Positions 1-64,000 of a stretch of 64,000 nt of DNA are shown here, one piece after another. How positions within the stretch are numbered: the stretch's first letter is position 1; every line of letters starts with the position of its first letter. The DNA is from Nannocystaceae bacterium ST9. Its GTDB lineage: Bacteria; Myxococcota_A; Polyangia; Nannocystales; Nannocystaceae. The translations under genes were made by a program, and so were the position numbers. The notes below the pieces were generated by a model. That model saw only the letters and a list, made by a program, of their open reading frames with translations, was not told the origin of the DNA and did not search any database. The stretch lies in assembly GCA_048320885.1 (NCBI GenBank), contig JBLWFJ010000001.1, positions 1,349,642 to 1,413,641 of the forward strand, written 5' to 3'.

Positions 1-382
1 TCAGCTCGGTGACGTCGAGGTTGATGACGTAGTTCTCGTACATCCGCCGGGCCTTCTTGAGGTGCTCGACGTCGTTCGAGAGGTCGTACCAGCGCGTGTA
101 GGCCTGGCCGAGATCGAAGAGCAGCGCGGGCTCCTGCGAGAGCTGGTAGGCGCGCTCGAAGTGGCCGATCGCCTGCTCGTAGTTGCCGAGCGCGTAGGCG
201 TCGCTGGCCAGCCGATACTCGGCCTTGGCCGCCTCGAGATCGATCTCGGCTTCGCCCTCGCCTTCCGCGGCACCGCCCCCACTCGCGGGCGCCTGCTCGA
301 TCGCCCAAGGGCTGAGCGCGCGCGCGTCGAAGGGGGCCATCGACAGGGCGAGGATCGTCACCGCGGCGATCAGTTGGCGCAC
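1..382 (-). CDS. TPR repeat protein with N-terminal signal peptide; 3' end runs off the window
   Basis: Minus-strand frame not listed in the track (its 3' end leaves the window). GTG at complement 380-382, then VRQLIAAVTILALSMAPF (signal-like), then TPR-like helices (AYALGNYEQAIGHFERAYQLSQEPALLFDLGQAYTRWYDL...). The plus ORF 62..448 is its antisense. Confidence 0.6.
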   Translation of the reverse strand, partial: MRQLIAAVTILALSMAPFDARALSPWAIEQAPASGGGAAEGEGEAEIDLEAAKAEYRLASDAYALGNYEQAIGHFERAYQLSQEPALLFDLGQAYTRWYDLSNDVEHLKKARRMYENYVINLDVTEL

Positions 383-1344
383 GTGAACCAACCCTCGGGC
401 GTCATCCCACAGCCGTTCGTGCAGCCGCTGATCACGACCTTGCCCTGAAAGCAGAGGTGCAGCTCGTTGCCGAAGCAGCCCAGTTGCTCGCCGACGCAGT
501 CGGGAGCCGCGATCGGCTGACAGGCGCAGGCCGCATCCCCGATCCCGCCGCAAGCGTCGACCGGCGCCCCGACGCCCAGGCAGATGTCGCCACAGACCGA
601 GGGGAAGAGGTCGGTCGACTCGAGCTGCATCTGATCGTTGCAGAGCAGCGGGATGCCGGCGTCTTCGGGCTCGGGCGCGCCCGAACAGTAGAAGCCGAAC
701 AGCACCTCGCAGTCGTCGCCGGGCTTGGGTCCAGGCGGATCGCCGGAGGTGTCGGTGGTCTCGCTCGTGTCGGTCGTGTCGGTCGAGGTGTCGAGCGTGT
801 CGCTCGACGACGAGTCCATCGTGTCGCTCGACGACGTGTCGACGTCGTCGCTCGACGTGTCGAGCGTGTCGCTCGACGACGAGTCCAGCGTGGTCTCGAC
901 CGACTCGCCCGACTCGGTGCCCTCGCCGATCAGCTCGGCGCAGTCGGCCGCGAGCTCGCCGAGCACCAAGACCTCGCCGGCATCGGGCACGCCGACCTCG
1001 TCGTAGACCGCGATCGCGTCGGCCTCGGCGATCGGCCCCGCGGCTGGCTCGACGAACCACCCGACCCGAAAGCGGGCTCGCTCGACGTCGCCATGCTTGC
1101 GATAGCCGACCGTCGCGTAGCCGTCGGCGAAGGTGCTGGCCGCGATGTCGTCGAAGGGCACTTCGAAGGTCTCGACCACCGTGCCCTCGCCGTCGTAGCC
1201 GGTGATCTCGACGGTGACCGACTGCGGCTCGATGCCCGCGAACTCGCAGGGGTAGAGTCGGAGCTCGACGAGTTCTTCGGCCCGGCAGCCTGGGAGGGCG
1301 CCAGGCAGCGCGAGCGCGAGCAGTAGGGCCCTGAACCGGCTCAT
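370..1344 (-). CDS. Secreted lipoprotein with S/D/T-rich repeat linker and Cys-rich C-terminal domain
   Basis: Internal Met of ORF 370..1560: MSRFRALLLALALPGALPGC (lipobox), SSSDTLDTSSDD... low-complexity repeats, about 20 Cys in the last ~110 aa. The ATG overlaps the upstream gene's stop as ATGA (1341-1344). Confidence 0.65.
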   Translation of the reverse strand: MSRFRALLLALALPGALPGCRAEELVELRLYPCEFAGIEPQSVTVEITGYDGEGTVVETFEVPFDDIAASTFADGYATVGYRKHGDVERARFRVGWFVEPAAGPIAEADAIAVYDEVGVPDAGEVLVLGELAADCAELIGEGTESGESVETTLDSSSSDTLDTSSDDVDTSSSDTMDSSSSDTLDTSTDTTDTSETTDTSGDPPGPKPGDDCEVLFGFYCSGAPEPEDAGIPLLCNDQMQLESTDLFPSVCGDICLGVGAPVDACGGIGDAACACQPIAAPDCVGEQLGCFGNELHLCFQGKVVISGCTNGCGMTPEGWFTCAN

Positions 1345-2632
1345 CGCGAGTCTCGAAGCGAGCGCAACTCTACCAGGCCCGGGCCGAACTCGACACGGAC
1401 CAGGTGGGGGTGCGCCCAGCCGAGCTCGATCGTCCGGGCCTTCGACCCGCTGAACACCTCGATCAACCAACGGCACCAGCCGGGGTGCGGAGCGTCGTTC
1501 CCCGAGCGCGCGGGCTCGAAGCGCACCCACATCCAAGGCAGCTTGTGACGTAGGCTCCACTGCTTGGCGAACTCCCGCATCTGCCGGGCCACCGCGCGCT
1601 GGTTGACGTCGCTGAGGTAGGCCGTGACGTAGGTGTTGTAGGCGATCACCGGGGCGACCGGGTGATCGGGCAGCGCCGATTGGAGGAAGTCGACGAGCTC
1701 GTCGGGCAGCTCCATCGTGCGCAGCTCGGCTGGGACCAGGCTGCGCTCGCGCACGTGGCGGCGATGGACCTCGATGCCCTCGCGCATCCGCTCGAGCCGA
1801 CGTCGCTGATCGCCCCAGACACAGGCTTCGAGGGTGACCTCGGCGTCCGGCTTGCCGAGATCGATCGGGTTGATGTCACCGCCGACCCGCCGCAGCACCT
1901 CGGGTCCGGCTCGCTCGGCCTCGCCGAATTCCTCGAGCGCCGGCTGGGGCCCGCTGCACGGGATCAAGAAGGGCTCGCGCTGACCGCCCTTGCGCGGGTC
2001 GAAGCCACGCCCGAGCCGCAGTCGCGCGCTGCGGCTCCACGCGAGTTCGAACGCACGCTGCTCGGCGTAGAGATTGAGCCCCGCCGCGCATCCGAGCTCG
2101 ACGAGGTACACGGCCTCCGCCCCAACGCACACGGCCGGCAACAACCAAGCGATCCCCCGCGAGGTCTCGTTGCTCTGCACCCGCCAGGTCTTGGCCCGCT
2201 GGAAGAGCTCGTCGCCGAGCCGCTCGGCGGCCCGCAAGAGTCGACCCGCGAACTCGGCATCGAAGGGATCGCGCGCGTCCGGCCCGTCGCCCTCCGGCAC
2301 GGTCGTGTAGTAGGGCCGCAGCTCGACCACGCGCGGGTCGTTTTGCAGCACGTACCAGTGCAGGCAGGCGTGGAGGCGCAAGGTCGGCTCGAGATCGTTG
2401 ATCCACGCGCCTTCGAGGCTGGGGTCGCCGACTTCGAGCAGATCGACCACGCGCTCGGCCGCACGCTGGACCGCCTCGGGGTTGCCGAGCTCGCGCCCTC
2501 GTGCGTCGGGATCGCTCAACCAGCCGACGACCTGCTCGAGCAGAGCGGCGGTCAACGGCGAATAGCCTCGCACGAACAACGCTTGGAGGCGAAGGCTCGA
2601 GCAGTGTCGGTCCCATGCCGGGTCGCGCGGCA
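1341..2632 (-). CDS. DUF2332-like conserved hypothetical protein
   Basis: ORF 1341..2858, start assigned at MPRDPAW (ATG complement 2630-2632). Motifs LVELGCAAGLNLY, GGDINPIDLGKPDAEVTLEACVWGD and LGWAHPH resemble the DUF2332 family as I recall it. The stop overlaps the downstream start (ATGA). Confidence 0.6.
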
Positions 2633-2794
2633 TGTCGTCCCTGTACCACCAATGTCCCGCATTCCCAACTGCCGCGTCGTCCACGTGACCGACGACCACT
2701 GGTCTTTTCTGCACCGTGAATGCGATTCGAATAGCGCCTGACCCGCGGACGATGGCTTGCGGGGTGAGGGGAGTTCTGAAACCATCCCCCGACC

Positions 2795-3967
2795 GTGAAG
2801 GGCCGGTTGCGACCTGTCGACTATCTGGGCTGGGCGCTGACCGTCCCTGCCCAGGCACGTTTCGACCTCACGGGCAGCGGTGTCCCGGACACCTGCGGAC
2901 CGGGGTCGCTGGTCGGCCGCGAAGGGGTCGGCGAGGACGAGCCGCCCGGGTTGCCCGGTCCGGACTGGGCCCCCGATCTCGCGCTCGCCGATCTCTGCCG
3001 CCGCGATCATCGACCCGAGCTCCACGCCGACTTCCTGCGGGTGGTGGCCGCCCGCTACGGCGTCGCGCCGGAGTGCGTGGTCCCGACGCTGGGCGCCAGC
3101 CAAGCCATCCCGCACGTGCTCTTCGCCCTCGCCCGCCCTGGCGATCACGTGATCGTCGAGCGCCCGACCTACGAACCGCTGCACCGCGTCCCGGAAATGT
3201 TGGGGCTCTCGGTGTCGAGGCTCGAGCGAAAGATCGAGGAGGGTTGGAGTCCGCTCCCCGATCGACTCGCTCGCCTGCTCACGCCCAAGACCCGGGCCGT
3301 GATCCTGACCAACCTCCACAACCCCACGGGCGTCGCCATGCGGACCGAGACCCTGGTCGCGATTGGCGAGATGGCCGCGCGAGTCGGAGCCGCGGTGCTG
3401 GTCGACGAGGTCTACCTCGACTTCGCGTTCGACTCGTCGGGCGAGACCCAGCCCTGGCGACCCGCGGCGGTCGCGATCGACAACGGCGTGAGCTGGTCGT
3501 CGACCACCAAGTGCTTCGGGTTCTCGGCCTTGCGCGCCGGCTGGGTCGTCACCCGCGACCTCGAGCTCGCTCAGGCCCTGCGTGCGTCCGCGCTCTATTT
3601 TCATGTCGACACTCCCCTGGCCTCGCTCGCCTTGGCCACGCGTGTGATGCGACACGCACCCGAGTTGGCGGCCCGCGCCAACCGATCGATCGAGCGTGTG
3701 AGAACGGTCGTCGATCGCTGGATCGCGAGCGAGCCCCGTGTGACCTGGATCCCACCCTCCGCGGGCCAGACCGGCCTCGTCCGCCTGCCCGATCTCATGC
3801 AGGACCTCGTGTTCGCCCAGCACCTGCGCGAGCGCTACGACACCCAAGTCGTCCCCGGCGCAATGTTCGAAGCCCCCGGCGCCGTCCGGCTGAGCTTCAA
3901 CCTCCCGCTCGAGGTGCTCGAGCAAGCGCTCGCAAATTTCTCCGCCGCGCTGGATGACTTGGCATGA
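2795..3967 (+). CDS. PLP-dependent aminotransferase (class I/II fold)
   Basis: 390 aa. Contains SSTTKCFG (PLP-lysine motif), TNLHNPTG and a conserved fold pattern. Divergent from the DUF2332 gene. Confidence 0.8.
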   Translation: MKGRLRPVDYLGWALTVPAQARFDLTGSGVPDTCGPGSLVGREGVGEDEPPGLPGPDWAPDLALADLCRRDHRPELHADFLRVVAARYGVAPECVVPTLGASQAIPHVLFALARPGDHVIVERPTYEPLHRVPEMLGLSVSRLERKIEEGWSPLPDRLARLLTPKTRAVILTNLHNPTGVAMRTETLVAIGEMAARVGAAVLVDEVYLDFAFDSSGETQPWRPAAVAIDNGVSWSSTTKCFGFSALRAGWVVTRDLELAQALRASALYFHVDTPLASLALATRVMRHAPELAARANRSIERVRTVVDRWIASEPRVTWIPPSAGQTGLVRLPDLMQDLVFAQHLRERYDTQVVPGAMFEAPGAVRLSFNLPLEVLEQALANFSAALDDLA

Positions 3968-3976
3968 GCTCCAATA

Positions 3977-4026
3977 GGGAGGCCGCGCCGCGCGGCCTCC
4001 CCCTCAGCTCGCTCCGCGAGCTGAGG
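3977..4026 (+). terminator. Two adjacent perfect GC hairpins just after the aminotransferase stop
   Basis: gggaggccgcg-ccg-cgcggcctccc (11-bp stem, 3977-4001) then cctcagctcg-ctccg-cgagctgagg (10-bp stem, 4002-4026). They sit at the left edge of the large inverted-repeat element. Confidence 0.45.
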
Positions 4027-4462
4027 AACCCCCTCCATGCGACCCTGCCTACGTGGGGCATTGCGTGGTTCCCCTGCTCGGGCCGTCTCGCCCTCGCGGG
4101 GAATGGACAACGGGTTCGGCTTCGCCTCCCCTCGCTCCCTGCTTCGGCGAGATCCCTTCGCCGAAGCAGAACCAACCTGCGCCGAAGCAGAACCAACCTG
4201 CGCCGAAGCAGAACCAAACTGCGCCGAAGCAGAACCAGCCTGCGCCGAAGCAGAACCAAACTGCGCCGAAGCAGAACCAAACTGCGCCGAAGCAGAACCA
4301 AACTGCGCCGAAGCAAACGACCCTCCGCCGAAGCGAGCAAGGGGAGCGAAGCGAACCCGCTGTCCATTCCCCGCGAGGGCGAGACGGCCCGAGCAGGGGA
4401 ACCACGCAATACCCCAAGTAGGCAGAGCCGCGTGGAGGGGGTTCCTCGAGCGAAGCTCGAGG
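3996..4462. repeat. Nested palindromic element: ~150-bp imperfect inverted-repeat arms flanking 8 x 21-bp tandem repeats
   Basis: Left arm ~3996-4150 and right arm ~4300-4462 are near-identical reverse complements; the core gcgtggttcccctgctcgggccgtctcgccctcgcggggaatggaca is perfect. The six-frame ORFs on both strands mirror each other here (MGYCVVPLLGPSRPRGEWT / MGHCVVPLLGPSRPRGEWT). Confidence 0.8.
4152..4320. repeat. 21-bp tandem repeat x8 (cgccgaagcagaaccaa[a/c]ctg)
   Basis: Direct reading of the sequence. The unit reads as the 7-aa PKQNQ[PT]A or AEAEP[TN]C in different frames. It lies in the loop of the inverted-repeat element. Confidence 0.85.
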
Positions 4463-4495
4463 GGGAGGCCGGCGGACGGCCTCCCTATTTCAGCC

Positions 4496-5239
4496 TCAGA
4501 ACCGCCACTCGACGATCAGCGGCAAGATCTGGATCGGCAGCGAGAACGCCGGATCCTTGTCGATCCCCTGGTTCGGCGGATGGTTGCGGTGGATCATCAG
4601 GCTCGGCCGAAATTCGACGTCGAGGCCGATCGCAAGCTCGCGCAGCAGGAAGAGCCGCAGGCCGACGCCGGCTTGGAAGCCGAGGGTCCAGCTGAGCTCG
4701 CGGCTCTGCTCGCGGGTGCCGTAGAGGTTCGGGTACTTCCAGAATCCGCCGGCCAGGCCGCCGCGGAAGATCGGGACCAGGAAGGGCGCCTTCTCGATGT
4801 AGAGCTTGTAGGTGTAGCCCAGCCAGACGTCGGCGCCGGCGACCGTGCCGGCGTCGCAGGTGCCGGTCTGGTTGTCCATGCCACACGAGGGCATGCGGAA
4901 GTCCTTGTACCCACCGCGATCGAAGAGCCCGGCGACGCCGATGTGAACCCAGTGCGCGCGGTGGATCTGGCGGTCGTACTGGATCCCGATCCGACCGCGC
5001 GGGACGTAGCCGACGATCCCGACCTGAACGGGCGCGAGCAGCGAGATCGCGTTGCCTCCGTACACGAAGTCCGGCAGCTTGAACCCGGTGTCCTGGCTCG
5101 AGGGGTTGGGCTTGCTGGCCCCGCTCGTCGGCGGCCCGGCGAGCGCCTCCGGGGCGAGCGCGAGCAGGATCATCGCGACGAGCAGAGGAAGGATCCGCTG
5201 GGCACGGGCTCGAAGTGGACGGGGGAGCGGACGTGACAT
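4496..5239 (-). CDS. Outer-membrane beta-barrel protein (hypothetical)
   Basis: 247 aa. Signal peptide MSRPLPRPLRARAQRILPLLVAMILLALAPEALA, alternating amphipathic beta-strand pattern, C-terminal ...IVEWRF (terminal aromatic). Confidence 0.65.
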   Translation of the reverse strand: MSRPLPRPLRARAQRILPLLVAMILLALAPEALAGPPTSGASKPNPSSQDTGFKLPDFVYGGNAISLLAPVQVGIVGYVPRGRIGIQYDRQIHRAHWVHIGVAGLFDRGGYKDFRMPSCGMDNQTGTCDAGTVAGADVWLGYTYKLYIEKAPFLVPIFRGGLAGGFWKYPNLYGTREQSRELSWTLGFQAGVGLRLFLLRELAIGLDVEFRPSLMIHRNHPPNQGIDKDPAFSLPIQILPLIVEWRF

Positions 5240-5283
5240 CGGACGCGACCGAATAAACCACGGGCTGCTATGCTTGGCCAGCC

Positions 5284-5913
5284 GTGTACCCCCTGTTCCT
5301 GCTCGCCGTGCTCACGGTGCTCACGCTCGGACTGGCCCAGCGCCTCGGCCTGCTGGGCGACACGACCCTGATGATCGGGGCCTCGCTGCTCGGCGGCGTG
5401 ACCTTCCTTTCCGTTCACCCCGACCTCGACTGGATCGGCGAAGAACCGCAAGATCAGACCTGCGGACTCGAAGGCGAAGACGAGCTGGCGATCCGGGTCG
5501 AGCGAATTTCGGTCGATGACGCGCAGGCATTGCTGGGCGACGAGACCGTGACCTTCGTCGACGCTCGCAGCGGCGACGACTACGTGGCGGCGCACATCCC
5601 CGGCGCCGTGAGCCTGCCGGCCAGCGACGCGGCCGGGATCCTCGAGATCCAGTCGGTGCCGATCCTGCCCGAGGGGCAGGTCATCACCTACTGCAACGGT
5701 GGCGCCTGCGAGCAGTCCGAGTACCTCGGCGTGCTGCTGCGCGACCGCGAGGTCTGCAAGCAGGTCATGGTGCTCGAGGGCGGCTGGGCGGCGTGGGTCG
5801 AGGCCGCGGCGCCGACGGTCAGCGGCGAGGGCCAAGATGGATCGATCTCGGTCGACGTCGCGAACCCGAGCCCGAGCGAGCCCTGCGAGCCGAGCGAGGC
5901 GGTGCGCGGATGA
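5284..5913 (+). CDS. Rhodanese-domain sulfurtransferase with N-terminal membrane anchor
   Basis: Active-site loop YCNGGACEQS, plus FVDARSGDDYVAAHIPGA; hydrophobic N-terminus. The stop overlaps the next start (ATGA 5910-5913). Confidence 0.7.
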   Translation: MYPLFLLAVLTVLTLGLAQRLGLLGDTTLMIGASLLGGVTFLSVHPDLDWIGEEPQDQTCGLEGEDELAIRVERISVDDAQALLGDETVTFVDARSGDDYVAAHIPGAVSLPASDAAGILEIQSVPILPEGQVITYCNGGACEQSEYLGVLLRDREVCKQVMVLEGGWAAWVEAAAPTVSGEGQDGSISVDVANPSPSEPCEPSEAVRG

Positions 5914-6374
5914 CCACGCTCGACACGACCTCGAAGGATCCCGAGTGGATGCGCGCGGCCGGCTGGATCGGTCGCTTGGTCGCGGGCGGCGTGTTCGTGT
6001 ACGCGGGCGGGCTCAAGCTGCTCGACCCGGCCGCGTTCGCGCAGGACATCGGCAACTATCAGGCCTTCCCCTGGTGGACCTGGAACCTCGCCGCCGCGGT
6101 CGTGCCGATCGCCGAGATCCTCGCCGGGCTCGCCCTGATCAGCGGCATCAAGCGGCGCGCCGGCGCGATCGTGCTCGGCTCGCTGACGGTCGCGTTCCTC
6201 GGCTTGATCGCCTCGGTGATCGTCCGCGGCATCGACTTGAACTGCGGCTGCTTCGGCGACGCGGCCGAGGCCAGCGCCGTCGGCTGGCCGCTCTTCTTCC
6301 GCGATCTCGCGCTGCTGGTCGCGATCGTCGCGGCCTACCTGCCGGCCGAGGCTCGCTCTTCGACCACGCCCTGA
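5910..6374 (+). CDS. DoxX/MauE-family membrane protein
   Basis: MTTLDTTSKDPEWMRAAGWIGRLVAGGVFVYAGGLKLLDP..., DLNCGCFG motif, 4 predicted TM helices. Translationally coupled to the rhodanese gene. Confidence 0.7.
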   Translation: MTTLDTTSKDPEWMRAAGWIGRLVAGGVFVYAGGLKLLDPAAFAQDIGNYQAFPWWTWNLAAAVVPIAEILAGLALISGIKRRAGAIVLGSLTVAFLGLIASVIVRGIDLNCGCFGDAAEASAVGWPLFFRDLALLVAIVAAYLPAEARSSTTP

Positions 6375-7354
6375 GCGTCCTCGGCCAGCGCCGCCGACTC
6401 GACCCGCGCAGCCGACTCAGACGCCGGCTCGGCCACCGGAGGGGGCCGGCCGATCAGGCTCCGCGCACGCGACCCGAGATCCCGCGCGAGCTTGGTCAGC
6501 GCGGCATAGTCGGAGTCCGACAAGAGCAGCATCTCCGCGCCGATCATGATCACCGCGAAGCTGTTGAGCCCCATGAACGAGAAGATCCCGAGGTGGAAGG
6601 AGATCGCACAGATCACCGCCACCCGACGCGGCCACGGCTTGCCGAAGAAGTAGACCCAGGGGAACGCGAGTTGGAGCATCAGCGGGGCCCAGGTCATCAG
6701 GCCGAGCAGGTAGCGGTTGTTCCAGATCAGCGCCCCGAACCCGGTCATGCCGAAGTCCTCCGAGGCGAGCACGTAGTAGAACGCCGTGCCGTTCTGCCAG
6801 TACTTGCCCGGCACCTTGGCGATGCCGGCGGTGAAGTACATGATCGAGATCTGGATCGCGCAGGCCAAGAGCGCGGCGTTGTGCAGCGTGATCCGAGTCC
6901 GCGACATCGGCTTGCCCTGGGCCGGCGAGTTCCACAGGTCGGCGAAGATCGCGAAGATCATGATGATCTCGGCCAGGTTGTCGCCGCCGTCCCAGAGCGC
7001 CGGACAGCGTGCATGCAGGCTGTGGACGACCCACCAGGCCAAGAGCGTTCCGACGTGGCCGCCCAAGCCGACGGTCCACAGGCCGAGCACGACCAGACCG
7101 GCGAGGTACCCGAACCACTGCCAGGCGTTGCTCCCGGACAGCGCCATGTACGAGTAGTGGATCCGGCCGAAGCTGGCGGCGAAGCCATCGTAGGGAAAGA
7201 TCGACCCCGGGCCCATCAACAGGTCGAACTGGCCGATGAGCATCGTCAACTGCAAGAGCAGCGCGGTGCCGACGATGACGCGGAACAGCACCGCGCCCCG
7301 GAGTTGGCGAGGCTCCTCGCTGAAGGAGTCCAAGACACGCGTGATTTCATTCAT
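6335..7354 (-). CDS. HTTM-domain (vitamin K-dependent gamma-carboxylase-like) integral membrane protein
   Basis: 339 aa, multi-TM, LRGAVLFRVIVGTALL... typical HTTM N-terminus. The start ATG overlaps the upstream stop (ATGAATGA at 7347-7354). Confidence 0.65.
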   Translation of the reverse strand: MNEITRVLDSFSEEPRQLRGAVLFRVIVGTALLLQLTMLIGQFDLLMGPGSIFPYDGFAASFGRIHYSYMALSGSNAWQWFGYLAGLVVLGLWTVGLGGHVGTLLAWWVVHSLHARCPALWDGGDNLAEIIMIFAIFADLWNSPAQGKPMSRTRITLHNAALLACAIQISIMYFTAGIAKVPGKYWQNGTAFYYVLASEDFGMTGFGALIWNNRYLLGLMTWAPLMLQLAFPWVYFFGKPWPRRVAVICAISFHLGIFSFMGLNSFAVIMIGAEMLLLSDSDYAALTKLARDLGSRARSLIGRPPPVAEPASESAARVESAALAEDAQGVVEERASAGR

Positions 7355-8165
7355 GGAAGTCGACCTCGGTCGGAGTCGGCGACGCGATCGGACCCGCTGG
7401 TTCCGTCAGCCCGGCTGCTTTCTGTTCGAAGTAGAGATCGAGGTACTCGCGGGCGCGGACATCGAGATCCTCGATCTCGGCGGGCCGCAGCCACGGCACG
7501 CTGACCGCGGTCGGCTCCTCGACGTGGTCGGGATCGTTGCGGTACGAATAGGGCGTGATCTTGCGGGTGACGATCCGGTAGCGGATGCGATCGACCTCGC
7601 CGACGCCATCCTGCCGACAGTAGTGCCAGATCAGGTGGTAGGCCGTGCGGCTCGAGGCGATGTTCTCGGCGACCTTGTGGGCGATCAGATCGTTGATCGC
7701 GTCGCGCTGCTCGGGCGGGGCCTCGTCGAGGCTGGCGATCAACTGATCGAGCAGGACGTCTTGACCGCCCAAGGTCGCGAGCACCGCGGCTTGCTCGATC
7801 CGGCGCAGGCGACCGGCGGGCCCGAAGCGGCGCCCCGCGTGGCTCTCGAGCAGCTCGTCGCCGCGGCTCAGCCACTCGGTCTCGACGCCGTCGCGATCGC
7901 ACTGGTAGTCGAGCCGGCGATCGAGCAGCGGCGGATCGGGGGCGAACAGAGTCCAGCGCTGACGGAAGAGCGGCTCGAGGTACGCGAGCGCCTCGTTGCG
8001 CCAGTGCAGACCGACGACGCTGACCGAGTTGAGATAGACGGCCGTGATCGTGAAGTGCACGGTCAAGACCGCCAAGCAGGCGACCGTCAGCGCTCGCGTG
8101 CGCCACGAGGGGGCCGCGAGCTGGGGTGGATTCGACGCGACTCGGGGATCGGGTTGGCTCGACAT
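7347..8165 (-). CDS. DUF5819-like protein (frequent HTTM partner)
   Basis: 272 aa with an N-terminal TM (LTVACLAVLTVHFTITAVYL). Sits immediately upstream of, and coupled with, the HTTM gene. Confidence 0.55.
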   Translation of the reverse strand: MSSQPDPRVASNPPQLAAPSWRTRALTVACLAVLTVHFTITAVYLNSVSVVGLHWRNEALAYLEPLFRQRWTLFAPDPPLLDRRLDYQCDRDGVETEWLSRGDELLESHAGRRFGPAGRLRRIEQAAVLATLGGQDVLLDQLIASLDEAPPEQRDAINDLIAHKVAENIASSRTAYHLIWHYCRQDGVGEVDRIRYRIVTRKITPYSYRNDPDHVEEPTAVSVPWLRPAEIEDLDVRAREYLDLYFEQKAAGLTEPAGPIASPTPTEVDFHE

Positions 8166-8175
8166 GACTCTCGGC

Positions 8176-10797
8176 TCAGAGCTGGACGTCGCCGAGGTCG
8201 ACGACCTCGGCAGCGCCTCGTTCGACGGCGACGGTGGTCGCGAGCTCCTGCGCGTTCTCGCCGGTCCCGACGAAGTGCAGCAGGAGTGGGCCAGGAGGCA
8301 GGCCCGTGATTCGGAACGCTCCCTGGTCGTCGGTGCGGTTGACCTGGGTGGTGAACGACTCGATCGCCGCGCGACTGAAGGTGTCGCACGCGTCGCGGGT
8401 CGGCAGCGCGAACACCTGGTAGCCGGCCAGCGGCTCGCCGTCGGGAGCGAGCGCGCGACCTTCCGCGCTCAGCCAGCCATCGCCCTCGACGCTGACCGTC
8501 GCGCTCGCGCCGGTCACTTCGGTCTCGACGCTGCCGTAGCTCTTCTCGCCACAGAACACGACCCGGTACTTGCCCGCGAGCAAGCCCGTGACCACGGTGG
8601 AGCCGGAGTCCGAGGCGGTCCGCTCGATCCGGGTCTTGCCGAGGATCACGACCTTCCCACGCTCGCCGGGATGCTGAACGGTCAGCTCGCTCTCGGGTGG
8701 CACGATCAACGCGTTCGGGCCTTCGACCCGCAGCGTGGCGTCGAGCGCCGCGGTCGAGTAGCCGGCGCGGTGGAAACGAACCGCCAGCGCCCCCTCGTCG
8801 GTCCACGCGATCAGCTCGAAGCGGCCCTCGGAGTCGGACACGGCCTGCAGCGAACGGTCCTGGTCGGCGAACACGACGGCACCTTCGACCGCGCCGCCGT
8901 CCTCGTCCTCGACCCGACCTCGGAAGGTCTCTTGCTTCGAGGTGACCGCGAGATCGAGGCGCTCGTCGGCCCCCTCGGCGAGCTCGAGCTTGGTCGGACC
9001 TTCAAAGCCGACCGTGCCACGCGAGTGACGAAGGACCAGCGCGTAGCTGCCCGGCTCGAGCCCCTGCGCCGCGAACTGCCCGTCGTCGCCGACGTCGATC
9101 TCGTAGAGCGGCGAGCCGGCGGCCCGGGTCCCGTCGATTCGCTGCGGCTCCCCGGTCGGCGAGAGCACCAGCTGCAGGCCCGACGCGGCGCCGAGGTTGC
9201 TGACCACCCCGCTCACCCGCGCCGCCGGAGCGAGCACGAGCTCGACCTCGCCGCCCTGGCGAGCGATCTCGGCGTCGATCTCCAGCTCCGCGCGCCCGTG
9301 CGCCACGTGCTCGGCGACCAACACGACCTCGCCGAGCGAGAGCGGACCCATGCTGAACTTGCCCTCGGCGTTGGTCTGGGTGGTGCGAAACGCGTTCATC
9401 ATCGCGAAGCCCATGGTCCCGAACTCGAGCTTGGCGAGGTCCATGCGTGCACGGATCTCGATGCCCTGGATCGGCGGGCTGACCCGGCCCGCGATCATGT
9501 AGCCACGCTCGACCTCGAGATCGAGGAACTCGTCTTGCTCGGCGACGTTGATCACCCCGCCCAGCAAGTTGCCCGCGTACTCCTTGTGGGCGACGATCGT
9601 GTGGTAGCGGCCCTTGGGGACCGAGCCGCAGTCGAACTGGCCCTGCGCGTCGCTCTCGTCGCAGACCAGGATGGAGGTGTCGCCCTTGAGAGTGACGAGC
9701 GCGCCGGCGACCGGCACGTCCCCTCCACGCTCGCGGACCTTGCCGTAGACGGGCGTGCCGCTCACGAGCGTGAGCTCGACGCCCTCGAGCTGCTCGTAGA
9801 GCTCGACCGAGATCTCGACGGGCGCCTCGGTCGAGGCCGTGGCCGAGATGGCATGAACCGCCCACGAACCAAACCCGACGTTCTCGAGCCGAAACGAGCC
9901 GTCGGGGCCGGAGACGCCGTCCGCTCGCGCGGCGTGATTGACCACCGAGCCGCCGGCCTCGAGCAGACGGACCAGTCGAATCTCGGCCCCGGCGACGCCC
10001 GGCCCCGAGGGGCCGAGCACGACCCGCCCGCTCACGGTGGTCCCGGGGCTGAGCACCAGCGCGACGTCGACCCGATCGCGCTGGCGGGTGTCGGCCCCCG
10101 TCGAACTGCTCGAATAGCCCGGGAACGCGCTGCGGACCACATAGCGGCCTGGAGAGACCTGGATCGAGAATGCGCCCCGCTCGTCGGTGTCGACCCGAAA
10201 TACCGGCTGTTCGAAGCCGAATCCGTTGACGGTGCCTTCGGGGATCACGTCGACGTCGGCCCCGTCGAGCGGCCCGCCGAACACGTCGGCGACCGTCCCT
10301 TCGATCGTGGTCGCGGGGCCGCTCGGAAGCGTGATTTCGTAGACGTGGTCCTCGCAGCGACGAGGCGCGGCGATCGATTGACTGAACGCGAGCGAGCCGG
10401 GGATCACCACCGCGAGCGCGATCGGCCCACCGGGGACCCGCGGAACCTGCCAATTGCCCTCGGGATCGACCTTGGCGACCTGGACGGGATGGGCGGTGCC
10501 CGGTTTGGCCAGCGAGACGGTGACGGTCCCACCCACCGCGGCGGGGTCATGGCCGAGGATTCGCCCACACAGGGTGAGTCGTTGATTGTCTCGCGACGAT
10601 TCCGGTCGCGCCGGCCGGTCGGCCGAATCACGCGAGCGCGTATTGCCCCCTTCGCCCTCGTCGCGTTCGGCCTCGCGCGACTCACTCGATTCCCGATTGT
10701 CCCGATTGTTCTGGCCCAGCCACCAAACACCGATGATTGCCGCGATCGCGGCAACGACGAGGAGAATCCGTGACGTTCGAGCTTCGGGCTTGGACAT
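8176..10797 (-). CDS. Large membrane-anchored protein with ~8 carboxypeptidase-regulatory-like (CarboxypepD_reg / transthyretin-like) repeats
   Basis: ORF 8176..10866, start assigned at MSKPEARTSRILLVVAAIAAIIGVWW (TM anchor, ATG complement 10795-10797). Recurrent G-R/K-V...DA.G.F.l..l.pG.Y modules. Confidence 0.7.
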   Translation of the reverse strand: MSKPEARTSRILLVVAAIAAIIGVWWLGQNNRDNRESSESREAERDEGEGGNTRSRDSADRPARPESSRDNQRLTLCGRILGHDPAAVGGTVTVSLAKPGTAHPVQVAKVDPEGNWQVPRVPGGPIALAVVIPGSLAFSQSIAAPRRCEDHVYEITLPSGPATTIEGTVADVFGGPLDGADVDVIPEGTVNGFGFEQPVFRVDTDERGAFSIQVSPGRYVVRSAFPGYSSSSTGADTRQRDRVDVALVLSPGTTVSGRVVLGPSGPGVAGAEIRLVRLLEAGGSVVNHAARADGVSGPDGSFRLENVGFGSWAVHAISATASTEAPVEISVELYEQLEGVELTLVSGTPVYGKVRERGGDVPVAGALVTLKGDTSILVCDESDAQGQFDCGSVPKGRYHTIVAHKEYAGNLLGGVINVAEQDEFLDLEVERGYMIAGRVSPPIQGIEIRARMDLAKLEFGTMGFAMMNAFRTTQTNAEGKFSMGPLSLGEVVLVAEHVAHGRAELEIDAEIARQGGEVELVLAPAARVSGVVSNLGAASGLQLVLSPTGEPQRIDGTRAAGSPLYEIDVGDDGQFAAQGLEPGSYALVLRHSRGTVGFEGPTKLELAEGADERLDLAVTSKQETFRGRVEDEDGGAVEGAVVFADQDRSLQAVSDSEGRFELIAWTDEGALAVRFHRAGYSTAALDATLRVEGPNALIVPPESELTVQHPGERGKVVILGKTRIERTASDSGSTVVTGLLAGKYRVVFCGEKSYGSVETEVTGASATVSVEGDGWLSAEGRALAPDGEPLAGYQVFALPTRDACDTFSRAAIESFTTQVNRTDDQGAFRITGLPPGPLLLHFVGTGENAQELATTVAVERGAAEVVDLGDVQL

Positions 10798-10888
10798 GAA
10801 TCTCTCGCGCGATCGCGATCCGACATGACGGAAGCACCTCGGTCGGGCGCCCATCGGGGCACCCAACCGAGGCTACGGGGACACCAGA

Positions 10889-11191
10889 CTAGTCGAGCAG
10901 GTAGTCGGCGTTGGCGTCCGCGAGCGTGTTCATCTGCTGCTGCGACGAGCCGGCGAGCCACTTGCCGACTTCCTTGCCGAGGTCGTACAACTTGTCCGCG
11001 GTCCAGGCGTAGGCCGCGAGAGCACCACCGACGAGCGCGACGGTGACGGTCGGATCGGCGACCATCGCCTCCGATTCGATGACCTCGTTCTGAGCGGTGG
11101 CGGTCGGCGTCCAGGCCAGACTCGAGATTGCGGTCGCACCAACCAAGGTGGCGACGAGCGTGAGCTTGATTCGGGTGTTGTAGGTCTTCAT
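10889..11191 (-). CDS. Small secreted protein, paralog 1 (100 aa)
   Basis: Internal Met of ORF 10889..11548: MKTYNTRIKLTLVATLVGATAISSLAWTPTATAQ (Sec signal, AxA site), acidic segment, Gly/Ala-rich helix. Starts 8 nt after the paralog 2 stop. Confidence 0.55.
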   Translation of the reverse strand: MKTYNTRIKLTLVATLVGATAISSLAWTPTATAQNEVIESEAMVADPTVTVALVGGALAAYAWTADKLYDLGKEVGKWLAGSSQQQMNTLADANADYLLD

Positions 11192-11199
11192 GGCGTTGA

Positions 11200-11490
11200 T
11201 CAGTTGAGCGCGTACTCGAAGGCGAGCGGGTCGAAGTCCGCCAACTGCTCCGCGGGTTGCGGCTTGTTCTTGCACTCCATGTAGCCCTGAGCGATTCCCA
11301 GCAGAAACGCCCCGGCCAGGCCTGCAACAGCCACGACGGCGATCGCCGGAAGAACCGCGAGCGCCTCGGAGTTGGTCTCCTCGACGTCCTGTTCGATCGC
11401 AGCTTGCGCTTCGTGTTCGGTGGTGAGCGAAAGGGTCGCGGTGACGAGCGTCAAGGCCACGACCGCAGAAGTAATCTTGCGGTTTTTCAT
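11200..11490 (-). CDS. Small secreted/membrane protein, paralog 2 (96 aa)
   Basis: MKNRKITSAVVALTLVTATLSLTTEHEAQA signal, acidic AIEQDVEETNSEA, TM helix with GxxxG/A motifs. Upstream SD GAGGGAG. Confidence 0.55.
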   Translation of the reverse strand: MKNRKITSAVVALTLVTATLSLTTEHEAQAAIEQDVEETNSEALAVLPAIAVVAVAGLAGAFLLGIAQGYMECKNKPQPAEQLADFDPLAFEYALN

Positions 11491-11699
11491 CGATCTCCCT
11501 CTTCGGAGGTCCCCAGACACCCCGATCGCCGTCGACAATATAGACCACTCGGTTTCACTTCAAGACAATTTTTCATTGCCATCGAAGTGCCATCCGAGGG
11601 TATGGCTGGTCTCTCGACCAAATCGCCGGTGCCCATGCCTGCATTGCTACTGGCCCAAAGTACGCGATTCGCCGAGTCGCATGTTCGCGGAATGGTCGG

Positions 11700-11790
11700 T
11701 CGAATGTCGGTCGAATGTCGGTCGATTGGTCGGTCGATTGGTCGTTCGAACATCACGGTTCGAACATCACGATTCGACTCTCACCTGACG
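11700..11790. repeat. Three consecutive short tandem duplications in the AT-richer acyl-CoA dehydrogenase upstream region
   Basis: ggtcgaatgtc x2, ggtcgattggtc x2, gttcgaacatcacg x2, read directly. Candidate operator or regulatory sites. Confidence 0.6.
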
Positions 11791-12023
11791 CGACTATTAC
11801 GAAAGACTATTGTGACACTCCATCGATGTGTCTCGCTCGCTATCGCTCGGCACCACCCTCGACGAGTGGGCCGCGAGGCCGTTCAGGCTCATGTCCTCGA
11901 TTCTGGCCTCCCGTTCAGCGCACGAGACGCTAGGCCCTCCAGCCACCGCGCAAGGGACGCGAATCCCCGAGGTCGTGTCCGGGCCGACCCCTGCGACGGC
12001 TCGCGCGGTCCAACCCGCCCCTC

Positions 12024-13232
12024 ATGGTATCGATGCCCGCCATGTCCACCGACGCCCGGACCTACCTGCTCGGCATCGACCACCTGCTGACCGACGAAGA
12101 GCGGCTGACCTGGAAGTCGGCCCACGAGTTCTGCCAGAGCCGGATCCAGCCGGTCATCGAGCAGCACTACGAGGCCGGGACCTTCCCGCGCGAGCTGATC
12201 CCCGAGTTCGCCGAGATGGGCTTTTTGGGCTGCTCGATCGAGGGTTACGGGTGCGCGGGCATGAACCCGGTCGCGTACGGGACAATCATGATCGAGCTCG
12301 AGCGGGTCGACTCCGGCATCCGCTCGTTCTGCTCGGTCCAGACCGCGCTCGCGATGTACCCGATCTTCGCCTACGGCAGCGAAGACCAGCGCCAGCGCTG
12401 GCTGCCGCGGATGGCCGCCGGCGAGCTGATCGGCTGCTTCGGGCTGACCGAGCCCAACTCCGGCTCCGACCCCGGCTCGATGCGGACCCACGCCAAGCAG
12501 CTCGAGCCCGGCGGCGACTTCGTGCTCAACGGCCAGAAGATGTGGATCACCAACAGCCCGATCGCCGACCTCGCGATCGTGTGGGCCAAGACGCTCGAGT
12601 ACGGCAGCAGCACGCCGGTGATCCGCGGGTTCGTGGTCGAGCGCGGCATGCCGGGCTTCTTCACGCCCGAGACCCACGGCAAGCTCAGCCTGCGCGCGTC
12701 GATCACCGGCGAGATCGTGCTCGACGAGGTTCGGGTCCCGGTCGCCAACCTGCTGCCCAACGTGTCGGGCCTCAAGGGTCCGCTCGGCTGCCTGACCCAA
12801 GCCCGCTACGGGATCGGCTGGGGAGGCGTCGGCGCGGCGATGGACGTGTACGAGCGAGCCCGCCGCTACACGCTCGAGCGCACGCAGTTCGATCGCCCGA
12901 TCGCCGGCTTCCAGCTGACCCAGCAGAAGCTGGTCGAGATGCACGACGAGATCGTCAAGGGCCTGCTGCTCGCCTACCACTGCGGCCGGGTCAAGCAGGC
13001 CGGCAAGCTCGACCCCGTGCAGGTCAGCATGCTCAAGCGCGAGAACGTTCGAATGGCCCGCGAGGCCGCCCAGACCGCGCGGACCATGCTCGGCGGCAAC
13101 GGGATCATGGGCGAGTTCCACATCATGCGGCACCTGTGCAACCTCGAGACGGTCTACACCTACGAGGGCACGCACGAGATCCACACGCTCTCGATCGGCC
13201 GGGCGCTCACCGGCCTGTCGGCGTTCTCGTGA
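12024..13232 (+). CDS. Acyl-CoA dehydrogenase (glutaryl-CoA dehydrogenase-like)
   Basis: 402 aa with the ACAD fold pattern. The real start may be a few codons in (MSTDARTY). Confidence 0.85.
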   Translation: MVSMPAMSTDARTYLLGIDHLLTDEERLTWKSAHEFCQSRIQPVIEQHYEAGTFPRELIPEFAEMGFLGCSIEGYGCAGMNPVAYGTIMIELERVDSGIRSFCSVQTALAMYPIFAYGSEDQRQRWLPRMAAGELIGCFGLTEPNSGSDPGSMRTHAKQLEPGGDFVLNGQKMWITNSPIADLAIVWAKTLEYGSSTPVIRGFVVERGMPGFFTPETHGKLSLRASITGEIVLDEVRVPVANLLPNVSGLKGPLGCLTQARYGIGWGGVGAAMDVYERARRYTLERTQFDRPIAGFQLTQQKLVEMHDEIVKGLLLAYHCGRVKQAGKLDPVQVSMLKRENVRMAREAAQTARTMLGGNGIMGEFHIMRHLCNLETVYTYEGTHEIHTLSIGRALTGLSAFS

Positions 13233-14068
13233 TCCCGCGGGTCCGCGTGCTGCCCGATCGCGGCACGCTGCTGGTCTCGACCGACCTGCACGGCAAGCGC
13301 GACAGCTTCGAGCGGCTGCGCGAGCGCTTCTTCGACCTGCGCGGGCGGCATGGCCCGTCCGAGACCCACTGGGCGCTGCTCGGCGATCTCGTGCACGGGC
13401 CCAGCCCGGAGGCGCGCGCCCGCAGCCCGCTCTACGACTACGAAGACGAGAGCCCGGCGCTGATCGACGCCGTGTTCGAGCTGCGCGAGCGCTTCCCCGA
13501 GCACGTCCACTTCGTGCTCGGCAACCATGATCATGGCCACGTCGGCGGACCGCACACCCGCAAGTTCCACGCCGACGAAGTGCTCGCGCTCGAGGCCCGG
13601 CTGACGCCCGAGCAGCGTCGCCGCGCCGAGCAGCTGTTCGGCCAGGCCCTGCTCGCGATCGCGACCCCGAGCGGCCTGCTGCTGACCCACGGATCGCCGG
13701 GCGAGGCCCTGCACTCGCTCGCCGATCTCGACGCGCTCGCGCTGGTCGACGAGCCCGACCCGCGCAAGCGCGAGCTGCTGCGCAGCATCCTCGGCGACTA
13801 CGGCCAGCGCGGCGAGGTCACGGCCCGCGTGCTCGCGAGCGTCTCGCGACCCGGGCTCGCGCTGCATCTGGTCGTGCACGGTCACGATCGCGACGAGTCG
13901 GGCTTGTTCGTCGAGGGCGGCAACCAGATCTGCCCGGTGATCTTCGGGGCCCGCCGCGAGCTCGAGCGCTGCCTGGTGCTCGATCTCGCCACACGACATC
14001 GCTGCGCGGCCGAGCTCCGCGAGGGCGTCGAGATCGTCCGCGTGCACGAGTCGCCCGCCGGCTGGTGA
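13228..14068 (+). CDS. Calcineurin-like metallophosphoesterase
   Basis: LLGDLVHGP and GNHDHG motifs. GTG start overlaps the acyl-CoA dehydrogenase stop (GTGA). Only the 3' part of the listed ORF 11828..14068 is coding. Confidence 0.7.
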
Positions 14069-14187
14069 CGACGCAAATGTCCGAGTGGCGCCGTTCGTGC
14101 GGCTATCGCCGCGAGAACGGCCGTTCGCACCATGGCAGAGATGTCGCGGGAAGGGCGGGCGCGGGTCTGGGACACTGGGCCTCTACC

Positions 14188-15930
14188 ATGACGCTGCGCA
14201 GCCTTCGTCCCCTCGCCTGCTTGCCGCTCGTCGCCGCGCTGGCCCTCGCGTTCGCGCCGACACCCGCCGAAGCCTGCGGCGGGACCTTCTGCGACGGCGC
14301 GCTCGGGCCCAACGTGATGCCCGTCGATCAGACCGGCGAGAACATACTGTTTTGGATCGATCACTCGGGCACGGAGCCACACACCGAGGCGCACATTCAG
14401 ATCCAGTACGAGGGCGACGCCGAGAACTTCGCCTGGATCATCCCGGTCCAGCAGGTCCCCGAGGTCTTGGTCGGCAACCAGGCGCTCTTCGACAACCTGC
14501 TCGCCGCGACCGTCCCGACCTTCACGATCACCACCAACTTCCAGTCGTGCCCGGACAGCGGGCCCTCGGTCGGCCTCTGTGCGTTCGGCAATGACGCGGC
14601 GCTCGCCGGCGACGACGAGGCCGGCGGCAGCTTCTCGTCCGGTGGCGACGAGGCCGGCGACGGGACCGGCGGGCCCGAGATCCTCGATCGCGGGTTCGCG
14701 GGCGCCTTCGAGTACGTCGTGCTGACCGGCGACTCCGTCCAGGAGATCGTCGACTGGCTCGACATGGCCGGCTACGCCCAGGACGACGACGCACCTCCGA
14801 TCCTGCAGGAGTACCTCGACGACGACTTCGTGTTCGTCGCCGTCAAGCTGCGCGGCGGCGTCGACGTCGACGAGATCCATCCGCTCGCGATCCGCTACCC
14901 CGGCGTCGAGCCCTGCATCCCGATCAAGCTGACCCGGATCGCCGCCGTCGACGACATGGCCATCCGCGCGTTCTTCCTCGGCGAGTCGCGGGCCGCCCCG
15001 ATGAACTGGCCGCACATCGTCGTCAACCCGGTCCGGCTCGACTGGGTCGCCAACCCGGCCGTCAACTACCTCGAGATCGTCTCGCTCGCGCTCGACGAAG
15101 CCGGCGGGCGGGCCTTCCTCACCGAGTACGCGGGCACCGACGCGATCGTCTCGACCAACGGGGTCGACAGCCCGGCCTGGGACCCGACCGCGTTCGAGGC
15201 GATCGAGCCGGTCGACGTCGTCGACGAGCTGATCCAGCAGGGCCTCGGGGCGACCTGCGACGATTTTGCCGGCACCTGCGTGTTCCCGCATCCGCAGGTC
15301 GAGCCGCTGCTCGCCAAGTACCTGCCCGCGCCGGCCAACCTGAACCCCTACGAGTTCTGGGGCGACCTGCACGCCTACGAGGGCCTGATCGACCTCGCCG
15401 CCTGGTCGGGCACCGGCTTCGCCACCGACTTCGCCGAGCGAATCTCGACCCCGGGCCAGCACGCGATCGAGATGCTCGAGAGCGCCAGCTACCTGACCCG
15501 CTTGATGACCCTGCTCTCGCCGCACGAGATGATCGAGGACCCGACCTTCCACGAGACCGACTCGCTGCCGCCGGTCGACAACTCGACGAGCGCGACCCGG
15601 ACGATCGCTTGCGAGGGCAACGACTGGATCGACCTCGCCGACGGCCGGCAGATCGCGCTGACCGACGTCGCCAACTACCCCGACATCGAGGGCATGCCGG
15701 CCGTCGAGATCATCGAGCAGATCCCGGCCATGGGTCCGCCGCAGGTCTCCACCGACAACCGTTCGAAGATCGACGAGCTGCTCGCCGAGTGGAACCACGG
15801 TCAGCTCGAGGGGCCCGCGCCCTGGAACTGCTCGGTCGTCGGCCTGCAGGCCGAGGCCCTGCTGACCATGCTCTCGCTCTTCGGCTTGGCCTGGTTGCAT
15901 CGCGGCCGCCGTCGCCGGATCTCCGCTTAG
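14188..15930 (+). CDS. DUF2330-domain secreted protein, copy 1, with MYXO-CTERM-like tail
   Basis: Internal Met MTLRSLRPLACLPLVAALALAFAPTPAEACGG (signal + ACGG). C-terminus NCSVVGLQAEALLTMLSLFGLAWLHRGRRRR, i.e. Cys motif, TM helix, Arg cluster. Confidence 0.7.
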   Translation: MTLRSLRPLACLPLVAALALAFAPTPAEACGGTFCDGALGPNVMPVDQTGENILFWIDHSGTEPHTEAHIQIQYEGDAENFAWIIPVQQVPEVLVGNQALFDNLLAATVPTFTITTNFQSCPDSGPSVGLCAFGNDAALAGDDEAGGSFSSGGDEAGDGTGGPEILDRGFAGAFEYVVLTGDSVQEIVDWLDMAGYAQDDDAPPILQEYLDDDFVFVAVKLRGGVDVDEIHPLAIRYPGVEPCIPIKLTRIAAVDDMAIRAFFLGESRAAPMNWPHIVVNPVRLDWVANPAVNYLEIVSLALDEAGGRAFLTEYAGTDAIVSTNGVDSPAWDPTAFEAIEPVDVVDELIQQGLGATCDDFAGTCVFPHPQVEPLLAKYLPAPANLNPYEFWGDLHAYEGLIDLAAWSGTGFATDFAERISTPGQHAIEMLESASYLTRLMTLLSPHEMIEDPTFHETDSLPPVDNSTSATRTIACEGNDWIDLADGRQIALTDVANYPDIEGMPAVEIIEQIPAMGPPQVSTDNRSKIDELLAEWNHGQLEGPAPWNCSVVGLQAEALLTMLSLFGLAWLHRGRRRRISA

Positions 15931-15969
15931 TTTTTGATCGATCACCACTGCCCAAGGCACGGCCCTGCC

Positions 15970-17682
15970 ATGCGACCCCTACTCACGATCTCTTCGTTAT
16001 CGACCCTCGCGCTCGGCCTCGGCCTCGCGCTCGCGCCCACGCCCGCCGACGCCTGCGGCGGGACCTTCTGCGACGGCGGCGGACCGACGGTGATGCCCGT
16101 CGATCAGACCGGCGAGAACATCCTGTTTTGGATCGATCACTCGGGCACGGAGCCGCACACCGAGGCGCACATTCAGATCCAGTACGAGGGCGAGGCGCAG
16201 GACTTCGCGTGGATCATCCCGGTCCAGCAGGTCCCCGAGGTCCTGGTCGGCAACCAGGCGCTCTTCGACAACCTGCTCGCCGCGACCGTCCCGACCTTCA
16301 CGATCACCACCACCAGCCAGACCTGCGACGACGGCTCGGTCGGGCTGTGTGCCGCGCGGGCCGAGGACAGCCAGTTCGCCGACGACGAGGCCGGTGACAT
16401 TGGCGGCGACGAAGGCGACACCGGCGACGGGACCGGCGGGCCCGAGATCCTCGATCGTGGGTTCGCGGGCGCCTTCGAGTACGTCGTGCTGACCGGCGAC
16501 TCCGTCCAGGAGATCGTCGACTGGCTCGACATGGCCGGCTACGCCCAGGACGACGACGCACCCCCGATCCTGCAAGAGTACCTCGACGACGACTTCGTGT
16601 TCGTCGCCGTCAAGCTGCGCGGCGGCGTCGACGTCGACGAGATCCATCCGCTCGCGATCCGCTACCCCGGCGTCGAGCCCTGCATCCCGATCAAGCTGAC
16701 CCGGATCGCCGCCGTCGACGACATGGCCATCCGCGCGTTCTTCCTCGGCGAGTCGCGGGCCGCCCCGATGAACTGGCCGCACGTGGTGCTCAACCCGGTC
16801 GCGTTCGATTGGGTCAACACCGCCAGCAACTACCTCGAGGTCGCCTCGCTGGCGATCGACGAGGCCGGCGGGCGAGCCTTCCTCACCGAGTACGCCGGCA
16901 TCGACGACATCGTCTCGACCAGCGGGGTCGACAGCCCGGCTTGGAACCCGAGCGCGTTCGAGGCGATCGAGCCGGTCGACGTCGTCGACGAGCTGACCAG
17001 CCAAGGCCTGGGCCTGACCTGCGACCCGTTCTCGAACGTGTGCAGCTTCGGCCACCCGCAGGTCGAGCCGCTGCTCGCCAAGTACCTGCCGGCCCCCGAT
17101 GGCGTGGACCCCTACGAATTCTGGGGCTCGCTCGCGTCCTACGAGGGCCTGATCGACCTCGCCGCCTGGTCGGGCACCGGCTTCGCCACCGACTTCGCCG
17201 AGCGGATCTCGACCCCGGGTCAGCACGCGATCGAGATGCTCGAGAGCGCCTCCTACCTGACCCGCCTGATGACCCTGCTCTCCCCGCACGAGATGATCGA
17301 GGACCCGACCTTCCACGAGACCGACTCGCTGCCCACGCTCGGCAACCAGTTCTCGGCCACGCGGACGATCGCCTGCGAGACCAACGACTGGGTCGACCTG
17401 CCCGACGAGCGCCAGGTCGCGCTGACCAACGGCAGCCTCTACCCCAGCATCGAGGGCATGCCCTTCGCCGAACGGATCGAGCAGATCCCGGCCATGGGCC
17501 CTGCCCAGATCACCACCGACAACCGCGCGACGATCGACGACCTGCTCGCCGACTGGAACGCCGGCAAGCTCTCGGGGCCCGAGCCCGGCTGCGCCGTCAC
17601 CCGCCTGCGGGCCGAGGCGCTGCTGACCATGCTCGCGCTGTTCGGGATCGCCGGGGCGACCCGCCGTCGGCGTCGGGGATGA
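15970..17682 (+). CDS. DUF2330-domain secreted protein, copy 2 (tandem paralog), with MYXO-CTERM-like tail
   Basis: MRPLLTISSLSTLALGLGLALAPTPADACGG...; C-terminus GCAVTRLRAEALLTMLALFGIAGATRRRRRG. Long blocks are nucleotide-identical to copy 1. Confidence 0.7.
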   Translation: MRPLLTISSLSTLALGLGLALAPTPADACGGTFCDGGGPTVMPVDQTGENILFWIDHSGTEPHTEAHIQIQYEGEAQDFAWIIPVQQVPEVLVGNQALFDNLLAATVPTFTITTTSQTCDDGSVGLCAARAEDSQFADDEAGDIGGDEGDTGDGTGGPEILDRGFAGAFEYVVLTGDSVQEIVDWLDMAGYAQDDDAPPILQEYLDDDFVFVAVKLRGGVDVDEIHPLAIRYPGVEPCIPIKLTRIAAVDDMAIRAFFLGESRAAPMNWPHVVLNPVAFDWVNTASNYLEVASLAIDEAGGRAFLTEYAGIDDIVSTSGVDSPAWNPSAFEAIEPVDVVDELTSQGLGLTCDPFSNVCSFGHPQVEPLLAKYLPAPDGVDPYEFWGSLASYEGLIDLAAWSGTGFATDFAERISTPGQHAIEMLESASYLTRLMTLLSPHEMIEDPTFHETDSLPTLGNQFSATRTIACETNDWVDLPDERQVALTNGSLYPSIEGMPFAERIEQIPAMGPAQITTDNRATIDDLLADWNAGKLSGPEPGCAVTRLRAEALLTMLALFGIAGATRRRRRG

Positions 17683-17689
17683 GCCGAGG

Positions 17690-17716
17690 GCTCTCCGCGG
17701 CGAGCCGCGGAGAGAG
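17690..17716 (+). terminator. GC hairpin after the DUF2330 copy 2
   Basis: ctctccgcgg-cgag-ccgcggagag, a perfect 10-bp stem 8 nt after the stop. No clear U-tract follows. Confidence 0.35.
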
Positions 17717-17815
17717 CGGCGTTCGCTATCCGTCGCCAGCGCCGTGTGAACGGGCTCTCGCACCTTCGCCGACGCCACTCCCGGACCGCCTCCAACTCCG
17801 ATAGCATCGTGCCGC

Positions 17816-18355
17816 ATGGTCCATCCGGTCCAGAGCGTGGTCGAGTCGCTCTACGCCGCCGGGCGCTGCCCACGGCTGCACGTCAACGCGACGTGCGAGG
17901 GCGTCGTGTGTCCCGACTTCATCCGCGAGCAGTGGCAGGAGCGTCTGATCATCGATCTCGACGCCACCTACCCGCTCGACCTCTCGTTCACCGACGAAGG
18001 CATCGGAGCCGACCTCTCGTTCGGCGGCTACGTGACCCGCTGCGCCTTCCCCTGGAAGGCGATCTACGTGGTCGCCGATCGTGCCACCGGCCGCGGGATC
18101 GTGCTCGACCAGAACATGCCCGAGTCGGTCCGCCGCAGCCGTCACCAGCCCGTGACCGGCCCGCTCCCGCCCGGCGCCGAGCTGCGGCCCGCGCCCGCGC
18201 CCGAGCCCGACATTCGTCCGGCTCGCGTGAAGCCGGCCCAGCCGATCGCCAAGCCCAGCGCCGTCCCGCAGAGCTCCGCGTCGAGCGGCTCCGGGCACGA
18301 AGGCGAGGCTCAGCGCCGCCGGGCCGCGTTCAAAGTCATCGACGGCGGAGGCTGA
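17816..18355 (+). CDS. Putative ClpXP adaptor SspB-like protein
   Basis: RLIIDLDATYPLDLSFTDEGIGADLSFGGYVTRCAFPWKAIYVVADRATGRGIVL fits the SspB core pattern (...N..P.A...LEL....V.F.ARF.G......VP..A.LAIYA.ENG.G), with a disordered Pro/Ala tail. Confidence 0.45.
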   Translation: MVHPVQSVVESLYAAGRCPRLHVNATCEGVVCPDFIREQWQERLIIDLDATYPLDLSFTDEGIGADLSFGGYVTRCAFPWKAIYVVADRATGRGIVLDQNMPESVRRSRHQPVTGPLPPGAELRPAPAPEPDIRPARVKPAQPIAKPSAVPQSSASSGSGHEGEAQRRRAAFKVIDGGG

Positions 18356-18358
18356 CGC

Positions 18359-18661
18359 GTGTCCTCGGGCAAGATCGCCGGGCTGATCGTGTCGGGGATC
18401 GCCGTGGCGATCTTCGTGTTTTGGTGGGTGATGGTCCGGGCTCCCAGCCCGCAGGCGATCTGCAAGCACAAGATCCAGCTCGTGCTGAACGAGGTGCCGC
18501 AAGATCAGCAGGTCGGGGCCGACGCGCTGATCATGCAGCTCGAGCTGCGCTGCGTCGAGGCGGCCGAGAAGAAGATCCAGTTTCGCGGCAAGCTCGTGTA
18601 CGCCGAGTATGCCCGCTGCGTCGCGGCGGCCCAGACCCTCGGCGAGGCCGAGCGCTGCTGA
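18359..18661 (+). CDS. Small membrane protein (hypothetical)
   Basis: GTG start 4 nt after the SspB-like stop. One TM (IAGLIVSGIAVAIFVFWWVMV) and a coiled C-terminus. Confidence 0.4.
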   Translation: MSSGKIAGLIVSGIAVAIFVFWWVMVRAPSPQAICKHKIQLVLNEVPQDQQVGADALIMQLELRCVEAAEKKIQFRGKLVYAEYARCVAAAQTLGEAERC

Positions 18662-18676
18662 GGCATCCTCTCCCGC

Positions 18677-19444
18677 GTGCCCTTCGCCCCTGCCCTGCTC
18701 GCCGCGACGCTCGCGGTGGTGTTCCTCGCCGCGCTGGTCCGCACGACCTGGGGCTTCGGTGACGCGGTCGTGGCGATCCCGCTGCTGAGCTTGCTGGTCA
18801 GCATGCAGGTCGCCTCGCCGATGCTGGTGATGGTCAGCATCGTGCTCTCGCTGCTGCTCTTGCGCCGAGGCATGAGCCTGCTCGACTTCGGCGTGATCGC
18901 CCGGCTCCTGCTCGGAGCGCTGGCCGGCATCCCGCTCGGGCTGCTCGTGCTGACCGACCTGCCCGAGTCGCTCGCGCGCAAGGGCCTGGGCGGCGTGCTG
19001 CTCGGGTTCGCGATCTGGTCGCTGATCCGCGCTCGCCGAGCGAAGCCCGCGCTCGCGCGCGAGCCCACGCCACCGCTCGCGCTGGCCAAGGCGCTCCCGC
19101 TCGACCTCGGGTTCGGCGTGCTGGTCGGCGCATGCAGTGCGGCCTTCGACATCTCCGGCCCGGTCTTGCTGATCCACGCGACCGCCCGGCGATGGACGCC
19201 CGAGCAGCTGCGCATGAACTTGCAGGCCGTGTTCCTGCCGCTCGGGTTGCTGACGATGACCGGCCACGCGCTCTCGGGCCTGTGGACGCGCGACGTGCTC
19301 CTGCTCGCGGCCTGGTGCCTGCCGGTGGTGATGCTCGCGCGAGTGTTCGGCGAGCGGCTGCGGGTCCGACTCGAAGGCCAGCGCGGGGTGGTCGTGCTCT
19401 ACCTGCTGATCTTCGCGCTCGGCGTGCTGATGCTCGCGGTCTGA
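18677..19444 (+). CDS. TSUP-family (TauE/SafE) anion exporter
   Basis: 255 aa, about 8 TM helices with the internal two-fold repeat typical of TauE/SafE. Confidence 0.75.
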   Translation: MPFAPALLAATLAVVFLAALVRTTWGFGDAVVAIPLLSLLVSMQVASPMLVMVSIVLSLLLLRRGMSLLDFGVIARLLLGALAGIPLGLLVLTDLPESLARKGLGGVLLGFAIWSLIRARRAKPALAREPTPPLALAKALPLDLGFGVLVGACSAAFDISGPVLLIHATARRWTPEQLRMNLQAVFLPLGLLTMTGHALSGLWTRDVLLLAAWCLPVVMLARVFGERLRVRLEGQRGVVVLYLLIFALGVLMLAV

Positions 19445-19545
19445 GCGGATCTTTATGCGTTCTTGATCCCCGCCGGCCCGCTTCCGCATGCCGGCCCGAC
19501 ACCGCGCCGCCCAGGCCCGACTACGCTGCGCGCCGGAGACCCTGG

Positions 19546-19688
19546 CCATGCCCGAACTCGAAGTCGTGCTCGAGCGCCTCGTCGGCGTGATCGTGCTCGT
19601 GATGCTCGTGACGCTCGCCCTGCTCGCGACCGTGTCGATCGTCTGGACCCTGGCCAGCGACGATCACGAGCAAGACCGGCTCGGGTGA
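19546..19688 (+). CDS. Possible 47-aa single-TM peptide upstream of the KdpD-type kinase
   Basis: Internal Met MPELEVVLERLVGVIVLVMLVTLALLATVSIVWTLASDDHEQDRLG, with GGAGA 8 nt upstream. Confidence 0.25.
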
Positions 19689-19704
19689 GCGAAGATGGTC
19701 GCGG

Positions 19705-20821
19705 CATGCCGACGCGCACCCCCGCTCGCGTTCCGCTCGTGCTCGAGTTCGTGCTCGCGTTGGTGGTCGTCGCCGCGGTCAGCCTGGTCGCGCTGCTGCT
19801 CGAGCCCTTCCTCGCGCAGACCGACCACGTGATGCTCTACCTGCTCGGGGTGATCGCGGTCGCGTTCCGAGCCCGGCGTGGCCCGGCCTTGCTCGCCGCG
19901 GTCGCGAGCGTGGCGGCCTTCGACTTCCTGTTCGTCGAGCCGCGCTTCACCTTCGCGATCAGCGACACCCGCTACCTGCTGACCTTCGCGGTCATGGCGA
20001 CGATCGGCGTGGTCGTGGTCTCGCTGGTCGCCGAGGTCCGCAAGCAGGAGCGCGTCGCGTTCGAGCGCGAGGTCGCGGTTCAGGGCGAGCGGCTGCGCTC
20101 GGCCTTGCTGGCCTCGGTCTCGCACGATCTTCGCACGCCGCTCGGGGCGATCCTCGGGGCCGTGACCACGCTCGAGCAAGATCGCGAGAAGCTCGATCCC
20201 GGCGTGCAGACCAGCTTGCTGGCCAGCATCCACGACCAGACCGAGCACCTCAACCGACTGCTGCGCAACCTGCTGGAGATGACCCGGCTCGAGGGCGGCG
20301 CGGTCGTGCTCGCGCGCGAGCTGGCGGCGATCGAGGAGCCGATCGGCACGGTGCTGGCCTCGCTGACCCACCGGATCGGCGATCGGCGGATCGAGGTCGA
20401 GCTCGACGCGGTCGAGGGGCCGCTCTTCGCGACCTTCGATCCGATCGCGGTCGAGCTCGTGCTCAGCAACCTGATCGAGAACGCGCTGCGCTACGGCGGC
20501 GATCCGATCGAGATTCGAGCGGCGCGCGAGGGCGATGCGATCGCCGTGCGCGTGCTCGACCGTGGGCCCGGGCTCGATGAACACACGCTCGCCCACGCGT
20601 TCGAGAAGTTTCAGCGCGGGCTGGTCGGCGAGCGCAAGGGCGGCCCGGGCTCGGGCGGCGCCGGGCTCGGGCTGGCGATCGTCCGCAGCCTGGTCGAGGC
20701 CAGCGGCGGGCGCGTGTGGGCCCGCAACCGCGACGACGGACGGGGAGCCGAATTCGGGTTCACGCTCCCGCGCGCCGAGCTGCCGATCTTGCCCGAGGGG
20801 CTCCCGGAGGACTCGCCATGA
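19705..20821 (+). CDS. kdpD: Sensor histidine kinase carrying only the KdpD-type C-terminal half (4-TM DUF4118-like region + HisKA + HATPase), no KdpD-N/Usp domains
   Basis: MPTRTPARVPLVLEFVLALVVVAAVSLVALLLEPFLAQTDHVMLYLLGVIAVAF... (KdpD membrane domain), then SHDLRTPL H-box and N/G boxes. The stop overlaps kdpE (ATGA). Confidence 0.75.
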
Positions 20822-21519
20822 CCGAGCTGCGCCCGACCATCCTGGTCGTCGAAGACGAGCCGCAGATGCGCCGCTTCCTGCGGGCGCTGATCGGCAGCCA
20901 CGGCTACGCGCTGGTCGAGGCCGAGACCGGCCGCGAGGCGCTCGCGCTGGCGGCCAGCCATCGCCCCGATCTGATCGTGCTCGACCTCGGCCTGCCCGAC
21001 GTCGACGGGCTCGAGCTGGTCGGCAACCTGCGCGGCTGGACGCAGACGCCGATCATCGTGGTCTCGGCGCGCGGGCAAGAGCAAGACAAGGTCCGCGCGC
21101 TCGATCTCGGCGCCGACGACTACCTGACCAAGCCGTTCGGATCGCACGAGCTGCTCGCCCGGATCCGCGTGGCCCTGCGCCACGCCGCCCACGTCGGCGA
21201 GCAGGACGGCCCGGTGTTTCGCTCGCACGGCCTGATGGTCGACCTCGCGGCCCGCCGAGTCGCGCGCGGCGACGACGAGGTCCACCTGACCCCGCTCGAG
21301 TACAAGCTGCTGACCACGATGATCGAGCACGCCGGCAAGGTGCTCACGCATCGCCAGCTGCTCGAGCGCGTGTGGGGGCCCGCGCACGCCGACGACACCC
21401 AATACCTGCGCGTCTACATGGCCCAGCTGCGCCGCAAGATCGAGGCCGATCCGGCCCGGCCGCGGCTGCTCAAGACCGAGACCGGCGTCGGCTATCGGCT
21501 CGAGGTCGACGAGGGTTGA
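20818..21519 (+). CDS. kdpE: OmpR-family response regulator KdpE
   Basis: ILVVEDEPQMRRFL, DLIVLDLGLPDVDG, winged-helix C-terminus (LTPLEYKLLTTMIEHAGKVLTHRQLLERVWG). Confidence 0.85.
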   Translation: MTELRPTILVVEDEPQMRRFLRALIGSHGYALVEAETGREALALAASHRPDLIVLDLGLPDVDGLELVGNLRGWTQTPIIVVSARGQEQDKVRALDLGADDYLTKPFGSHELLARIRVALRHAAHVGEQDGPVFRSHGLMVDLAARRVARGDDEVHLTPLEYKLLTTMIEHAGKVLTHRQLLERVWGPAHADDTQYLRVYMAQLRRKIEADPARPRLLKTETGVGYRLEVDEG

Positions 21520-21649
21520 GGCTTGCAACTCGCACGATCGCGATCACTGGGGCTCGCGATTCGCAGGGCCTCGCGAACCCGCATCGGCGCGAGACCCAGA
21601 CCCAGCCAGCCGAGCCGCGCTGGCACGAGCGATGCACGGCGAGCGGGGC

Positions 21650-21754
21650 ATGCAGATCCTCGTGTTTCTCGCCATCGGCTGGGTCGCCTACGCGGCTTGC
21701 CTGGCCATCCTGCCCGCGATCGATCGCGTCGTTCATGAAGGAGTCGGGCGATGA
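21650..21754 (+). CDS. 34-aa hydrophobic sORF overlapping the kdpF start (ATGA)
   Basis: MQILVFLAIGWVAYAACLAILPAIDRVVHEGVGR, with a weak GGGG SD. Possible leader or accessory peptide; not in the ORF track. Confidence 0.25.
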   Translation: MQILVFLAIGWVAYAACLAILPAIDRVVHEGVGR

Positions 21755-21831
21755 CCTGGATCTCCGCCGTGTGTGCCGGGCTGGCGTTCGGCTACCTGCT
21801 CTTCGCGATCTTGCGGCCCGAACGATTCTGA
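21751..21831 (+). CDS. kdpF: K+-transporting ATPase subunit F (26 aa)
   Basis: MTWISAVCAGLAFGYLLFAILRPERF matches the KdpF consensus (...GYLVYALL.PE.F). Not in the ORF track. Confidence 0.7.
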   Translation: MTWISAVCAGLAFGYLLFAILRPERF

Positions 21832-21844
21832 ACCGGAGACCACC

Positions 21845-23515
21845 GTGCACGACCTCGTCTACGCCTTCGCGCTGCTCGCCGCAGCGCTCGCGCTGTCCTG
21901 GCCGCTCGGGCGAGCCATGGCCGCCATCGCCCAACCTCCACGCAGCCAGCCCGACCGGCTCGATCGCGCGATCGTCCGGGTGCTCGGACCGGCCGCGATC
22001 GCCGAGCAGACCTGGAAGAGCTACGCGCTCGCGCTGCTCGGGTTCAACGCGCTGATGTTCACGATCACCTACGCGATCTTGATCTTGCAGGGCTCGCTGC
22101 CGCTCAACCCGGCCGGCAAACCCGGGCTCGAGCCCTCGCTGGCGTTCAACACCGCGATGTCGTTCGCGACCAACACCAACTTGCAGCACTACTCCGGCGA
22201 GGTCGCGCTGTCCTACTTCTCGCAGCTGTTCGGGCTGACCTGGCTGCAGTTCGTGTCGGCCGCGACCGGCATCGCGGCGTTGGCCGCCATCGCGCGAATG
22301 CTCGGTCCGAGCGGCGCCGTCGGCAACTATGCCCGCGATCTGATCCGCTTCACCCTGCTGATCCTGCTGCCGCTCGCGCTGGTCGTCGGCGCCACGCTGA
22401 TCGTCGCCGGCACACCGATGACCTTCGCCGGGCCGGTCGAGCTGACCACGCTCGAGGGCGACTCGCAGACGATCGCTCGCGGACCGGTCGCGGCGATGGT
22501 CGCGATCAAGCAGCTCGGGACCAACGGCGGCGGCTACTTCGGCCCCAACAGCACGCACCCGCTCGAGAGCCCGAGCTTCTTCACCTGCTCGCTCGAGAAC
22601 CTGTCGATCCTCGTGGTCTCGATGGCCTGCCTGTGGATGTTCGGCCGACTGATCGGGCGGATGCGCGACGCCTGGCTGCTCTTCGCGGTCATGGCCGCGC
22701 TCTTCGTGGCCATGGTGATCCCGGCCGTGCTGCTCGAGGCCCAGCCCAACCCCGGCCTCGCCGATCTGCCGATCGTCGAAGCCCGCGGCAACCTCGAGGG
22801 CAAGGAGCTGCGCTTCGGCAGCGCGGCCGGCCCGGTCTGGGCGGTGACGACGACCGCGACCAGCAACGGCTCGGTCGCGGCCATGCACGACAGCCTCAAC
22901 CCGCTGACCGGGCTGCTGCCGATGATCGGCATGTGGCTCAACGTCAGCTACGGCGGCGTCGGGGTCGGGCTGATCGGCATGCTGCTCTACGTGGTCGTCG
23001 CGGTGTTCATCGCCGGGCTGATGGTCGGGCGCACGCCCGAGTATCTCGGGCGCAAGGTCGAGGTCCGCGAGATGAAGCTGGCCGCGCTGGCCTTGCTGCT
23101 GCATCCCTTGCTGATCCTCGGTGGCACCGCATTGTTCGTGGCCACGCCCCTCGGGACCGAGACCATGTCCAACCCGGGCAGCCACGGGTTCTCGCAGGTG
23201 CTCTACGAGATGAGCTCGGCCGCGGCCAACAACGGCTCGGGCTTCGAGGGCCTGGCCGACAACACCACGCCCTGGAACCTGATCACCGGGCTGTGGATGT
23301 TCCTCGGTCGCTACCTGCCGATCGTGCTGCCGCTTTCGATCGCGGCCTCGCTCGCCCGCAAGCAACGCGTACCCGAGAGCGCCGGCACGCTGCGAACCGA
23401 CTCGCCGACCTTCGCGCTGGTCCTGCTCGGCTGCGTGGTCCTGCTCGGCGCGCTGCTCTTTCTTCCCGCCGCCGTGCTCGGCCCGATCGCCGAACACCTG
23501 GAGATGACCCGATGA
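21845..23515 (+). CDS. kdpA: Potassium-transporting ATPase subunit A
   Basis: GTG start 14 nt after kdpF ([18 protein letters not shown]...). 557 aa with KdpA selectivity-filter-like repeats. Confidence 0.85.
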
Positions 23516-25572
23516 ACGAACCCATCACGCGGCGAGCGAAGACTCGCTCGTTGGTCACGCCCGAGCTGGCCCGCGCCGCGCTGCGCGAGTCGGTGATCAT
23601 GCTCGACCCCCGACGAATGGCCCGCAACCCGGTGATGTTCGTGACCGAGGTCGGGGCCCTGCTGAGCACGATCGCGGCCGCGCTCGCGCTCGGCTCGGGC
23701 GACGCCGGCTTCCCGATCACGATCTCGATCGTGCTGTGGCTGACGGTGCTGTTCGCCAACTTCGCCGAGGCGCTGGCCGAGGCGCGCGGCAAGGCGCAGA
23801 CCCAGGCGCTGCGAGCCACTCGCACGCAGACCGAGGCTCGTCGGCGGCGCGACGACGGCACGATCGAGTCGGTCGGGTCGACCGAGCTGCGCAAGGGCGA
23901 CGTGATCGTCGTCGCGCTCGGCGAGCTGATCGCCGCCGACGGCGAGATCATCGAGGGCGTGGCCAGCATCGACGAGTCGGCGATCACCGGCGAGTCGGCG
24001 CCGGTCGTGCGCGAGGCCGGAGGTGATCGCTCGGGCGTGACCGGAGGCACCCGCGTGCTCTCGGACTCGATCGTCGTGCAGGTCACCGCCGCGCCCGGCG
24101 ACTCGTTCCTCGATCGAATGATCGCGCTGGTCGAGGGCGCGCAGCGGCAAAAGACGCCCAACGAGATCGCCCTGACCGTCACGCTCGCCGGGCTCACGCT
24201 GGCGTTCTTGCTGGTCACGGTCTCGCTGGTCCCGATGGCCGCCTACTTCGACGCGACCATCGACATCCCGACCGCGGTCTCCCTGCTGGTCTGCCTGATC
24301 CCGACCACGATCGGCGGGCTGCTGGCGGCGATCGGGCTGGCCGGCATGGATCGGGCGTTGGCCGCCAACGTGCTGGCCAAGTCGGGCAAGGCGGTCGAGC
24401 TGGCCGGCGACATCGACACGGTCCTGCTCGACAAGACCGGCACGATCACCCGCGGTAACCGGCAAGCCACGCATCTGTATGCGGCCGGGACCTTCGAGGA
24501 GCGCGAGCTGGCCGAGGCCGCCATGTTGGCCTCGCTCGCCGACACGACCCCGGAGGGCCGCTCGATCGTCGGGCTCGGCGAGGGCCTGCTCGGGCGGCGG
24601 CCGAGCGAGCCGCTCGGGGCCAAGCCGATCAGCTTCTCGGCCCAGACCCGGCTCAGCGGGATCGACCTCGCCGAGGGCACGAGCATCCGCAAGGGCTCGG
24701 TCGACGCGATCGCCAAGTGGTTGATCGAGCATGGCAGCTCGCTGCCCGACGCGGTCCGCACGATGACCGAGGCGATCGGCCGCGAGGGCGCGACCCCGCT
24801 GGTCGTCGTGAGGGCGCGACCCGGCCAGGCCGCGCACACGCTCGGCGTGGTCCAGCTGACCGACGTGCTCAAGCCCGGGATCGCGGCTCGGCTCGCCCGC
24901 CTGCGCGCGATGGGCCTGCGCGTGGTCATGGTCACCGGCGACAACCCGCTGACCGCCAAGGCGATCGCCGGCAAGGCCGGGGTCGACGACTTCATCGCCG
25001 AGGCCACGCCCGAGGACAAGCTGGCCTACATCCGCCGCGAGCAGGCCGAGGGCCGGCTGATCGCGATGATGGGCGACGGGACCAACGACGCGCCCGCGCT
25101 CGCCCAGGCCGACATCGGCGTGGCCATGAACTCGGGCACCCAGGCGGCCAAGGAGGCCGGCAACATGGTCGATCTCGACAGCGATCCGACCAAGCTGATC
25201 GAGGTGGTCGAGATCGGCAAGCAGCTGTTGATGACCCGCGGCGCGCTGACGACCTTCTCGATCGCCAACGACGTCGCCAAGTACTTCGCGATCGTGCCGG
25301 CGCTCTTCGTCGCCGCGCTGCCGCAGCTGGCCGCGCTCGACGTGATGGCCCTCGGCTCGCCGCGCAGCGCGATCTTGTCGGCGGTGCTCTTCAACGCCAT
25401 CGTGATCCCGCTGCTGGTGCCGATCGCCCTGCGGGGCGTTCGCTACCGGCCCGAGGGCGCCGACAAGCTGCTGCGCCGCAACTTGCTGATCTACGGGCTC
25501 GGCGGGGTCGCGGCGCCCTTCGTCGGGATCAAGCTCTTCGACCTCGCGCTCGCGCTGATCGGGATGCCATGA
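23512..25572 (+). CDS. kdpB: Potassium-transporting P-type ATPase subunit B
   Basis: DKTGTIT phosphorylation motif, [20 protein letters not shown]. Start overlaps the kdpA stop (ATGA). Confidence 0.9.
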
Positions 25573-26153
25573 CCAGCTTCACGTCCACGCTTCGAATCCT
25601 CTCGGGTCTCACGCTCGGCACGCTCGCGCTGGTCGGCGCCTACGCGCTGATCTTGCTCGGCGTCGGGCTCGGCCTCGCGCCGGCGGCCGCCGAGGGCTCG
25701 CTGATCCGCGGGCCCGAAGGCGAGCTCGTCGGCAGTCGCCTGGTCGGCCAGTCGTTCACCGAGCCCGGCTACCTGTGGCCGCGGCCCTCGGCGGTCGACC
25801 ACGCCGCGGACGCGGCCGGCGGCAGCAACCTCGCGGCCAGCAACCCGGCCCTGCGCGAGCGAGTGCTCGCCGACCTCGCTCGCCATGCGGCCAGCGACGA
25901 GCGACCGATCCCCGCCGATCTCGTGACCGCGTCGGGCTCGGGCCTCGACCCCGACATCACGCTGGCCGGCGCGCTCTACCAGGCCCCGCGGATCGCCGCC
26001 GCACGCCGGGTCGATCGCCACGAGATCGAAGAGCGGCTGCGCTCGCTCGCCCACACGCCCAACCCCTGGTCGCCGCCGCTGATCAACGTGCTCGAGACCA
26101 ACCTCGAGCTCGATCGCACCTTCGGCGCGCTCCCGACGAGGCCGGCGGAATGA
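25569..26153 (+). CDS. kdpC: Potassium-transporting ATPase subunit C
   Basis: 194 aa, N-terminal [12 protein letters not shown] motif. ATGA overlaps on both sides. Confidence 0.85.
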
Positions 26154-27292
26154 GCCCGACGGATCGCGCCGAGGACTTCCTCGCGCTGGTTCGTCGGGCT
26201 CGCCAAGGTCGGCTCAAGCTCTTCCTCGGGCCCGCGCCCGGCGTCGGCAAGACCTACCGGATGCTGCAAGAGGCCCAGCAACTGAGCGCGACCGGGGTCG
26301 ACGTGGTCATCGGCGTGATCGAGACCCACGGACGACCCGAGACCGCGGCGCTGATCGAGGGGCTCGAGCAGGTGCCGATGCGGCGGATCGAGTATCGCGG
26401 GGTCGGCCTCGACGAGCTCGACCTCGACGGCGTCCTCGCCCGCGCGCCCGAGATCGCGCTGATCGACGAGCTCGCGCACACCAACGCGCCCGGCAGCCGC
26501 AACCGCAAGCGTCACCAGGACGTGCTCGATCTGCTCGAGGCCGGGATCCACGTGTTCGCCACGCTCAACGTCCAACACCTCGAGAGCCTCAACGACCTGG
26601 TCTCGCGCAGGGTCGGCGTGCAGGTCCGCGAGACCGTGCCCGACGTGTTCCTGCGCCGCGCCGATCAGATCGTCAACATCGATCTGCCGGCCGAGGATCT
26701 GCTCACCCGCCTGCGCGCGGGTCGGATCTATCCGCTCGAGCGGGTCGAGCGGGCGCTCGCCAACTTCTTTCAGGCCGGCAAGCTCGAGAGCCTGCGCGAG
26801 CTGGCCTTGCGCGAGGTCGCCGAGTCGATCGAGCGGGCCCAGCAGCGCGAGCGCGAGGTCAGCGGAGAGCGTGTGGGCCGAGTCGCGCTCAGTCGGCTGA
26901 TGGTCGGGCTCTCGAGCTCGCCGAACGCCGCGGCGCTGCTGCGTCGCGCGTCGCGACTGGCCGGTCGACTCAACGCGCATTGGTTCGCGGTCCATGTCCA
27001 GACCCGACGCGACGCGCCCGATCGGATCAGCGCGACCGACCAGCGCCGCCTGTTCGAGGCCCAACAGCTGGCGGTCGACCTCGGCGCGGAGGTCCAGGAG
27101 CTCGAGAGCGACGACGTGATCGCGGCGCTGATCGACTTCGCCAGCGCGCATGGGGTCTCGGACATCGTGATCGGGGCTCCGCCGCCGACCCACCCGATCC
27201 TGGCGTGGTTCACCCGCAGCGTCGCCCGGCGAATGCTCGACCACGCCAACCGCTTCAACCTCCACGTGCTGGCCACGGAGGTCTCGCCATGA
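26150..27292 (+). CDS. kdpD: Stand-alone KdpD N-terminal sensor domain + Usp domain protein (no TM or kinase domains)
   Basis: RGRLKLFLGPAPGVGKTYRMLQEAQQLSATGVDVVIGVIETHGRPETAALIEGLE... matches KdpD-N (PF02702) closely, then a Usp-like domain. Ends 380 aa in, with ATGA overlap into the next kinase gene. Confidence 0.8.
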   Translation: MSPTDRAEDFLALVRRARQGRLKLFLGPAPGVGKTYRMLQEAQQLSATGVDVVIGVIETHGRPETAALIEGLEQVPMRRIEYRGVGLDELDLDGVLARAPEIALIDELAHTNAPGSRNRKRHQDVLDLLEAGIHVFATLNVQHLESLNDLVSRRVGVQVRETVPDVFLRRADQIVNIDLPAEDLLTRLRAGRIYPLERVERALANFFQAGKLESLRELALREVAESIERAQQREREVSGERVGRVALSRLMVGLSSSPNAAALLRRASRLAGRLNAHWFAVHVQTRRDAPDRISATDQRRLFEAQQLAVDLGAEVQELESDDVIAALIDFASAHGVSDIVIGAPPPTHPILAWFTRSVARRMLDHANRFNLHVLATEVSP

Positions 27293-29109
27293 CGCTGCGG
27301 ATCAAGCTCTTGCTCGCCCAGCTGCCCATGCTGCTGGCGACCGCGCTGACGATCGCGGTCGCGATGCTGGCCGCGCGTCGCTTGGGCGGCGAGCCGGACG
27401 CGATCATCGAGGAGAACTTTCGCAGCTTCGATGCCGCACGCGCGATGCTCACCGCGCTCGAGCGGATCGACGCCGAGCTGACCCGCGGCGCGCTGGTCGG
27501 TGAGCCGCCCGATCCCGCGAGCGTCGACGCGGCGGTGGCCGAGTTCGAGGCGCCGCTGGCGATTCAGCGGGACAACGTCACCGAGCCCGGCGAGCACGAG
27601 GCGACCGCCGAGCTGGTCGCGGCTTGGCAGCGCTACCGAGCCGAGCTGCCGCTCGAGCCCGGCGCGAGCCTCGAGGATCACCGCGCCCGCTCCGACCAGC
27701 TGCGCGATCGAATCGAGGTGATCTTCGCGATCAACCGCGCTGGCATGCGCAGCAAGGCGGACGCGGCTCGCGTCGAAGCTCGCCGCGAGACGATCGTGAT
27801 CGCGGCGACCGGACTGATCGCGCTGGCCGTCGCGCTGCCCTTCGGCGTCGTCCTGGTCCGTCGACTGCTGCGCCCGGTCAAGGTCATGGCCGCGACCGTG
27901 GCCCGGCTCGCCAGCGGCGACTTCGACGTCCGAGTTCGGCTCGAGGGTCGCGGCGACGACGAGGTCCATCGCTTGGCGCTCGCGTTCAACGAGATGGCCG
28001 AGCGGCTCGGGGCCTATCGCGCCAGCTCGCTCGGTGATCTGCTCGAGGCCAACCTGCGCATGCAGTCGGTCGTCGACAGCCTGCCCGAGGCCGTGCTGGT
28101 CTGCGACACCGCCGGGGTCGTGGTTCAGGCCAATGTTTCGGCGCATCGGCTCTTCGGTGAGCCGACCAGCCTCGCGCGCCTGCCCAGCTCGATCGCCGGC
28201 CCGGTCCGCGCGGTGTTCGATCGCGTGGTCCGAACCGAGCGGGCCAGCGAGTGGGCCGGGATCGCCGACGCGCTGGCCTTCCCGCGCGGGACCGAGGTCG
28301 TGTGGCTGGCCGTCGGCGCGACCCCGGTGCTGCGTGACCAACGGTTGGCCGCGGTCACGCTCGCGCTGCGCGACGTCAGCCAGGCCCGTCGACTCGAGGG
28401 CTTTCGCGGCGACCTGGTCTCGGCCGCCGCCCACGAGCTGCGGACCCCGCTGACCTCGCTGCACATGGCCGTGCATCTGTGCCTGGAGGAGGCCGCCGGC
28501 CCACTCGACGATCGCCAGAAGGATCTGCTGACGGCCGCGCGCTCCGACTGCGAGCGCCTGCAGTCGGTCGTCGACGAGCTCCTCGATCTCGCGCGGGCCG
28601 AGGCCGGCACGATCCGGCTCGAGCTGCGCCCGCTGGTCGTGCAGTCGGTCCTGCACGAGGCGCTCGCCCGCCACGAGCTCGACGCCGAGCGCCAGGGCGT
28701 CACGATCGTCGTGGTCACGCCCGAGGCCGGCCTGCGCGTGCTCGCCGATCGCTCGAGGCTCGCGCAGGTGTTCGACAACCTGATCACCAACGCGCTGCTG
28801 CACGCCGCGGGCGTCCGGCGGATCGAGCTGGGCGCCGAGCAGGTCGGCGAGCGAGTCCACTTCCGGGTCGACGACGACGGCCCCGGCATCCCGCTCGAGC
28901 TTCGGCCCCGCGTGTTCGACAAGTTCGTGCGCGGACCCGCGACCGAGGCCGAGGGCACCGGGCTCGGGCTCAGCATCGTTCGCGATCTCGTGCGAGCGCA
29001 TCGCGGCGAGGTCGGGGTCGACGACGCGGCGATCGGCGGCGCGCGAGTGTGGTTCGAGCTGCCGACCGCCGCGGACGGCGGACCGATCCACGACATGCTC
29101 GCGCCGTGA
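27289..29109 (+). CDS. Sensor histidine kinase (TM sensor, HAMP, PAS, HisKA, HATPase) coupled to kdpD-N
   Basis: 606 aa, N-terminal TM-flanked sensor domain, then AAAHELRTPLTSL H-box, N/G boxes. Confidence 0.8.
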   Translation: MTLRIKLLLAQLPMLLATALTIAVAMLAARRLGGEPDAIIEENFRSFDAARAMLTALERIDAELTRGALVGEPPDPASVDAAVAEFEAPLAIQRDNVTEPGEHEATAELVAAWQRYRAELPLEPGASLEDHRARSDQLRDRIEVIFAINRAGMRSKADAARVEARRETIVIAATGLIALAVALPFGVVLVRRLLRPVKVMAATVARLASGDFDVRVRLEGRGDDEVHRLALAFNEMAERLGAYRASSLGDLLEANLRMQSVVDSLPEAVLVCDTAGVVVQANVSAHRLFGEPTSLARLPSSIAGPVRAVFDRVVRTERASEWAGIADALAFPRGTEVVWLAVGATPVLRDQRLAAVTLALRDVSQARRLEGFRGDLVSAAAHELRTPLTSLHMAVHLCLEEAAGPLDDRQKDLLTAARSDCERLQSVVDELLDLARAEAGTIRLELRPLVVQSVLHEALARHELDAERQGVTIVVVTPEAGLRVLADRSRLAQVFDNLITNALLHAAGVRRIELGAEQVGERVHFRVDDDGPGIPLELRPRVFDKFVRGPATEAEGTGLGLSIVRDLVRAHRGEVGVDDAAIGGARVWFELPTAADGGPIHDMLAP

Positions 29110-29164
29110 TCGTCCGGCCACGGATCCCTTTACGGCGTGCACCTCGCTCAGTAGCCTCGCCCGC

Positions 29165-30514
29165 GTGGACGAGCTCGAGCCGCCGCTGACCAAGACCCAT
29201 CGCGCCGCGCTGGCCATCCACGCCGAAAAACGCCCGGGTCGACTGAAGCTGCGCTTGGTCGACGGGCCGAGCGGGTCGACCGACTTCGAGCTGACCAAGC
29301 CGACGATTCAGGTCGGCCGAAGCCCGATGGCCGACCTCGTGATCGACGAGCGCTCGATCAGCAAGATCCACTTCGAGCTGCGCCTGGCCGGGGGCGGCGT
29401 CGACCTGCGCGACCGCGAGAGCACCAACGGTTGCTGGCTGCAGGGTTGTCGAGTCTTCCACGCGCGCTTGCGGGTCGGCGACTCGTTCCGCGCCGGCGAC
29501 CTCCAGTTCATGATCGTCGGCGTCGACGAGGTCGACGTCGTGGTCACCTTGGCCCCGCGCTGCGGCGCGCTGCAAGGCGCGAGCGTGGTGATGCGCGAGC
29601 TGTTCGCGTCGATCGACGCGCTCTCGCTCGCGCCGCTCGACATCCTGATCCTCGGCGAGACCGGCACCGGCAAGGAGCTGACCGCCCGCACGCTTCATCA
29701 GCTCTCCGAGCGCCGATCCAAGCCCTTCGTGACCCTCGACTGCGGCGCGATCTCGGCCTCGCTCGCCGAGGGCACGCTCTTCGGGTTTCGCAAGGGCGCG
29801 TTCACGGGCGCCGACCATGATCAGCCGGGCGTGTTCGAGGAGGCCAACCGCGGGACCATCTTCCTCGACGAGATCGGCGAGCTCGTGCCCGAGCTGCAAG
29901 TCAAGCTGCTGCGAGTGCTCGAGCGACGCGAGGTCACCCGCATCGGCGAGCCGGCCAAGCCGCGAGCGCTCGACATCCGGGTCGTCGCGGCCACGCATCG
30001 CGACTTGCGGCGCGAGGTGGCCGAGGGCCGCTTCCGCGAGGATCTGTTCTATCGCTTGGCCCGCGGCCTGATCACGCTCCCACCCCTGCGCGAGCGTGGC
30101 GAGGACATCCTCATGCTCGCCGACGATTTCCTGGGCAAGCTGCGCGACGAGTTCGGCCGCGACGTCCGAATGAGCGCCGCGTGCAGGGACGCGATGCTGC
30201 GGCATCCCTGGCCCGGCAACGTCCGCGAGCTGCGGAACTGCATCGAGCAGGCCTTCCACATCAAGCGCTCGGGCGAGCTCGCGGCGAGCGACCTGCGACT
30301 CGGCACCCTGGCGTGGAAGAGCCAAGGCACGTCCGAGCTGGCCGACGCGACCAAGACCTACGCCGACGCCCACGTCGCGCTGGACAAGGTGTTCTTGGCC
30401 AAGGTGCTCGAGAGCACGAGCGGCAACCTCTCGGAGGCGGCCCGCCGACTCGGCCTCAGCCGCGACACGCTGCGAGTCAAGCTGAAGGCCGCTCGGCTCT
30501 ACCCCGACGGCTGA
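29165..30514 (+). CDS. FHA-domain sigma-54-dependent transcriptional activator
   Basis: N-terminal FHA ([26 protein letters not shown]), GETGTGKE Walker A, GAFTGA motif, C-terminal HTH. GTG start. Confidence 0.85.
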
Positions 30515-31265
30515 GGGATTCTCGTCACCTGTCGCGCCGTCATGGTTCCGGCACGATCGTGAGCCAGACATCGACCGGTTCGTGCAACACGTCGACGCGC
30601 CAGACCCCCGAGTGCTCGAAGTCCACGATCGAGTAGTCGTCGACCAGCGTGAAGAACACCGGCTGGCGAACTCGCTCATCGAGGGCCTCTTGCTCGGTCG
30701 CTGGGTTTTCGGCCAGACAGCGCTCGTACCAGATCACCAGCCCCTCGGAGCGCTCCAGCCGGTAGGTCCCGGGCTCGGGCATGTCGATCAGGAAGCTCTG
30801 ATACATGTCCGTGGAGCCGTTGGCCTCGTTCTGATTGGTCTTCTCGTAGGGCCCGAGCGTGGCCTCGTCCTCACAGTCGAACTTCGCCTCGAACACCCAG
30901 CCACCTTCCGCTCGGGCCTCGAGCAGCAGCATGTCGGCGCACTGCCGATGTTGAATCCACATCGCCGGCGACTGGCTCGCGTAGTCCGTCGCCAGCGACG
31001 CTCCATACGCGGACTCCATGGCCGACCAGACGCCCTCGTCGTAGGTCGCGGTCCGGTAGAGCGCCGCAAATTCCTCCGGGCCCAATTGCTCGGCCAGCCA
31101 ACGCGTGAAGTGGCCTGCACGAGAATAGAAGGGGCCGAAGTCGCTCGAGTGGACCTCGGAAAACTCTCGCGGATCGGACAGCGATTCGTTGATCGAAGGC
31201 TCGAAGCTGACGGCGAGGCCCTCGGCCAAGATCGAGGGGGCACCGGTTCGAATCTCGCATGCGAC
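30514..31265. repeat. Segmental direct repeat, copy A (~750 bp)
   Basis: Near-identical to 31840-32590; identity ends at ...ggttcgaatc. Confidence 0.85.
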
Positions 31266-31673
31266 TCCGTGCGCGAGCTCGTGGTATGCGGTCCATGGCG
31301 TCGCGAACACGACCCCGTCGCGGCTGGTACATGCCGCCGCATCGGGGTTGGAGCAGTAGTCTTCGATGTCTTTGATCGCGTAGACCGGCACTCGCCTCTG
31401 AACGTCGATCCCGAGTTGGTCGGCCACGTACTGCACGTGGCGCTCGTAGTCGATCACCGACCCGGCACAGAGGAAGCGGTTTGGACCGATGTGGACATCG
31501 AGGTGCTCGGTCTCGTAGCTCACCGGGAGGTCCGGCACGTCCGAGACGATCTCCTCGAAGTCCAGACAAGTGAGCGGTCCCTCGGGCTCCGGGTCATGAG
31601 TCTCGTTGCATGCCAGGCTCAGCGCTCCCGCCAGTCCAAGGCTGACACGTCGGATGCAGTGGCGTTCGAGCAT
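30540..31673 (-). CDS. Lipoprotein with HExxH motif (putative zinc metallopeptidase-like)
   Basis: Internal Met MLERHCIRRVSLGLAGALSLAC (lipobox) and AYHELAHG. The 3' ~730 bp are duplicated at 31840-32590. Confidence 0.6.
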   Translation of the reverse strand: MLERHCIRRVSLGLAGALSLACNETHDPEPEGPLTCLDFEEIVSDVPDLPVSYETEHLDVHIGPNRFLCAGSVIDYERHVQYVADQLGIDVQRRVPVYAIKDIEDYCSNPDAAACTSRDGVVFATPWTAYHELAHGVACEIRTGAPSILAEGLAVSFEPSINESLSDPREFSEVHSSDFGPFYSRAGHFTRWLAEQLGPEEFAALYRTATYDEGVWSAMESAYGASLATDYASQSPAMWIQHRQCADMLLLEARAEGGWVFEAKFDCEDEATLGPYEKTNQNEANGSTDMYQSFLIDMPEPGTYRLERSEGLVIWYERCLAENPATEQEALDERVRQPVFFTLVDDYSIVDFEHSGVWRVDVLHEPVDVWLTIVPEP

Positions 31674-31839
31674 GACCGCTCCAGTAAAGCACGCCCTTCT
31701 GGGCATCCTCCATCGCCATCCTCACGTCGAACATGCTGCGAGTCGAGCTGAAGCCCGAGGGATTCTTGGTCGGAGGCTGACGAACGACTCGTCGACCTTC
31801 GTTGTTCGGACCAGATGCGCCGCGCGAGCGCCCGAGCGG

Positions 31840-32590
31840 CGAGGGATTTCTCGTCACCTGTCGTGCCGTCATGGTTCTGGCACGATCGTGAACCAGACAT
31901 CGACCGGCGGCCCATGTTCGTGCAACACGTCGACGCGCCAGACCCCCGAGTGCTCGAAGTCCACGATCGAGTAGTCGTCGACCAGCGTGAAGAACACCGG
32001 CTGGCGAACTCGCTCATCGAGGGCCTCTTGCTCGGTCGCTGGGTTTTCGGCCAGACAGCGCTCGTACCAGATCACCAGCCCCTCGGAGCGCTCCAGCCGG
32101 TAGGTCCCGGGCTCGGGCATGTCGATCAGGAAGCTCTGATACATGTCCGTGGAGCCGTTGGCCTCGTTCTGATTGGTCTTCTCGTAGGGCCCGAGCGTGG
32201 CCTCGTCCTCACAGTCGAACTTCGCCTCGAACACCCAGCCACCCTCCGCTCGGGGTTCGAGCAGCGGCATGTCGGCGCACTGCCGATGTTGAATCCACAT
32301 CGCCGGCGATTGGCTCGCGTAGTCCGTCGCCAGCGACGCTCCGTAGGCGGACTCCATCGCCGACCAGACCCCCTCGTCGTAGGTCGCGGTCCGGTAGAGC
32401 GCCGCAAACTCCTCCGGGCCCAATTGCTCGGCCAGCCAACGCGTGAAGTGGCCTGCGCGATCGTAGTAGGGGCTGAATTCGTCCAAATGGACCTCGGAAA
32501 ACTCTCGAGGATCGGACGGCCACTCGTTGATCGAGGGCTCGAAGCTGACGGCGAGGCCCTCCGTCAAGATCGAGGGCGCCCCGGTTCGAA
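31840..32590. repeat. Segmental direct repeat, copy B (~750 bp)
   Basis: Near-identical to 30514-31265. Confidence 0.85.
31869..32590 (-). pseudogene. 5'-truncated duplicate of the HExxH lipoprotein gene (no signal peptide or HExxH)
   Basis: ORF 31869..32771 is identical to gene 30540..31673 from IRTGAPSIL onward. Upstream of the breakpoint the frame reads the antisense of another gene (S/T-rich, atypical composition). Confidence 0.45.
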
Positions 32591-33135
32591 TCGAGCCCTT
32601 CGTGCCGCAGCCCGACCAAGCCTGCGACTCGACGCCCAACATCCCGCTGGTCGACGACGAATCGAGCACGCATGGCATCGCGGCCGCGGGCGCGGTCACG
32701 ATGTTCGGGCCCAACGATGACGCGGTCACCGAGCTCTCGAACATCAGCTTCGAGGTCCGCGAGGTGTTCAAGCGCGACGGCTCGATCGACGTCCACCTCG
32801 CGGGCTTCGACGCCGACGCCGACGAGGGCGGCTACGGCTCGCTCTCGTTCCTCGATCCGCACATCCACCTCGCCGCGCCGGTCAGCGCCCCGCTCGTCGC
32901 CGACACCGTCCGCTTCCCCGCGGGCTCGCTGCGCATGGAGGTCTCCGGCGTGGTCGTCTCGAACGGCGAGGTCGCGTTTGGGGGTCAGCGCTCGTCCGGC
33001 ATCTACGTCAACACCGGCACGGCCACGCTCGCCCGCACGCCGGACGGCGGCTTCGCGTTCGTGGACGCGCCCTTCGAAGCGGGCGGCTACCTGTTCGTGC
33101 TGAACACCGAGCAAGCGAGCGCGCAGGCCGAGTGA
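32590..33135 (+). pseudogene. 5'-truncated remnant of a secreted-protein gene
   Basis: Good coding composition from ...PDQACDSTPNIPLVDDESSTHGIAAAG... to stop 33133-33135, but no start codon; the frame is interrupted by repeat copy B. Confidence 0.4.
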
Positions 33136-33140
33136 GCGAC

Positions 33141-33177
33141 CGGAGACGTCGGCGGCGAGCTGCCGCCGACGTCTCCG
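33141..33177. terminator. Strong bidirectional terminator hairpin between convergent genes
   Basis: cggagacgtcggcggc-gagct-gccgccgacgtctccg, a perfect 16-bp stem. Confidence 0.55.
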
Positions 33178-33183
33178 CATCGA

Positions 33184-34521
33184 TCACTCGCCGGACTCGA
33201 AGCGCTTGAGCCGACGCCAGAGCGTCGAAGGGTTGATCCCGAGGATCTTCGCCGCCTGCTCGCGAGTCTCGCACTCGGCCAGTACGCCGAGGATGTGGCG
33301 CTGCTCGATCGCCGCGAGCGTGGTTCGACTGCCGAGCTCGGGCCCTCGCTCGACCCGGGCGCGCACGCGCTGCGAGAGCTGCTCGGCGGCGATGGTGGGT
33401 CCGCGCGCCAGGACCAGCGCGCGCTCCATCTCGTTGCGAAGCTCGCGGACGTTGCCCGGCCAGGCGTGGCCGCGCAGGGTCGCCTCGGCCTCGTGGCTCA
33501 GGCTCGGCGTCGGTCGATTCGCTCGCATCGCCGCGCGGGCCAGGAAGTGGCGGGCGAGCTCGGGAATGTCGGCCGCTCGCTCGCGCAGCGAAGGGACCTC
33601 GACCTCGATCACGTTGAGCCGGTAGAGCAGGTCGAGGCGCATGCGACCGGCGGCGACCTCGAGGTCGACGTCGCGGTTGGTCGCCGACACGATCCGCAGG
33701 TCGGCCCGCCGCGTCCGCGCCTCGCCGACCCGCTCGAACTCGAAGTCCTGGACGAAGCGCAGCAGCTTGGCCTGCGCGCCGCTGCCGATCTCGGCGATCT
33801 CGTCGAGGAACAAGGTCCCGCCCTCGGCCTCCTCGACGCGGCCGACCTGATCGCGGACCGCCCCGGTGAACGCCCCGCGGACATGACCGAAGAGCTCGCT
33901 GGTCAGCAGCTCGTCGCCGAGCGTCGGGCAGTTGATCGTGACCAGCGGACGCTCGGCTCGCGCGCTGCCGCGGTGAAGCAGGCGAGCGAGCACGCCCTTG
34001 CCGGTCCCGCTCTCGCCTCGCAGCAGCACGGGCGCGTCGCTGCTCGCGGCTTGCCGGATCGTATCGATCGCCGCCTGCATCGCGGCCGAGTGGGTGTGCA
34101 GCAGGACCTGGTCGGGATCGCCGGCCTCGGCTCGCCCGCCGACGTCGAGGACGTCGAGCTCGACGCGCGCTCGCTCGACGACCTCGCGGACCTGCGCCGG
34201 CGTGAAGGGCTTGGCCAGGTAGTCGCGCGCGCCTCGACGGATCGCCTCGACCGCGGTCGCGATGCTCGCGTAGGCCGTGATCAGCACGGCGTAGAGCTGC
34301 GGGTGATCGTGCACGAGCGAGGCGGTCAGCGCGATCCCGTCGTCGCAGCCGAGCCGGAGATCGACGAACGCGAGATCGAAGGCCTTGCTCTGCGCGGCCG
34401 CTTGCGCCTCGGCGGCACTGGCCGCGCGATGGACCGCGCAGCCGATCGCCTCAAGGCACATCCCGAGCGTCGCGCGAATGTTGGGCTCGTCGTCGACGAC
34501 CAGCACCCGAAGCCCGCTCAT
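33184..34521 (-). CDS. Sigma-54-dependent response regulator (NtrC family)
   Basis: Receiver domain (VLVVDDEPNIR...DLAFVDLRLG), GESGTGKG, GAFTGA, C-terminal HTH. Start overlaps the ptsN stop (ATGA). Confidence 0.85.
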   Translation of the reverse strand: MSGLRVLVVDDEPNIRATLGMCLEAIGCAVHRAASAAEAQAAAQSKAFDLAFVDLRLGCDDGIALTASLVHDHPQLYAVLITAYASIATAVEAIRRGARDYLAKPFTPAQVREVVERARVELDVLDVGGRAEAGDPDQVLLHTHSAAMQAAIDTIRQAASSDAPVLLRGESGTGKGVLARLLHRGSARAERPLVTINCPTLGDELLTSELFGHVRGAFTGAVRDQVGRVEEAEGGTLFLDEIAEIGSGAQAKLLRFVQDFEFERVGEARTRRADLRIVSATNRDVDLEVAAGRMRLDLLYRLNVIEVEVPSLRERAADIPELARHFLARAAMRANRPTPSLSHEAEATLRGHAWPGNVRELRNEMERALVLARGPTIAAEQLSQRVRARVERGPELGSRTTLAAIEQRHILGVLAECETREQAAKILGINPSTLWRRLKRFESGE

Positions 34522-34997
34522 GCCTCGCCTCGCAAGATCGCGAGCACTTCGCTCGCTCGCTCGGCCGCCGAGATCCGATCGATCGTGCTCGGATCGGCGA
34601 ACCAGCGGCTCACGCTCGCCAGCGCCCGCAGGTGCTCGCTGGGCTGCATCGACGAGACCAGCGCGACGAACACTCGGACCGGCCGATCGTCGGGGGCCCC
34701 GAACGCGATCCCCTGCGCCGCGATCCCGAGCACCGCTCGCGACCCGGTGATCTCGGCCTTGGTGTGCGGCAACGCCAGTCCGCGACCGATCGCCGTCGAG
34801 CCCAACGCCTCGCGCTCGCGCAGCCCGCTCGCGAGCTTCGCCGACGACAGCCCGGTCTGCTCGGCCAGCGCGAGCGCGAGCTCGCCGAGCACCTCGTCGG
34901 CCTCGCGTGCGCGCAGCGTCACGATCGCGGATTCGCCGGAGAGCAGGTCGTCGATCGGCACGCCGGCGATATAGCCAGGGTCGGGCCGCGAGGGCAT
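34518..34997 (-). CDS. ptsN: PTS EIIA(Ntr)-type nitrogen regulatory protein, copy 1
   Basis: LREREALGSTAIGRGLALPHTK (EIIA-Ntr His motif). Confidence 0.7.
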   Translation of the reverse strand: MPSRPDPGYIAGVPIDDLLSGESAIVTLRAREADEVLGELALALAEQTGLSSAKLASGLREREALGSTAIGRGLALPHTKAEITGSRAVLGIAAQGIAFGAPDDRPVRVFVALVSSMQPSEHLRALASVSRWFADPSTIDRISAAERASEVLAILRGEA

Positions 34998-35024
34998 CAA
35001 GAAGCCATAAAGAGGCGCGGCGGT

Positions 35025-35486
35025 TCAGGCCTCGCCGCGCAGGATCGCCAGCACGCTCGCCGGCTGCCCGGCGGCGGCGACGACTCGATCGATCACGCGC
35101 GGATCGACGAAGCTCCGGCCGACCGTCGCCAGCGCCCGCAGGTGCTCGTTGGGCTGGGTCGACGAGATCAACGCGACGAACACACGCACCGGCCGATCGT
35201 CGAGCGCCGCGAACGAGATCCCCTCGGGCGCGATGCCCAGCACGCCTCGCGATCCGCTGATCTCGGCGGCCTTGGCATGCGGCAGCGCGAGCCCGTGGCC
35301 GAGCCCGGTCGAGCCCAGCGCCTCGCGCTCGCGCAGCCCGGCTTCGATCGCGATCGCCGAGAGCCCGGTCTCACGGGCGAGCGCGAGAGCCAGCTCGGCG
35401 AGCACCTCGTCGGCGCTGCGGGCCGCGAGCATCACGATCGCGGACTCCCCGGACAGGATGTCGTCGAGCGGCACGGCCGAGCTCAC
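35025..35486 (-). CDS. ptsN: PTS EIIA(Ntr)-type protein, tandem paralog copy 2
   Basis: LREREALGSTGLGHGLALPHAK. GTG start overlaps the upstream stop (GTGA 35483-35486). The remainder of the listed ORF 35025..36845 is spurious. Confidence 0.6.
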   Translation of the reverse strand: MSSAVPLDDILSGESAIVMLAARSADEVLAELALALARETGLSAIAIEAGLREREALGSTGLGHGLALPHAKAAEISGSRGVLGIAPEGISFAALDDRPVRVFVALISSTQPNEHLRALATVGRSFVDPRVIDRVVAAAGQPASVLAILRGEA

Positions 35487-36295
35487 TTCTTTTTCTTCTT
35501 CGCCTTCTTCTTCTGGAATTTCTTGGCGTGCGCGACGTTGCGGTTGGCCTTCTCGATCACCCGGCCGTCTTGCTGCATGCGCTGCGGGGCCTCGCCGACC
35601 TCTTGGATCAGCTGGCCCTCGGCGAGCTGAAGCAGCTGGAGCTGGCTGGCGTAGGCGAAGGGCGAGAGCCCGAGCGCCATCCGGCGATCGAGCTGGGTCA
35701 GCGCGACCTGGGCCCGGATCGGGATGCGGATGTTGACGACCTGGACCTCGGCGTGGCGCTCGTGACGAGGATCGGCCAGCGCCTTGTCGCCGCGGGTGAA
35801 GTGCTGCCGGCAACACGAGGGCCGGACCTCCCAGATCCGACAGCGCCCCTTGGCCTGATCGAGGAAGGGGCAGGGCAGGCCGCGCTCGGCGAACTGCTTG
35901 CGACCGAGGCCGGCGGCCTTGCTGGTCATGCGGATCTTCTCGGGATCCTTGCCGGTGTGCAGCGCCTGGATGTCCTTGAACTGCTGCTCGCCGAGCTCGC
36001 CGAGCTTCTGAGCGACCTGCGGAAAGTCCTTCCAGGTTCGGATGGTCCGGTAGATCAGCAGCGACTCGGGGCCGCTGACGCCGAAGGGCCCGGCGAAGCA
36101 GGCACCCTTGCCCTCGGGGGTCCCGGCCGCCGCAGCGTCGTCGAGCCCGAGGCTGGCGCGGACCGACTCGATGTAGCGGTCGTGCGCGGCGTGAAAGGTT
36201 TCGACCTGCTCGAAGAACCCCTTGGGCAGACGCTTGAGCTTGCTGACGTCGGCGATCCCCGGCAGCCCGGCGAGCACGTCGACCGCCTTCTGCAT
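35483..36295 (-). CDS. YkgJ-family (CxxCxxCC zinc/iron-chelating domain) protein with C-terminal poly-lysine tail
   Basis: CPFLDQAKGRCRIWEVRPSCCRQHF matches PF03692-type motifs; C-terminus KKFQKKKAKKKKK. Start assigned at MQKAVD (ATG complement 36293-36295); it could lie further upstream. Confidence 0.5.
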   Translation of the reverse strand: MQKAVDVLAGLPGIADVSKLKRLPKGFFEQVETFHAAHDRYIESVRASLGLDDAAAAGTPEGKGACFAGPFGVSGPESLLIYRTIRTWKDFPQVAQKLGELGEQQFKDIQALHTGKDPEKIRMTSKAAGLGRKQFAERGLPCPFLDQAKGRCRIWEVRPSCCRQHFTRGDKALADPRHERHAEVQVVNIRIPIRAQVALTQLDRRMALGLSPFAYASQLQLLQLAEGQLIQEVGEAPQRMQQDGRVIEKANRNVAHAKKFQKKKAKKKKK

Positions 36296-36542
36296 GGCGG
36301 CGGTGTGCGGCTGGGCGGCCTTGCGTGCGGCACGAGGGATTCGCGTGACCCGGTCGCGCGGCAGCTTGATGCGCGAACCGAACAGGGCGGCGAGGAAGTC
36401 GAGCACGGCGGCTCGGCTTGTAGCAGGCGCCCGCGAGACCCGAAAGCAGCGCGGGCGAAGTGAGCGAAGGCCCCCGCGAGCCCGGTCGGGGACGGCTTGC
36501 GTGGTGTTGATACCGCCGGCTGCGCAAGTCATCCTCGCGGCC

Positions 36543-45685: not shown

Positions 45686-47092
45686 TCAAGCCGCGCGCAC
45701 GAAGGTCCGGCTCTTTCGCCGCCGATAGCGAAGCCGGCAAGGATGCCGCGGCCCGACCAGCAGACGCGAGTAGTCCGGCTCGTAGACGTCGCCCTCGACC
45801 AGCTCGAAGTCGAAGTTGCGCAGCACGTGGCTCCACAGCGCGCGCAGCTGCAGCTGGGCGAACACGATGCCCATGCAGCGGTGCCGGCCGGCGCCGAAGG
45901 GGATGAACGCCATCGGGTTGGCCTTGTCCTCGCTGCGCGGGGCCAGGAAGCGGGTCGGGTCGAAGCGGTGCGGCTCGGGGAACACCTCGGCGATGTAGTG
46001 CGAGACCGCGGGCGACGAGAAGATCATCGAGCCATGCGGGAAGTCGTAGCCGGCGTACTCGAAGTCGTTCATCACCTTGCGCATCATGATGATGATCGGC
46101 GGGTACATGCGCAGGACCTCCTTGATCGTCGCTTCGAGCTTGGGCATCGAGCGCAGATCGTCGAGGGTCAGGTCGTCGCGGTTGCCGAGCAGCTCGGCCT
46201 GCTCGGCGCGCAGCTCGGCCGCCCACTCGGGGTGCTGGGCGAGCAGGATGCCCGTCCACGAGAAGGTCACGCCGCTGGTGTGATGGCCGGCGAACATGAT
46301 CGTCAGCAGCAGGCCGGTGATCTCGTCTTCGCTGAGCGCTCGGCCGTCCTTGTAGTGGGCCTCCATCAGCGACTGCAACATGTCGTCGCCGACGTGGCCG
46401 CGAGCGCGGCGGTCGGCGACGATGCCCTTGATCAGCTCGACCAGGCGCACGCGGGCCTGATCGCGGCGGCGAAACGCCGGGACCAGCGGCAGGTCGGGGT
46501 TCAAGAACGCCAGCACGTTCAGCCCGCCCTCCATCTCCTGATAGAGCTTGGCGAACTCGCCCGAGAGCTTCTGGCGAAACTCGTTGCCGAGCAGCGAGCG
46601 GCTCGACGTGTAGATCGTCAGCTCGTTGCCGACGTCGTACATGTCGACGATCCCCGAGTCCTGCCAGCTCCCGAAGTACTGCTCGGCCTCCTCGATGAAG
46701 CCCTGCGCGTAGGTCCGCATCCGCTGCTCGCGGAGCGCCTCGTGGAAGAAGCCCAGCTGCTCGCGCATGATCGGCGGCGGCGCGTCGTAGGCGATGCCCT
46801 TGCCGAAGATCGGCGTCATCAGCCGGTACGACTCGGCCTGGCTGACGTCCTCGTCGCTCATGCGGAAGAACTTCTCTTGCGCCTTGGGTCCCGTCATCAC
46901 GATCGCGTCGGCGCCAGGCAGCGCCATCGTGAACAGGTCGCCGTAGAAGGCTCGCCCGCGCTCGAGCAGGCGGACCGGGTTGCTGCGCATCTCGAGCGCG
47001 TGGCCGAGCAGCGGAAGCCCGCCTTCGAGCCGCGGCGGCAGCTTGGCGGCCCCCTTCGAGGGTTGGGACGGAGCGCTGAAGAGCGTGACCAT
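45686..47092 (-). CDS. cyp51: Cytochrome P450, CYP51-like (sterol 14-alpha-demethylase homolog)
   Basis: MTPIFGKG, ELTIYTSS, MFAGHHTSG, EVLRMYPPIIIMMR, IPFGAGRHRCMG and a C-terminal ...CRLRYRRR closely parallel Mycobacterium CYP51 as I recall it. Confidence 0.8.
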   Translation of the reverse strand: MVTLFSAPSQPSKGAAKLPPRLEGGLPLLGHALEMRSNPVRLLERGRAFYGDLFTMALPGADAIVMTGPKAQEKFFRMSDEDVSQAESYRLMTPIFGKGIAYDAPPPIMREQLGFFHEALREQRMRTYAQGFIEEAEQYFGSWQDSGIVDMYDVGNELTIYTSSRSLLGNEFRQKLSGEFAKLYQEMEGGLNVLAFLNPDLPLVPAFRRRDQARVRLVELIKGIVADRRARGHVGDDMLQSLMEAHYKDGRALSEDEITGLLLTIMFAGHHTSGVTFSWTGILLAQHPEWAAELRAEQAELLGNRDDLTLDDLRSMPKLEATIKEVLRMYPPIIIMMRKVMNDFEYAGYDFPHGSMIFSSPAVSHYIAEVFPEPHRFDPTRFLAPRSEDKANPMAFIPFGAGRHRCMGIVFAQLQLRALWSHVLRNFDFELVEGDVYEPDYSRLLVGPRHPCRLRYRRRKSRTFVRAA

Positions 47093-47180
47093 GGCGCGTC
47101 GACGCTACCCGCTCGCATGCTGGCTCGAAAGCCGCGCGAGCGCAGGTGTGGCCGGGATCACCGGGGGCCGCTCACGCGCA

Positions 47181-48374
47181 TCACGGCTCGTCACAGCGCG
47201 GATCGAGCACCGGGACTGGTTGCACCTGCGTGATGCTCGGGTCCAGCCCAATCACGTCTTCGCCTCCATAGCCAAGACCGCCGCTCCAACAGTATACGGA
47301 ACCCGACTCCCCCAGAGCGCACGCGGAGCCATAACCAACGCTGATCGTCACGGCCGGCTCCGGCAAGGGAATGGGATCGACCACGAGCGGATCGAGAACA
47401 TCTTCGCCCCATGGATCGAGTGGCGTCGCTACCGGAGCGCCCCCCCAGCAACGGACCGAGCCATCGGCCGCGAGTAGGCACGCAGCACCTGTCCCCACGT
47501 CGACCTGCTCGACGCCTTGGTCGAGGGCGAGCGGCGGCAACGAAGCAGGTGTTTCATCGTCACCGATGTTACCTCCACCCGCCCCTCGACCCACCAATCG
47601 CTCGTCGCCCCAACAAGTGAAAGATCCCCCTTCCAGACGAGCGCATGCCGCCAACGTTCCAACGCTGACCTCGAGCGCGGCAGTGGGCATCTCGATCAGC
47701 TTGGGCGTCGATGACTCCAAGCTGCCGGGAACCCCCAGGATTCCACATGGTTCGTCCAGCTCACATTGTGGATCCGACCCCCAACAAGCCACTTGACCAT
47801 CGTCCAACACCGCACAAGCGCTATCGAAGCCGAGCGCCACTCCGATCACCGCCCCCGGTAACACCACCGTCGAGGGCTCGTCGTCGTCGCCCAGAGGTTC
47901 GTTGGTTTCTACGCCGACGATGCTCCGGTTTCCCCAACAGCGAAGCGTGCCGTCGTCCAACACCGCGCACGCACCGGAGTGTCCGACGGCGACGCTGGCG
48001 ACCGGTCGTCCGAAGTCGAAGCCGTCGATGACGGGGTCACCCTCGTACTTCGAGAACGGCTCCAGACAGCCGAGCCTGCCCTGTGCACGGCCGCACACGT
48101 CCAGTCCAACCGATACCGAGTCGAGCTCGAGATTCAGCCACTCGGCCATCCATGCCGGTTCGTCGTCACCGATGATCTCGCCATCGAGTTGCTCGCCCCA
48201 ACAGCGGACGCGTCCGGTCGACGCGCGAGCGCAGGTCCGGAGATCGGCGACGGCCGTCTCGACCTCGACGATCTCGACGCACTCCTGCGCGGGATCGAAG
48301 TCGTCGGGCGGCACGAGAGGCTCCGGCCCACATGCGGGGCACAGGAGCACGATGAATGGCAAGCGACGTGTCAC
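47181..48374 (-). CDS. RCC1-repeat (beta-propeller) secreted protein
   Basis: Repeats of G..H.CA.LDDG.V.CWG. Assigned GTG start overlaps the upstream stop (GTGA 48371-48374). Confidence 0.6.
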   Translation of the reverse strand: MTRRLPFIVLLCPACGPEPLVPPDDFDPAQECVEIVEVETAVADLRTCARASTGRVRCWGEQLDGEIIGDDEPAWMAEWLNLELDSVSVGLDVCGRAQGRLGCLEPFSKYEGDPVIDGFDFGRPVASVAVGHSGACAVLDDGTLRCWGNRSIVGVETNEPLGDDDEPSTVVLPGAVIGVALGFDSACAVLDDGQVACWGSDPQCELDEPCGILGVPGSLESSTPKLIEMPTAALEVSVGTLAACARLEGGSFTCWGDERLVGRGAGGGNIGDDETPASLPPLALDQGVEQVDVGTGAACLLAADGSVRCWGGAPVATPLDPWGEDVLDPLVVDPIPLPEPAVTISVGYGSACALGESGSVYCWSGGLGYGGEDVIGLDPSITQVQPVPVLDPRCDEP

Positions 48375-49390
48375 TTGCACTTGTCGTCGTCGGCCACGCA
48401 GGCGAAGCGCACGTGCAGATGATCGTCGTGCTTGGGCTCGTGACGCACGATCCCGTGCTTGGCCCACTGCCCGTCGGGGTACTGAAACACGTCGACCAGC
48501 TTCTTCTTCGACCAGCCGCGCTTGCGGGCCTCGGCGTAGAGCCAGCCTTGCAGCTCGTAGTCGACGAACACCTTCTCGACCCCGCCCGGCTTGCCGGCGG
48601 TGGTCAGCAGGGCCTCGAGCAGCGCCCAGGTCGCGGCGGCGTCGAAGCTCGACTTGGTCGCGACCACGAACTCCTGCGGGTACTCGGCGGGCAGCTCGCG
48701 ATAGAAGAGCCCGAGGTCGATGTCGCGGCCCGACTGGTGCGAGGCGTGGCCCGAGAGCGCGCCGCCGTCCTCGTCGGACAGGTCGCCGATCGCCAGGCGA
48801 TGGGCCTTGGGGAAGCGCTCGTGCACGGCCGCGATCGCGTTGAGCGTGTGGTCGATCAGGTGGGCGGCGGCGTAGGTCCGCTCGACCCGTCGCCGGTAGT
48901 ACTGGCTCGAGCGCGGCAGTCGAGTCGGCTTGCGCAAGTAGCCATGATCGGGCCGGCCGATGCTCTGCCCGGCGATCGCTCGGATCGTCCGCTCACTCGA
49001 GCCCGGCAAGCGCAGCGTCTGGCCAACGCGGATCAGGCTGCCCTCGATGTCGTTGAGCTCGCGCAGCTCGTCGACGCTGGTCGCGTGGCGCTCGGCGATG
49101 CTGGCCAAGGTGTCGCCCGACTTGACCACGTACTCGCGCGAGCTCGCCCCGCCTCCGCCCTCGCAGCTCGACACGTCGAGCTCGCGCCCGACCACGAGCG
49201 GCTCGTCGGGCTCGAGCTCGTTGGCCTCGCGCAGGCTGCTGATCGAGCAGCCGTGCTCCTGCGCCAGGTCCCAGAGCGTGTCGCCCGGCTGAACCACGAC
49301 CGTGCGGCTCGCCCCCCGAGCGGGCTCGATCCCGACCGCCAGCGACAGCCAGCAGGCGCTCAGGATGCAAATCGGGCGAGACCAGCGCAT
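48371..49390 (-). CDS. LysM-LysM + M74-type penicillin-insensitive murein endopeptidase (MepA-like)
   Basis: Internal Met MRWSRPICILSACWLSLAVG signal, two LysM motifs (VVQPGDTLWDLAQEHG, YVVKSGDTLASIAERH), HASHQSGRDIDL metal motif. Confidence 0.6.
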   Translation of the reverse strand: MRWSRPICILSACWLSLAVGIEPARGASRTVVVQPGDTLWDLAQEHGCSISSLREANELEPDEPLVVGRELDVSSCEGGGGASSREYVVKSGDTLASIAERHATSVDELRELNDIEGSLIRVGQTLRLPGSSERTIRAIAGQSIGRPDHGYLRKPTRLPRSSQYYRRRVERTYAAAHLIDHTLNAIAAVHERFPKAHRLAIGDLSDEDGGALSGHASHQSGRDIDLGLFYRELPAEYPQEFVVATKSSFDAAATWALLEALLTTAGKPGGVEKVFVDYELQGWLYAEARKRGWSKKKLVDVFQYPDGQWAKHGIVRHEPKHDDHLHVRFACVADDDKCK

Positions 49391-49502
49391 CGATCTCCAC
49401 CCTCCGCCATGTCGCGCGAGCGAGCAAGTTTTCGGCGTCAGCGAGGGTCGAGTCGGCGACCTGTGGTCCAAGCCATGCCCACGCATGCTAGGTTTGGAGG
49501 GC

Positions 49503-50246
49503 ATGAGCGTGGGCACCCGGCGTCCGCGACTGCTCGACGGTCATCCGCCCGAGCTGCTGGTCTACGACGAGGACACCAACTGTCCCTACCTCGACGCCAA
49601 GATCGCCCGCCTGCCGATGCGCCTGCCGACCCGGCCGCTGACGGCCGCCGAGTTCAGCGAGCGCCTGCACGTCGGCGATCGTCGGCAGGGGCTCGTGCTC
49701 TACCGGCCCTCGTGCGCCGAGTGCAACGCCTGCGAGGCGATCCGGCTCGACATCCAGAGCTTCCAGCCGAGCAAGACCCAAAAGCGAATCTTCAAGCGTG
49801 GCGAGGCCGAGCTGCGCGTCGAGATCGGCGAGCCGCGGCTGAGCAGCGAGAAGGTCCAGCTCTACAACAAGCACAAGGTCGGCCGCGAGCTGATGGGTGA
49901 AGGCGACCCGATCGACGAATCGGGCTACGGCGCGTTCCTGGTCGACTCGTGCACCGAGAGCTTCGAGATCCGCTACCTGTTCGGCGAGCGGCTGATCGGC
50001 GTGGCGATCGTCGACCGGGGCACCGACGCGCTCTCGGCCGTGTACACCTACTTCGATCCCGAGTTCGGCCAGCTCAGCCCGGGCGTGTACTCGATCATGA
50101 AGCAGCTCGACCTGTGCCGGCAGTGGGGGCTTCGCTGGCTGTATCTCGGGCTCTACGTGCGCGACTGCTCGTCGATGGCCTACAAGGCCAAGTACTTGCC
50201 CCACGAGCGGCTGCGCGAGGGCAAGTGGGTGCTCTTCGACGAGTAG
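49503..50246 (+). CDS. bpt: Arginyl/leucyl-tRNA-protein transferase (Bpt/ATE1-like)
   Basis: CPYL...RRQG...YRPSCAECNACEAIR fits the Bpt family. SD GGAGGG before the ATG. Confidence 0.65.
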   Translation: MSVGTRRPRLLDGHPPELLVYDEDTNCPYLDAKIARLPMRLPTRPLTAAEFSERLHVGDRRQGLVLYRPSCAECNACEAIRLDIQSFQPSKTQKRIFKRGEAELRVEIGEPRLSSEKVQLYNKHKVGRELMGEGDPIDESGYGAFLVDSCTESFEIRYLFGERLIGVAIVDRGTDALSAVYTYFDPEFGQLSPGVYSIMKQLDLCRQWGLRWLYLGLYVRDCSSMAYKAKYLPHERLREGKWVLFDE

Positions 50247-50258
50247 TACACTCGGCGA

Positions 50259-52961
50259 GTGTCTGGCTTGGTCCTGCCCGACTTCGTCTTGCCCTTCTTC
50301 GCGATCGATCGTGACTCGATCGCGGTCGTCGGCGGCAAGGCGGCCAAGCTCGGCGCGATGGCTCGAGCCGGCTTCCCGGTCCCGCCCGGCTGCTGCGTGA
50401 CCACCGAGGCGTTTCGTCGCTTCATGATGATCTCGCCCGCGCTCGCCGGGCTGTTCGAGCGGCTCGCCGCGCTCGCACCCGACGACCTCCCGGCCGTCCG
50501 CGAGCTCGGCGAGGCCCTGCGCTCGCACCTGCTCGGGCTGCCGATCCCGAGCGAGGTCGAGGTCGCGATCGTCGAGGCCTGGCGCGCGCTCGGGGACTCG
50601 CACGCCTACGCGGTCCGCTCGAGCGCGACGGCCGAGGATCTGCCCGGAGCCTCGTTCGCCGGCCAGCAAGACACCTACCTCGCCGTGGTCGGCCGCGCGG
50701 CGCTGCTCGAGCGCGTGCGCGCCTGCTGGGCCTCGCTCTTCACCGATCGGGCGATCCTCTACCGCGCCCGGCAGGGCTTCGATCACCGCCGAGTCGAGCT
50801 CGCGGTGGTGATCCAGCGGATGGTCCGCCCGCAGACCTCGGGCATCCTGTTCACCGCCCACCCGATCGACGGACGCCGACACGTGCTGACGATCGACGCC
50901 GGGTTCGGGCTCGGCGAGGCGCTGGTCTCGGGCCTGGTCAACGCCGATCTCTACGAGGTCGACAAGCGCTCGGCGACGATCCTGCGCAAGACCATCGCCG
51001 ACAAGCGGCTCGCGATCGTGCCGCTCGCCGAGGGCGGCACCGAGCAGGTCGAGCTCGACGAGACCCGCCGGCACGCCCAGGTGCTCACCGACGAGCAGAT
51101 CCTCGCGCTCGCCGAGCTCGGTCGGCGGATCGAGGCCGACTTCGGCGAGCCGCAGGACATCGAGTGGTGCATCGAAGACGGCGAGCTGTGGTTGGTTCAG
51201 GCCCGGCCGATCACCACGCTCTATCCCCTGCCGGCGCATCCGCTCGACGACCAGCTGCGGCTCTACGTCTCGCTCGGTCACGTCCAGGTCATGACCGACG
51301 TCATGACCCCCTTCGCCCATGGGATCTGGAAGCGCTTCATCCCGATCGATCGCGATCCGCAGGGGCGCGCGCGAGTGCTGCACTCGGCCGGCGGTCGACT
51401 CTTCATCGACCCCAGCGACTTGCTCCGGCTGCCGCGGCCCGCCGCGTTGATGCCCGAGGTGCTCGGCCTGGTCGATCCGCGGACCGCCGAGGCGGTCCGG
51501 CAGATCGTCGCGCGGCCCGAGTTTCGAGCGGCGCCGCGGCGCGTCGGTCGAATGCGGCTCGCTCACGGGATCGCGTGGTTCGCCCAGCGGATCATCCCGC
51601 GCGTGCTGTGGCGGCTCTGGTTCACGCGCACGCTCGGCATCGCCGCTCGCACGCGCGCGCGCATGGACAGGTTGCTCGAGCAGACCCGCGCTCGCCTCGA
51701 CGACGAACGAGTCGCGCCCGATGCCGGCGCCCGCCTGCGCGAGGCGATCGCGACGGTCTCGCGGCTCTTCGTCGACATGTTCTTCCCGATCGTGCCTTCG
51801 ATCATGGCCGGGGGCTTGGCCGGCGTGCTGCTGCGCAAGCTGACCCGCGTGTCCGACGACGACCTCGCCGCGCTCAAGCGCGGGCTCGAGGGCAACGTGA
51901 CCACGCAGATGGACCTGCGGATCGGCGATCTGGCCGACCTCGCCCGCGAGTCGAGCGAGCTGGTCGCCTGGCTGCGCGCGCAGGACCACCCCACCCGCGC
52001 GGACCTGGCCGCGCGCGCCGACACTGGCCCGCTGCTGGTCGCGCTCGATCGCTTCTTGGCCGAGTACGGCATGCGCGGCGGCTCGGAGATCGACATCGGC
52101 CGACCTCGCTGGCGCGACGATCCCAGCCTGCTCTTGCAGGTGCTGCGAGGCAACGTCGCCCGCGAGCAGGCCGGGGCCCACCGCGTGCATCACCAACGCA
52201 TGACACTCGAGGGCGAGGCCGCGGCCGCGCGGGCGGTCGCGTCGGCCCGGCCCTGGGCGCGGCCGCTGGCGCGTCGACTGGTCCGGGTCTACCGCGATCT
52301 CTCGGCCCTGCGCGAGCACCCGAAGTTTCAGCTCGTCCGCGTGCTCGGGTTGATCCGCGAAGCCGCGCTGGCCTACGCCGCCGAGTTGGTCGCGGCCGGC
52401 CGACTCGAGCGCGCCGACGACATCTGGATGCTCGAGATCGACGAAGTGCTCGCGACGATCGCCGCGGATCCGAACGACGATCCACTGCCGCTCGCGACGA
52501 TCGTCGGCGAGCGCCGAGCCGCGTGGGCCCACTTCGCCCGGCTCGCGCCGCCGCGGGTGATGACCAGCGAAGGCGAGATCGTCGGCGGCGAGCAGGTCCG
52601 CACCGATCTACCCGCGGGCGCCCTGCATGGCACCGCGGCCTCGGCCGGCGTGGTCGAGGGCCTCGTCCGGGTCGTCCTCGATCCCCACCGCGAGGTCCTG
52701 CACGCCGGCGAGATCCTGGTCGCGCCCTTCACCGATCCCGGCTGGACCCCGCTCTTCATCAACGCCGCCGGACTGATCATGGAGGTCGGCGGATTGATGA
52801 CCCACGGCTCGGTCGTCGCCCGCGAGTACGGGATCCCGGCCGTGGTCTCGGTCGACGCCGCGACCACGCGCCTGCGCACCGGCCAGCGCGTGCGCCTCGA
52901 CGGCACCCGGGGAATCATCGAGGTGATCGACGACCCCGAGTCGAAGTCGACCGAGCGCTAG
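50259..52961 (+). CDS. PEP-utilizing enzyme family protein (PpsA / rifampicin-phosphotransferase-like, 900 aa)
   Basis: N-terminal PEP/pyruvate-binding ATP-grasp (GGKAAKLG), C-terminal mobile His domain (GGLMTHGSVVAREYGIPAVV). GTG start 12 nt after bpt. Confidence 0.75.
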   Translation: MSGLVLPDFVLPFFAIDRDSIAVVGGKAAKLGAMARAGFPVPPGCCVTTEAFRRFMMISPALAGLFERLAALAPDDLPAVRELGEALRSHLLGLPIPSEVEVAIVEAWRALGDSHAYAVRSSATAEDLPGASFAGQQDTYLAVVGRAALLERVRACWASLFTDRAILYRARQGFDHRRVELAVVIQRMVRPQTSGILFTAHPIDGRRHVLTIDAGFGLGEALVSGLVNADLYEVDKRSATILRKTIADKRLAIVPLAEGGTEQVELDETRRHAQVLTDEQILALAELGRRIEADFGEPQDIEWCIEDGELWLVQARPITTLYPLPAHPLDDQLRLYVSLGHVQVMTDVMTPFAHGIWKRFIPIDRDPQGRARVLHSAGGRLFIDPSDLLRLPRPAALMPEVLGLVDPRTAEAVRQIVARPEFRAAPRRVGRMRLAHGIAWFAQRIIPRVLWRLWFTRTLGIAARTRARMDRLLEQTRARLDDERVAPDAGARLREAIATVSRLFVDMFFPIVPSIMAGGLAGVLLRKLTRVSDDDLAALKRGLEGNVTTQMDLRIGDLADLARESSELVAWLRAQDHPTRADLAARADTGPLLVALDRFLAEYGMRGGSEIDIGRPRWRDDPSLLLQVLRGNVAREQAGAHRVHHQRMTLEGEAAAARAVASARPWARPLARRLVRVYRDLSALREHPKFQLVRVLGLIREAALAYAAELVAAGRLERADDIWMLEIDEVLATIAADPNDDPLPLATIVGERRAAWAHFARLAPPRVMTSEGEIVGGEQVRTDLPAGALHGTAASAGVVEGLVRVVLDPHREVLHAGEILVAPFTDPGWTPLFINAAGLIMEVGGLMTHGSVVAREYGIPAVVSVDAATTRLRTGQRVRLDGTRGIIEVIDDPESKSTER

Positions 52962-54751
52962 TCCTCGTCGGGATCTTTCGGCATCTGACTCGGACCCTTG
53001 AACACCGGCTCGGGCTCGTCCTCGGTCTCGCTGCCCTCGTCCTCGTCGTCCTCGTCCTCGTCGTCCTCCGAGCCCTGCGCGGCCTCCTTGGCCTCCTCCT
53101 CGGCCATGATCTCGGCCATGGTCTTCACCTTCTTGCCGGTCGGTCCGACGGTCGGCACCGGCGGGGCCTGGAAGGCGTCGCCGACGACGTCTTCGTCGCT
53201 GTCCTCGTCGTCGACCATCACGTGGACCTCGCGGGCCTCGGGGAAGGGCTCGTAGAAGTCCTTCTCGCGCATGACCTTGTTGACCGGACCGAGCGCGATG
53301 CTCGGTACGTAGGTGACCGCGACCAGCCCGATCAGCATCATGCCGATGAAGGGCACGACGCCGCGGGTGACCTCGCCGAGCGGCTGGCGGAACACCGACG
53401 ACGACACGAACAGGTTGATGCCGATCGGCGGGGTCAGGTAGCCGATCTCGAGGTTGACGATGAAGATGATGCCCAGGTGGATCGGGTCGATGCCGAGCTC
53501 GACCCCGATCGGGGCGAGCAGCGGCGCGATGATCAGGATCGCGCTGATCGAGTCCATCAGCGCGCCGACGATCAACAAGAAGATGTTGACGATCAGCAGG
53601 AAGGTGACCGGGGTCAGGTCCTTGTCGAGGATCCAGGCCACGACCTTCTGCGGGATCATCTCCTCGACCAAGAACGCGTTGAGGCCGAAGGCCAGCAACA
53701 TGATGATCAGGATCGTCCCCATGTTGACGACCGACTCGGTCAGGATCTTGGGGATGTCCTGCGGGCTGATGTCGCGGTGGATCAGCAGCTCGATGATCAG
53801 CGAGTAGACCACCGAGATCGCCGCGGCCTCGGTCGGCGTGAACACGCCGGTGTAGATGCCGCCGAGGATCACCGCCGGCAGGCTCAGCGACCAGATGCCG
53901 TCGCGGATCCGCTGGAGCACGACCTTGAACTCGAAGGTCTCGCGCGCGACCTTCTTGGCGTTGAAGGGCGCGAGCAGGGCGAGCAGCAGGCCGATCATCA
54001 GGCCCGGCAGCACGCCGGCCAAGAACAGCTCGGCGACGTCGATCGGCTTCGAACCCGACGCGACGATCGCGTAGACCAACATCGGGATCGAGGGCGGGAT
54101 CAAGATGCCCAGCGAGCCGCCCGCGGTGACCAGCCCGAGCGAGAAGCGGCGCTCGTAGCCGGCCTCGACCAGGCGCGGGTACATCATCGAACCGATCGCG
54201 ATCACGGTGACCGGGCTCGAGCCCGAGATCGCCGCGAAGATCACACACGCGCCGACGGCCGCGATCGCCAGGCCGCCCGGCATCCAGCCGACCAGGGCCC
54301 GCGCGACGTCGACCAGGCGGCGAGCGATGCCACCCGCGCTCATGATCGCCCCGCTCGCGACGAAGAAGGGGATCGCCAGCAAGACGTCCTTCGTCATCAT
54401 CTCGGCGCCGGTGTCCGAGAGCCGATCGAGGGTCAGGAGCCCGTCGAAGTTCTCGCTCAGGAACAAGAAGCACGAGGTCGCGATCAACCCGATGATCACG
54501 AAGAGCGGCATGCCGAGCACGACCGCGAGCGCGAGCGTGGCGAAGAGCACGGCCAGGCCGGCGCCGAGGCTGAGCACGGGGCCGTTTTGACTGATGCCGC
54601 CTTCGGCCATCGCGGTCGCGGCCAAGAGCAGCACGAACGCGAACACGCAGACGCTGCCGAACAGCGTCGCGCGCTTGCGGACTTGCGCCGAGGGGGCCGG
54701 GGCGAGCAGGCTGGGCCCACGATCGCGCTTGGACTGGTTGGAGTTGCTCAC
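52958..54751 (-). CDS. TRAP transporter large permease (DctM-type) with ~110-aa acidic C-terminal extension
   Basis: GTG start overlaps the DctQ stop (GTGA). 12+ TM core, then DEDSDEDVVGD...EDDEDEDDEDEGSETEDEPEP. The 5' part of the listed ORF 52958..55738 is spurious. Confidence 0.75.
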   Translation of the reverse strand: MSNSNQSKRDRGPSLLAPAPSAQVRKRATLFGSVCVFAFVLLLAATAMAEGGISQNGPVLSLGAGLAVLFATLALAVVLGMPLFVIIGLIATSCFLFLSENFDGLLTLDRLSDTGAEMMTKDVLLAIPFFVASGAIMSAGGIARRLVDVARALVGWMPGGLAIAAVGACVIFAAISGSSPVTVIAIGSMMYPRLVEAGYERRFSLGLVTAGGSLGILIPPSIPMLVYAIVASGSKPIDVAELFLAGVLPGLMIGLLLALLAPFNAKKVARETFEFKVVLQRIRDGIWSLSLPAVILGGIYTGVFTPTEAAAISVVYSLIIELLIHRDISPQDIPKILTESVVNMGTILIIMLLAFGLNAFLVEEMIPQKVVAWILDKDLTPVTFLLIVNIFLLIVGALMDSISAILIIAPLLAPIGVELGIDPIHLGIIFIVNLEIGYLTPPIGINLFVSSSVFRQPLGEVTRGVVPFIGMMLIGLVAVTYVPSIALGPVNKVMREKDFYEPFPEAREVHVMVDDEDSDEDVVGDAFQAPPVPTVGPTGKKVKTMAEIMAEEEAKEAAQGSEDDEDEDDEDEGSETEDEPEPVFKGPSQMPKDPDED

Positions 54752-55686
54752 GACACCACCTCCGCCTGCTCTGCCTTCTCGAGCTCGCGCAGCTCCGGCA
54801 GCGTCTCGTCGAGCTCGCCGCGGAACGCCAGCACCCCGGTACCGATGAAGCGCATCGCCATGATCACCCAGGCGACCGGGACGACCATGAAGCTGGCCCA
54901 AAACGGGATCGGCGTGGAGTCGTGCAGGGCCCCGAGGTGATTGGACAGATCCCACTCCTCGTATTTGACCACGCAGTAGCGGTAGCCGAGGTAGGCGAGC
55001 AGCAGGCAGAAGCTCGCGGTCAGGATGCCGGCGAGCAGGCCGGTGATCTTGCGCAGCTTCTCGGGCAGCGCCTTGTTGGCGGCCTCGAGCTTGAGGTGGA
55101 GGTTGTCGCGGGTCGCCATCGAGGCGCCGAGGAACGAGACCCAGAGCATCAAGACCAGCGAGAACGAGGCCGCCCACTGCAGGCCGGCCGGAAACATGCC
55201 GCAGGCGAGGTCGGTCTCGCCGGCGAGGTCGAGCTCGATGCACTCGGACTGCTCGATCGAGCCGGTCCCGAACAGCAGGATCATCAGGCCCCAGCAGCCG
55301 AGCGAGGTGACGACCGTGTAGATCAGGCACTTGACGTGCGGCAGCGGCTCGCCGTGGATCTCGGCCAGCGTGGCCCCGGGCTTGGGCGTGGGCCGGTTCC
55401 ACAAGGGTCGGCGCGAGGCGGTGCGGAAGCCCAGGTAGACCAGGATCACCAGACCGAGCGGGACGGCCCAGTCGGCGACCCCCTGCATCGACTGCCAGGT
55501 CGCATCGTCGCGCTCCGCCCCGAGCAGGGTCGAAGCGAGCTTTCCGAACAGGACGCTGTCTTCGTCGGCGTAGCTCCGATGCAGCACGGCCAAGAACATG
55601 ACCAGCGACATCACCAGGAGCGAGCTGACGACGATGAAACGCTCGACCTGGTACACCCAGCCGTTGAGCTTCTTGAGGAACTCCAC
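54748..55686 (-). CDS. TRAP transporter small permease (DctQ-type, enlarged, 312 aa)
   Basis: 4+ TM helices. Position between dctP and dctM. Confidence 0.7.
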   Translation of the reverse strand: MEFLKKLNGWVYQVERFIVVSSLLVMSLVMFLAVLHRSYADEDSVLFGKLASTLLGAERDDATWQSMQGVADWAVPLGLVILVYLGFRTASRRPLWNRPTPKPGATLAEIHGEPLPHVKCLIYTVVTSLGCWGLMILLFGTGSIEQSECIELDLAGETDLACGMFPAGLQWAASFSLVLMLWVSFLGASMATRDNLHLKLEAANKALPEKLRKITGLLAGILTASFCLLLAYLGYRYCVVKYEEWDLSNHLGALHDSTPIPFWASFMVVPVAWVIMAMRFIGTGVLAFRGELDETLPELRELEKAEQAEVVS

Positions 55687-55808
55687 CCGCGCATCCTAAC
55701 CCTGGAGCCGGCCACGCCCCAAGCCGGAAAGCAGGCACCCGACGTGCTCGACGAGCAGGTCGGGTGCGCCGAGGCCGGGAAGACCTCGCGGGTCCGCGAA
55801 CGACGGAC

Positions 55809-56834
55809 TCAGACGTGCTTGATGATGGCGTCGTAGAGCGTCGAGCCGTACTTGTCGGTGAACAGCTTGTGGGTCGGCTCGGTGGCCTTCTTGAACGCCG
55901 CGGTCTCCGAGGACGTGGACGTGTGCAGCTGGATCCCGAGCGCCGTGAAGTTGTCGAGCAGGCCCTGCTTGAGCGCGCGGACCTTCTTGCGGCCCCACTC
56001 GGACTCGACCTGGATGTCGCCGATCAGCGCGGCCTGGGTGGCGGCGTCGAGCGAGTTCCAGATGTCCTTGTTCATGACCGCGACCGCCGGCTGGTAGCTG
56101 TGCTCGGTCAGCGTGAAGTGGGTGATCGCCTGCGACCACGAGGCGGCGAAGGTGAAGAGCGGGGTGTTGTCGAACCCGTCGACCACGCCGGTCTGCAGGG
56201 CCGGAAGCACCTCGGTGACCGCGATCGGCTGGGGCGAGGCACCCAGCGCGCGCCAGGTGTTGGTGTGCACGTCGCCCTGCTGCGAGCGCATCTTCTTGCC
56301 CTTGAGGTCGGCGGTGCTCTTGACGAACCCGAAGTTGCTGCCGATCGAGCGGTAGCCGTTCTCGGCGAAGAAGAGCAGCACGAAGCCGGCCTTGTCGAGA
56401 ATCTTGATCACATCGGCCTTGATGTGATTGTCGAGGATCTCGTCGGCCTTCTTCTCGCTCGGGAACAGGTAGGGCAGCCCGAACACGGCCAGCTCGGGGA
56501 CGATGCTGGCGAGCGCTTCGAAGGTGCCGGCCCAACCAGCGATCGCGCCCTTGCGGCAGCGGCTCGCGGTCGAGTTCTCGTCACCGAGCGCGCCGCCGAG
56601 GTAGGCCTTGACGCGGACCTTGCCGCCCGTCTCGTCCTTGACCCGCTTCTTGAGCCGATCGACATGCTTCGACCAGGGCGTGTCGGGCGGGGCGACGGTC
56701 GCGAACTTGAGCGTGATCTCGGCGTCTCCGGCATGCGCTCGCGGGCGACCAATGAAAAAGGTCGACACCGCTGCCGCGGTACCGACCATGAAGTTTCGGC
56801 GATTGGTCTCGAGGGGCTTCTTGAAGTCGGTCAT
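55809..56834 (-). CDS. TRAP transporter substrate-binding protein (DctP-type) with Tat signal
   Basis: RRNFMVGTAAAVSTF twin-arginine signal; DctP fold pattern. Confidence 0.8.
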   Translation of the reverse strand: MTDFKKPLETNRRNFMVGTAAAVSTFFIGRPRAHAGDAEITLKFATVAPPDTPWSKHVDRLKKRVKDETGGKVRVKAYLGGALGDENSTASRCRKGAIAGWAGTFEALASIVPELAVFGLPYLFPSEKKADEILDNHIKADVIKILDKAGFVLLFFAENGYRSIGSNFGFVKSTADLKGKKMRSQQGDVHTNTWRALGASPQPIAVTEVLPALQTGVVDGFDNTPLFTFAASWSQAITHFTLTEHSYQPAVAVMNKDIWNSLDAATQAALIGDIQVESEWGRKKVRALKQGLLDNFTALGIQLHTSTSSETAAFKKATEPTHKLFTDKYGSTLYDAIIKHV

Positions 56835-57053
56835 GACAGCAGGCCTTCTGACGGGTGCTTCGAGGTGGTCTTCACACGTGGATCCACTTCATCTCACGTG
56901 AATGTCCGGTCGTACCGGAGGGTGCGTGGCGCAAACCAGAACCCTGGGAGAGCGCTCGATAACGTCGTTTGATGATGATTCGAGGAGCGGTGCGAGTCTG
57001 CGAAGGGCGCTGCGCACCGATTGTTCGTTCAGGCTCGGACACGGCCCGGCGGC

Positions 57054-58016
57054 TCAGAAGAGCTCGTCGTCGACCTTCTTCTTCTGCAGCTCGCGGGCCT
57101 TCACCTGCTCGGACTGCATCTCGGGGAGGATCTCCTCGGGCACGGTCGAGAGATCGGCCGCGAGGACTTCTTCGAGCAGCTTGTCGAACAGCGCCTCGTC
57201 GTCGGCCTTGGTCGCGTAGTTCTCGGCCATCAACACCTTGGTGCCGATGAAGTAGGGCGCGATCTCCAGCGACTTCTCGTAGTGCTCGCGCGACTTGTTG
57301 AGGTCGCCGCCGGCGAAGTCGGGCGCGACCGAATAGAAGGTGCCGAAGTAGCGGTGCGGGCCGCCGTGATAGAAGTTGGGATCGAGCTCGAGCAGGCGAG
57401 TCATCGTCGCCTTGATCTTGTCCTTGTTGCCGACCAGCACGGCGAAGCCCTTGACGCGGGCCCACTTGCCGAGCGCGCTCGCGTACCAGTAGGCCCCGGG
57501 CACCGCCGGCGCCCCGATCGTGACGATCGCCTCTTCGAACTTGGCCTTGTCGCGCATCTTCTCGGCGAACTCGGGCGAAGCCGCGATCACGGCCCGCTCG
57601 CCCCACCAGACCGCGCGATCCATGTAGTCGAGGTAGCCCTCTTCGTCGCCGCGCAGGAAGGCGTCCGCGTAGTAGTAGTTGGCCCGCGTGACCATGGCGA
57701 GCAGATCGATCTGATCGGCCCCGGTCGCGACTTCGGTGCAGCGGACCGAGGGCGCGCTGGTGCCCTCCTTGCAACCCGCGAGCTGCTCGAACGCGGCGAT
57801 GGCCTTCAGCGCGCCGGCCTTGTCGCCGCGGCCCTTCCAGGTCTCCATCGCGCTCTCCAGGCTGGCCGGAGCCGCCGCCGTGTCGCCACCGTCCTTGGTC
57901 GCGTCCGGGGTCTTGGTCGGCTTCTCTTCCCACGCCGACGTGCGGCCCTTGCATGCGCTCGCTCCGAGCGTGAGGGCGAGTGCCAATACCAACCGTTCGA
58001 TCGATCGCGTGCTCAT
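57054..58016 (-). CDS. TRAP T-component (TatT-like) TPR lipoprotein
   Basis: Internal Met MSTRSIERLVLALALTLGASAC lipobox; helical TPR-like body; directly upstream of dctP. Confidence 0.6.
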   Translation of the reverse strand: MSTRSIERLVLALALTLGASACKGRTSAWEEKPTKTPDATKDGGDTAAAPASLESAMETWKGRGDKAGALKAIAAFEQLAGCKEGTSAPSVRCTEVATGADQIDLLAMVTRANYYYADAFLRGDEEGYLDYMDRAVWWGERAVIAASPEFAEKMRDKAKFEEAIVTIGAPAVPGAYWYASALGKWARVKGFAVLVGNKDKIKATMTRLLELDPNFYHGGPHRYFGTFYSVAPDFAGGDLNKSREHYEKSLEIAPYFIGTKVLMAENYATKADDEALFDKLLEEVLAADLSTVPEEILPEMQSEQVKARELQKKKVDDELF

Positions 58017-58132
58017 GGGCGGTACCTGGTAGTTCGATATCCCGGTCGGTGGGTCGGGGTCAACCACGAGCAGCATGAGAGCCATCCTCTCGTCGCGGCC
58101 CGACCGCGTGAGACTCGGATATCCTGACACTC

Positions 58133-59401
58133 GTGCCCGCTCGCGAGGTCACCCGCATCCGCACCGGTTGGCTGGTCGCCTGGGCGGTCGCGGCCGCCTT
58201 CTCGGCGTACTTCTGCATGTACGCGTTCCGCAAGCCCTTCGCGGCCGGGACCTATCCGGGCGAGGTGTTCGAGATCCAGCTCAAGATCGCCTTGGTCGTC
58301 AGCCAGGTGATCGGCTACGCGCTCTCGAAGTTCATCGGCATTCGACTGGTCAGCGAGACCGCTCGCTCGCGGCGTGCGATCACGCTCCTGGGCCTGATCG
58401 CGATCGCCGAGCTGGCCCTGGTCGCGTTCGGCCTGCTGCCGCCCGCCGGCCAGGTGGTCGCGATGTTCTTCAACGGCCTGCCGCTCGGCGCCGTCTGGGG
58501 GCTGGTGTTCGGGTTCCTCGAGGGCCGCAAGACCACCGAGCTGCTCGGAGCCGGCCTCTCGACCGCCTACATCGTGGCGAGCGGCGTCGTGAAGTCGATC
58601 GGTCGCGCGCTGATCGACGCGGGCGTGCCCGAGGTCTGGATGCCGGCGCTGACCGGGGCGCTGTTCTTCCCGCCCTTCCTGCTCGCGGTCTGGGCCCTGA
58701 GTCGACTGCCGCCGCCCAGCTCCGAAGACGTCGCCGCGCGAGTCGAACGCGAGCCGATGGACGGCCCGCAGCGGCGCGCGTTCTTTCGTCGCTTCGCGCC
58801 CGGCCTGATCGCGCTCACGGCCCTGCACGTGTTCGTGACCGCCTACCGAGACTTCCGCGACAACTTCCAGGCCGAGATCTTCGCCGAGCTCGGCCAGCTC
58901 GACGCCGGCGTGTTCGCGCGCAGCGAGGGCGTGGTCGCGATCTGCGTGCTCGGCCTGCTCGCCGCGATCTTCCTGATCCGCGACAACCGACGCGCGCTGC
59001 TGATCCTGCATGGCCTGATGATCGCCGGGCTCGGCTTGATCGCCGTGTCGACCCTGATGATGCGGGCCGGCTGGATCGACGGCCTGACCTGGATGATCCT
59101 CGACGGCATCGGGCTCTACCTGGCCTACGTGCCCTACGGCAGCGTGCTCTTCGATCGCCTGATCGCCGCGACCGGCGTGGTCGGGACCTCGGTGTTCATG
59201 ATCTACGTGAGCGACGCGTTCGGCTACGTCGGCTCGATCAGCGTCACGCTGGTCAAGAATTTCTCCGACGTCGAGCTGAGCTGGCTCGACTTCTTCGTCG
59301 GGTTCTCGTGGGTGACCGTGGCGGTCGGCGTGCTCGGTTTCGTGATCAGCGGGGTCTACTTCGCCAGGATCACCCGCGATGGACCGGCAACGCCTGCGTG
59401 A
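58133..59401 (+). CDS. Integral membrane protein (12-TM, transporter-like; hypothetical)
   Basis: 422 aa, hydrophobic throughout; GTG start. Confidence 0.55.
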   Translation: MPAREVTRIRTGWLVAWAVAAAFSAYFCMYAFRKPFAAGTYPGEVFEIQLKIALVVSQVIGYALSKFIGIRLVSETARSRRAITLLGLIAIAELALVAFGLLPPAGQVVAMFFNGLPLGAVWGLVFGFLEGRKTTELLGAGLSTAYIVASGVVKSIGRALIDAGVPEVWMPALTGALFFPPFLLAVWALSRLPPPSSEDVAARVEREPMDGPQRRAFFRRFAPGLIALTALHVFVTAYRDFRDNFQAEIFAELGQLDAGVFARSEGVVAICVLGLLAAIFLIRDNRRALLILHGLMIAGLGLIAVSTLMMRAGWIDGLTWMILDGIGLYLAYVPYGSVLFDRLIAATGVVGTSVFMIYVSDAFGYVGSISVTLVKNFSDVELSWLDFFVGFSWVTVAVGVLGFVISGVYFARITRDGPATPA

Positions 59402-59455
59402 GCGCGACGCGTACCCGGCAGCTCTTGCGGGCCCACGCCGGTTGCCGAGCCCGGC

Positions 59456-59899
59456 GTGGATCCACATCGTGATGGACTCATGAAGCGCAACGAGCCCGTC
59501 AGCCACATCATGACCCGCGACCTCCAGACCGTCCACGTCGGGCAGAAGCTCAGCGAGGTCCGGCGACTGCTGGCCAACAATCCCTATCATCACGTGCCGG
59601 TCGTGAGCGGCGACAAGCTGATCGGACTGATCAGCTCGACCGACATCGTCCGGTTGAGCCTGGCGATCTTCGGCGTCGACGAGCGAGCCGTCGACGCCAT
59701 GCTCGACAGCCAGCACACGATCGAGAGCGTGATGACCCGCAACCTGACCACGATCGCCGTCAAGGACACGGTCCGGCAGGCGGCCGAGCTGCTCGCCGAG
59801 GGCAAGTATCACTCGCTGCCGGTCGTCGACGAGCAGGGCAAGCTGCTCGGCCTGGTCACCAGCACCGATGTGATCCGCTATCTGCTCGCGCAGTACTGA
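59456..59899 (+). CDS. CBS-domain pair protein
   Basis: Two CBS motifs (VSHIMTRDLQTVHVGQKL..., IESVMTRNLTTIAVKDTV...). Confidence 0.75.
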   Translation: MDPHRDGLMKRNEPVSHIMTRDLQTVHVGQKLSEVRRLLANNPYHHVPVVSGDKLIGLISSTDIVRLSLAIFGVDERAVDAMLDSQHTIESVMTRNLTTIAVKDTVRQAAELLAEGKYHSLPVVDEQGKLLGLVTSTDVIRYLLAQY

Positions 59900-60672
59900 G
59901 ACCGAGCCCGAGACCGAGACCGAGACTGGTCGATTTTCTCCCCACGGCCCGGCGACCGCTGCTTCGAGAGCGGACGCCGGGCCGAGCTGCGCTTGGAACT
60001 CACCGCCGCATCGCCACCCAGCACGCCGAAGCGATCGGGGTGGCTACCGCAATTCCCGAGCATCAATCTCCACGACGACCCCGCAGCCATCCTCGAGTTC
60101 GACAGACCTGCGGGCCGATGGCGTCGAGGCCCGCATTCATTACTTTCGTTCGCGCGCACCTTCGTGTTCGCGAGCGCCGATCTCGGCCGCACCGCACAAT
60201 GCCGATTCGTAGGTGTCGACACGACATCCATGGTTTGGGGGACGCCGAGTAGGCATCGACATGACTCCTGGCAGGTTGTCGGAGTGCGATGTACCGCCCG
60301 GAGCACCTCGAAAGGACTCTTTTGGTACCTCTCCCCATGCGCATGCCACTCACTTCCGCTTGCTACACCTGCATCGGGCTCGGTGGAGCCTCTCGCATCG
60401 TGAGTTCGCGTACACGCACGAGAAAAACGCGACGGCCAAATGGCCGGATGCCCAAAAGGCCAGTGGCATGAGTCATAGCGAAGAATCGCATTTCCGCGCC
60501 GGTCATTTTCAATACACACGGCGCGAGCGCATGCCCGTGTACGTCTGTACAAATCGCGGCAGAGTGGATTTGCGTTTTCAGCGACCCTGCAATTAACGAC
60601 GCATCGCGAATCGCATCATTGCGTGAACCCTCGGCTGCTTGCCACGACACATCCTCGTGGCAGGTTGCAATC

Positions 60673-62028
60673 ATGATCGCACGTTCGACATCGACGATGG
60701 CCTTCGCACTGCTCTTGACCGCCGGTTGTGATGGCGAGCCGATCGACGAGCTCCGCTCGTCGCAAGGCCATCACGGTGGCGGGCACGGCCATGGCGGAGG
60801 CCATGGCGGGCACGGCCACGGCCATCATCACGGCAATCACGGTCATCATCACGGCAATCACGGTCATCATCACGGCAATCATCATGGCCATCATGGCCAT
60901 CATGGCCACTGCACGCAGCTCGACATCGGCGATCTACTCGAGGGTTACGACGAATCGACCAATCCTTATACCGATCCGGCGATGTGGCTCAGCGGCCCCG
61001 ATTCGAGCGACGATTTCGTACTTTCCGTGAACTTGGATACCACGATCGTCCATCCAGACCTCTCGACCGAGGTGATTCATCCCGAGCGGCCCGAGGACCC
61101 CGACCTCGACATCTTCTTCGTCCACCCCACGGTCAACTTGAGCCCGGCGCTCGGCAACGATGATTTGTCCGATCTGGCCAACACCAAGGCGTTCGTGGCC
61201 GAGAGCGTCGCGCGCTTCTCGACGATCGGCCGGGTGATCACGCCGCTCTATCACTCGGCGACCGCCGGGGCGTTCCTGCCTGGAAATCGTGCCGTCCGCG
61301 ACGCTTACTTCGAAATCGCGTACCAGGACGTCGAGGACGCCTTCACCCACTATCTGGCCAATCACTGGAACGGGCGAAAGCTCGTGCTGATGGGGTTCTC
61401 GCAGGGCAGCATCATGACTCGAATGCTGCTCCAGCGCTTCATCGCGGGCCACCCCGACTTGATGAGCCGAGTCGTGGTGGTGATGCCGCTGAGCGGCGAT
61501 TTCCAGGTCGACTCGGTCGACTTCGTGCCGCCCTGCGAGGACGACGATCAGACCGGCTGCTACGTCACCTATCATGCGTTCGTGGACGGATTTGGGCCGA
61601 GCGACACGCCCCCGTCCACGGTCGGGGAATGGGTATGCAGCGACACGGCGGCCTGCACCCCCGTGACCGACGATGGCGTGCTCTCGATGTCCTATTTCTC
61701 GCTTCCGCAGGTCCCGGGCGCGCTGCCGGGCGACGCGCTGGCGGACATCCCGATCGAAATCGACACGCCCTTCATGGCATTCCCCGAGTTCTACGCCGCC
61801 GATTGCGTCGACGAGGGTGGCGAGTACCTCCAGGTCCAGCAAGCGGACCTCGACGACGAGCGCTGGACGCCGATCGACTACACGCACCCCTTCGCGTCGA
61901 ACGCCCCGCCCTTCGGCCTGGGATTGCACATCTTCGACTTCAGCCTGGGCATGGGTGACCTGCTCGAGCTCGTCGAGGACAAGGCCGACGAGCTCGACGA
62001 CGAATCGGCCTTCTGTGTGCTGAAGTAG
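60673..62028 (+). CDS. Lipoprotein with His/Gly-rich metal-binding repeat and DUF3089-like alpha/beta-hydrolase domain
   Basis: MIARSTSTMAFALLLTAGC lipobox; HGGGHGHGGGHGGHGHGHHHGNHGHHHGNHGHHHGNHHGHHGHHGH (24-bp tandem repeats); GFSQGS nucleophile elbow. Confidence 0.65.
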   Translation: MIARSTSTMAFALLLTAGCDGEPIDELRSSQGHHGGGHGHGGGHGGHGHGHHHGNHGHHHGNHGHHHGNHHGHHGHHGHCTQLDIGDLLEGYDESTNPYTDPAMWLSGPDSSDDFVLSVNLDTTIVHPDLSTEVIHPERPEDPDLDIFFVHPTVNLSPALGNDDLSDLANTKAFVAESVARFSTIGRVITPLYHSATAGAFLPGNRAVRDAYFEIAYQDVEDAFTHYLANHWNGRKLVLMGFSQGSIMTRMLLQRFIAGHPDLMSRVVVVMPLSGDFQVDSVDFVPPCEDDDQTGCYVTYHAFVDGFGPSDTPPSTVGEWVCSDTAACTPVTDDGVLSMSYFSLPQVPGALPGDALADIPIEIDTPFMAFPEFYAADCVDEGGEYLQVQQADLDDERWTPIDYTHPFASNAPPFGLGLHIFDFSLGMGDLLELVEDKADELDDESAFCVLK

Positions 62029-62066
62029 CGCGTGCTGAAGTAGCGCGTGCTGAAGTAGCGCCGAAG
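62018..62066. repeat. 15-bp tandem repeat x3 (gtgctgaagtagcgc) spanning the stop codon
   Basis: Direct reading: the C-terminal CVLK* is followed by two further RVLK* copies. Confidence 0.7.
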
Positions 62067-62071
62067 TCCGC

Positions 62072-63544
62072 TCAGCGCGTGCGAATGCAGCGAACCAAGA
62101 GCGCCGGGTCGGCCGCGGGCTCGACCGCCTCCCACTCGGCGGTCTGGGTGTCGACGAAGGTCTGCTCGGCCGCGCCCTCGCTGGTCCAGAAGGGGCCGGG
62201 ACCCGCGAACCACAGGTAGGTCGCGCGGATCTCCGCGAGCGAGGGCAGGCGCCAGCCGGTCTCGCCCTGCTCGGGATCCCCGGGCACGCGCAGCGCCTTG
62301 CAGAACGCCTCGGCCTCGCGGCGATCGACGGCCTCGGCCACGCCGAGGAAGAGCTCGTAGTTGCCGTCCTGGCGGAGCAAGGGCAAGCGGACGGCCGGCT
62401 TGGGCGAGCTCAGGATCGTGTCTTCGCCGGCGAGGTCCTGCGCGCAGCGAAACCCGACCAGCGAGTGCTGGGCGAGCGCCCGCGTCCGCTCGAAGCTCTC
62501 TTTGGGCAGCGTGCTGGCCAGCGTGACGCCGGCCGGGAAGTCGTAGGCGCCGCCGCGCTGACCCGCGCGGCCGCCCTTGATGACGTGGCGCTTGCCGAGC
62601 TCCCCGATCACGCAGGTCGGATCGGCGGCGCGCTCGGGCCCGCACACCAAGGTCCGCAGGTAGGTCTGCTCGGCGCGCGCGAGCGGGCCGTCGGCGGCCC
62701 GGAATTCGCCGCGCAGGTAGACCTTCAAGTTGGCCTCGGGATCGAACTCGTCGGCGACCCACTCCATCGAGTTGCCGCCGAAGCCCTTGAGCCCCCAGTA
62801 GCTGATGTCGAGCGGATCGTAGCCGACCGGGCCGATGGTCTGGCCGATCTCGTCGCGCAGCTCGTTGCCCCACGGGAACGCCCAGGCCTCGGGCCCGCGC
62901 GCGGCGAACTCCCACTCGGCCTCGCTCGGCAGGCGAGCGCCTCGCCACTCGCAGTAGTCGGCGGCCTGCGAGTGCGTCACGCAGGTCTGCGGGAAATTTT
63001 CGAGATCCTGGCGGCCGATCTCGCGATCGGGACGACCGTCGCTGCCGTCGAGGCACTTGGCCTCGCCGCACTCGCCCGCGGCCACGCACTCGGCGTAGGC
63101 GCGCCGGCTGATCTCGAACCCGTCGATCCAGAAGCTCGGCAACGCGTCCTCGCGCAGCGGCTGACCCGACCAGTGGATGTAGGGGAATTCGCGGTTGGCG
63201 TCGGCGTCGTAGCGGACCGGGATGTCGCCGCGCAGGAACGCACCGGCCGGGATCTGGACCATGCCGCCGTAGGGCAGCTTGCGGGTGTTCAACACCACGC
63301 ACGCGCCCTCGGGATCGATCCCGCGACCGCGTCCGCACTCGTCGCTCGGCTCGGCCGGCTTGGTCTCGATCTCGGTCTGCTCGCCGACGTAGGGCGAGCC
63401 GGCCGGGAACGAGTGCGGATGATCGTAGAAGGCCAGCGCGGGATCGTGGCCGCCCTCGGCTTCGCAGCCGAAGGGTACGCAGCCGAACGAGGCGATCGTG
63501 AAGAGGACCAGGGCCCGAGGGGCTCGCGGCGATTGGGTGGTCAT
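62072..63544 (-). CDS. Formylglycine-generating-enzyme (FGE-sulfatase/SUMF1) domain protein
   Basis: YCEWRGARLPSEAEWEFAARG signature; signal-like N-terminus. ATG overlaps the upstream stop (ATGA). Confidence 0.75.
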   Translation of the reverse strand: MTTQSPRAPRALVLFTIASFGCVPFGCEAEGGHDPALAFYDHPHSFPAGSPYVGEQTEIETKPAEPSDECGRGRGIDPEGACVVLNTRKLPYGGMVQIPAGAFLRGDIPVRYDADANREFPYIHWSGQPLREDALPSFWIDGFEISRRAYAECVAAGECGEAKCLDGSDGRPDREIGRQDLENFPQTCVTHSQAADYCEWRGARLPSEAEWEFAARGPEAWAFPWGNELRDEIGQTIGPVGYDPLDISYWGLKGFGGNSMEWVADEFDPEANLKVYLRGEFRAADGPLARAEQTYLRTLVCGPERAADPTCVIGELGKRHVIKGGRAGQRGGAYDFPAGVTLASTLPKESFERTRALAQHSLVGFRCAQDLAGEDTILSSPKPAVRLPLLRQDGNYELFLGVAEAVDRREAEAFCKALRVPGDPEQGETGWRLPSLAEIRATYLWFAGPGPFWTSEGAAEQTFVDTQTAEWEAVEPAADPALLVRCIRTR

Positions 63545-64000
63545 GACTCGAAGCGGCGCAGCAGCTCGGCCGAGGGCCGAGGTCCCGCGAGCGAGAAGCT
63601 GACCATGCCGACCACGTTCACGACAAGCCCGATCAGCCCGATCTCCAGCTCGAGCGGGTTGAGCGTGGCCGCGAGCGTCGGCGCGATGCGCTGAACCAGG
63701 AAGAGCGCGACGATCGTGACCAAGCCCGCGCCGAGCCCGACCTCCGCGCCAACTCGGTTGGCACGCTTCCAGTAGAGCCCGAAGAGCACGATCGGCAGGA
63801 ACTGGATCGGCACCGCGTAGGCCAGCAGCAGCAGATCGACGATCGAGGTCCCGCCCGCGGCCTCGAGCACGACGAACGCGACCAGCAGCAGCGCGACGAT
63901 CGTCACGCGGATCGCCCGAGTCTGGCCGGCGTCGTCCTGGCGCAGCGACGCGCTCGGCGTGGGCGGTCGCGGCAGCACCCGCGAGCGTCGCAGCGCGCGG
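63541..64000 (-). CDS. Sodium:solute symporter family transporter, C-terminal part (5' end beyond window)
   Basis: Frame is open to the window edge; PIQFLPIVLFGLYWKRAN is typical of the SSF C-terminal region. Confidence 0.55.
   Translation of the reverse strand, partial: RALRRSRVLPRPPTPSASLRQDDAGQTRAIRVTIVALLLVAFVVLEAAGGTSIVDLLLLAYAVPIQFLPIVLFGLYWKRANRVGAEVGLGAGLVTIVALFLVQRIAPTLAATLNPLELEIGLIGLVVNVVGMVSFSLAGPRPSAELLRRFES

Follow-up and report, generated by a model that had tools for sequence, protein, structure and literature searches.

Introduction

Small repeats with parts of the architecture reported here have been described in several bacteria. BrickBuilt is a MITE of Porphyromonas gingivalis that carries a 23-nt minisatellite; it has small inverted-repeat ends and is found in 19 copies per genome, with the array in every copy (PMC4596501). 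Bacterial MITE-like repeats have TA termini and give long stem-loop transcripts, as reviewed in PMC2229807. Among these, ERIC, Correia and RUP units are 100–170 bp long, and each is a palindrome with terminal inverted repeats of 4–24 bp (PMC2229807). REPs are 20–40 nt long, carry a GTAG or CGTC tag, occur in hundreds of copies and come with a RAYT gene (PMC3733652 for the definition). REPINs are organised as doublets and singlets (PMC3116915). Rho-independent bidirectional terminators are GC-rich perfect hairpins that follow convergent stop codons directly and can be read on both strands.

This study describes a locus of Nannocystaceae bacterium ST9 (Myxococcota, Polyangia, Nannocystales) at which a long palindrome with an internal 21-bp tandem array lies between two convergent genes. 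The element fits a known class, the small non-autonomous palindromic intergenic repeats, and is best filed there as a new family. This family is previously undescribed in ST9-like Nannocystaceae (Myxococcota), and the literature yielded no such repeat elements for Nannocystaceae.

Results

Location and architecture of the element

The window, the whole 64-kb stretch of DNA that was analysed, is ordinary chromosome with a kdp operon, a TRAP transporter, a P450 and sigma-54 activators. A preliminary description made from the sequence had placed a nested palindromic element with tandem repeats at 3975–4480. The feature is real, and every part described was found, with small corrections. One of these concerns the extent: the element is where it had been placed, but its true span is slightly wider (3968–4495). 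The features are as follows, with positions counted from the first nucleotide of the window.

2795–3967, plus strand: class I/II aminotransferase gene (context; PF00155, E = 2.2e-38; GC3 = 0.86)
3968–4495, no strand: whole non-coding insertion, a 528-bp stop-to-stop spacer between convergent genes (ORF map)
3965–4149, minus strand: left arm, one copy of the dispersed repeat with its outer end on the left, running from inner to outer end on the minus strand
3977–4001, no strand: left terminal hairpin A, GGGAGGCCGCGC-c-GCGCGGCCTCCC, with 12-nt arms that are 100% complementary (repeat scan)
4002–4026, no strand: left hairpin B, CCTCAGCTCGC-TCC-GCGAGCTGAGG, with an 11-bp stem
4060–4109, no strand: left half of the perfect 50-bp inverted core, holding the 48-nt family core as its reverse complement
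4139–4169, no strand: tip hairpin, CTGCTTCGGCGA-gatccct-TCGCCGAAGCAG, with 12-nt arms that are 100% complementary (-23.8 kcal/mol, z = -6.3)
4155–4334, plus strand: 21-bp minisatellite (TRF score 290, 8.6 copies, 93% matches, consensus CCTGCGCCGAAGCAGAACCAA)
4326–4498, plus strand: right arm, the second copy of the repeat, inverted, with its outer end on the right
4363–4410, plus strand: 48-nt family core, TCCATTCCCCGCRAGGGCGAGACRGCCCGAGCAGGGGAACCACGCAAT, invariant at 46/48 positions in 5/5 arms (alignment)
4444–4462, no strand: right hairpin B, CCTCGAGC-GAA-GCTCGAGG, with an 8-bp stem and a GAA loop
4463–4485, no strand: right terminal hairpin A, GGGAGGCCG-GCGGA-CGGCCTCCC, with a 9-bp stem
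4496–5239, minus strand: gene for a 247-aa conserved hypothetical protein ending in ...EWRF (context; GC3 = 0.87)

Both stop codons, that of the aminotransferase gene (3965–3967) and that of the 247-aa gene (4496–4498), adjoin the element. The 247-aa product is a hypothetical membrane protein, 100% identical to hypothetical protein ACNOYE_05700 of Nannocystaceae bacterium ST9. GC content of the element is 64–68% throughout.

The repeat scan identified ungapped inverted arms of 96 nt with 94% complementarity (4023–4118/4352–4447). When indels were allowed, in a gapped local alignment against the reverse complement, the arms extended to 3965–4149 and 4326–4498 with matches in 160/188 columns, which gives arm lengths of 173–185 nt. 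The longest perfect inverted stretch is 50 bp (4060–4109/4361–4410). Near-complementary arms had been described before, with a perfect core of 47 bp; the arms stand, but the core is 50 bp long and the arms, once gapped, reach the lengths above. The expectation for a 43-nt arm pattern in shuffled sequence was 0.00. Against the family profile the left and right arms scored nhmmer E = 4.9e-37 and E = 4.5e-46, respectively.

The array, previously counted as eight tandem copies, is present with 8.6 copies by TRF, and is made up of seven near-identical units (4155–4301) and two degenerate ones. The 21-bp motif was found nowhere else in the 64-kb window.

GC hairpins had also been noted at the outer edges, and two perfect ones were found on each side. 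Left hairpin A begins 9 nt past the aminotransferase stop codon; it forms 11 pairs in the RNA fold, compared with 12-bp arms in the repeat scan. Right hairpin A stops 10 nt short of the stop codon of the 247-aa gene. The tip hairpin is the meeting point of the inner ends of the two units, CTGCTTCGGCGA and TCGCCGAAGCAG, across a 7-nt loop.

Coding capacity and other functional signatures

The element is non-coding. GC3 was 0.62–0.71 in all six frames, compared with 0.8–1.0 in the genes of the window. Pfam returned nothing above threshold for the element, only a sub-threshold low-complexity match, and a concatenated six-frame query had no match among 5.8 billion proteins. A full HMMER scan of the stop-free frame 3964–4494 against 1.84 billion representative proteins gave 67 matches; 67/67 fell on the Arg/Ser-rich RRSRTNL motif into which the 21-bp repeat translates, and the arms had no match. 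A protein-coding repeat protein was therefore rejected on the low GC3, the sub-threshold Pfam result and HMMER matches confined to the low-complexity RRSRTNL repeat. The view that the open reading frames are mirror artefacts and not gene-like agrees with this GC3 range and with the lack of protein homologues of the arms.

The whole window had no match in Rfam 15 at gathering thresholds, and at E <= 10 there were only chance matches far below threshold. The element contains no tRNA or tmRNA. No sigma-70 promoter was found in or beside it, and no IHF site, such as Correia elements have, within it. GCGAAGC mini-hairpins are not enriched in the window (28 observed, 29.6 expected).

A phage or plasmid origin was rejected: blastn against phages and plasmids gave no match, and neither did two core patterns against viral contigs. 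The hairpin-A pattern matched an unrelated phage hairpin (L011), which is not a copy of the family. Transposase, reverse transcriptase and TnpB domains were absent from the window genes tested, flanking genes included, and no Y1 transposase (RAYT) gene was present among the genes tested in the 64-kb window. A retron msr/msd was rejected, there being no RT domain in the flanking or other tested window genes. An iteron-type origin was rejected as well, since the adjacent genes encode an aminotransferase and a hypothetical membrane protein, GC content is 64–68%, and there is no plasmid or phage similarity.

Dispersed copies of the repeat unit

Core 19- and 20-mers were used as exact words to scan public genomes and metagenomes. 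The scan of 185,579 species genomes yielded one real copy, and a further two came from 241 million metagenome records, so that the arm search gave three more copies in unrelated contexts. A 19-mer match in a member of the Verrucomicrobia (L001) was due to chance and is not a family copy. The three copies are as follows.

L002, about 5868–6082 of Myxococcales MAG JANNHJ010000203: between divergent amidohydrolase and UbiA prenyltransferase genes, with the outer end about 20 nt upstream of the UbiA start codon
L003, about 1445–1612 of a metagenome contig: an ArsC-like gene stops about 30–45 nt before the inner end; the outer end of the unit is exactly where the contig terminates
L004, about 225–440 of a metagenome contig: outer end directly against the stop codon of a gene for an unrelated membrane protein, which was rejected as an orthologue of the ST9 flanking gene

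Together with the ST9 pair this makes five arms in four unrelated contexts. A second inverted arm was present in 0/3 of the loci L002, L003 and L004. The solo copies matched the arm profile at nhmmer E values of 1e-43 to 1e-46, and single units are about 160–215 nt long. Because the family was found elsewhere only as single arms, the recurring unit is one multi-hairpin arm and the 500-bp palindrome an inverted pair specific to ST9. The preliminary description had suggested a MITE or REP-like element. The assignment to a dispersed non-coding class, with empty sites, holds; the unit is one arm, however, and the palindrome a composite specific to ST9.

Pairwise identity among the arms was 82–92% over 157–222 aligned columns; the right ST9 arm is 92% identical to the L003 solo copy and 85% to the L002 copy. 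The UbiA proteins of ST9 and L002 share 82% identity, which makes the L002 organism a relative of ST9. With UbiA only 82% identical, neutral intergenic DNA should not align between these organisms. The conserved hairpin of the core has the form UUCCCCGC..GGGC-loop-GCCC..GC.GGGGAA, and both variable core positions are unpaired in it as predicted.

The remaining hairpins show mosaic relations. Right-arm hairpins A and B are of the L003/L004 type, and the sequence of right hairpin B is identical in L003 and L004; the left-arm hairpins are unique and longer. A variable hairpin is common to both ST9 arms, with a 2-nt insertion and GTAGGCAG. The stem of hairpin A stays perfect despite differing top bases, CGC/GCG in the ST9 left arm, GC/GC in L003 and L004, and CC/GG in L002. 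Hairpin B has two different perfect stems among the copies. Perfect stems combined with a mosaic point to hairpin maintenance or templated correction within palindromes, plus module exchange between copies. Hairpin A was also considered as an independent short REP and rejected, as it occurs only inside arms.

In L004, the 21-bp unit AACCAAMCTGCGCCGAAGCAG has an aligned counterpart, CAGACTACGCGTCGAAGCAG, which is single-copy and lies close to the inner end of the arm. Since the 21-bp unit has this single-copy homologue, the array is an amplified inner-end segment of the right ST9 arm and no independent module. The earlier picture of the 21-bp repeats as a separate core enclosed between the arms is given up in favour of this one.

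The nhmmer arm profile identified family copies at one locus in the 64-kb window. No copy was found in about 107 kb of relatives' loci, which is what remains of about 125 kb once the three solo-arm loci and the chance-match loci L001 and L011 are set aside. The family appears sparse as far as sampled.

Filled and empty sites

The ST9 gene pair is also present in the three closest available relatives, L005, L007 and L008, and there the element is missing. The spacers between the equivalent genes are 7 bp (L005), 10 bp (L007) and 4 bp (L008). Flank-protein identity to ST9 is 79%, 82% and 75%, respectively, 82% being the best non-self value.

A second comparison is provided by the UbiA locus, where the L002 spacer is 362 bp, compared with 59, 137 and 115 bp in relatives (L012, L013, L015–L017; UbiA identity 79–84%). 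Both flanks of this site can be recognised in the relatives by conserved sequence. The excess is about 225–300 bp and, in the two longer-spacer relatives, fits a unit length of about 215 nt. Orthologous sites are thus empty at two loci, and parsimony, applied across relatives and not strains, therefore favours insertion rather than deletion at both.

TA is present at both ends of the ST9 element. It also lies past the outer end of the L003 and L004 solo copies, and L002 is without it. Because TA follows two solo outer ends and is missing in L002, the TA at the two ST9 ends cannot be called a target duplication. No matching duplication was seen at the inner ends of the solo units, where the flanking DNA is rich in GC and low in complexity.

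Predicted folding

The whole region was folded as RNA of either strand and as DNA. The plus-strand RNA gave -391 kcal/mol (z = -25.7), the minus-strand RNA -432.9 kcal/mol (z = -22.9) and the DNA -227 kcal/mol (z = -22.8). No shuffle (0) equalled either RNA strand or the DNA, and the fold of the whole element is thus far beyond chance (z of about -23 to -26). Left hairpins A and B jointly folded at -46.7 kcal/mol (z = -7.1) and the right pair at -34 kcal/mol (z = -4.3). Solo arms were also more stable than their shuffles (z = -2.5 to -4.2).

Among the transition differences between the two ST9 arms, 5/6 still allow G.U pairing in the minus strand, as against 1/6 in the plus strand, and the minus strand therefore folds better (-432.9 vs -391 kcal/mol). 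This asymmetry is only a weak hint of constraint at the RNA level, in the sense direction of the 247-aa gene.

The terminator scan reported only three weak sites; all of them lie within the array, and neither hairpin A nor hairpin B was among them. These hairpins are followed by CCCUCAG or UAUUU; they have no U-tract and were therefore unreported by the consensus scan. Canonical intrinsic termination is not predicted for hairpins without T-runs, and the suggestion that the element is a structured bidirectional terminator was not borne out in its canonical form.

Comparison with described repeats

BrickBuilt (PMC4596501) and other tandem-repeat MITEs such as DTC84 (PMC3879986) are, like the ST9 element, intergenic, non-coding and limited in host range. 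BrickBuilt further resembles it in a spacerless head-to-tail minisatellite (23 nt; 21 nt in ST9) placed between leader and tail parts with inverted repeats. In contrast, the ST9 arms are 173–185 nt long and almost fully complementary, and the array is found in one copy, where it derives from an arm segment. Elsewhere the family consists of single arms, and it has no sequence relationship to BrickBuilt.

With ERIC/IRU, Correia/NEMIS and RUP repeats (PMC2229807) the element shares a small size, an intergenic non-coding position, TA termini, transcripts predicted to fold as long stem-loops, and presence or absence between related genomes. High sequence conservation across species at moderate copy number is a likeness to ERIC (PMC2229807). 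Unlike these palindromic units, the unit of the ST9 family is a string of separate hairpins that is not palindromic overall; only the ST9 pair is. A further difference from these repeats is that the ST9 element has no IHF site and no related IS is known. By analogy to the ERIC/Correia kind, an effect on mRNA processing through RNase III or RNase E is plausible for the ST9 element.

REP, BIME and REPIN sequences (PMC3116915, PMC3337134, PMC2817692, PMC3733652) are likewise extragenic hairpins with inverted doublets, singlets and a mosaic structure, and they lie behind stop codons between convergent genes. The ST9 family differs in a unit of 160–215 nt with several hairpins, in the lack of a tag at the foot of hairpin A, and in the few copies seen. 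It thus departs from strict REPs in unit length and sequence tag. The likeness to Rho-independent bidirectional terminators lies in GC-rich perfect hairpins right after convergent stops, readable on both strands. The ST9 element differs in having no U-tract, in being far larger than needed and, in L002, in lying upstream of a start codon.

Measured against MITEs, the element is 528 bp long (MITEs being under about 600 bp) and non-coding, with no protein homologues of the arms. Terminal inverted repeats are represented by the 173–185-nt inverted arms in ST9, and the three other copies have no inverted partner. Dispersal and presence/absence are documented by five arms in four contexts and by empty sites at two loci.

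Discussion

The element is probably a non-autonomous, lineage-specific insertion of the MITE/REPIN/BIME kind, made of two inverted units with their inner ends facing. From the outer to the inner end a unit comprises GC hairpin A, hairpin B, the variable hairpin, the 48-nt core hairpin and a CGAAGC-rich segment. Units may move or copy themselves to new intergenic sites non-autonomously, with the protein supplied in trans. An inverted pair would then have settled between two convergent stop codons in ST9, and slipped-strand mispairing would afterwards have expanded the final 21 nt or so of the right unit to about 8 copies.

Several consequences would follow from such a structure. The very stable hairpins 9–10 nt past the two stop codons could act on both convergent transcripts, as a stop or a stabiliser at the 3' end. 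Read-through RNA would form a duplex of about 180 bp, a candidate RNase III substrate by analogy with Correia and ERIC (PMC2229807). As DNA, the palindrome may extrude as a cruciform, and the copy number of the array would be prone to change.

Some findings speak against a mobile element. The copy number seen is low, with one locus in the window and three solo copies in the exact 19-/20-mer scans, and there is neither a clear target-site duplication nor a transposase domain in the window genes tested. We know of no parent IS for the family. Against a purely selfish repeat stands the core, conserved at 46/48 positions between organisms about 80% identical in protein; a repeat that was only selfish and decaying would be expected to have diverged more.

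One alternative, which we consider unlikely though the best of those examined, takes the arm as a conserved structured RNA gene or a cis-acting part of such an RNA: it could be an sRNA with hairpins B and A at its end, a module of a 3' UTR or a guide-RNA scaffold that an IS200/IS605-type element left behind, and ST9 would hold its inverted duplication. The core is invariant at 46/48 positions at about 80% protein identity, with its variable positions unpaired in the predicted hairpin, and solo arms fold better than their shuffles (z = -2.5 to -4.2). Few copies are seen per genome, and UAUUU or UAUU follows hairpin A in the ST9 copies. The G.U asymmetry, 5/6 transitions on the minus strand and 1/6 on the plus, points the same way but is not significant (5/6, two-sided p of about 0.2). 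However, no Rfam match was obtained even at E <= 10, there is no promoter-like site, and sequence upstream of the solo copies is unconserved. The position relative to genes varies: units lie past stops in ST9 and L004, with the inner end towards the stop in L003, and about 20 nt before a start in L002. The element is also missing at orthologous sites and in the 41 kb of the sister organism (L005, L012) sampled, and compensatory changes are confined to the terminal hairpin.

A related view, which also seems unlikely, takes the unit not as selfish DNA but as a conserved structured RNA or protein-recognition module of Nannocystaceae, whose core hairpin, containing internal loops rich in G/A, would be under purifying selection. 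Such a module could provide a hairpin scaffold for a system of HUH or TnpB type, or act at RNA 3' ends and have spread by duplication, and the ST9 palindrome would be its duplicated, expanding variant.

An improbable alternative is a strict REP/REPIN system, in which single-stranded DNA hairpins serve a RAYT or IS200/IS605-type tyrosine (HUH) transposase, the pair replicates and the singles are decayed. One doublet in ST9 and three singlets elsewhere recall REPIN organisation (PMC3116915, PMC3337134). Solo units have subterminal perfect hairpins without a terminal inverted repeat or evident target duplication, and stems stay perfect through two-sided changes. Yet the units measure 160–215 nt and not 20–40 nt, and no GTAG or CGTC tag is present at the foot of hairpin A (PMC3733652). 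Hundreds of copies were not seen as far as sampled, the window has no Y1 transposase domain, and the singlets are the best conserved copies instead of decayed ones.

Strong hairpins 9–10 nt past both stop codons, together with a palindrome symmetry that reaches both stop codons, would suit a bidirectional terminator or attenuator that evolved locally for both convergent genes and is not mobile. Such an origin is very improbable and is already contradicted by the dispersed copies, as the arm sequence is present at unrelated loci, one of them upstream of a start codon. Relatives cope with 4–10 bp between the equivalent stop codons, there is no T-run past the hairpins, and the terminator scan reported neither A nor B.

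A protein-binding array (an iteron-like origin, a partition or a regulatory site) or a code for a heptad-repeat peptide is hardly credible: 21 bp does equal two helical turns or seven codons, and two 122-aa ORFs span the array (4053–4421, plus strand; 4049–4417, minus strand), but no rep, par or regulator gene is adjacent, the motif is found nowhere else in the window, GC3 is 0.62–0.71 with protein matches only to low-complexity repeats, and relatives are without the whole region, the homologous segment being single-copy in L004.

The mobile, non-autonomous repeat therefore remains our preferred reading. Only the near-invariant 48-nt core, kept between organisms at about 80% protein identity, is left unexplained if the element is taken as purely selfish. 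The family provides two clean comparisons of filled and empty sites, and the ST9 locus shows a route from single repeat units to a long palindrome with an internal minisatellite. In practice, assembly errors and changes in copy number are likely to concentrate at this locus, which is also a candidate marker for strain typing. Lying directly past two convergent genes, the strong hairpins of the element may alter their 3'-end formation.

Terminal hairpin and arm sites

The terminal hairpin of the arm, the dispersed repeat unit found as an inverted pair in ST9, is not by itself diagnostic of the arm family, because the hairpin GGGAGGCCG...CGGCCTCCCTA is also present at 9173-9199 of L011, an unrelated, low-GC viral contig from IMG/VR. 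There it is an ordinary terminator-like hairpin and is preceded by an A-run.

In L003, a metagenome contig with a solo arm, positions 1410-1440 are taken up by a few tandem repeats, (TCTGA)n / TCTGATCTGA. The stop codon of an ArsC-like gene lies immediately before them, and the arm begins just after them with its inner end.

In another relative, L009, the flank protein is 73% identical to the one encoded beside the ST9 element. After the stop codon of its gene, a different GC-rich sequence (ttttcaggaggcacccgccggtgctgcccccc...cgaagcgag..., 7311-7395) replaces the aminotransferase gene, and the contig stops at this sequence. It had no match to the nhmmer profile of the arm family. Possibly the GC-rich sequence is a second kind of intergenic insert, located where ST9 has its element.

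Other repeats in the window

Degenerate repeats of 12 and 21 nt (CACGGCCATCATCACGGCAAT) were located in frame at 60763-60912, inside the ORF at 60619-62028; this ORF codes for a DUF3089 protein, and the repeats give it a run rich in histidine close to its N-terminus. At 766-892, not far from the window's left end, degenerate direct repeats of 21 and 24 nt (CGTGTCGCTCGACGACGAGTCC...) also lie inside ORFs and probably code for a repeat that is either acidic or rich in serine.

DUF2330 paralogues are arranged in tandem at 14065-17682, sharing DNA blocks that are 80-100% identical at a spacing of ~1764-1776 bp. The syntenic place in another relative, L005, holds three tandem DUF2330 genes.

A further direct repeat lies between two sigma-54 activator genes.

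Direct repeat and flanking genes (window coordinates)
29165-30514, + strand, sigma-54 activator gene with FHA domain, on one side of the repeat
30508-30877 and 31837-32215, direct repeat, ~370 bp per copy
33184-34521, - strand, sigma-54 activator gene with receiver domain, on the other side

The two copies share 300 nt that are 100% identical, at a spacing of 1329-1338 bp. The ORFs that they overlap had no match in Pfam. A hypothetical gene and the region upstream of it appear to have undergone tandem duplication, or gene conversion, very recently.

What the first reader, a model, noticed from the sequence alone, without database searches (positions are those of the whole stretch)
5284..7354. 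Rhodanese-DoxX/MauE pair (ATGA-coupled) converging on, and overlapping, the HTTM gene
A membrane-anchored rhodanese (YCNGGACE) is translationally coupled to a DoxX/MauE-family membrane protein with a CGCFG motif. This resembles the mycobacterial SseA (rhodanese)-DoxX thiol-oxidoreductase complex. Its 3' end overlaps the 3' end of the HTTM gene by about 40 bp (6335-6374). In eukaryotes a vitamin-K-dependent carboxylase needs a quinone/thiol redox partner (VKOR), so a thiol/quinone-handling pair parked against HTTM is suggestive. This is inference only.
Basis: inference. Interest (0 to 1): 0.55.

Follow-up and report, generated by a model that had tools for sequence, protein, structure and literature searches.

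The report
Conserved rhodanese–MauE pair; HTTM adjacency accidental
The rhodanese and MauE genes form a self-contained, widely conserved two-gene module that probably oxidises thiols at the outer face of the inner membrane, and they sit against the HTTM gene only because a five-gene HTTM cassette was inserted next to them in this one lineage.

Summary

- None of 80 genomic MauE loci carries HTTM or DUF5819 within 10 kb.
- None of 86 HTTM loci carries MauE or this rhodanese. DUF5819 is present in 68 of them.
- The closest relatives have rhodanese-MauE followed directly by the acyl-CoA dehydrogenase gene. This window has about 5.6 kb extra (about 6353-12010).
- The extra DNA is a cassette: two small secreted peptides, a CarboxypepD_reg protein, DUF5819 and HTTM.
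- The HTTM stop codon lies inside ancestral MauE coding DNA, so the overlap is a junction by-product.

The real signal is the pair itself. A rhodanese lies directly upstream of MauE in 76 of 80 loci from at least six phyla, usually with a 4-nt overlap. MauE carries every feature of the MauE-type DsbB analogue reported in 2026 (periplasmic CXC-F-G, Lys in TM1, Glu in TM2). The rhodanese always keeps at least two cysteines. My best reading is a quinone-linked periplasmic thiol oxidase with a rhodanese-fold partner. That mechanism is inferred, not shown.

The parts
5284..5913 (+). Membrane-anchored, periplasm-facing single-domain rhodanese (209 aa). N-terminal TM hairpin, flexible linker with Cys60, active-site loop C137-N-G-G-A-C142.
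   Evidence: Pfam Rhodanese 9.1e-16. AF2 pLDDT 82.5 with helices 2-20 and 24-44 and domain 73-175. Foldseek top hits are single-domain rhodaneses, including YgaP and GlpE. Cysteine conservation.
5910..6374 (+). MauE/DoxX-family four-helix membrane protein (154 aa) with periplasmic C112-G-C114-F-G, Lys36 (TM1) and Glu69 (TM2).
5910..5913 (+). ATGA start/stop overlap coupling rhodanese to MauE.
   Evidence: Sequence. A candidate start codon giving the same 4-nt overlap is present in most of the 80 related loci.
6335..6374 (.). 40-bp convergent 3' overlap of MauE and HTTM. It is a by-product of the insertion junction.
   Evidence: Stops read. Homology to L007/L008 continues to about 6352, so the HTTM stop (6335-6337) lies in ancestral MauE coding DNA.
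6353..12010 (.). About 5.6 kb present here but absent from the closest relatives. It holds the inserted HTTM cassette and its 460-bp upstream non-coding region. Boundaries are approximate.
   Evidence: DNA alignments with L007/L008. Synteny table. GC drops to 0.645 in 10001-12000.
6335..7354 (-). HTTM/SdpB-like polytopic membrane protein. The public annotation starts 21 codons later, giving 318 aa.
   Evidence: NCBIfam TIGR04033 7.6e-26, below cut-off. Homologues carry PF05090 or the name 'HTTM domain-containing'. Invariant K180 and W186.
7347..8165 (-). DUF5819 protein, the true conserved partner of the HTTM gene.
   Evidence: Pfam DUF5819 8e-16. Present in 68 of 86 HTTM loci. Predicted HTTM-DUF5819 complex in bioRxiv 10.64898/2026.08.19.745780.
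8176..10866 (-). Large CarboxypepD_reg-repeat protein that travels with DUF5819-HTTM in the closest relatives.
   Evidence: Pfam CarboxypepD_reg 1.7e-46. Homologues in L001, L002, L003.
10889..11490 (-). Two small secreted-peptide genes (about 10889-11188 and 11200-11490). Each has a signal peptide, an acidic stretch, a hydrophobic helix and a conserved C-terminal (D/E)Y-x-L-(N/D). They are candidate substrates of the HTTM-DUF5819 pair.
   Evidence: ORFs. Conserved in L001/L002. No Pfam family.
4496..5239 (-). Outer-membrane beta-barrel-like gene, divergent from the rhodanese. It is a conserved neighbour only within Nannocystaceae.
   Evidence: Weak NCBIfam MXAN_2562 hit. Synteny in 22 loci.
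12024..13232 (+). Acyl-CoA dehydrogenase, the ancestral downstream neighbour of MauE.
   Evidence: Pfam Acyl-CoA_dh N, M and C domains. It directly follows MauE in 16 Nannocystaceae loci.

Best explanation
There are two independent units that happen to abut.

(1) The rhodanese-MauE bicistron is an autonomous two-gene module found in many phyla. MauE is a four-helix DoxX-fold membrane protein. Its CXC motif sits on the periplasmic TM3-TM4 loop above a conserved Lys/Glu pocket. By analogy with tested MauE proteins, it takes electrons from thiols and passes them to a quinone. The rhodanese is tethered to the same membrane with its domain in the periplasm, and it keeps at least two cysteines. It is most likely the dedicated redox partner, in the role DsbA or MauD plays elsewhere. 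The proposed electron path is: substrate thiol or persulfide, then the rhodanese loop Cys137/Cys142 (with linker Cys60 as a possible shuttle), then MauE Cys112/Cys114, then quinone.

(2) The HTTM gene belongs to a separate five-gene cassette: two small secreted peptides, a CarboxypepD_reg protein, DUF5819 and HTTM. This looks like an SdpAB-like or GGCX-like peptide-modification system. It was inserted between MauE and the acyl-CoA dehydrogenase gene in the ST9 lineage. The 40-bp overlap exists because the HTTM reading frame runs across the junction into MauE coding DNA until it meets a stop.

Shown: gene identities, conservation of the pair, absence of linkage with HTTM, and the insertion. Inferred: topology, direction of electron flow, quinone use, and the role of the rhodanese.
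For: Pair conservation:
- A rhodanese homologue lies directly upstream on the same strand in 76 of 80 genomic MauE loci. These come from Myxococcota, Chthoniobacterales/Verrucomicrobiae, Aminicenantes, Zixibacteria, Marinimicrobia and Ignavibacteriales.
- A 4-nt start/stop overlap is possible in most of them.
- No third gene is conserved across phyla.

MauE features:
- K36, E69 and C112-G-C114-F-G are conserved.
- These match the features described for MauE proteins that replace DsbB in E. coli and lose activity when either Cys of the CXC is mutated (bioRxiv 10.64898/2026.03.05.709764).
- Loop 2 (IKRRAG) averages 2.8 K/R, while loops 1 and 3 are acidic. This places the CXC in the periplasm.

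Rhodanese features:
- It has a TM anchor followed by an acidic linker.
- All 77 sequences keep at least one cysteine in the active-site loop.
- All 22 readable proteins that lack one loop Cys have the linker Cys, against 32 of 54 with both loop cysteines (Fisher p=1.6e-4, not corrected for phylogeny).
- Nannocystis keeps a roughly 75-80-aa TM-plus-linker-Cys remnant even though the rhodanese domain is gone.
- Precedent: the periplasmic rhodanese PspE can substitute for DsbA (Chng et al. 2012, as cited in PMC5403849).

Insertion:
- Synteny runs from the secreted protein through DUF2332, aminotransferase, OMP-like gene, rhodanese and MauE to acyl-CoA dehydrogenase, uninterrupted, in L007/L008 at 79-93% amino-acid identity for most of these genes (about 62% for the secreted protein). 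MauE is directly followed by acyl-CoA dehydrogenase in 16 loci.
- Breakpoints are at about 6352 and about 12010-12022.
- The cassette occurs in different contexts in L001 and L002.

No linkage:
- There are 0 HTTM or DUF5819 hits in the 80 MauE loci.
- There are 0 MauE or rhodanese hits in the 86 HTTM loci, using narrow and broad HMMs up to E=0.1.
- 57 of those HTTM loci have at least 1.2 kb downstream of the HTTM gene.
Against: - No experiment bears on this rhodanese or on any rhodanese-MauE pair.
- The tested MauE proteins worked in E. coli through a thioredoxin-fold partner (DsbA), not a rhodanese. The preprint reports fusions with thioredoxin-superfamily members and never mentions rhodanese.
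- I could not check whether the tested proteins belong to the rhodanese-linked subfamily.
- The 80 loci were retrieved with patterns that include the CGCF motif, so its universality in that set is by construction.
- The two-cysteine rule rests on only two or three independent clades.
- A subclade with the canonical Cys alone, and another with Asp in its place, show the chemistry is not uniform.
- Topology comes from charge bias and a structure model, not from a dedicated predictor or an experiment.
- The exact left junction cannot be placed better than 6353-6374, because the MauE C-terminal tails also differ among relatives.
Confidence: 0.62

Rival explanations
1. One reading: the rhodanese-MauE pair is the thiol/quinone redox partner of the HTTM enzyme. 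It would play a VKOR-like role, regenerating reduced menaquinone or vitamin K for an HTTM-catalysed carboxylation. On this view the convergent overlap reflects functional or regulatory coupling.
For: - MauE is a functional analogue of DsbB/VKOR-type quinone-linked thiol oxidoreductases.
- HTTM-DUF5819 is predicted to bind menaquinol like GGCX. In Melghirimyces the HTTM protein is fused to a DCC-type thiol-disulfide oxidoreductase domain (bioRxiv 10.64898/2026.08.19.745780).
- In L001 a TlpA-like redoxin also converges on the HTTM 3' end.
- The overlap is unusual within this window.
Against: - There is no co-occurrence in 80 MauE loci or in 86 HTTM loci.
- The closest relatives lack the cassette at this site.
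- Pseudenhygromyxa has both a MauE homologue (P0150) and the cassette, but not within 10 kb of each other.
- The L001 redoxin has no counterpart in the other 85 HTTM loci.
- MauE homologues are far more numerous and better conserved (288 hits, mostly 65-91% identical) than this HTTM clade (46 hits).
Confidence: 0.04
2. The pair is a periplasmic sulfane-sulfur or thiosulfate-oxidising system. The rhodanese would take up sulfane sulfur as a persulfide, and the DoxX-superfamily membrane protein would deliver the electrons to quinone. This resembles DoxDA thiosulfate:quinone oxidoreductase, or the rhodaneses attached to SQR/PDO operons.
For: - The rhodanese fold and the canonical catalytic Cys position are present.
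- The DoxX superfamily includes the TQO subunit DoxD (PMC6158253).
- Rhodaneses commonly accompany sulfide-oxidation genes (PMC9163753).
- Some homologues are labelled sulfurtransferase by their source.
Against: - 14 of 77 partners have Asp in place of the canonical persulfide-carrying Cys yet stay coupled to MauE.
- The active-site loops (CNGGAC, CDGSEC, CSSQSC, CDTNDDC) lack the basic residues that bind thiosulfate in classical sulfurtransferases. That comparison rests on my own knowledge of the family.
- No SQR, PDO, Sox or DoxA gene is conserved beside the pair.
- The only functional data for CXC MauE proteins concern protein disulfide formation.
Confidence: 0.2
3. MauE acts in the reducing direction, keeping the periplasmic rhodanese cysteine(s) reduced or repairing sulfenylated cysteines. 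This would be a DsbD/CcdA-like role in protecting the envelope from oxidative stress, in the spirit of the mycobacterial DoxX-SseA-SodA complex.
For: - An earlier study suggested that MauE might be a reductase, as cited in the 2026 preprint.
Against: - MauE has only the periplasmic CXC pair. It has no conserved cytoplasm-facing cysteine that could accept electrons from thioredoxin.
- The preprint's complementation of dsbB mutants argues for oxidation.
- No SodA or thioredoxin reductase gene is conserved beside the pair.
Confidence: 0.08

Closest known systems
MauE-type disulfide bond formation protein (Caldithrix abyssi H1XRV2, Desulfatibacillum aliphaticivorans B8FLW7; bioRxiv 10.64898/2026.03.05.709764)
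   Same: Same Pfam family (PF07291). Both have four TM helices, a CXC followed by F-G on the periplasmic TM3-TM4 loop, and a conserved Lys in TM1 and Glu in TM2.
   Different: The described system is thought to work through thioredoxin-fold partners (DsbA or MauD; 8.2% are fused to thioredoxin-like domains). Here the conserved, translationally coupled partner is a membrane-tethered rhodanese-fold protein, which that paper does not mention. Activity of this subfamily is untested.
Mycobacterium tuberculosis DoxX (Rv3005c)-SseA-SodA membrane-associated oxidoreductase complex
   Same: A DoxX-superfamily membrane protein works with a rhodanese-family protein in thiol redox homeostasis.
   Different: To my knowledge SseA is a two-domain enzyme of the 3-mercaptopyruvate/thiosulfate sulfurtransferase type. 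Here the rhodanese is single-domain, TM-anchored and predicted to face the periplasm. The partner is a CXC MauE rather than a plain DoxX. No SodA is linked, and the genes here are co-translated.
DsbB-DsbA and bacterial VKOR-thioredoxin-like systems
   Same: The proposed logic is the same: a four-helix membrane protein with periplasmic cysteines passes electrons from a periplasmic partner to quinone.
E. coli periplasmic rhodanese PspE and membrane rhodanese YgaP
   Same: Both are single-domain rhodaneses associated with the envelope. PspE can drive disulfide formation when DsbA is missing. The YgaP rhodanese domain is among the closest solved structures.
   Different: PspE is soluble and has a single Cys. 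To my knowledge YgaP is anchored at its C-terminus with a cytoplasmic rhodanese domain. Neither is encoded with a MauE partner. Here the active-site loop carries a second Cys (C-x4-C).
Bacillus subtilis SdpAB-SdpC toxin maturation system and the predicted HTTM-DUF5819 GGCX-like complex
   Same: This comparison applies to the neighbouring cassette only. It has an SdpB-family/HTTM membrane protein next to a small partner protein, and secreted precursors with a signal peptide and a hydrophobic segment.
   Different: The partner is DUF5819, with no NCBIfam SdpA hit. A large CarboxypepD_reg protein and two peptide genes accompany it. Its chemistry is unknown. It is not linked to rhodanese-MauE.

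Membership tests
MauE (PF07291), CXC disulfide bond formation protein | Significant match to the family profile | tested here: met
   99.9 bits against a cut-off of 27, E=1.7e-28, covering profile positions 1-126 of 128.
MauE (PF07291), CXC disulfide bond formation protein | Four TM helices with the CXC (then F-G) on the periplasmic TM3-TM4 loop | tested here: met
   AF2 model helices 12-38, 55-78, 82-106 and 126-143. C112-G-C114-F115-G116 are conserved. The periplasmic side is inferred from K/R bias, not measured.
MauE (PF07291), CXC disulfide bond formation protein | Conserved Lys in TM1 and Glu in TM2 (proposed quinone pocket) | tested here: met
   K36 and E69 are invariant in 18- and 57-sequence alignments. 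Feature defined.
MauE (PF07291), CXC disulfide bond formation protein | Replaces DsbB in vivo; quinone-dependent | not testable with these tools
   Needs complementation of an E. coli dsbB mutant and quinone-reduction assays.
DoxX superfamily fold | Profile match and structural similarity to a DoxX-like protein | tested here: met
Rhodanese (PF00581) sulfurtransferase | Rhodanese fold with Cys at the start of the six-residue active-site loop | tested here: met
   58.6 bits against a cut-off of 22.2. Foldseek probability 1.0 to many rhodaneses. C137 aligns with the catalytic position.
Rhodanese (PF00581) sulfurtransferase | Catalytic Cys retained throughout the subfamily and a cationic loop for thiosulfate | tested here: not met
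   14 of 77 partners have Asp at the catalytic position. The window loop CNGGAC has no basic residue. The requirement for a cationic loop is from my own knowledge of the family.
M. tuberculosis SseA-DoxX-SodA complex | Two-domain SseA-type rhodanese and association with SodA | tested here: not met
   There is one rhodanese domain only and no SseA-type NCBIfam hit. No SodA or other third gene is conserved beside the pair. Physical complex formation is not testable here.
VKOR or DsbB (as homologues) | Sequence or fold membership | tested here: not met
   0 of 80 MauE loci contain HTTM or DUF5819. 0 of 86 HTTM loci contain MauE or the rhodanese. The cassette is absent at this site in the nearest relatives.
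HTTM / SdpB family (neighbouring gene) | Profile match above the curated threshold | tested here: inconclusive
   TIGR04033 gives 91.3 bits against a cut-off of 178.4, although E=7.6e-26. This protein has no Pfam PF05090 hit, but 13 of its 46 homologues carry PF05090.
HTTM / SdpB family (neighbouring gene) | Adjacent DUF5819 partner and conserved Lys/Trp of the predicted quinone pocket | tested here: met
   DUF5819 at 7347-8165, present in 68 of 86 HTTM loci. K180 and W186 are invariant, with the same spacing as Lys189/Trp195 in the preprint. The correspondence is inferred from spacing, not from an alignment.

The most novel reading that the evidence does not exclude
Across at least six bacterial phyla, a membrane-tethered rhodanese-fold protein, not a thioredoxin-fold DsbA or MauD, is the dedicated periplasmic partner of a MauE-type quinone-linked CXC oxidase. 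This would be a previously undescribed kind of envelope thiol-oxidation (disulfide- or persulfide-forming) pathway. A juxtamembrane linker cysteine would shuttle electrons between the rhodanese active-site loop and the MauE CXC.
Probability: 0.35. Interest if true: 0.62.

Novelty: new variant of a known kind. Interest (0 to 1): 0.36.

Why it matters
The HTTM idea, that bacteria park a VKOR-like recycler next to a vitamin-K-type carboxylase, would have been striking. The evidence says this adjacency is an accident of insertion, so it should not be followed up as a functional link.

What remains is a tightly coupled rhodanese-MauE operon conserved from myxobacteria to Verrucomicrobia, Aminicenantes and Zixibacteria. 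MauE has only just been proposed as the second most common bacterial disulfide-forming membrane enzyme, and its natural partners are unknown. A rhodanese-fold partner would widen the known repertoire of oxidative-folding or sulfur-handling machinery. It would also give a directly testable pair of genes.

Separately, the inserted cassette offers candidate natural substrates (two small secreted peptides) for a bacterial HTTM-DUF5819 enzyme whose chemistry is still unknown.

Tried and rejected
- Exact-sequence look-ups of the window MauE and of the second HTTM paralogue (P0012) found nothing on record.
- Pfam gave no HTTM hit for the window protein even at E<=10. Only a weak LMF1 match appeared.
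- Searches for MauE/DoxX together with rhodanese or sulfurtransferase found no paper describing the pair.
- No supplementary sequences of the experimentally tested MauE proteins were held. I therefore could not test whether those proteins belong to the rhodanese-linked subfamily or sit beside a rhodanese.
- I looked for natural rhodanese-MauE fusions among 76 rhodanese hits, 120 listed MauE hits and 80 loci and found none. This is expected if the rhodanese C-terminus is outside and the MauE N-terminus is inside.
- I looked for terminal repeats, tRNA-type landmarks or integrase signs at the cassette borders. Only weak, probably chance, repeats turned up, so the insertion mechanism is unknown.
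- The promoter/terminator scan was no better than shuffles.
- The TlpA-like redoxin beside HTTM in Pseudenhygromyxa was tested as a possible recurring thiol partner. It occurs only in that locus.
- An arsenate-reductase or Cdc25-like role for the rhodanese was considered and dropped, because the loop has no CX5R arginine.
Full report
**Source and anatomy.** The window is about 69% G+C. It comes from Nannocystaceae bacterium ST9, a marine-type myxobacterium: the rhodanese, MauE and HTTM proteins are 100% identical to proteins annotated in that genome. The genes around the finding are listed below.

| Coordinates (strand) | Gene |
|---|---|
| 4496-5239 (-) | outer-membrane beta-barrel-like gene |
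| 5284-5913 (+) | rhodanese |
| 5910-6374 (+) | MauE/DoxX |
| 6335-7354 (-) | HTTM/SdpB-like |
| 7347-8165 (-) | DUF5819 |
| 8176-10866 (-) | 896-aa CarboxypepD_reg-repeat protein |
| about 10889-11490 (-) | two small ORFs |
| about 11550-12010 | roughly 460-bp lower-GC non-coding stretch |
| 12024-13232 (+) | acyl-CoA dehydrogenase |

- The rhodanese has the motif TYCNGGACEQS.
- The MauE ATG (5910-5912) overlaps the rhodanese TGA (5911-5913).
- MauE carries DLNCGCFGD.
- The + strand stop is TGA at 6372-6374. The - strand stop is TAG, read as 'cta' at 6335-6337. This gives a 40-bp convergent overlap.
- The HTTM label needs a caveat. This protein has no Pfam hit. It matches the SdpB family TIGR04033 at E=7.6e-26, which is below the curated cut-off. 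Thirteen of its 46 homologues carry PF05090.

**Linkage seen from the MauE side.** A genome scan with a MauE alignment returned 80 loci with up to 10 kb on each side. I searched their six-frame ORFs.
- An HTTM profile built from 46 proteins, and the window DUF5819 and CarboxypepD_reg proteins, hit none of the 80 loci.
- A rhodanese homologue was present in 76 of the 80. In every case it was on the same strand and ended where MauE begins.
- The loci come from Myxococcota (Nannocystaceae, Sandaracinaceae, Polyangiales, Anaeromyxobacteraceae), Chthoniobacterales/Verrucomicrobiae, Aminicenantes, Zixibacteria, Marinimicrobia and Ignavibacteriales.
- A start codon overlapping the rhodanese stop by 4 nt is available in most of them.
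- Clustering of neighbouring ORFs found no third gene conserved beyond single clades.

**Linkage seen from the HTTM side.** Four look-ups of HTTM homologues gave contexts L001-L006. A metagenome scan gave 80 more loci.
- Across these 86 loci, DUF5819 was found in 68.
- MauE and the rhodanese were found in none. I used narrow and broad profiles, up to E=0.1.
- 57 of the loci have at least 1.2 kb downstream of the HTTM gene, and 42 have at least 3 kb.
- In the closest relatives (L001 Pseudenhygromyxa and L002) the conserved unit is two small ORFs, CarboxypepD_reg, DUF5819 and HTTM. It sits in genomic surroundings different from those in the window.
- Pseudenhygromyxa also has a MauE homologue (P0150), but not within 10 kb of its cassette.

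**The insertion.** The nearest relatives of the window are L007 and L008, two Nannocystaceae MAGs.
- They share the run from the secreted protein through DUF2332, aminotransferase, OMP-like gene, rhodanese and MauE to acyl-CoA dehydrogenase, at 79-93% protein identity for most of these genes (about 62% for the secreted protein). MauE is followed at once by acyl-CoA dehydrogenase.
- The same MauE-to-acyl-CoA-dehydrogenase adjacency is seen in 16 loci, including Plesiocystis and Nannocystis.
- DNA alignment shows homology through MauE up to about window 6352, then loss. Homology resumes at about 12010-12022, just before the dehydrogenase ATG.
- So about 5.6 kb is extra in ST9. Parsimony favours insertion over repeated loss.
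- The HTTM stop codon (6335-6337) lies within DNA that is conserved as MauE coding sequence in the relatives. The HTTM frame therefore reads across the junction into MauE, and the overlap is a by-product.
- The MauE tails also vary among relatives, so the exact junction cannot be placed more finely than 6353-6374.
- I found no repeat or integrase signature at the borders.

**MauE.** A March 2026 preprint (bioRxiv 10.64898/2026.03.05.709764) reports several things about MauE proteins:
- MauE proteins from Caldithrix and Desulfatibacillum replace DsbB in E. coli.
- Either cysteine of a CXC motif on the periplasmic TM3-TM4 loop is required.
- The CXC is followed by conserved F-G.
- A conserved Lys in TM1 and Glu in TM2 line a predicted ubiquinone site.

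The window protein has all of these features.
- K36, E69 and C112-G-C114-F-G are conserved in alignments of 18 and 57 relatives.
- The AF2 model (pLDDT 89) has four TM helices.
- The short loop IKRRAG averages 2.8 K/R while loops 1 and 3 are acidic. This puts the CXC outside.

**The rhodanese.**
- The AF2 model (pLDDT 82.5) shows a TM hairpin, a disordered acidic linker and a canonical single rhodanese domain. The closest solved structures are single-domain rhodaneses such as YgaP and GlpE.
- In other phyla the anchor is a single TM helix preceded by K/R residues. This fits a periplasmic domain.
- The active-site loop falls into three classes: 54 have both cysteines (YC-x4or5-C), 9 have only the canonical Cys, and 14 have Asp at the canonical position and keep only the second Cys.
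- A cysteine in the juxtamembrane linker (Cys60 here) is present in all 22 readable proteins that have a single loop Cys, and in 32 of the 54 with two. Every readable protein therefore keeps at least two cysteines.
- In three Nannocystis loci the gene has shrunk to a roughly 75-80-aa ORF that keeps the anchor and the linker Cys but has no rhodanese domain.
- These patterns rest on a few clades. They fit a dithiol relay better than a classical single-Cys persulfide carrier.
- The loops also lack basic residues. PspE gives a precedent for a periplasmic rhodanese acting in disulfide formation.

**Mechanism.** I propose a quinone-linked periplasmic thiol oxidase (MauE) with a tethered rhodanese-fold partner. 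The genes are kept together by translational coupling. A direct fusion is topologically awkward, because the rhodanese C-terminus is outside and the MauE N-terminus is inside. None of this has been tested experimentally. The rivals, with my probabilities, are:
- sulfane-sulfur or thiosulfate oxidation (0.2);
- a reducing or repair role (0.08);

**The cassette.** The HTTM-DUF5819 pair matches a complex recently predicted to resemble vitamin-K-dependent carboxylase (bioRxiv 10.64898/2026.08.19.745780). K180 and W186 are invariant here. The two small ORFs form two conserved families. Each has a signal peptide, an acidic stretch, a hydrophobic helix and a C-terminal (D/E)Y-x-L-(N/D). The layout recalls SdpC-type precursors processed by SdpAB (PMC6818787). 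They are plausible substrates, which is a lead, not a finding.

**Verdict.**
- The HTTM interpretation is not supported.
- The pair is a real, conserved and little-described variant of the MauE system.
- Interest is moderate.

Noticed in passing
window 10889-11188 (-) and 11200-11490 (-); L001 5771-6389; L002 5838-6480: Two small secreted proteins head the HTTM cassette and form two conserved families. Each has a signal peptide, an acidic stretch, one hydrophobic helix and a conserved C-terminal (D/E)Y-x-L-(N/D). Neither has a Pfam family. They are plausible precursor or substrate peptides of the HTTM-DUF5819 pair, in an SdpC-like layout.
   Followed up: partly
L048 9750-10001, L068 9514-9894, L079 9744-9983: In three Nannocystis loci the gene upstream of MauE is reduced to a roughly 75-80-aa ORF. 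It keeps the TM anchor and the juxtamembrane cysteine (for example EETVCGEVE) but has lost the whole rhodanese domain.
   Followed up: partly
L026, L038, L039, L051, L052, L057, L059, L060, L062, L063, L066, L071, L074, L082 (rhodanese ORFs just upstream of position 10001 or equivalent): A mostly Anaeromyxobacteraceae-like set of MauE-coupled rhodaneses has Asp in place of the canonical catalytic Cys (VYDRD-xxC). These keep only the second loop Cys plus the linker Cys.
   Followed up: partly
window 4155-4334: A 21-nt tandem repeat of 8.6 copies at 93% identity fills the gap between the aminotransferase and the OMP-like gene. That gap is 528 bp here but only about 35 bp in the close relative L007, so this is a second lineage-specific addition. 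It creates several spurious repeat-encoded ORFs.
   Followed up: partly
window 11690-11777: Two adjacent short tandem arrays (12 nt x 5.2 copies and 14 nt x 2.4 copies) lie in the lower-GC non-coding stretch upstream of the cassette's small-peptide genes. They may be regulatory sites.
   Followed up: no
L002 9208-12634; protein P0012: The DUF5819-HTTM pair is duplicated in tandem in L002. The ST9 genome itself encodes a second HTTM paralogue (P0012, 62% identical) on a 574-kb contig.
   Followed up: no
L003 4597-11020: In one more distant relative, DUF5819-HTTM lies directly downstream of two radical-SAM genes and an HxsD-family gene. The CarboxypepD_reg protein and small ORFs follow it. This context suggests peptide modification.
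   Followed up: no
L005 10981-11014 and L006 4225-4258: Another HTTM homologue overlaps an unrelated convergent NB-ARC/TPR gene by 34 bp. The long, poorly conserved HTTM C-terminal tail seems prone to 3' overlaps.
   Followed up: no
L001 10955-11518: In Pseudenhygromyxa a TlpA-like lipoprotein thioredoxin (WCEPC motif) converges on the HTTM 3' end. No homologue of it is found in the other 85 HTTM loci.
   Followed up: yes

Follow-up and report, generated by a model that had tools for sequence, protein, structure and literature searches.

In Bacillus subtilis, the Sec-exported protein SdpC needs both SdpA and SdpB for its processing (PMC6818787), and by analogy this is the closest tested counterpart of the operon described here. 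The human gamma-glutamyl carboxylase GGCX, the vitamin K-dependent enzyme of blood clotting, holds a Leu-Glu dipeptide through N159, H160 and Y395, and it is crippled by mutations of His160 (PMC12647623). MloH, from malonomycin biosynthesis, acts on Asp instead (PMC12186529; PMC12647623). In linaridin clusters, an HTTM-domain protein such as CrdG is assumed to take part in precursor maturation by an unknown mechanism (PMC9927463). Moreover, DUF5819 and HTTM proteins have been described as a GGCX-like heterodimer from an AlphaFold 3 prediction, with DUF5819 sitting where the clamp domains of GGCX lie (bioRxiv 10.64898/2026.08.19.745780). A preliminary description of this DNA held the bacterial function of HTTM proteins to be essentially unknown, which overlooks toxin maturation by SdpAB and YitPO (PMC6818787), Asp carboxylation by MloH (PMC12186529) and the HTTM proteins of linaridin clusters (PMC9927463).

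The window, a stretch of 64,000 nucleotides, comes from the marine myxobacterium Nannocystaceae bacterium ST9, with a genome GC of about 68%. As previously claimed, its minus strand carries five genes in series, in the order smA-smB-BIG-DUF5819-HTTM, with gaps of 8, 91 and 10 nt and then an 8-nt overlap between DUF5819 and HTTM. Genes were placed from the ORF list and the sequence, and tag codons from family alignments and motif statistics:

11491-12023, no strand: intergenic region upstream of the operon, common to a divergent acyl-CoA dehydrogenase gene
11200-11490, minus strand: smA, 96 aa
11203-11217, minus strand: codons of the smA tag (E-Y-A-L-N), abutting the stop codon
10889-11191, minus strand: smB, 100 aa
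10892-10906, minus strand: codons of the smB tag (D-Y-L-L-D), abutting the stop codon
8176-10797, minus strand: BIG, 873 aa counted from the ATG
7347-8165, minus strand: DUF5819 protein, 272 aa
6335-7354, minus strand: HTTM / SdpB-like polytopic membrane protein, 339 aa

All five genes present a coding-type GC1/2/3 pattern. The operon promoter presumably lies within the upstream intergenic region, where a consensus scan found no sigma-70-like promoter. Two tandem repeats lie in the same region, one of 12 nt x5.2 (11690-11750) and one of 14 nt x2.4 (11744-11777).

At the enzyme level, PF05090 gave no direct match to the window protein at E<0.1, but 27 of its 34 relatives matched Pfam HTTM, and the profile of these 34 matched human GGCX (E=1e-18). 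The protein itself matches the NCBIfam SdpB family TIGR04033 (E=7.6e-26), with 91 bits against a cutoff of 178. A PDB fold search with its AlphaFold model (pLDDT 86.6, pTM 0.81) returned human GGCX as the only significant match (15 entries, E 2e-5 to 7e-4); as modelled, the protein has the GGCX fold. In the profile alignment, YFxAGxxK...W falls onto GGCX Y211-K218...W223 and F266 onto F299. By this alignment, the window protein keeps the quinol-deprotonating Lys (K180, GGCX K218), the stacking Trp (W186, GGCX W223) and the CO2-pocket Phe (F266, GGCX F299). The positions of GGCX Asn159/His160 are Gly124/Asp125 in the window protein and Gly/Asp in 34/34 aligned relatives, and Asp263 is likewise replaced. 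Since none of these is conserved, the chemistry may not be carboxylation.

The second protein was rightly called DUF5819-like, since it matches the PF19136 profile (E=8e-16), as do 19/19 of its relatives. A single transmembrane helix at its N-terminus contains an invariant His, and the DUF5819 domain comes after it. In 27 genome loci, spread over Myxococcota, Streptomyces, Bacteroidia, Deinococcales and Armatimonadaceae, its gene immediately precedes HTTM. The HTTM gene is translationally coupled to the DUF5819 gene in a pairing conserved across phyla, and DUF5819 is the subunit with which the HTTM protein is predicted to pair.

smA and smB are real, conserved genes bearing Sec signals, annotated in the ST9 genome as ACNOYE_05730 and ACNOYE_05735. 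The Sec signal peptides, acidic stretches and Ala/Gly-rich hydrophobic segments noted earlier are all seen in their sequences. Both signal peptides read as a basic n-region, a hydrophobic core of 17-18 residues and a cleavage motif (AQA in smA, ATA in smB). In smA, a 16-aa acidic segment, a strongly hydrophobic helix (residues 46-64, Kyte-Doolittle 19-aa maximum of 2.5), a short tail and the tag EYALN follow. In smB, the order is an acidic segment, an Ala/Gly-rich and weakly hydrophobic segment, the amphipathic helix YDLGKEVGKW and the tag DYLLD. GC3 is 0.79 for smA, which has an AGGGAG ribosome-binding site upstream, and 0.88 for smB. Their proposed paralogy is weakly supported: BLASTP found no similarity between them, but a profile-profile comparison gave 89.7% probability (E=1.8e-6), collinear across 99 columns.

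Both families are rare (14-15 clusters among 5.8 billion proteins; only 14 smB representatives among 1.84 billion in an exhaustive search) and confined to this lineage. Within them, GL.GAF..G.AQGYME.KN is invariant among the 14 smA members and AAYGW.A.K.YDLGKEVG among the 15 smB members, with C-termini of the form [DE][YH][VA]L[DN] and [DE]xLL[DN], respectively. The five-gene order recurs in Pseudenhygromyxa and five metagenomic or MAG loci; it is identical in L001, L002, L058, L059, L060 and L061/62, amid flanking genes that differ and are unrelated. On every looked-up contig long enough to reveal the neighbours, smA and smB homologues were found in this cassette. Given this recurrence with different flanks, the small genes are genuine and conserved together with HTTM across related loci, which bears out the earlier proposal that they are functionally tied to the enzyme.

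The conserved element of both small proteins, missed by the preliminary description, is a tag at their extreme C-terminus, [DE]-x-[LVA]-L-[DN]-stop, so that both families end invariantly in LL[DN] or [VA]L[DN]. Of 12,669 six-frame ORFs, 11 had the strict motif (expected: about 0.5), every one of them at a cassette. A relaxed motif was found in 33/2,097 ORFs near cassettes and 8/11,822 elsewhere. The general motif gave an odds ratio of 33; as it was defined post hoc, its p-value is optimistic. The tag extends to proteins that are not homologous to smA or smB: a Gln/Pro-rich secreted protein of L003/4/7 ends in TEFVLD and a 160-aa secreted protein of L005 in VEFLLD. Secreted proteins of L006 end in EFLLDD and DEFLD, and in L002 an AAHLLD ending follows a second enzyme pair. 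A looser form (hydrophobic-F/L-D close to the C-terminus) accompanies the DUF5819-HTTM pairs of other phyla, where adjacent signal-peptide ORFs end in AFDY, AAFDQ, EIFD, LLFDY, KIFDAQ, RAFD and NILDN. Apart from the tag, no feature is shared by every small protein of the cassettes, whether these are homologous or not. Several of the proteins that carry the tag lack a second hydrophobic segment; their C-termini must be exported.

We suggest, with a probability of about 0.55, that the operon encodes a system for tag-directed protein maturation, at whose core lies a split bacterial homologue of the vitamin K-dependent carboxylase. Judging from sequence, smA and smB are probably tag-directed clients of this split GGCX-like enzyme, which would depend on menaquinone. 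HTTM and DUF5819 would form one enzyme with its active site facing the periplasm, as that of GGCX faces the ER lumen, and would make a strong base from menaquinol and O2. Once exported by Sec, smA and smB would be recognized by their C-terminal hydrophobic-Leu-Asp/Asn motif, with modification or processing taking place there or close by. The Ig-like repeat protein BIG may serve as a scaffold or hand-off partner in the periplasm. The proposed steps have parallels in GGCX seating a Leu-Glu dipeptide, MloH carboxylating Asp and SdpAB maturing the Sec-exported SdpC. Several observations speak against this reading: by simple prediction, the hydrophobic helix of smA and the Lys residues after it place the tag in the cytoplasm, opposite the inferred active site, and the last position of the tag is Asp in some members and Asn in others, which suits a carboxylate-recognizing pocket poorly. 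Further points against it are the replaced GGCX residues Asp263 and Asn159/His160 and the lack of a detectable SdpA match among the DUF5819 proteins scanned, which weakens the parallel to SdpABC. Little is known of what this enzyme family does in bacteria, and the cassette supplies candidate substrates that can be tested.

When compared to human GGCX, the window enzyme shares the fold, the profile homology (E=1e-18), the Lys218, Trp223 and Phe299 equivalents and substrates that travel the secretory pathway, and the pocket-seated hydrophobic-acidic Leu-Glu resembles the Leu-Asp/Asn end of the tag (PMC12647623). However, it is split across two genes, Asn159/His160 and Asp263 are replaced, and the small proteins have neither an N-terminal propeptide nor a Gla domain, their conserved element being C-terminal and ending in Asp/Asn rather than Glu. 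The AlphaFold 3 heterodimer involves the same adjacent gene pair, with one transmembrane helix and a clamp-site domain in DUF5819 and, close to the conserved Lys/Trp/Phe, a pocket predicted for menaquinol (bioRxiv 10.64898/2026.08.19.745780). That pair is from a Firmicute, its HTTM is fused to a DCC1-like domain and no substrate was named, whereas the window pair is accompanied in its cassette by candidate clients and a repeat protein. From its published descriptions, MloH is also a bacterial HTTM-family enzyme whose target residue is Asp and not Glu, but it is a fused single polypeptide and its substrate is a PKS-NRPS intermediate instead of ribosomal secreted proteins. Linaridin clusters likewise place an HTTM-domain membrane protein gene beside a ribosomal peptide precursor gene; their precursors, however, carry leader peptides but lack a Sec signal, and the clusters hold other tailoring enzymes and lack DUF5819, the repeat protein and the C-terminal tag.

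SdpABC and YitPOM share with the window an HTTM-superfamily membrane protein, a partner and a Sec-exported precursor with a hydrophobic domain. smA and smB could be precursors of SDP-like two-peptide toxins: their central hydrophobic helices would be excised, with HTTM/DUF5819 helping as SdpAB do for SdpC, and set free to act on membranes as antimicrobial or cannibalism peptides. The two proteins would still be clients of the enzyme, only with a defined end product; we regard this as possible but unlikely. SdpB is the best named family of the window HTTM protein, and several of its homologues bear the annotation 'antimicrobial peptide system SdpB family'. The smA layout is exactly that of SdpC/YitM, Sec-exported precursors whose hydrophobic domain becomes the toxin (PMC6818787); a central hydrophobic segment is present in about half of the proteins with the tag, and the family alignments show invariant GxxxG motifs in smA (G65-G69) and smB (G72-G76). 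However, the window protein falls below the SdpB cutoff, neither small protein matches the SdpC family, and the analogy is weakened because the partner is DUF5819, with no detectable SdpA model match in any of the 19 relatives scanned. The window also differs in having two precursors of about 100 aa instead of one of about 200 aa, a conserved C-terminal tag and an additional 873-aa Ig-repeat protein. No SdpI/YitQ-like immunity protein, SdpR regulator or signalling gene, ABC exporter or protease was found in or beside the cassettes, and the Gram-negative host would also need an outer-membrane exit route. Finally, the smA/smB cores are strongly conserved across genera, whereas SdpC-type toxin domains vary by group (PMC6818787), and in sister cassettes the place of smA/smB is taken by proteins that are Gln/Pro-rich or larger and lack a hydrophobic core.

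Rather improbable is that smA and smB are small structural or regulatory membrane parts (helix-helix partners) of an HTTM-DUF5819-BIG envelope complex, with the substrate elsewhere (a lipid, a quinone or another protein). The fixed order and translational coupling of the genes would fit, as would the invariant small-residue faces and interface-like helix motifs (GL.GAF..G.AQGYME.KN) and the smA helix, by hydrophobicity a bona fide transmembrane segment. However, obligate subunits are not normally exchanged for non-homologous proteins sharing just a five-residue C-terminal tag; the tag-bearing genes vary from 1 to 4 per cassette, and many of their products have no membrane segment past the signal peptide.

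The preliminary description itself suggested, as a speculation, a Gla-type region in the Glu/Asp-rich stretch that follows the signal peptide, whose glutamates HTTM would gamma-carboxylate. The stretch is acidic in the window proteins and several orthologues, it would lie in the periplasm close to the membrane, the expected place of a GGCX-like active site, and the HTTM protein keeps the catalytic Lys, Trp and Phe. However, acidic residues are not positionally conserved: no Glu is invariant, ESE is replaced by RAQ, NAE or HER, and some members retain a single acidic residue. The Asn159/His160 ligands of the Glu carboxylate are the same ones replaced by Gly/Asp (Gly124/Asp125 in the window), no propeptide-like conserved element precedes the stretch, and the non-homologous cassette proteins share the C-terminal tag and not an N-terminal acidic block. 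We therefore find this model very doubtful; the acidic stretch is probably a spacer rather than a Gla region.

Class IIb two-peptide bacteriocins, the other alternative raised before, resemble the window in two adjacent small genes with GxxxG-containing helices in their products, but fail on defining features: the window proteins have Sec-type signals and not double-glycine leaders, no ABC/C39 transporter or immunity gene lies in or next to the operon, and conservation of the small genes is tied to the HTTM enzyme. That the small ORFs are no true genes, or only happen to lie beside the enzyme genes with no functional link, as the lack of any matching Pfam or NCBIfam family and the many long spurious ORFs of high-GC genomes might suggest, is effectively refuted by their conservation at 33-56% identity across genera with the frame kept, their same position in at least six cassettes with different flanks, their coding-type GC pattern and the ribosome-binding site.

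BIG is found in all Nannocystaceae-type cassettes, either upstream of DUF5819 or downstream of HTTM. Previously described as 874 aa, it counts 873 aa from the ATG; its membrane anchoring and eight repeats stood. An N-terminal anchor (residues ~11-28) is followed by a charged disordered linker and then by repeats of the CarboxypepD_reg / transthyretin-like beta-sandwich type (PF13620, E=1.3e-46, with NOMO-like matches also). The iterated internal profile converged on eight copies at 84-860, and a 94-aa gap among them could hide a ninth.

At the level of gene organization, the five minus-strand genes in series reported by the preliminary description are borne out, with their ORFs running head to tail.

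Genes and boundaries of the operon
11200-11490, minus strand, smA: small Sec-signal-bearing protein, 96 aa
10889-11191, minus strand, smB: small Sec-signal-bearing protein, 100 aa
8176-10797, minus strand, BIG: membrane-anchored protein of CarboxypepD_reg repeats, 873 aa
7347-8165, minus strand, DUF5819 protein, 272 aa
6335-7354, minus strand, HTTM-like membrane protein, 339 aa
Upstream boundary: 533-nt intergenic region, common to the operon and a divergent acyl-CoA dehydrogenase gene
Downstream boundary: convergent MauE/DoxX gene, overlapping the operon 3' end

The first three intergenic gaps are 8, 91, and 10 nt, whereas DUF5819 and HTTM overlap by 8 nt, and it is this gene spacing that suggests a single transcript. 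A consensus scan gave no sigma-70 promoter, no convincing terminator was found either, and an Rfam search had no match. The operon neighbours in the window are genes for MauE/DoxX, rhodanese, a beta-barrel-like protein, and acyl-CoA dehydrogenase. The GC1/GC2/GC3 values of all five genes follow the pattern typical of true coding sequence at high genomic GC (GC3 0.79-0.93, GC2 0.41-0.50), and smA has an AGGGAG ribosome-binding site. We rejected the reading of smA and smB as spurious ORFs.

The database HTTM entry (P0001, 318 aa) begins 21 codons 3' of the ATG used here for the 339-aa form. Since residues 5' of the P0001 start, such as G20, are invariant in 25 homologues, and the reading frame of the longer form runs 8 nt into the end of DUF5819, the 339-aa protein is more likely than the annotated one. 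About 200-290 nt upstream of smA, the intergenic region carries two tandem arrays (11690-11777), one of 12 nt x5.2 (GAATGGTCGGTC) and one of 14 nt x2.4 (GTTCGAACATCACG), where regulators of the operon or of the divergent acyl-CoA dehydrogenase gene could bind.

Among 5.8 billion proteins, profile searches retrieved just 15 smB clusters and 14 smA clusters, all of ~100 aa, and HMMER, run exhaustively with the smB profile over 1.84 billion representatives, retrieved 14 proteins. The order smA-smB-BIG-DUF5819-HTTM was found on every looked-up contig long enough to show neighbours (L001 from Pseudenhygromyxa, L002, L058, L059, L060, and L061/62). Thus, the small genes are co-conserved with HTTM, which the preliminary description had named as a test of its proposal. 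The flanks of this cassette vary among loci (SecA/LiaF-like, IF-2B, kinases, GST). A LiaF-like_C gene (PF09922) precedes smA in L001 (2988-3581) and L059 (1042-1680) and is absent from the window.

Neither smA nor smB had a significant match in NCBIfam or Pfam. Both start with a Sec-type signal that has an AxA cleavage motif. The conserved core of smA, GL.GAF..G.AQGYME.KN, closes a strongly hydrophobic helix (Kyte-Doolittle 2.5), and that of smB, AAYGW.A.K.YDLGKEVG, follows a weakly hydrophobic segment. The two proteins had been described as paralogous: hhalign aligned them collinearly over their full length with 89.7% probability, a score that signal-peptide and hydrophobic composition may raise, but BLASTP gave no alignment. 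From their sequences, they would be distant paralogues at best.

The common denominator of the cassette small proteins is a tag at the extreme C-terminus, [DE]-x-[LVA]-L-[DN]-stop. In the alignments, the final pentapeptide is [DE][YH][VA]L[DN] for smA and [DE]xLL[DN] for smB, the last position alternates between Asp and Asn, and LLD or VLD is kept at the end of even the most distant smB relatives. Among 12,669 six-frame ORFs from the window and 54 loci, 11 ended in [DEN][YFW]x[LIVM][NDE]-stop, against ~0.5 expected, and all 11 were located at cassettes. Four of them (L003, L004, L005, and L007) are non-homologous to smA/smB, and their genes either follow BIG or precede DUF5819. The L003/4/7 protein has a signal peptide, Gln/Pro-rich repeats, and the end TEFVLD; the L005 protein has 160 aa and ends in VEFLLD. 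L006 presented two further tag ORFs (EFLLDD and DEFLD), and the third small gene of L002 ends in ADYLLD. In some cassettes, a second DUF5819-HTTM pair comes straight after the first (L002 8998-10930, L061/L062 6845-8777), and the start of a second DUF5819 is seen in L060 (6973-7587). The second pair of L002 is followed by a fourth secreted protein, with a signal peptide and the end AAHLLD.

Relaxing the motif to [LVIA]L[DN]-stop retrieved 33 of 2,097 same-strand ORFs near cassettes vs. 8 of 11,822 elsewhere. At distant DUF5819-HTTM loci, adjoining signal-peptide ORFs end in AFDY, AAFDQ, EIFD, LLFDY, KIFDAQ, SSFDQ/SSFDL, or KILDQQ, with RAFD in Streptomyces and NILDN in Deinococcales. A motif set post hoc to cover such ends, [AILVFM][FL][DN].{0,3}-stop, was present in 30/141 near-cassette signal-peptide-like ORFs vs. 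6/748 elsewhere (odds ratio 33). In the literature on DUF5819, bacterial HTTM, and HTTM with RiPPs, we did not find the cassette or the tag described.

Tandem paralogous small signal-peptide genes also lie ~2 kb downstream of a Kofleriaceae DUF5819-HTTM pair in L009 (13067-14315, three genes) and in L071 (10067-10929, two seen). Their proteins share a conserved near-C-terminal (A/T)(I/L/T)LDL(T/R)P followed by a short extension, and these motifs may represent variants of the tag that carry a trailing peptide.

Regarding the enzyme, the HTTM-like protein is a member of the HTTM/GGCX superfamily by fold, profile, and catalytic Lys, so the homology to the human gamma-glutamyl carboxylase (GGCX) proposed earlier holds. 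A broad profile of 34 relatives (A6, headed by the window protein) matched chains of human GGCX across 222 of its positions (E=1e-18). This link was reached with the broad profile alone, and not with the narrow profile of close relatives (A1), which found nothing among PDB sequences even at E<=10. The AlphaFold model (pLDDT 86.6, pTM 0.81) agrees with the profile: the top 15 Foldseek matches in the PDB were all cryo-EM structures of GGCX (E 2.4e-5 to 7e-4, query-normalised TM-score 0.50-0.57), and the matches beyond GGCX were all at E>0.1. The Pfam HTTM profile PF05090, which the preliminary description had suggested as a check, did not match the window protein itself at E<0.1 (the sole match was LMF1, E=0.096); it matched 27 of the 34 aligned relatives, with a best E=8.7e-17. 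A second HTTM paralogue (P0012) is present in the same genome, and a DCC1-like thiol-disulfide oxidoreductase is fused to 4/34 HTTM relatives.

The profile alignment places Y173-F-T-A-G-I-A-K180 onto GGCX Y211...A214...K218, and K180, the equivalent of K218, is invariant in 34/34 sequences. W186 and F266, both nearly invariant among the 34, correspond to GGCX W223 and F299. In GGCX, Lys218 is the base that deprotonates the quinol, Trp223 its stacking Trp, and Phe299 the CO2-stacking Phe of the CO2 pocket, while Asn159 and His160 hold the carboxylate of the substrate Glu (PMC12647623). The latter two are replaced by G124/D125 in the window protein, as part of a GGD motif that varies little or not at all, an equivalence from the HMM alignment in which a one-residue shift is possible. 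GGCX Asp263 aligns with Q228. With Lys, Trp, and Phe kept and the Glu ligands replaced, the quinol-activating part looks intact and the Glu-binding part does not. Judged by these Glu-binding residues, the window protein would not be a gamma-glutamyl carboxylase.

The partner protein was assigned to DUF5819 in the preliminary description, and PF19136 confirmed it (59.5 bits against a Pfam gathering score of 27.1, E=8e-16), as it did for 19/19 DUF5819 relatives. A single transmembrane helix lies at its N-terminus, with Arg residues ahead of it; its single-sequence AlphaFold model had a pLDDT of 38.6, too low for use. DUF5819 lies immediately upstream of HTTM in 27 of the 52 genome loci and 37 of the 74 metagenome loci gathered with the HTTM profile, and loci with the pair span Myxococcota, Streptomyces, Bacteroidia, Deinococcales, and others. 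A 2026 preprint predicts a DUF5819-HTTM heterodimer resembling the whole of GGCX, with DUF5819 at the position of the clamp domains, and names no substrate (bioRxiv 10.64898/2026.08.19.745780).

BIG consists of an N-terminal membrane anchor, a charged linker, and repeats that match CarboxypepD_reg (PF13620) at E=1.3e-46 over five stretches. An iterated internal profile resolved eight ~70-aa copies (residues 84 to 860), and a ninth could fit into one gap. Among the loci fetched, BIG accompanies the enzyme pair in Nannocystaceae-type loci only, either upstream of DUF5819 (window, L001, L002, L058, L059, and L060) or downstream of HTTM (L003, L004, L005, L006, and L007). The enzyme pair is general and the cassette is lineage-specific. 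In Acanthopleuribacter pedis (Acidobacteriota; L029 11593-14997), a ~611-aa HTTM protein is followed by a ~1,130-aa protein weakly matching BIG (E=1e-6), which hints at an independent association of HTTM with Ig repeats.

Diverse small exported proteins with a short common terminal motif and a dedicated adjoining enzyme are what is expected of clients and a recognition signal, and not of obligate subunits. The small exported proteins would then be the clients, and the hydrophobic residue-Asp/Asn end the signal recognised by the adjacent HTTM/DUF5819. A tag-directed modification or processing step appears the most economical model because of three precedents: a Leu-Glu dipeptide is seated in the GGCX catalytic pocket (PMC12647623), MloH, a bacterial homologue, has Asp as its target (PMC12647623, PMC12186529), and both SdpA and SdpB are needed for processing of the Sec-exported SdpC (PMC6818787).

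The HTTM active site probably faces the periplasm, since the GGCX site is lumenal and the anchors of DUF5819 and BIG are N-in. Myxobacteria use menaquinones, and the cofactor would be menaquinol. The helix of smA is predicted as a stop-transfer segment that would keep the tag on the cytoplasmic side. Several tag-bearing proteins lack a second hydrophobic segment, and their C-termini must be exported. The SDP peptide is hydrophobic, yet it is released outside the cell, so topology prediction alone is not decisive for smA.

A bolder reading, to which we give a probability of roughly one in four, is that DUF5819-HTTM pairs across phyla are tag-directed enzymes acting on small Sec-exported proteins. 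They would recognise the extreme C-terminal hydrophobic-(Leu/Phe)-(Asp/Asn) and use menaquinol/O2 chemistry to carboxylate the terminal Asp/Asn or a neighbouring residue, or to modify it otherwise by deprotonation. If true, these would be the first ribosomal protein substrates for bacterial vitamin K-dependent carboxylase homologues, the reaction would be an Asp-directed, C-terminal counterpart to Gla formation, and an Ig-repeat partner spanning the periplasm would have been added in Nannocystaceae.

Among systems studied by experiment, SdpABC/YitPOM comes nearest, but the cassette falls outside that family. The HTTM-like protein matched NCBIfam SdpB (TIGR04033) at 91.3 bits (E=7.6e-26), below the curated cutoff of 178.4 bits, and 33/34 relatives likewise match beneath it; it is homologous to SdpB yet outside the curated family. 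The partner is DUF5819, and NCBIfam SdpA matched neither the window protein nor its 19 relatives. smA and smB have no SdpC-family match and resemble SdpC in layout only (signal peptide, hydrophobic segment, tail). No SdpI/SdpR-type immunity or signalling genes were found among the window neighbours or in related cassettes.

The preliminary description had instead likened the position of the Glu/Asp-rich stretch after the signal peptides to that of a propeptide/Gla region. This stretch is acidic in composition in most members, but the alignments display no invariant position, and some members keep a single acidic residue. Together with the replaced Glu ligands (N159/H160 to G124/D125), this led us to reject an N-terminal Gla region as the main explanation. 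The alternative of a class IIb two-peptide bacteriocin locus was rejected too, because such peptides carry a double-glycine leader whereas smA and smB have Sec-type N-termini with AxA motifs, and no ABC transporter with a C39 peptidase or immunity gene was found in or adjoining the operon. We rate the cassette within the HTTM-dependent maturation of exported ribosomal proteins.

Vitamin K-dependent carboxylase homologues are widespread in bacteria. To our knowledge, few have an assigned role (SdpB/YitO in toxin maturation, MloH in an antibiotic pathway, and putative roles in linaridin clusters), and we know of no bacterial protein substrate with a known modification. The locus described here, and the tag that unites unrelated DUF5819-HTTM neighbours, provide concrete candidate substrates ~100 aa long and a five-residue motif open to mutation, synthesis, and genome-wide search. 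Confirmed chemistry would reveal what an ancient enzyme family did prior to blood clotting, add to the bacterial envelope a new route of protein processing or post-translational modification, give a rule for spotting the clients of the enzyme, and bring insight into SdpAB production of the SDP toxin. The upside is considerable if tag-directed Asp/Asn chemistry is real.

Other genes also lie beside the enzyme pair. In the window (5284-6374, plus strand), rhodanese and MauE/DoxX membrane-protein genes run convergent to HTTM, with a 40-nt overlap at its 3' end, and the convergent neighbour in L001 (8955-9518, Pseudenhygromyxa) encodes a Redoxin/AhpC-TSA protein. Such thiol/quinone-redox neighbours recur beside the cassette, though not in all loci, and may be linked to quinone or epoxide recycling. 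In L055 (3597-7899), from one Nannocystaceae-like MAG, HxsB/HxsC/HxsD-type radical-SAM genes of the His-Xaa-Ser system directly precede DUF5819 in the same orientation. In another Myxococcota group (L012, L013, L017, and L022), a lipoprotein-like protein of ~200-237 aa comes after the DUF5819-HTTM pair. Two more membrane proteins then follow in L012, L013, and L017, one with a W(R)(F/L)GGWGMYATP motif that resembles a divergent second copy of the enzyme module.

Elsewhere in the window, a 21-nt tandem repeat (4155-4334, consensus CCTGCGCCGAAGCAGAACCAA, 8.6 copies, 93% matches) occupies a stretch without a convincing gene and yields long repetitive ORFs in several frames. AT skew falls to -0.15 to -0.30 over ~2 kb (18001-20000), and is near zero in the rest of the first 20 kb.

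Follow-up and report, generated by a model that had tools for sequence, protein, structure and literature searches.

In Escherichia coli, KdpD is one polypeptide, kdpDE lies 3' of kdpC, and the sigma-70 promoter is directly activated by KdpE, with neither sigma-54 input nor an upstream small ORF. KdpD can also be split. In Deinococcus radiodurans, KdpD-N is encoded by the last gene of the pump operon (kdpBAC-kdpD-N), while a KdpD-C-like kinase and an OmpR-type regulator form a separate, divergent pair immediately upstream; no second two-component system is described there, and truncated kdpD genes of a similar kind occur in cyanobacteria (PMC5716572). Split KdpD is also described in a 2024 survey of KdpD architectures, Myxococcota included (PMC11018627). 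According to the same survey, the KdpD of D. geothermalis consists of a KdpD domain and Usp, has no membrane or kinase part, and is encoded 3' of kdpC. The published role of the KdpD domain is that of a serine kinase that acts on KdpB and needs no histidine kinase, an activity demonstrated only for KdpD of E. coli and of D. geothermalis (PMC11018627). PtsN is a known modulator of KdpD, and the two proteins interact in E. coli and P. putida (PMC13104625).

The DNA analysed here, called the window, is a 64-kb stretch from Nannocystaceae bacterium ST9. Reading frames, together with Pfam and NCBIfam searches, give the order HK1-kdpE-sORF-kdpF-kdpA-kdpB-kdpC-kdpD-N-HK2, with all nine genes on the plus strand. 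These genes, and a small ORF ahead of them, are as follows.

19548–19688, plus strand: small membrane-peptide ORF (46 aa), between KdpE box 1 (see below) and HK1
19706–20821, plus strand: HK1 (371 aa), with a DUF4118 membrane domain, HisKA and HATPase_c (Pfam)
20818–21519, plus strand: kdpE, OmpR-family response regulator with REC and Trans_reg_C (Pfam); ATGA overlap with HK1
21650–21754, plus strand: sORF, hydrophobic, 34 aa (MQILVFLAIGWVAYAACLAILPAIDRVVHEGVGR); ATGA overlap with kdpF
21751–21831, plus strand: kdpF (PF09604; TIGR02115 above its cut-off)
21845–23515, plus strand: kdpA, GTG start 13 nt past the kdpF stop (PF03814, 713 bits; TIGR00680, 628 bits, above the 388-bit cut-off)
23512–25572, plus strand: kdpB, P-type ATPase subunit (TIGR01497, 958 bits)
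25569–26153, plus strand: kdpC (PF02669, 163 bits)
26150–27292, plus strand: kdpD-N, soluble KdpD-domain and Usp protein of 380 aa (PF02702, 306 bits, plus Usp)
27289–29109, plus strand: HK2, membrane kinase with a periplasmic helical sensor, HAMP, PAS, HisKA and HATPase_c (Pfam); ATGA overlap with kdpD-N

An earlier note on this DNA had given the same gene order, places and strand, and the Pfam and NCBIfam results agree with the domain content it claimed for HK1, KdpD-N and HK2. It had also stated an ATGA overlap for each of the last seven genes. Such overlaps are found at sORF/kdpF, kdpA/kdpB, kdpB/kdpC, kdpC/kdpD-N and kdpD-N/HK2, and likewise at HK1/kdpE, but not at kdpF/kdpA, where 13 nt separate the kdpF stop from a GTG start codon. 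The sORF has two possible ATG codons, at 21632 and 21650, of which the second is the conserved start. It has no family match in Pfam or NCBIfam. Of the 43 related loci with a recognised kdpF, 42, across many phyla, have a small hydrophobic peptide ORF directly 5' of it. Hydrophobic peptide ORFs are also found ahead of HK1 in L083, L084, L085, L088 and L165, at a place equivalent to that of the 46-aa ORF.

KdpD is split over polypeptides, as the earlier note proposed, with a KdpD/Usp protein last in the pump operon and a KdpD-C-like membrane kinase upstream with kdpE; this is an already known arrangement. Searches of HK1 with Pfam and NCBIfam revealed no KdpD-N, Usp or GAF domain. Its top NCBIfam match is KdpD (PRK10490, 233 bits; 130 for the next family), its nearest relatives beyond its own clade are TM/GAF/kinase “KdpD” proteins, and its H-box reads SHDLRTPL. 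KdpE has the NCBIfam KdpE family on top at 285.7 bits, about 87 bits ahead but below the 325-bit cut-off. KdpD-N matches KdpD_non_kinase at 349 bits, and the full KdpD family covers its residues 11–374; the KdpE and KdpD-N scores fall under the NCBIfam equivalog and exception cut-offs. The ST9 locus shares with D. radiodurans the position of kdpD-N and the separate upstream pair. In contrast to that system, the pair is co-directional with kdp, HK1 has no GAF domain, and HK2 and the regulator RR54, a sigma-54 promoter and PtsN paralogs, all described below, are added.

The Pfam content of KdpD-N is restricted to PF02702 and Usp, as in D. geothermalis KdpD. Its Walker A motif, G-X5-GKT (GPAPGVGKT), and Walker B motif, DE, align to the solved KdpD N-domain 2R8R, and alignment to E. 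coli KdpB (6HRA) places the regulatory serine of the ST9 pump, S162, within a retained ITGES162. The same two Walker motifs and the same KdpB target are given for D. geothermalis in PMC11018627. Because both Walker motifs and S162 are present and the mechanism is published there, KdpD-N is most likely a predicted atypical serine kinase for KdpB S162 that would shut off the pump. The Usp motif is E. coli-like (RXXXR-X8-WXAVH) and not of the c-di-AMP-binding S. aureus type, and therefore c-di-AMP control cannot be assumed.

The earlier note found it unusual for KdpD-N to be coupled to a different sensor kinase and counted HK2 as an extra PAS kinase. Synteny supports neither view. Among the 80 loci holding the nearest relatives of KdpD-N, an HK2 ortholog lies directly 3' of kdpD-N on the same strand in 42 (Myxococcota, Binatota, Bacteroidota), and 5' of kdpA in 15 more (Syntrophales, Verrucomicrobiota, Planctomycetota, Aminicenantes). 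The coupling is thus common across many phyla rather than an oddity, and HK2 is a conserved partner kinase of short-KdpD loci, usually accompanied by an NtrC-type sigma-54 response regulator. The kdpD-N/HK2 junction overlaps by 4 or 1 nt in 26 of the 42 loci. An alignment of the HK2 family (n = 52) has invariant sensor residues N43, T98, E102 and N149, as well as H382; HisKA and HATPase are found in 52/52 members, HAMP in 51, PAS in 38 and 4HB_MCP_1 in 17. Relatives of HK2 are annotated by JGI as “NtrC-family sensor kinase KinB”. No description of the HK2/RR54 pair was found in the literature searched, and no curated family names the pair. The translational coupling of kdpD-N to a histidine kinase sets ST9 apart from D. 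geothermalis, and the main text of PMC11018627 does not describe such coupling.

The same comparison bears on the doubt, raised in the earlier note, that a false stop splits a fused KdpD. Such an assembly or sequencing artefact, or a chimeric locus, is extremely improbable, and no point in its favour was found. Dozens of independent genomes likewise encode kdpD-N and HK2 as two genes that overlap by the same 4 nt, which marks the stop as genuine, and HK2 carries its own membrane sensor. HK1 and HK2 each have a 100% identical counterpart among the NCBI-annotated proteins on one 6.98-Mb contig of the ST9 isolate genome, and the gene order is repeated in the independent metagenome contigs L083 and L165.

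An alternative is that HK1 and KdpD-N reassemble as one KdpD, that HK2 is an extra, and that KdpD-N feeds one signal to both kinases. HK1 and KdpD-N jointly cover most KdpD domains, the conserved kdpD-N/HK2 translational coupling would fit a KdpD-N:HK2 complex, and there are reports of KdpD N-domains acting in trans on C-terminal halves of KdpD. However, HK2 is a conserved partner rather than an extra, an HK1-like kinase is missing from most loci that encode KdpD-N and HK2, and close relatives hold HK1-KdpE and kdpD-N on different contigs. The serine-kinase role given in PMC11018627 likewise requires no histidine kinase. We consider this alternative as a whole unlikely.

The limits set in the earlier note were too narrow, as the locus extends to RR54 and two PtsN-like genes at 33184–35474 on the minus strand. 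The genes located downstream of HK2 are the following.

29165–30514, plus strand: FHA-domain sigma-54 activator with FHA, AAA+ (GAFTGA) and HTH_8 (Pfam), 56 nt past HK2
33184–34521, minus strand: RR54, NtrC-type response regulator with REC, a sigma-54 AAA+ domain (GAFTGA) and HTH_8 (Pfam)
34518–34961, minus strand: ptsN1, PTS EIIA-2 (PtsN-like), GTG start (PF00359, 84 bits); ATGA overlap with RR54
35025–35474, minus strand: ptsN2, second PTS EIIA-2 paralog (PF00359, 71 bits)

In ST9, about 4 kb of unrelated genes lie between HK2 and RR54. Along its full length RR54 shares 56–59% identity with the kdp-linked regulators of L001–L006; its identity to the regulator adjoining HK2 in L164 is 80%, and the HK2 ortholog there is itself 79% identical to HK2. 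On this evidence RR54 is orthologous to the kdp- and HK2-linked regulator of relatives, and orthologs are present in 47 of the 80 related loci. The kinase HK2 (membrane sensor, HAMP, PAS, DHp, CA) and the regulator RR54 (REC, AAA+ with GAFTGA, Fis-type HTH) resemble NtrB and NtrC, although their target in ST9 would be a K+ pump operon and the kinase gene is coupled to kdpD-N. The ptsN1 product keeps the phosphorylatable His (LALPH), and ptsN2 is 78–81% identical to ptsN1 in nucleotide sequence (tandem repeat families D2 and D3). PTS EIIA-Ntr-type genes with the His retained also occur in rhizobial kdpDE clusters with ptsN2 (PMC13104625); ST9 differs in having two tandem paralogs, one of them in the RR54 operon behind a KdpE-type box. 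It is uncertain whether the FHA-domain activator is part of the kdp system: its FHA domain has no homolog among the 80 related loci, and the gene is missing from L083, L164 and L165. The rpoN gene is situated beyond the window.

Two candidate regulatory elements lie between kdpE and the sORF.

21522–21536, plus strand: palindrome CTTGCAACTCGCACG, candidate activator site for RR54 (consensus CTTGC-N5-GCAAG)
21621–21636, plus strand: candidate sigma-54 promoter TGGCACGAGCGATGCA, with -24 GG and -12 GC, 14 nt 5' of the sORF ATG

The promoter TGGCACGAGCGATGCA has one mismatch to TGGCAC-N5-TTGCW. The window contains two such sites versus 0.83 expected, and one of the two falls, on the correct strand, in the 230-bp gap between kdpE and kdpF. 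Equivalent elements occur at an equal position in L002–L006, L164 and L165 (where the match is perfect), whereas a strict consensus search found no sigma-54 promoter 5' of kdp in the Binatota, Verrucomicrobiota or Bacteroidota loci. In the window, 99 nt separate the start of the palindrome from that of the -24 element; across the window and L164 this distance is 98–99 nt. A -24/-12 promoter with a palindrome about 100 bp ahead of it is again reminiscent of NtrC systems. The palindrome and KdpE-box motifs were read by eye out of the very sequences used to count them, so that the counts are post hoc. The palindrome is found at the equivalent place in seven Myxococcota loci (L001, L002, L004, L005, L006, L164 and L165), in three of which it is the sole match in the whole locus, and the KdpE box has exactly two perfect copies in the window and none in shuffled sequences, even at ≤2 mismatches.

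The sigma-54 arm can be lost. In L083, RR54 is absent, HK2 is a 417-aa remnant without the phospho-His and the ATPase domain, the palindrome is deleted and the sigma-54 promoter is degenerate, while HK1-kdpE-sORF-kdpFABC-kdpD-N is retained. By analogy, the ST9 arm could be a decaying relic, with kdp driven only by read-through from HK1-KdpE, and inserted genes have indeed displaced RR54 from HK2. This is nevertheless very improbable. Every component is intact in ST9, from the H-box and ATPase domain of HK2 and the receiver Asp, GAFTGA and HTH of RR54 to the promoter and the palindrome, and the identity of 79–80% to the L164 orthologs reveals no signs of decay.

The two KdpE-box copies lie as follows.

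19450–19467, plus strand: candidate KdpE box 1, TCTTTATGCGTTCTTGAT (TTTATG-N5-TTGATC), 5' of the unit formed by the small ORF, HK1 and kdpE
34996–35013, minus strand: candidate KdpE box 2, TCTTTATGGCTTCTTGAT, ending 34 nt 5' of the ptsN1 start codon (ptsN1-RR54 operon)

Their 6-5-6 layout is that of the E. coli KdpE site, TTTATA-N5-TTTACA, with its two T-rich hexamers 11 bp apart, and we infer that the boxes belong to KdpE. The resemblance to E. coli otherwise concerns the pump subunits and the KdpE-type regulator; ST9 has both the sigma-54 input and the upstream small ORF that E. coli lacks. A KdpE box is also found 5' of HK1 in L081–L088 and L165 and 5' of ptsN-like genes in L081, L082, L086 and L087; a copy with two mismatches precedes RR54 in L165. 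Comparable repeats lie 5' of sORF-kdpF in KdpE-only Gemmatimonadaceae loci. The KdpE-type boxes 5' of HK1 and of ptsN1-RR54 suggest a regulatory cascade. Such a cascade is not general: L164 and L081, which come from one sample and represent the closest relative, carry the two systems on separate contigs, and no KdpE box is present in L164.

HK1-KdpE might instead be a general regulator of K+ homeostasis that merely sits beside kdp, with HK2/RR54 alone controlling kdpFABC and no cascade. HK1-kdpE-ptsN occurs without kdpFABC in L081, L082, L086 and L087 and near TrkH/TrkA and a porin gene in L088, L164 has kdp with HK2/RR54 only, and the kdpE-sORF gap of the window contains no KdpE box. We find this unlikely. 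In three lineages (window, L083 and L165) HK1-kdpE immediately precedes kdpFABC on the same strand, and in L083 it is the only intact regulator remaining. Moreover, a perfect KdpE box stands ahead of ptsN1-RR54 in the window, and no terminator-like site follows kdpE in the gap before the sORF.

Gene content, domains, catalytic motifs, orthology, synteny and the conservation of DNA motifs are observed features of the locus, and they are probably best explained by a K+-scavenging KdpFABC locus with three layers of control, the parts of which each occur elsewhere. The protein-DNA and protein-protein connections of these layers, and the signals sensed, are deduced from sequence. In the first layer, the operon sORF-kdpFABC-kdpD-N-HK2 would be transcribed from the sigma-54 promoter at 21621–21636; HK2, the conserved periplasmic four-helix-type sensor of which presumably reports K+ or ionic status, would phosphorylate RR54, which would bind the palindrome at 21522–21536 and activate the operon. 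In the second, KdpD-N, produced in fixed proportion to the pump, would phosphorylate KdpB Ser162 and stall the pump once K+ returns. In the third, HK1-KdpE would work via the KdpE boxes 5' of its own operon and of ptsN1-RR54, so that KdpE raises its own level, drives read-through into kdpFABC and sets the levels of the sigma-54 activator and of the PtsN-like modulator. The outcome would be a cascade or a feed-forward arrangement.

The unusual feature is the presence of the sigma-54 system and of the KdpD-C/KdpE pair within one locus. The two are also found together in L165, at 48–59% protein identity to the window, and the combination thus recurs in at least one other lineage. Judging from the related loci, short-KdpD lineages probably regulate kdp transcription usually through HK2/RR54; if anything is the addition in ST9, it is the HK1-KdpE pair rather than HK2.

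The order of nine genes that the earlier note had proposed for the kdp locus of Nannocystaceae bacterium ST9 was confirmed by reading frames, gene junctions and domain annotation with Pfam and NCBIfam. The locus lies in a window with a G+C content of about 70%.

Genes of the kdp locus, with window coordinates, strand and basis of assignment
19706-20821, plus strand: HK1, a KdpD C-terminal-type histidine kinase (reading frame and junctions)
20818-21519, plus strand: kdpE (reading frame and junctions)
21650-21754, plus strand: small ORF (sORF) upstream of kdpF (reading frame and junctions)
21751-21831, plus strand: kdpF (PF09604; TIGR02115, 28 bits, cut-off 26.9)
21845-23515, plus strand: kdpA, GTG start (PF03814; TIGR00680, 628 bits, cut-off 388)
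23512-25572, plus strand: kdpB (Pfam E1-E2_ATPase and Hydrolase; TIGR01497, 958 bits, cut-off 528)
25569-26153, plus strand: kdpC (PF02669; score over the Pfam cut-off, under the NCBIfam cut-offs)
26150-27292, plus strand: kdpD-N (PF02702 and Usp, nothing else)
27289-29109, plus strand: HK2, membrane sensor followed by HAMP, PAS, HisKA and HATPase_c (Pfam)

All four subunits of the KdpFABC pump are thus encoded together. ATGA overlaps occur at the HK1/kdpE, sORF/kdpF, kdpA/kdpB, kdpB/kdpC, kdpC/kdpD-N and kdpD-N/HK2 junctions; the last seven genes had been said to overlap throughout, but kdpF and kdpA are separated by a 13-nt gap. A sequencing or assembly error separating KdpD-N from HK2, the refuter considered earlier, was rejected. 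Overlapping kdpD-N/HK2 junctions recur in related loci (4-nt overlap in 21 of 42, 1-nt overlap in five of 42), and HK1 and HK2 are each 100% identical to NCBI proteins of strain ST9 encoded on one 6.98-Mb contig; the locus is therefore no assembly chimera. Nothing in the whole window matched Rfam at gathering thresholds, so no c-di-AMP (ydaO-type) riboswitch precedes kdp, and no tRNAs were found in the window. Upstream of the locus are two tandem DUF2330 paralogs (14065-15930 and 15970-17682), after which come an SspB-like gene and one for a membrane protein of the TauE family.

KdpD-N is a protein of 380 residues composed of a PF02702 domain (residues 19-227) and a Usp domain (249-367), with no membrane, GAF or kinase domain detected by Pfam. 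Domain annotation upholds the proposal that KdpD is split across polypeptides, but the arrangement has already been published. In D. radiodurans, kdpBAC is followed by kdpD-N, and a separate kinase corresponding to the C-terminal half of KdpD lies with a regulator immediately upstream (PMC5716572). A survey of KdpD in 5495 species, part of a 2024 study, reports that serine-kinase and histidine-kinase chains can be separate and counts Myxococcota with the phyla in which short KdpD predominates (PMC11018627). The study also showed the KdpD N-domain to be an atypical serine kinase that phosphorylates KdpB at S162, whereby the pump is inhibited. As defined there, the catalytic motifs are kept in KdpD-N, which features a Walker A G-X5-GKT (GPAPGVGKT) and a Walker B DE (LIDELAH) when aligned to 2R8R. 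The regulatory Ser162 is likewise kept in the KdpB A-domain, where ITGES aligns to residues 158-162 of E. coli KdpB. By its sequence, KdpD-N may be likened to the short KdpD/Usp serine kinases, with Ser162 of KdpB as the predicted target, and would act as a brake on the pump. KdpD-N scores 349 bits against NF038185 (KdpD-like non-kinase sensor), an 'exception'-type NCBIfam model with a curated cut-off of 550 bits; it is therefore classed with these proteins by architecture and not placed in the model itself, which probably covers a narrower clade. Region I of the Usp domain reads SSS-X20-WFAVH, compared with SXS-X20-FTAXY in the c-di-AMP-binding motif of S. aureus. Read directly against the published motifs, it can also be matched to the E. 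coli-type RXXXR-X8-WXAVY, with H replacing Y, and seems closer to this than to the S. aureus motif.

HK2 had been regarded as an extra kinase, and its coupling to KdpD-N as unusual. Synteny did not bear this out. When the window proteins were mapped onto 80 genome loci carrying the nearest KdpD-N relatives (41-59% identity), 42 of them (Myxococcota, Binatota, Bacteroidota) had an HK2-like kinase gene immediately after kdpD-N and co-directional with it; 15 (Syntrophales, Verrucomicrobiota, Planctomycetota, Aminicenantes) had it ahead of kdpA, and one had it after kdpD-N in the reverse orientation. HK2 is thus a conserved partner of kdpD-N. Its relatives form one coherent family: in an alignment of 52 sequences, the phospho-His and residues N43, T98, E102 and N149 of the periplasmic sensor are invariant. 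HisKA and HATPase domains are present in all 52 proteins, HAMP in 51, PAS in 38 and a 4HB_MCP_1 sensor in 17. A profile of the family searched against PDB sequences matched the cytoplasmic HAMP/PAS/kinase part only, with no match to sensor residues 1-175, and a metagenome scan with HK2 retrieved distant kinases only (best identity 32%). The HK2 search also returned a protein cluster (P0201) of seven member sequences, 417 residues long, featuring HAMP and PAS only.

Of the 80 loci, 47 also encode a full-length NtrC-type regulator, with REC, sigma-54 AAA+ and HTH domains. The kdp-linked regulators of L001 and L004 served as queries against the window and revealed an ortholog that the earlier note had overlooked, RR54 (33184-34521, minus strand, 445 residues), which is 56-59% identical to kdp-linked regulators over its full length. 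RR54 carries REC, Sigma54_activat, AAA_lid_14 and HTH_8 domains (Pfam), and its GAFTGA motif was read directly. In the closest relative, the Nannocystaceae-like locus L164, the counterpart of RR54 abuts HK2. From this conserved adjacency and from matching divergence (79% identity to L164 for HK2, 80% for RR54), we infer that HK2 and RR54 are a cognate pair.

HK2 and RR54 are about 4 kb apart in ST9. The interval holds an FHA-domain sigma-54 activator, two paralogous genes and one further ORF. The FHA-domain activator (29165-30514) has an intact GAFTGA motif and follows HK2 on the same strand after 56 nt. As a partner of HK2 it was rejected: it lacks a receiver domain, related loci hold no equivalent of it, and the ortholog of the kdp-linked regulators is RR54. 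The paralogous genes (30540-31706 and 31869-32771, minus strand), inserted between HK2 and RR54, result from a recent tandem duplication (30508-30877 and 31837-32215) in which 300 nt are 100% identical and the flanking 71 nt 89% identical. No family matched the two duplicated proteins.

The 130-nt gap between kdpE and sORF contains a candidate sigma-54 promoter, TGGCACGAGCGATGCA (21621-21636), with -24 GG and -12 GC elements and one mismatch to consensus. Two such sites occur in the 64 kb on both strands, against 0.83 expected, and such a site would fall into the kdpE-sORF gap on the plus strand with a probability in the region of 10^-3. The sole other site, TGGCACTTCGATGGCA (11577-11592, minus strand), is located about 720 nt upstream of a gene for an 892-residue protein with CarboxypepD_reg repeats (8176-10854). 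Sigma-54-like elements just upstream of sORF are also found in L002-L006, L164 and L165, the last a Nannocystaceae-like locus with a perfect match. Outside the myxobacteria, a strict search for the sigma-54 consensus in the regions preceding kdp gave nothing convincing, and the promoter is therefore claimed for Myxococcota only. A sigma-70 consensus scan of 19300-30700 revealed no promoter. Two terminator-like matches in the same interval were dismissed as being at chance level, one actually being a T-rich candidate KdpE site.

A candidate activator palindrome, CTTGCAACTCGCACG (21522-21536), starts 99 nt upstream of the sigma-54 element. Palindromes of the CTTGC-N5-GCAAG type are found at the corresponding position in L001, L002, L004, L005, L006, L164 (98 nt upstream) and L165, and three of these seven loci contain no other match anywhere. 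Since the motif was derived post hoc from the same sequences, it amounts to a phylogenetic footprint and does not test the site independently.

The related locus L083 (HK1 78% identical) features TauE, a small ORF, HK1, kdpE, sORF, kdpFABC and kdpD-N. Its HK2 (17494-18747) is a sensor-HAMP-PAS-DHp remnant of 417 residues in which the phospho-His is replaced and the ATPase domain is missing; cluster P0201 shares that architecture. L083 has no RR54 and has lost the palindrome, and its -24 and -12 elements no longer keep their spacing. The regulator and the DNA sites presumed to belong to it have thus disappeared together.

HK1 contains DUF4118, HisKA and HATPase_c domains, and its best NCBIfam match is KdpD, in two stretches (233 bits, against 130 for the next family). 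No Pfam match to GAF was obtained in HK1, in which HisKA begins 11 residues past DUF4118. In this respect HK1 departs from the most common form of the Deinococcus-type split KdpD (TM/GAF/DHpCA), and its relatives at 41-49% identity do have GAF. KdpE, an OmpR-type regulator, is best matched by the KdpE model of NCBIfam, at 285.7 bits, 87 bits over the next family and under the 325-bit equivalog cut-off.

The box TCTTTATGCGTTCTTGAT (19450-19467) lies in a conserved non-coding block that precedes HK1. Perfect TTTATG-N5-TTGAT boxes occur exactly twice in the window, against none expected even at two mismatches; the second (34996-35013, minus strand) stops 34 nt short of the operon formed by RR54 and ptsN1, a gene for a PtsN-like PTS EIIA-2 protein. 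Further copies precede HK1 and ptsN-like genes in L081-L088 and L165, and L165 carries a copy with two mismatches upstream of RR54. The E. coli KdpE site, TTTATA-N5-TTTACA, has the same layout, with two hexamers 5 bp apart, and Gemmatimonadaceae loci with KdpE only carry TTTACR-N5-TTTATG repeats upstream of sORF-kdpF. From the layout, the recurrence and the Gemmatimonadaceae repeats, we infer that the box is a candidate KdpE site. The kdpE-sORF gap, upstream of kdpF, contains no such box, and no terminator-like site follows kdpE; we therefore propose that KdpE would act on kdp indirectly, via the levels of RR54 and PtsN1, and by read-through from the promoter of kdpE itself. In Nannocystaceae-like loci, the KdpE-type box and HK1 are separated by a conserved ORF for a small single-helix membrane peptide (19548-19688 in the window; 9776-9979 in L083, 9895-9984 in L088, 1804-1911 in L165, and also in L085). 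HK1 could have this small protein as a partner.

RR54 overlaps ptsN1 by ATGA, and the paralog ptsN2 is located just upstream. The two PtsN proteins score 84 and 71 bits against PF00359 (PTS_EIIA_2), and the His in LALPH was read in both. PtsN is known to bind and modulate a Kdp sensor kinase in E. coli, P. putida and rhizobia (PMC13104625); the association seen in ST9 is one of gene linkage. PtsN-like genes also lie right after kdpD-N in L011 (about 11222-11617), L046 (about 3130-3558) and L049 (about 11183-11617), from Syntrophales, Hydrogenedentes and Aminicenantes; the PtsN-Kdp linkage therefore reaches beyond proteobacteria. Immediately upstream of ptsN2, a gene for a CxxCxxCC-domain protein with a lysine-rich tail, KKFQKKKAKKKKK, was identified (35483-36697, minus strand), and this gene pair is also kept in L083.

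A KdpE and HK1-like pair in place of HK2/RR54 is found in only five of the 80 loci, all Gemmatimonadaceae-like, and none of the 80 carries both systems. Close relatives (84-87% identity) have HK1, kdpE and ptsN without kdpFABC nearby. HK1-kdpE lies near porin, PtsN and TrkH/TrkA genes in L088. L164 and L081 come from one sample, and L164 has kdp with HK2/RR54 only. In L165 (HK1 59% and HK2 48% identical) both systems flank kdp, as in ST9. The two systems thus share a locus repeatedly, though not always, in this group. BBP2-type beta-barrel porin genes adjoin kdp or HK1-kdpE on Nannocystaceae-like contigs (L164, 2659-4140; L165, 11834-13072; L088, 13077-14258; L085, 12093-13026), and in L165 an inserted gene for a 105-residue TPR-domain protein separates kdpA from kdpB (5879-6196).

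Among 43 related loci with a recognisable kdpF, 42 have an ORF for a hydrophobic peptide, typically of 27 residues, adjoining kdpF upstream. It occurs in Myxococcota, Binatota, Verrucomicrobiota, Gemmatimonadota, Syntrophales, Aminicenantes and Bacteroidota (for instance, 21650-21754 in the window, 700-792 in L004, 5365-5439 in L018, 5171-5254 in L036 and 3518-3598 in L053). The consensus is MxDLxxxLxxxxFFALxxxYxRxCxxL, and no Pfam or NCBIfam family matched. The peptide could be an unrecognised component associated with the Kdp pump, or a leader peptide.

Judged from gene content and sequence, the locus is best described as a kdp operon under putative sigma-54/HK2/RR54 control, with KdpD-N as a predicted brake, overlaid by a KdpD-C/KdpE pair. 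The earlier interpretation stands as to the split of KdpD, but not as to HK2 being an addition, since HK2 is a conserved partner whose regulator had been missed. A wider reading, which we consider possible rather than probable, is that HK2/RR54 and the peptide of about 27 residues constitute an undescribed form of Kdp control spanning many phyla. In ST9 this control would be placed under KdpD-C/KdpE, with KdpE controlling the RR54 gene, in a two-tier cascade in which two different K+-related sensors must agree for the pump to be produced; KdpD-N, produced in a fixed ratio with HK2, would brake the pump and possibly tune HK2. A literature search, covering few subscription journals and hence no proof of absence, found no description of sigma-54/NtrC-type control of kdp associated with short KdpD.

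The KdpDE system of E. coli is the base of the textbook two-component paradigm for Kdp regulation. The 2024 serine-kinase result raised the question of how kdp is transcribed in the many phyla with short KdpD only, for which published work names no kinase. The comparison points to a specific answer for Myxococcota, namely a conserved HAMP/PAS kinase coupled to kdpD-N together with an NtrC-type sigma-54 activator, and probably to the same answer for Bacteroidota, Binatota, Verrucomicrobiota and others; if true, HK2/RR54 would fill this gap. Moreover, ST9 and L165, with both systems at one locus, L083, with one arm lost, and L164 and L081, with the arms unlinked, provide a natural series in which the coexistence, hierarchy or replacement of two regulatory regimes may be studied.
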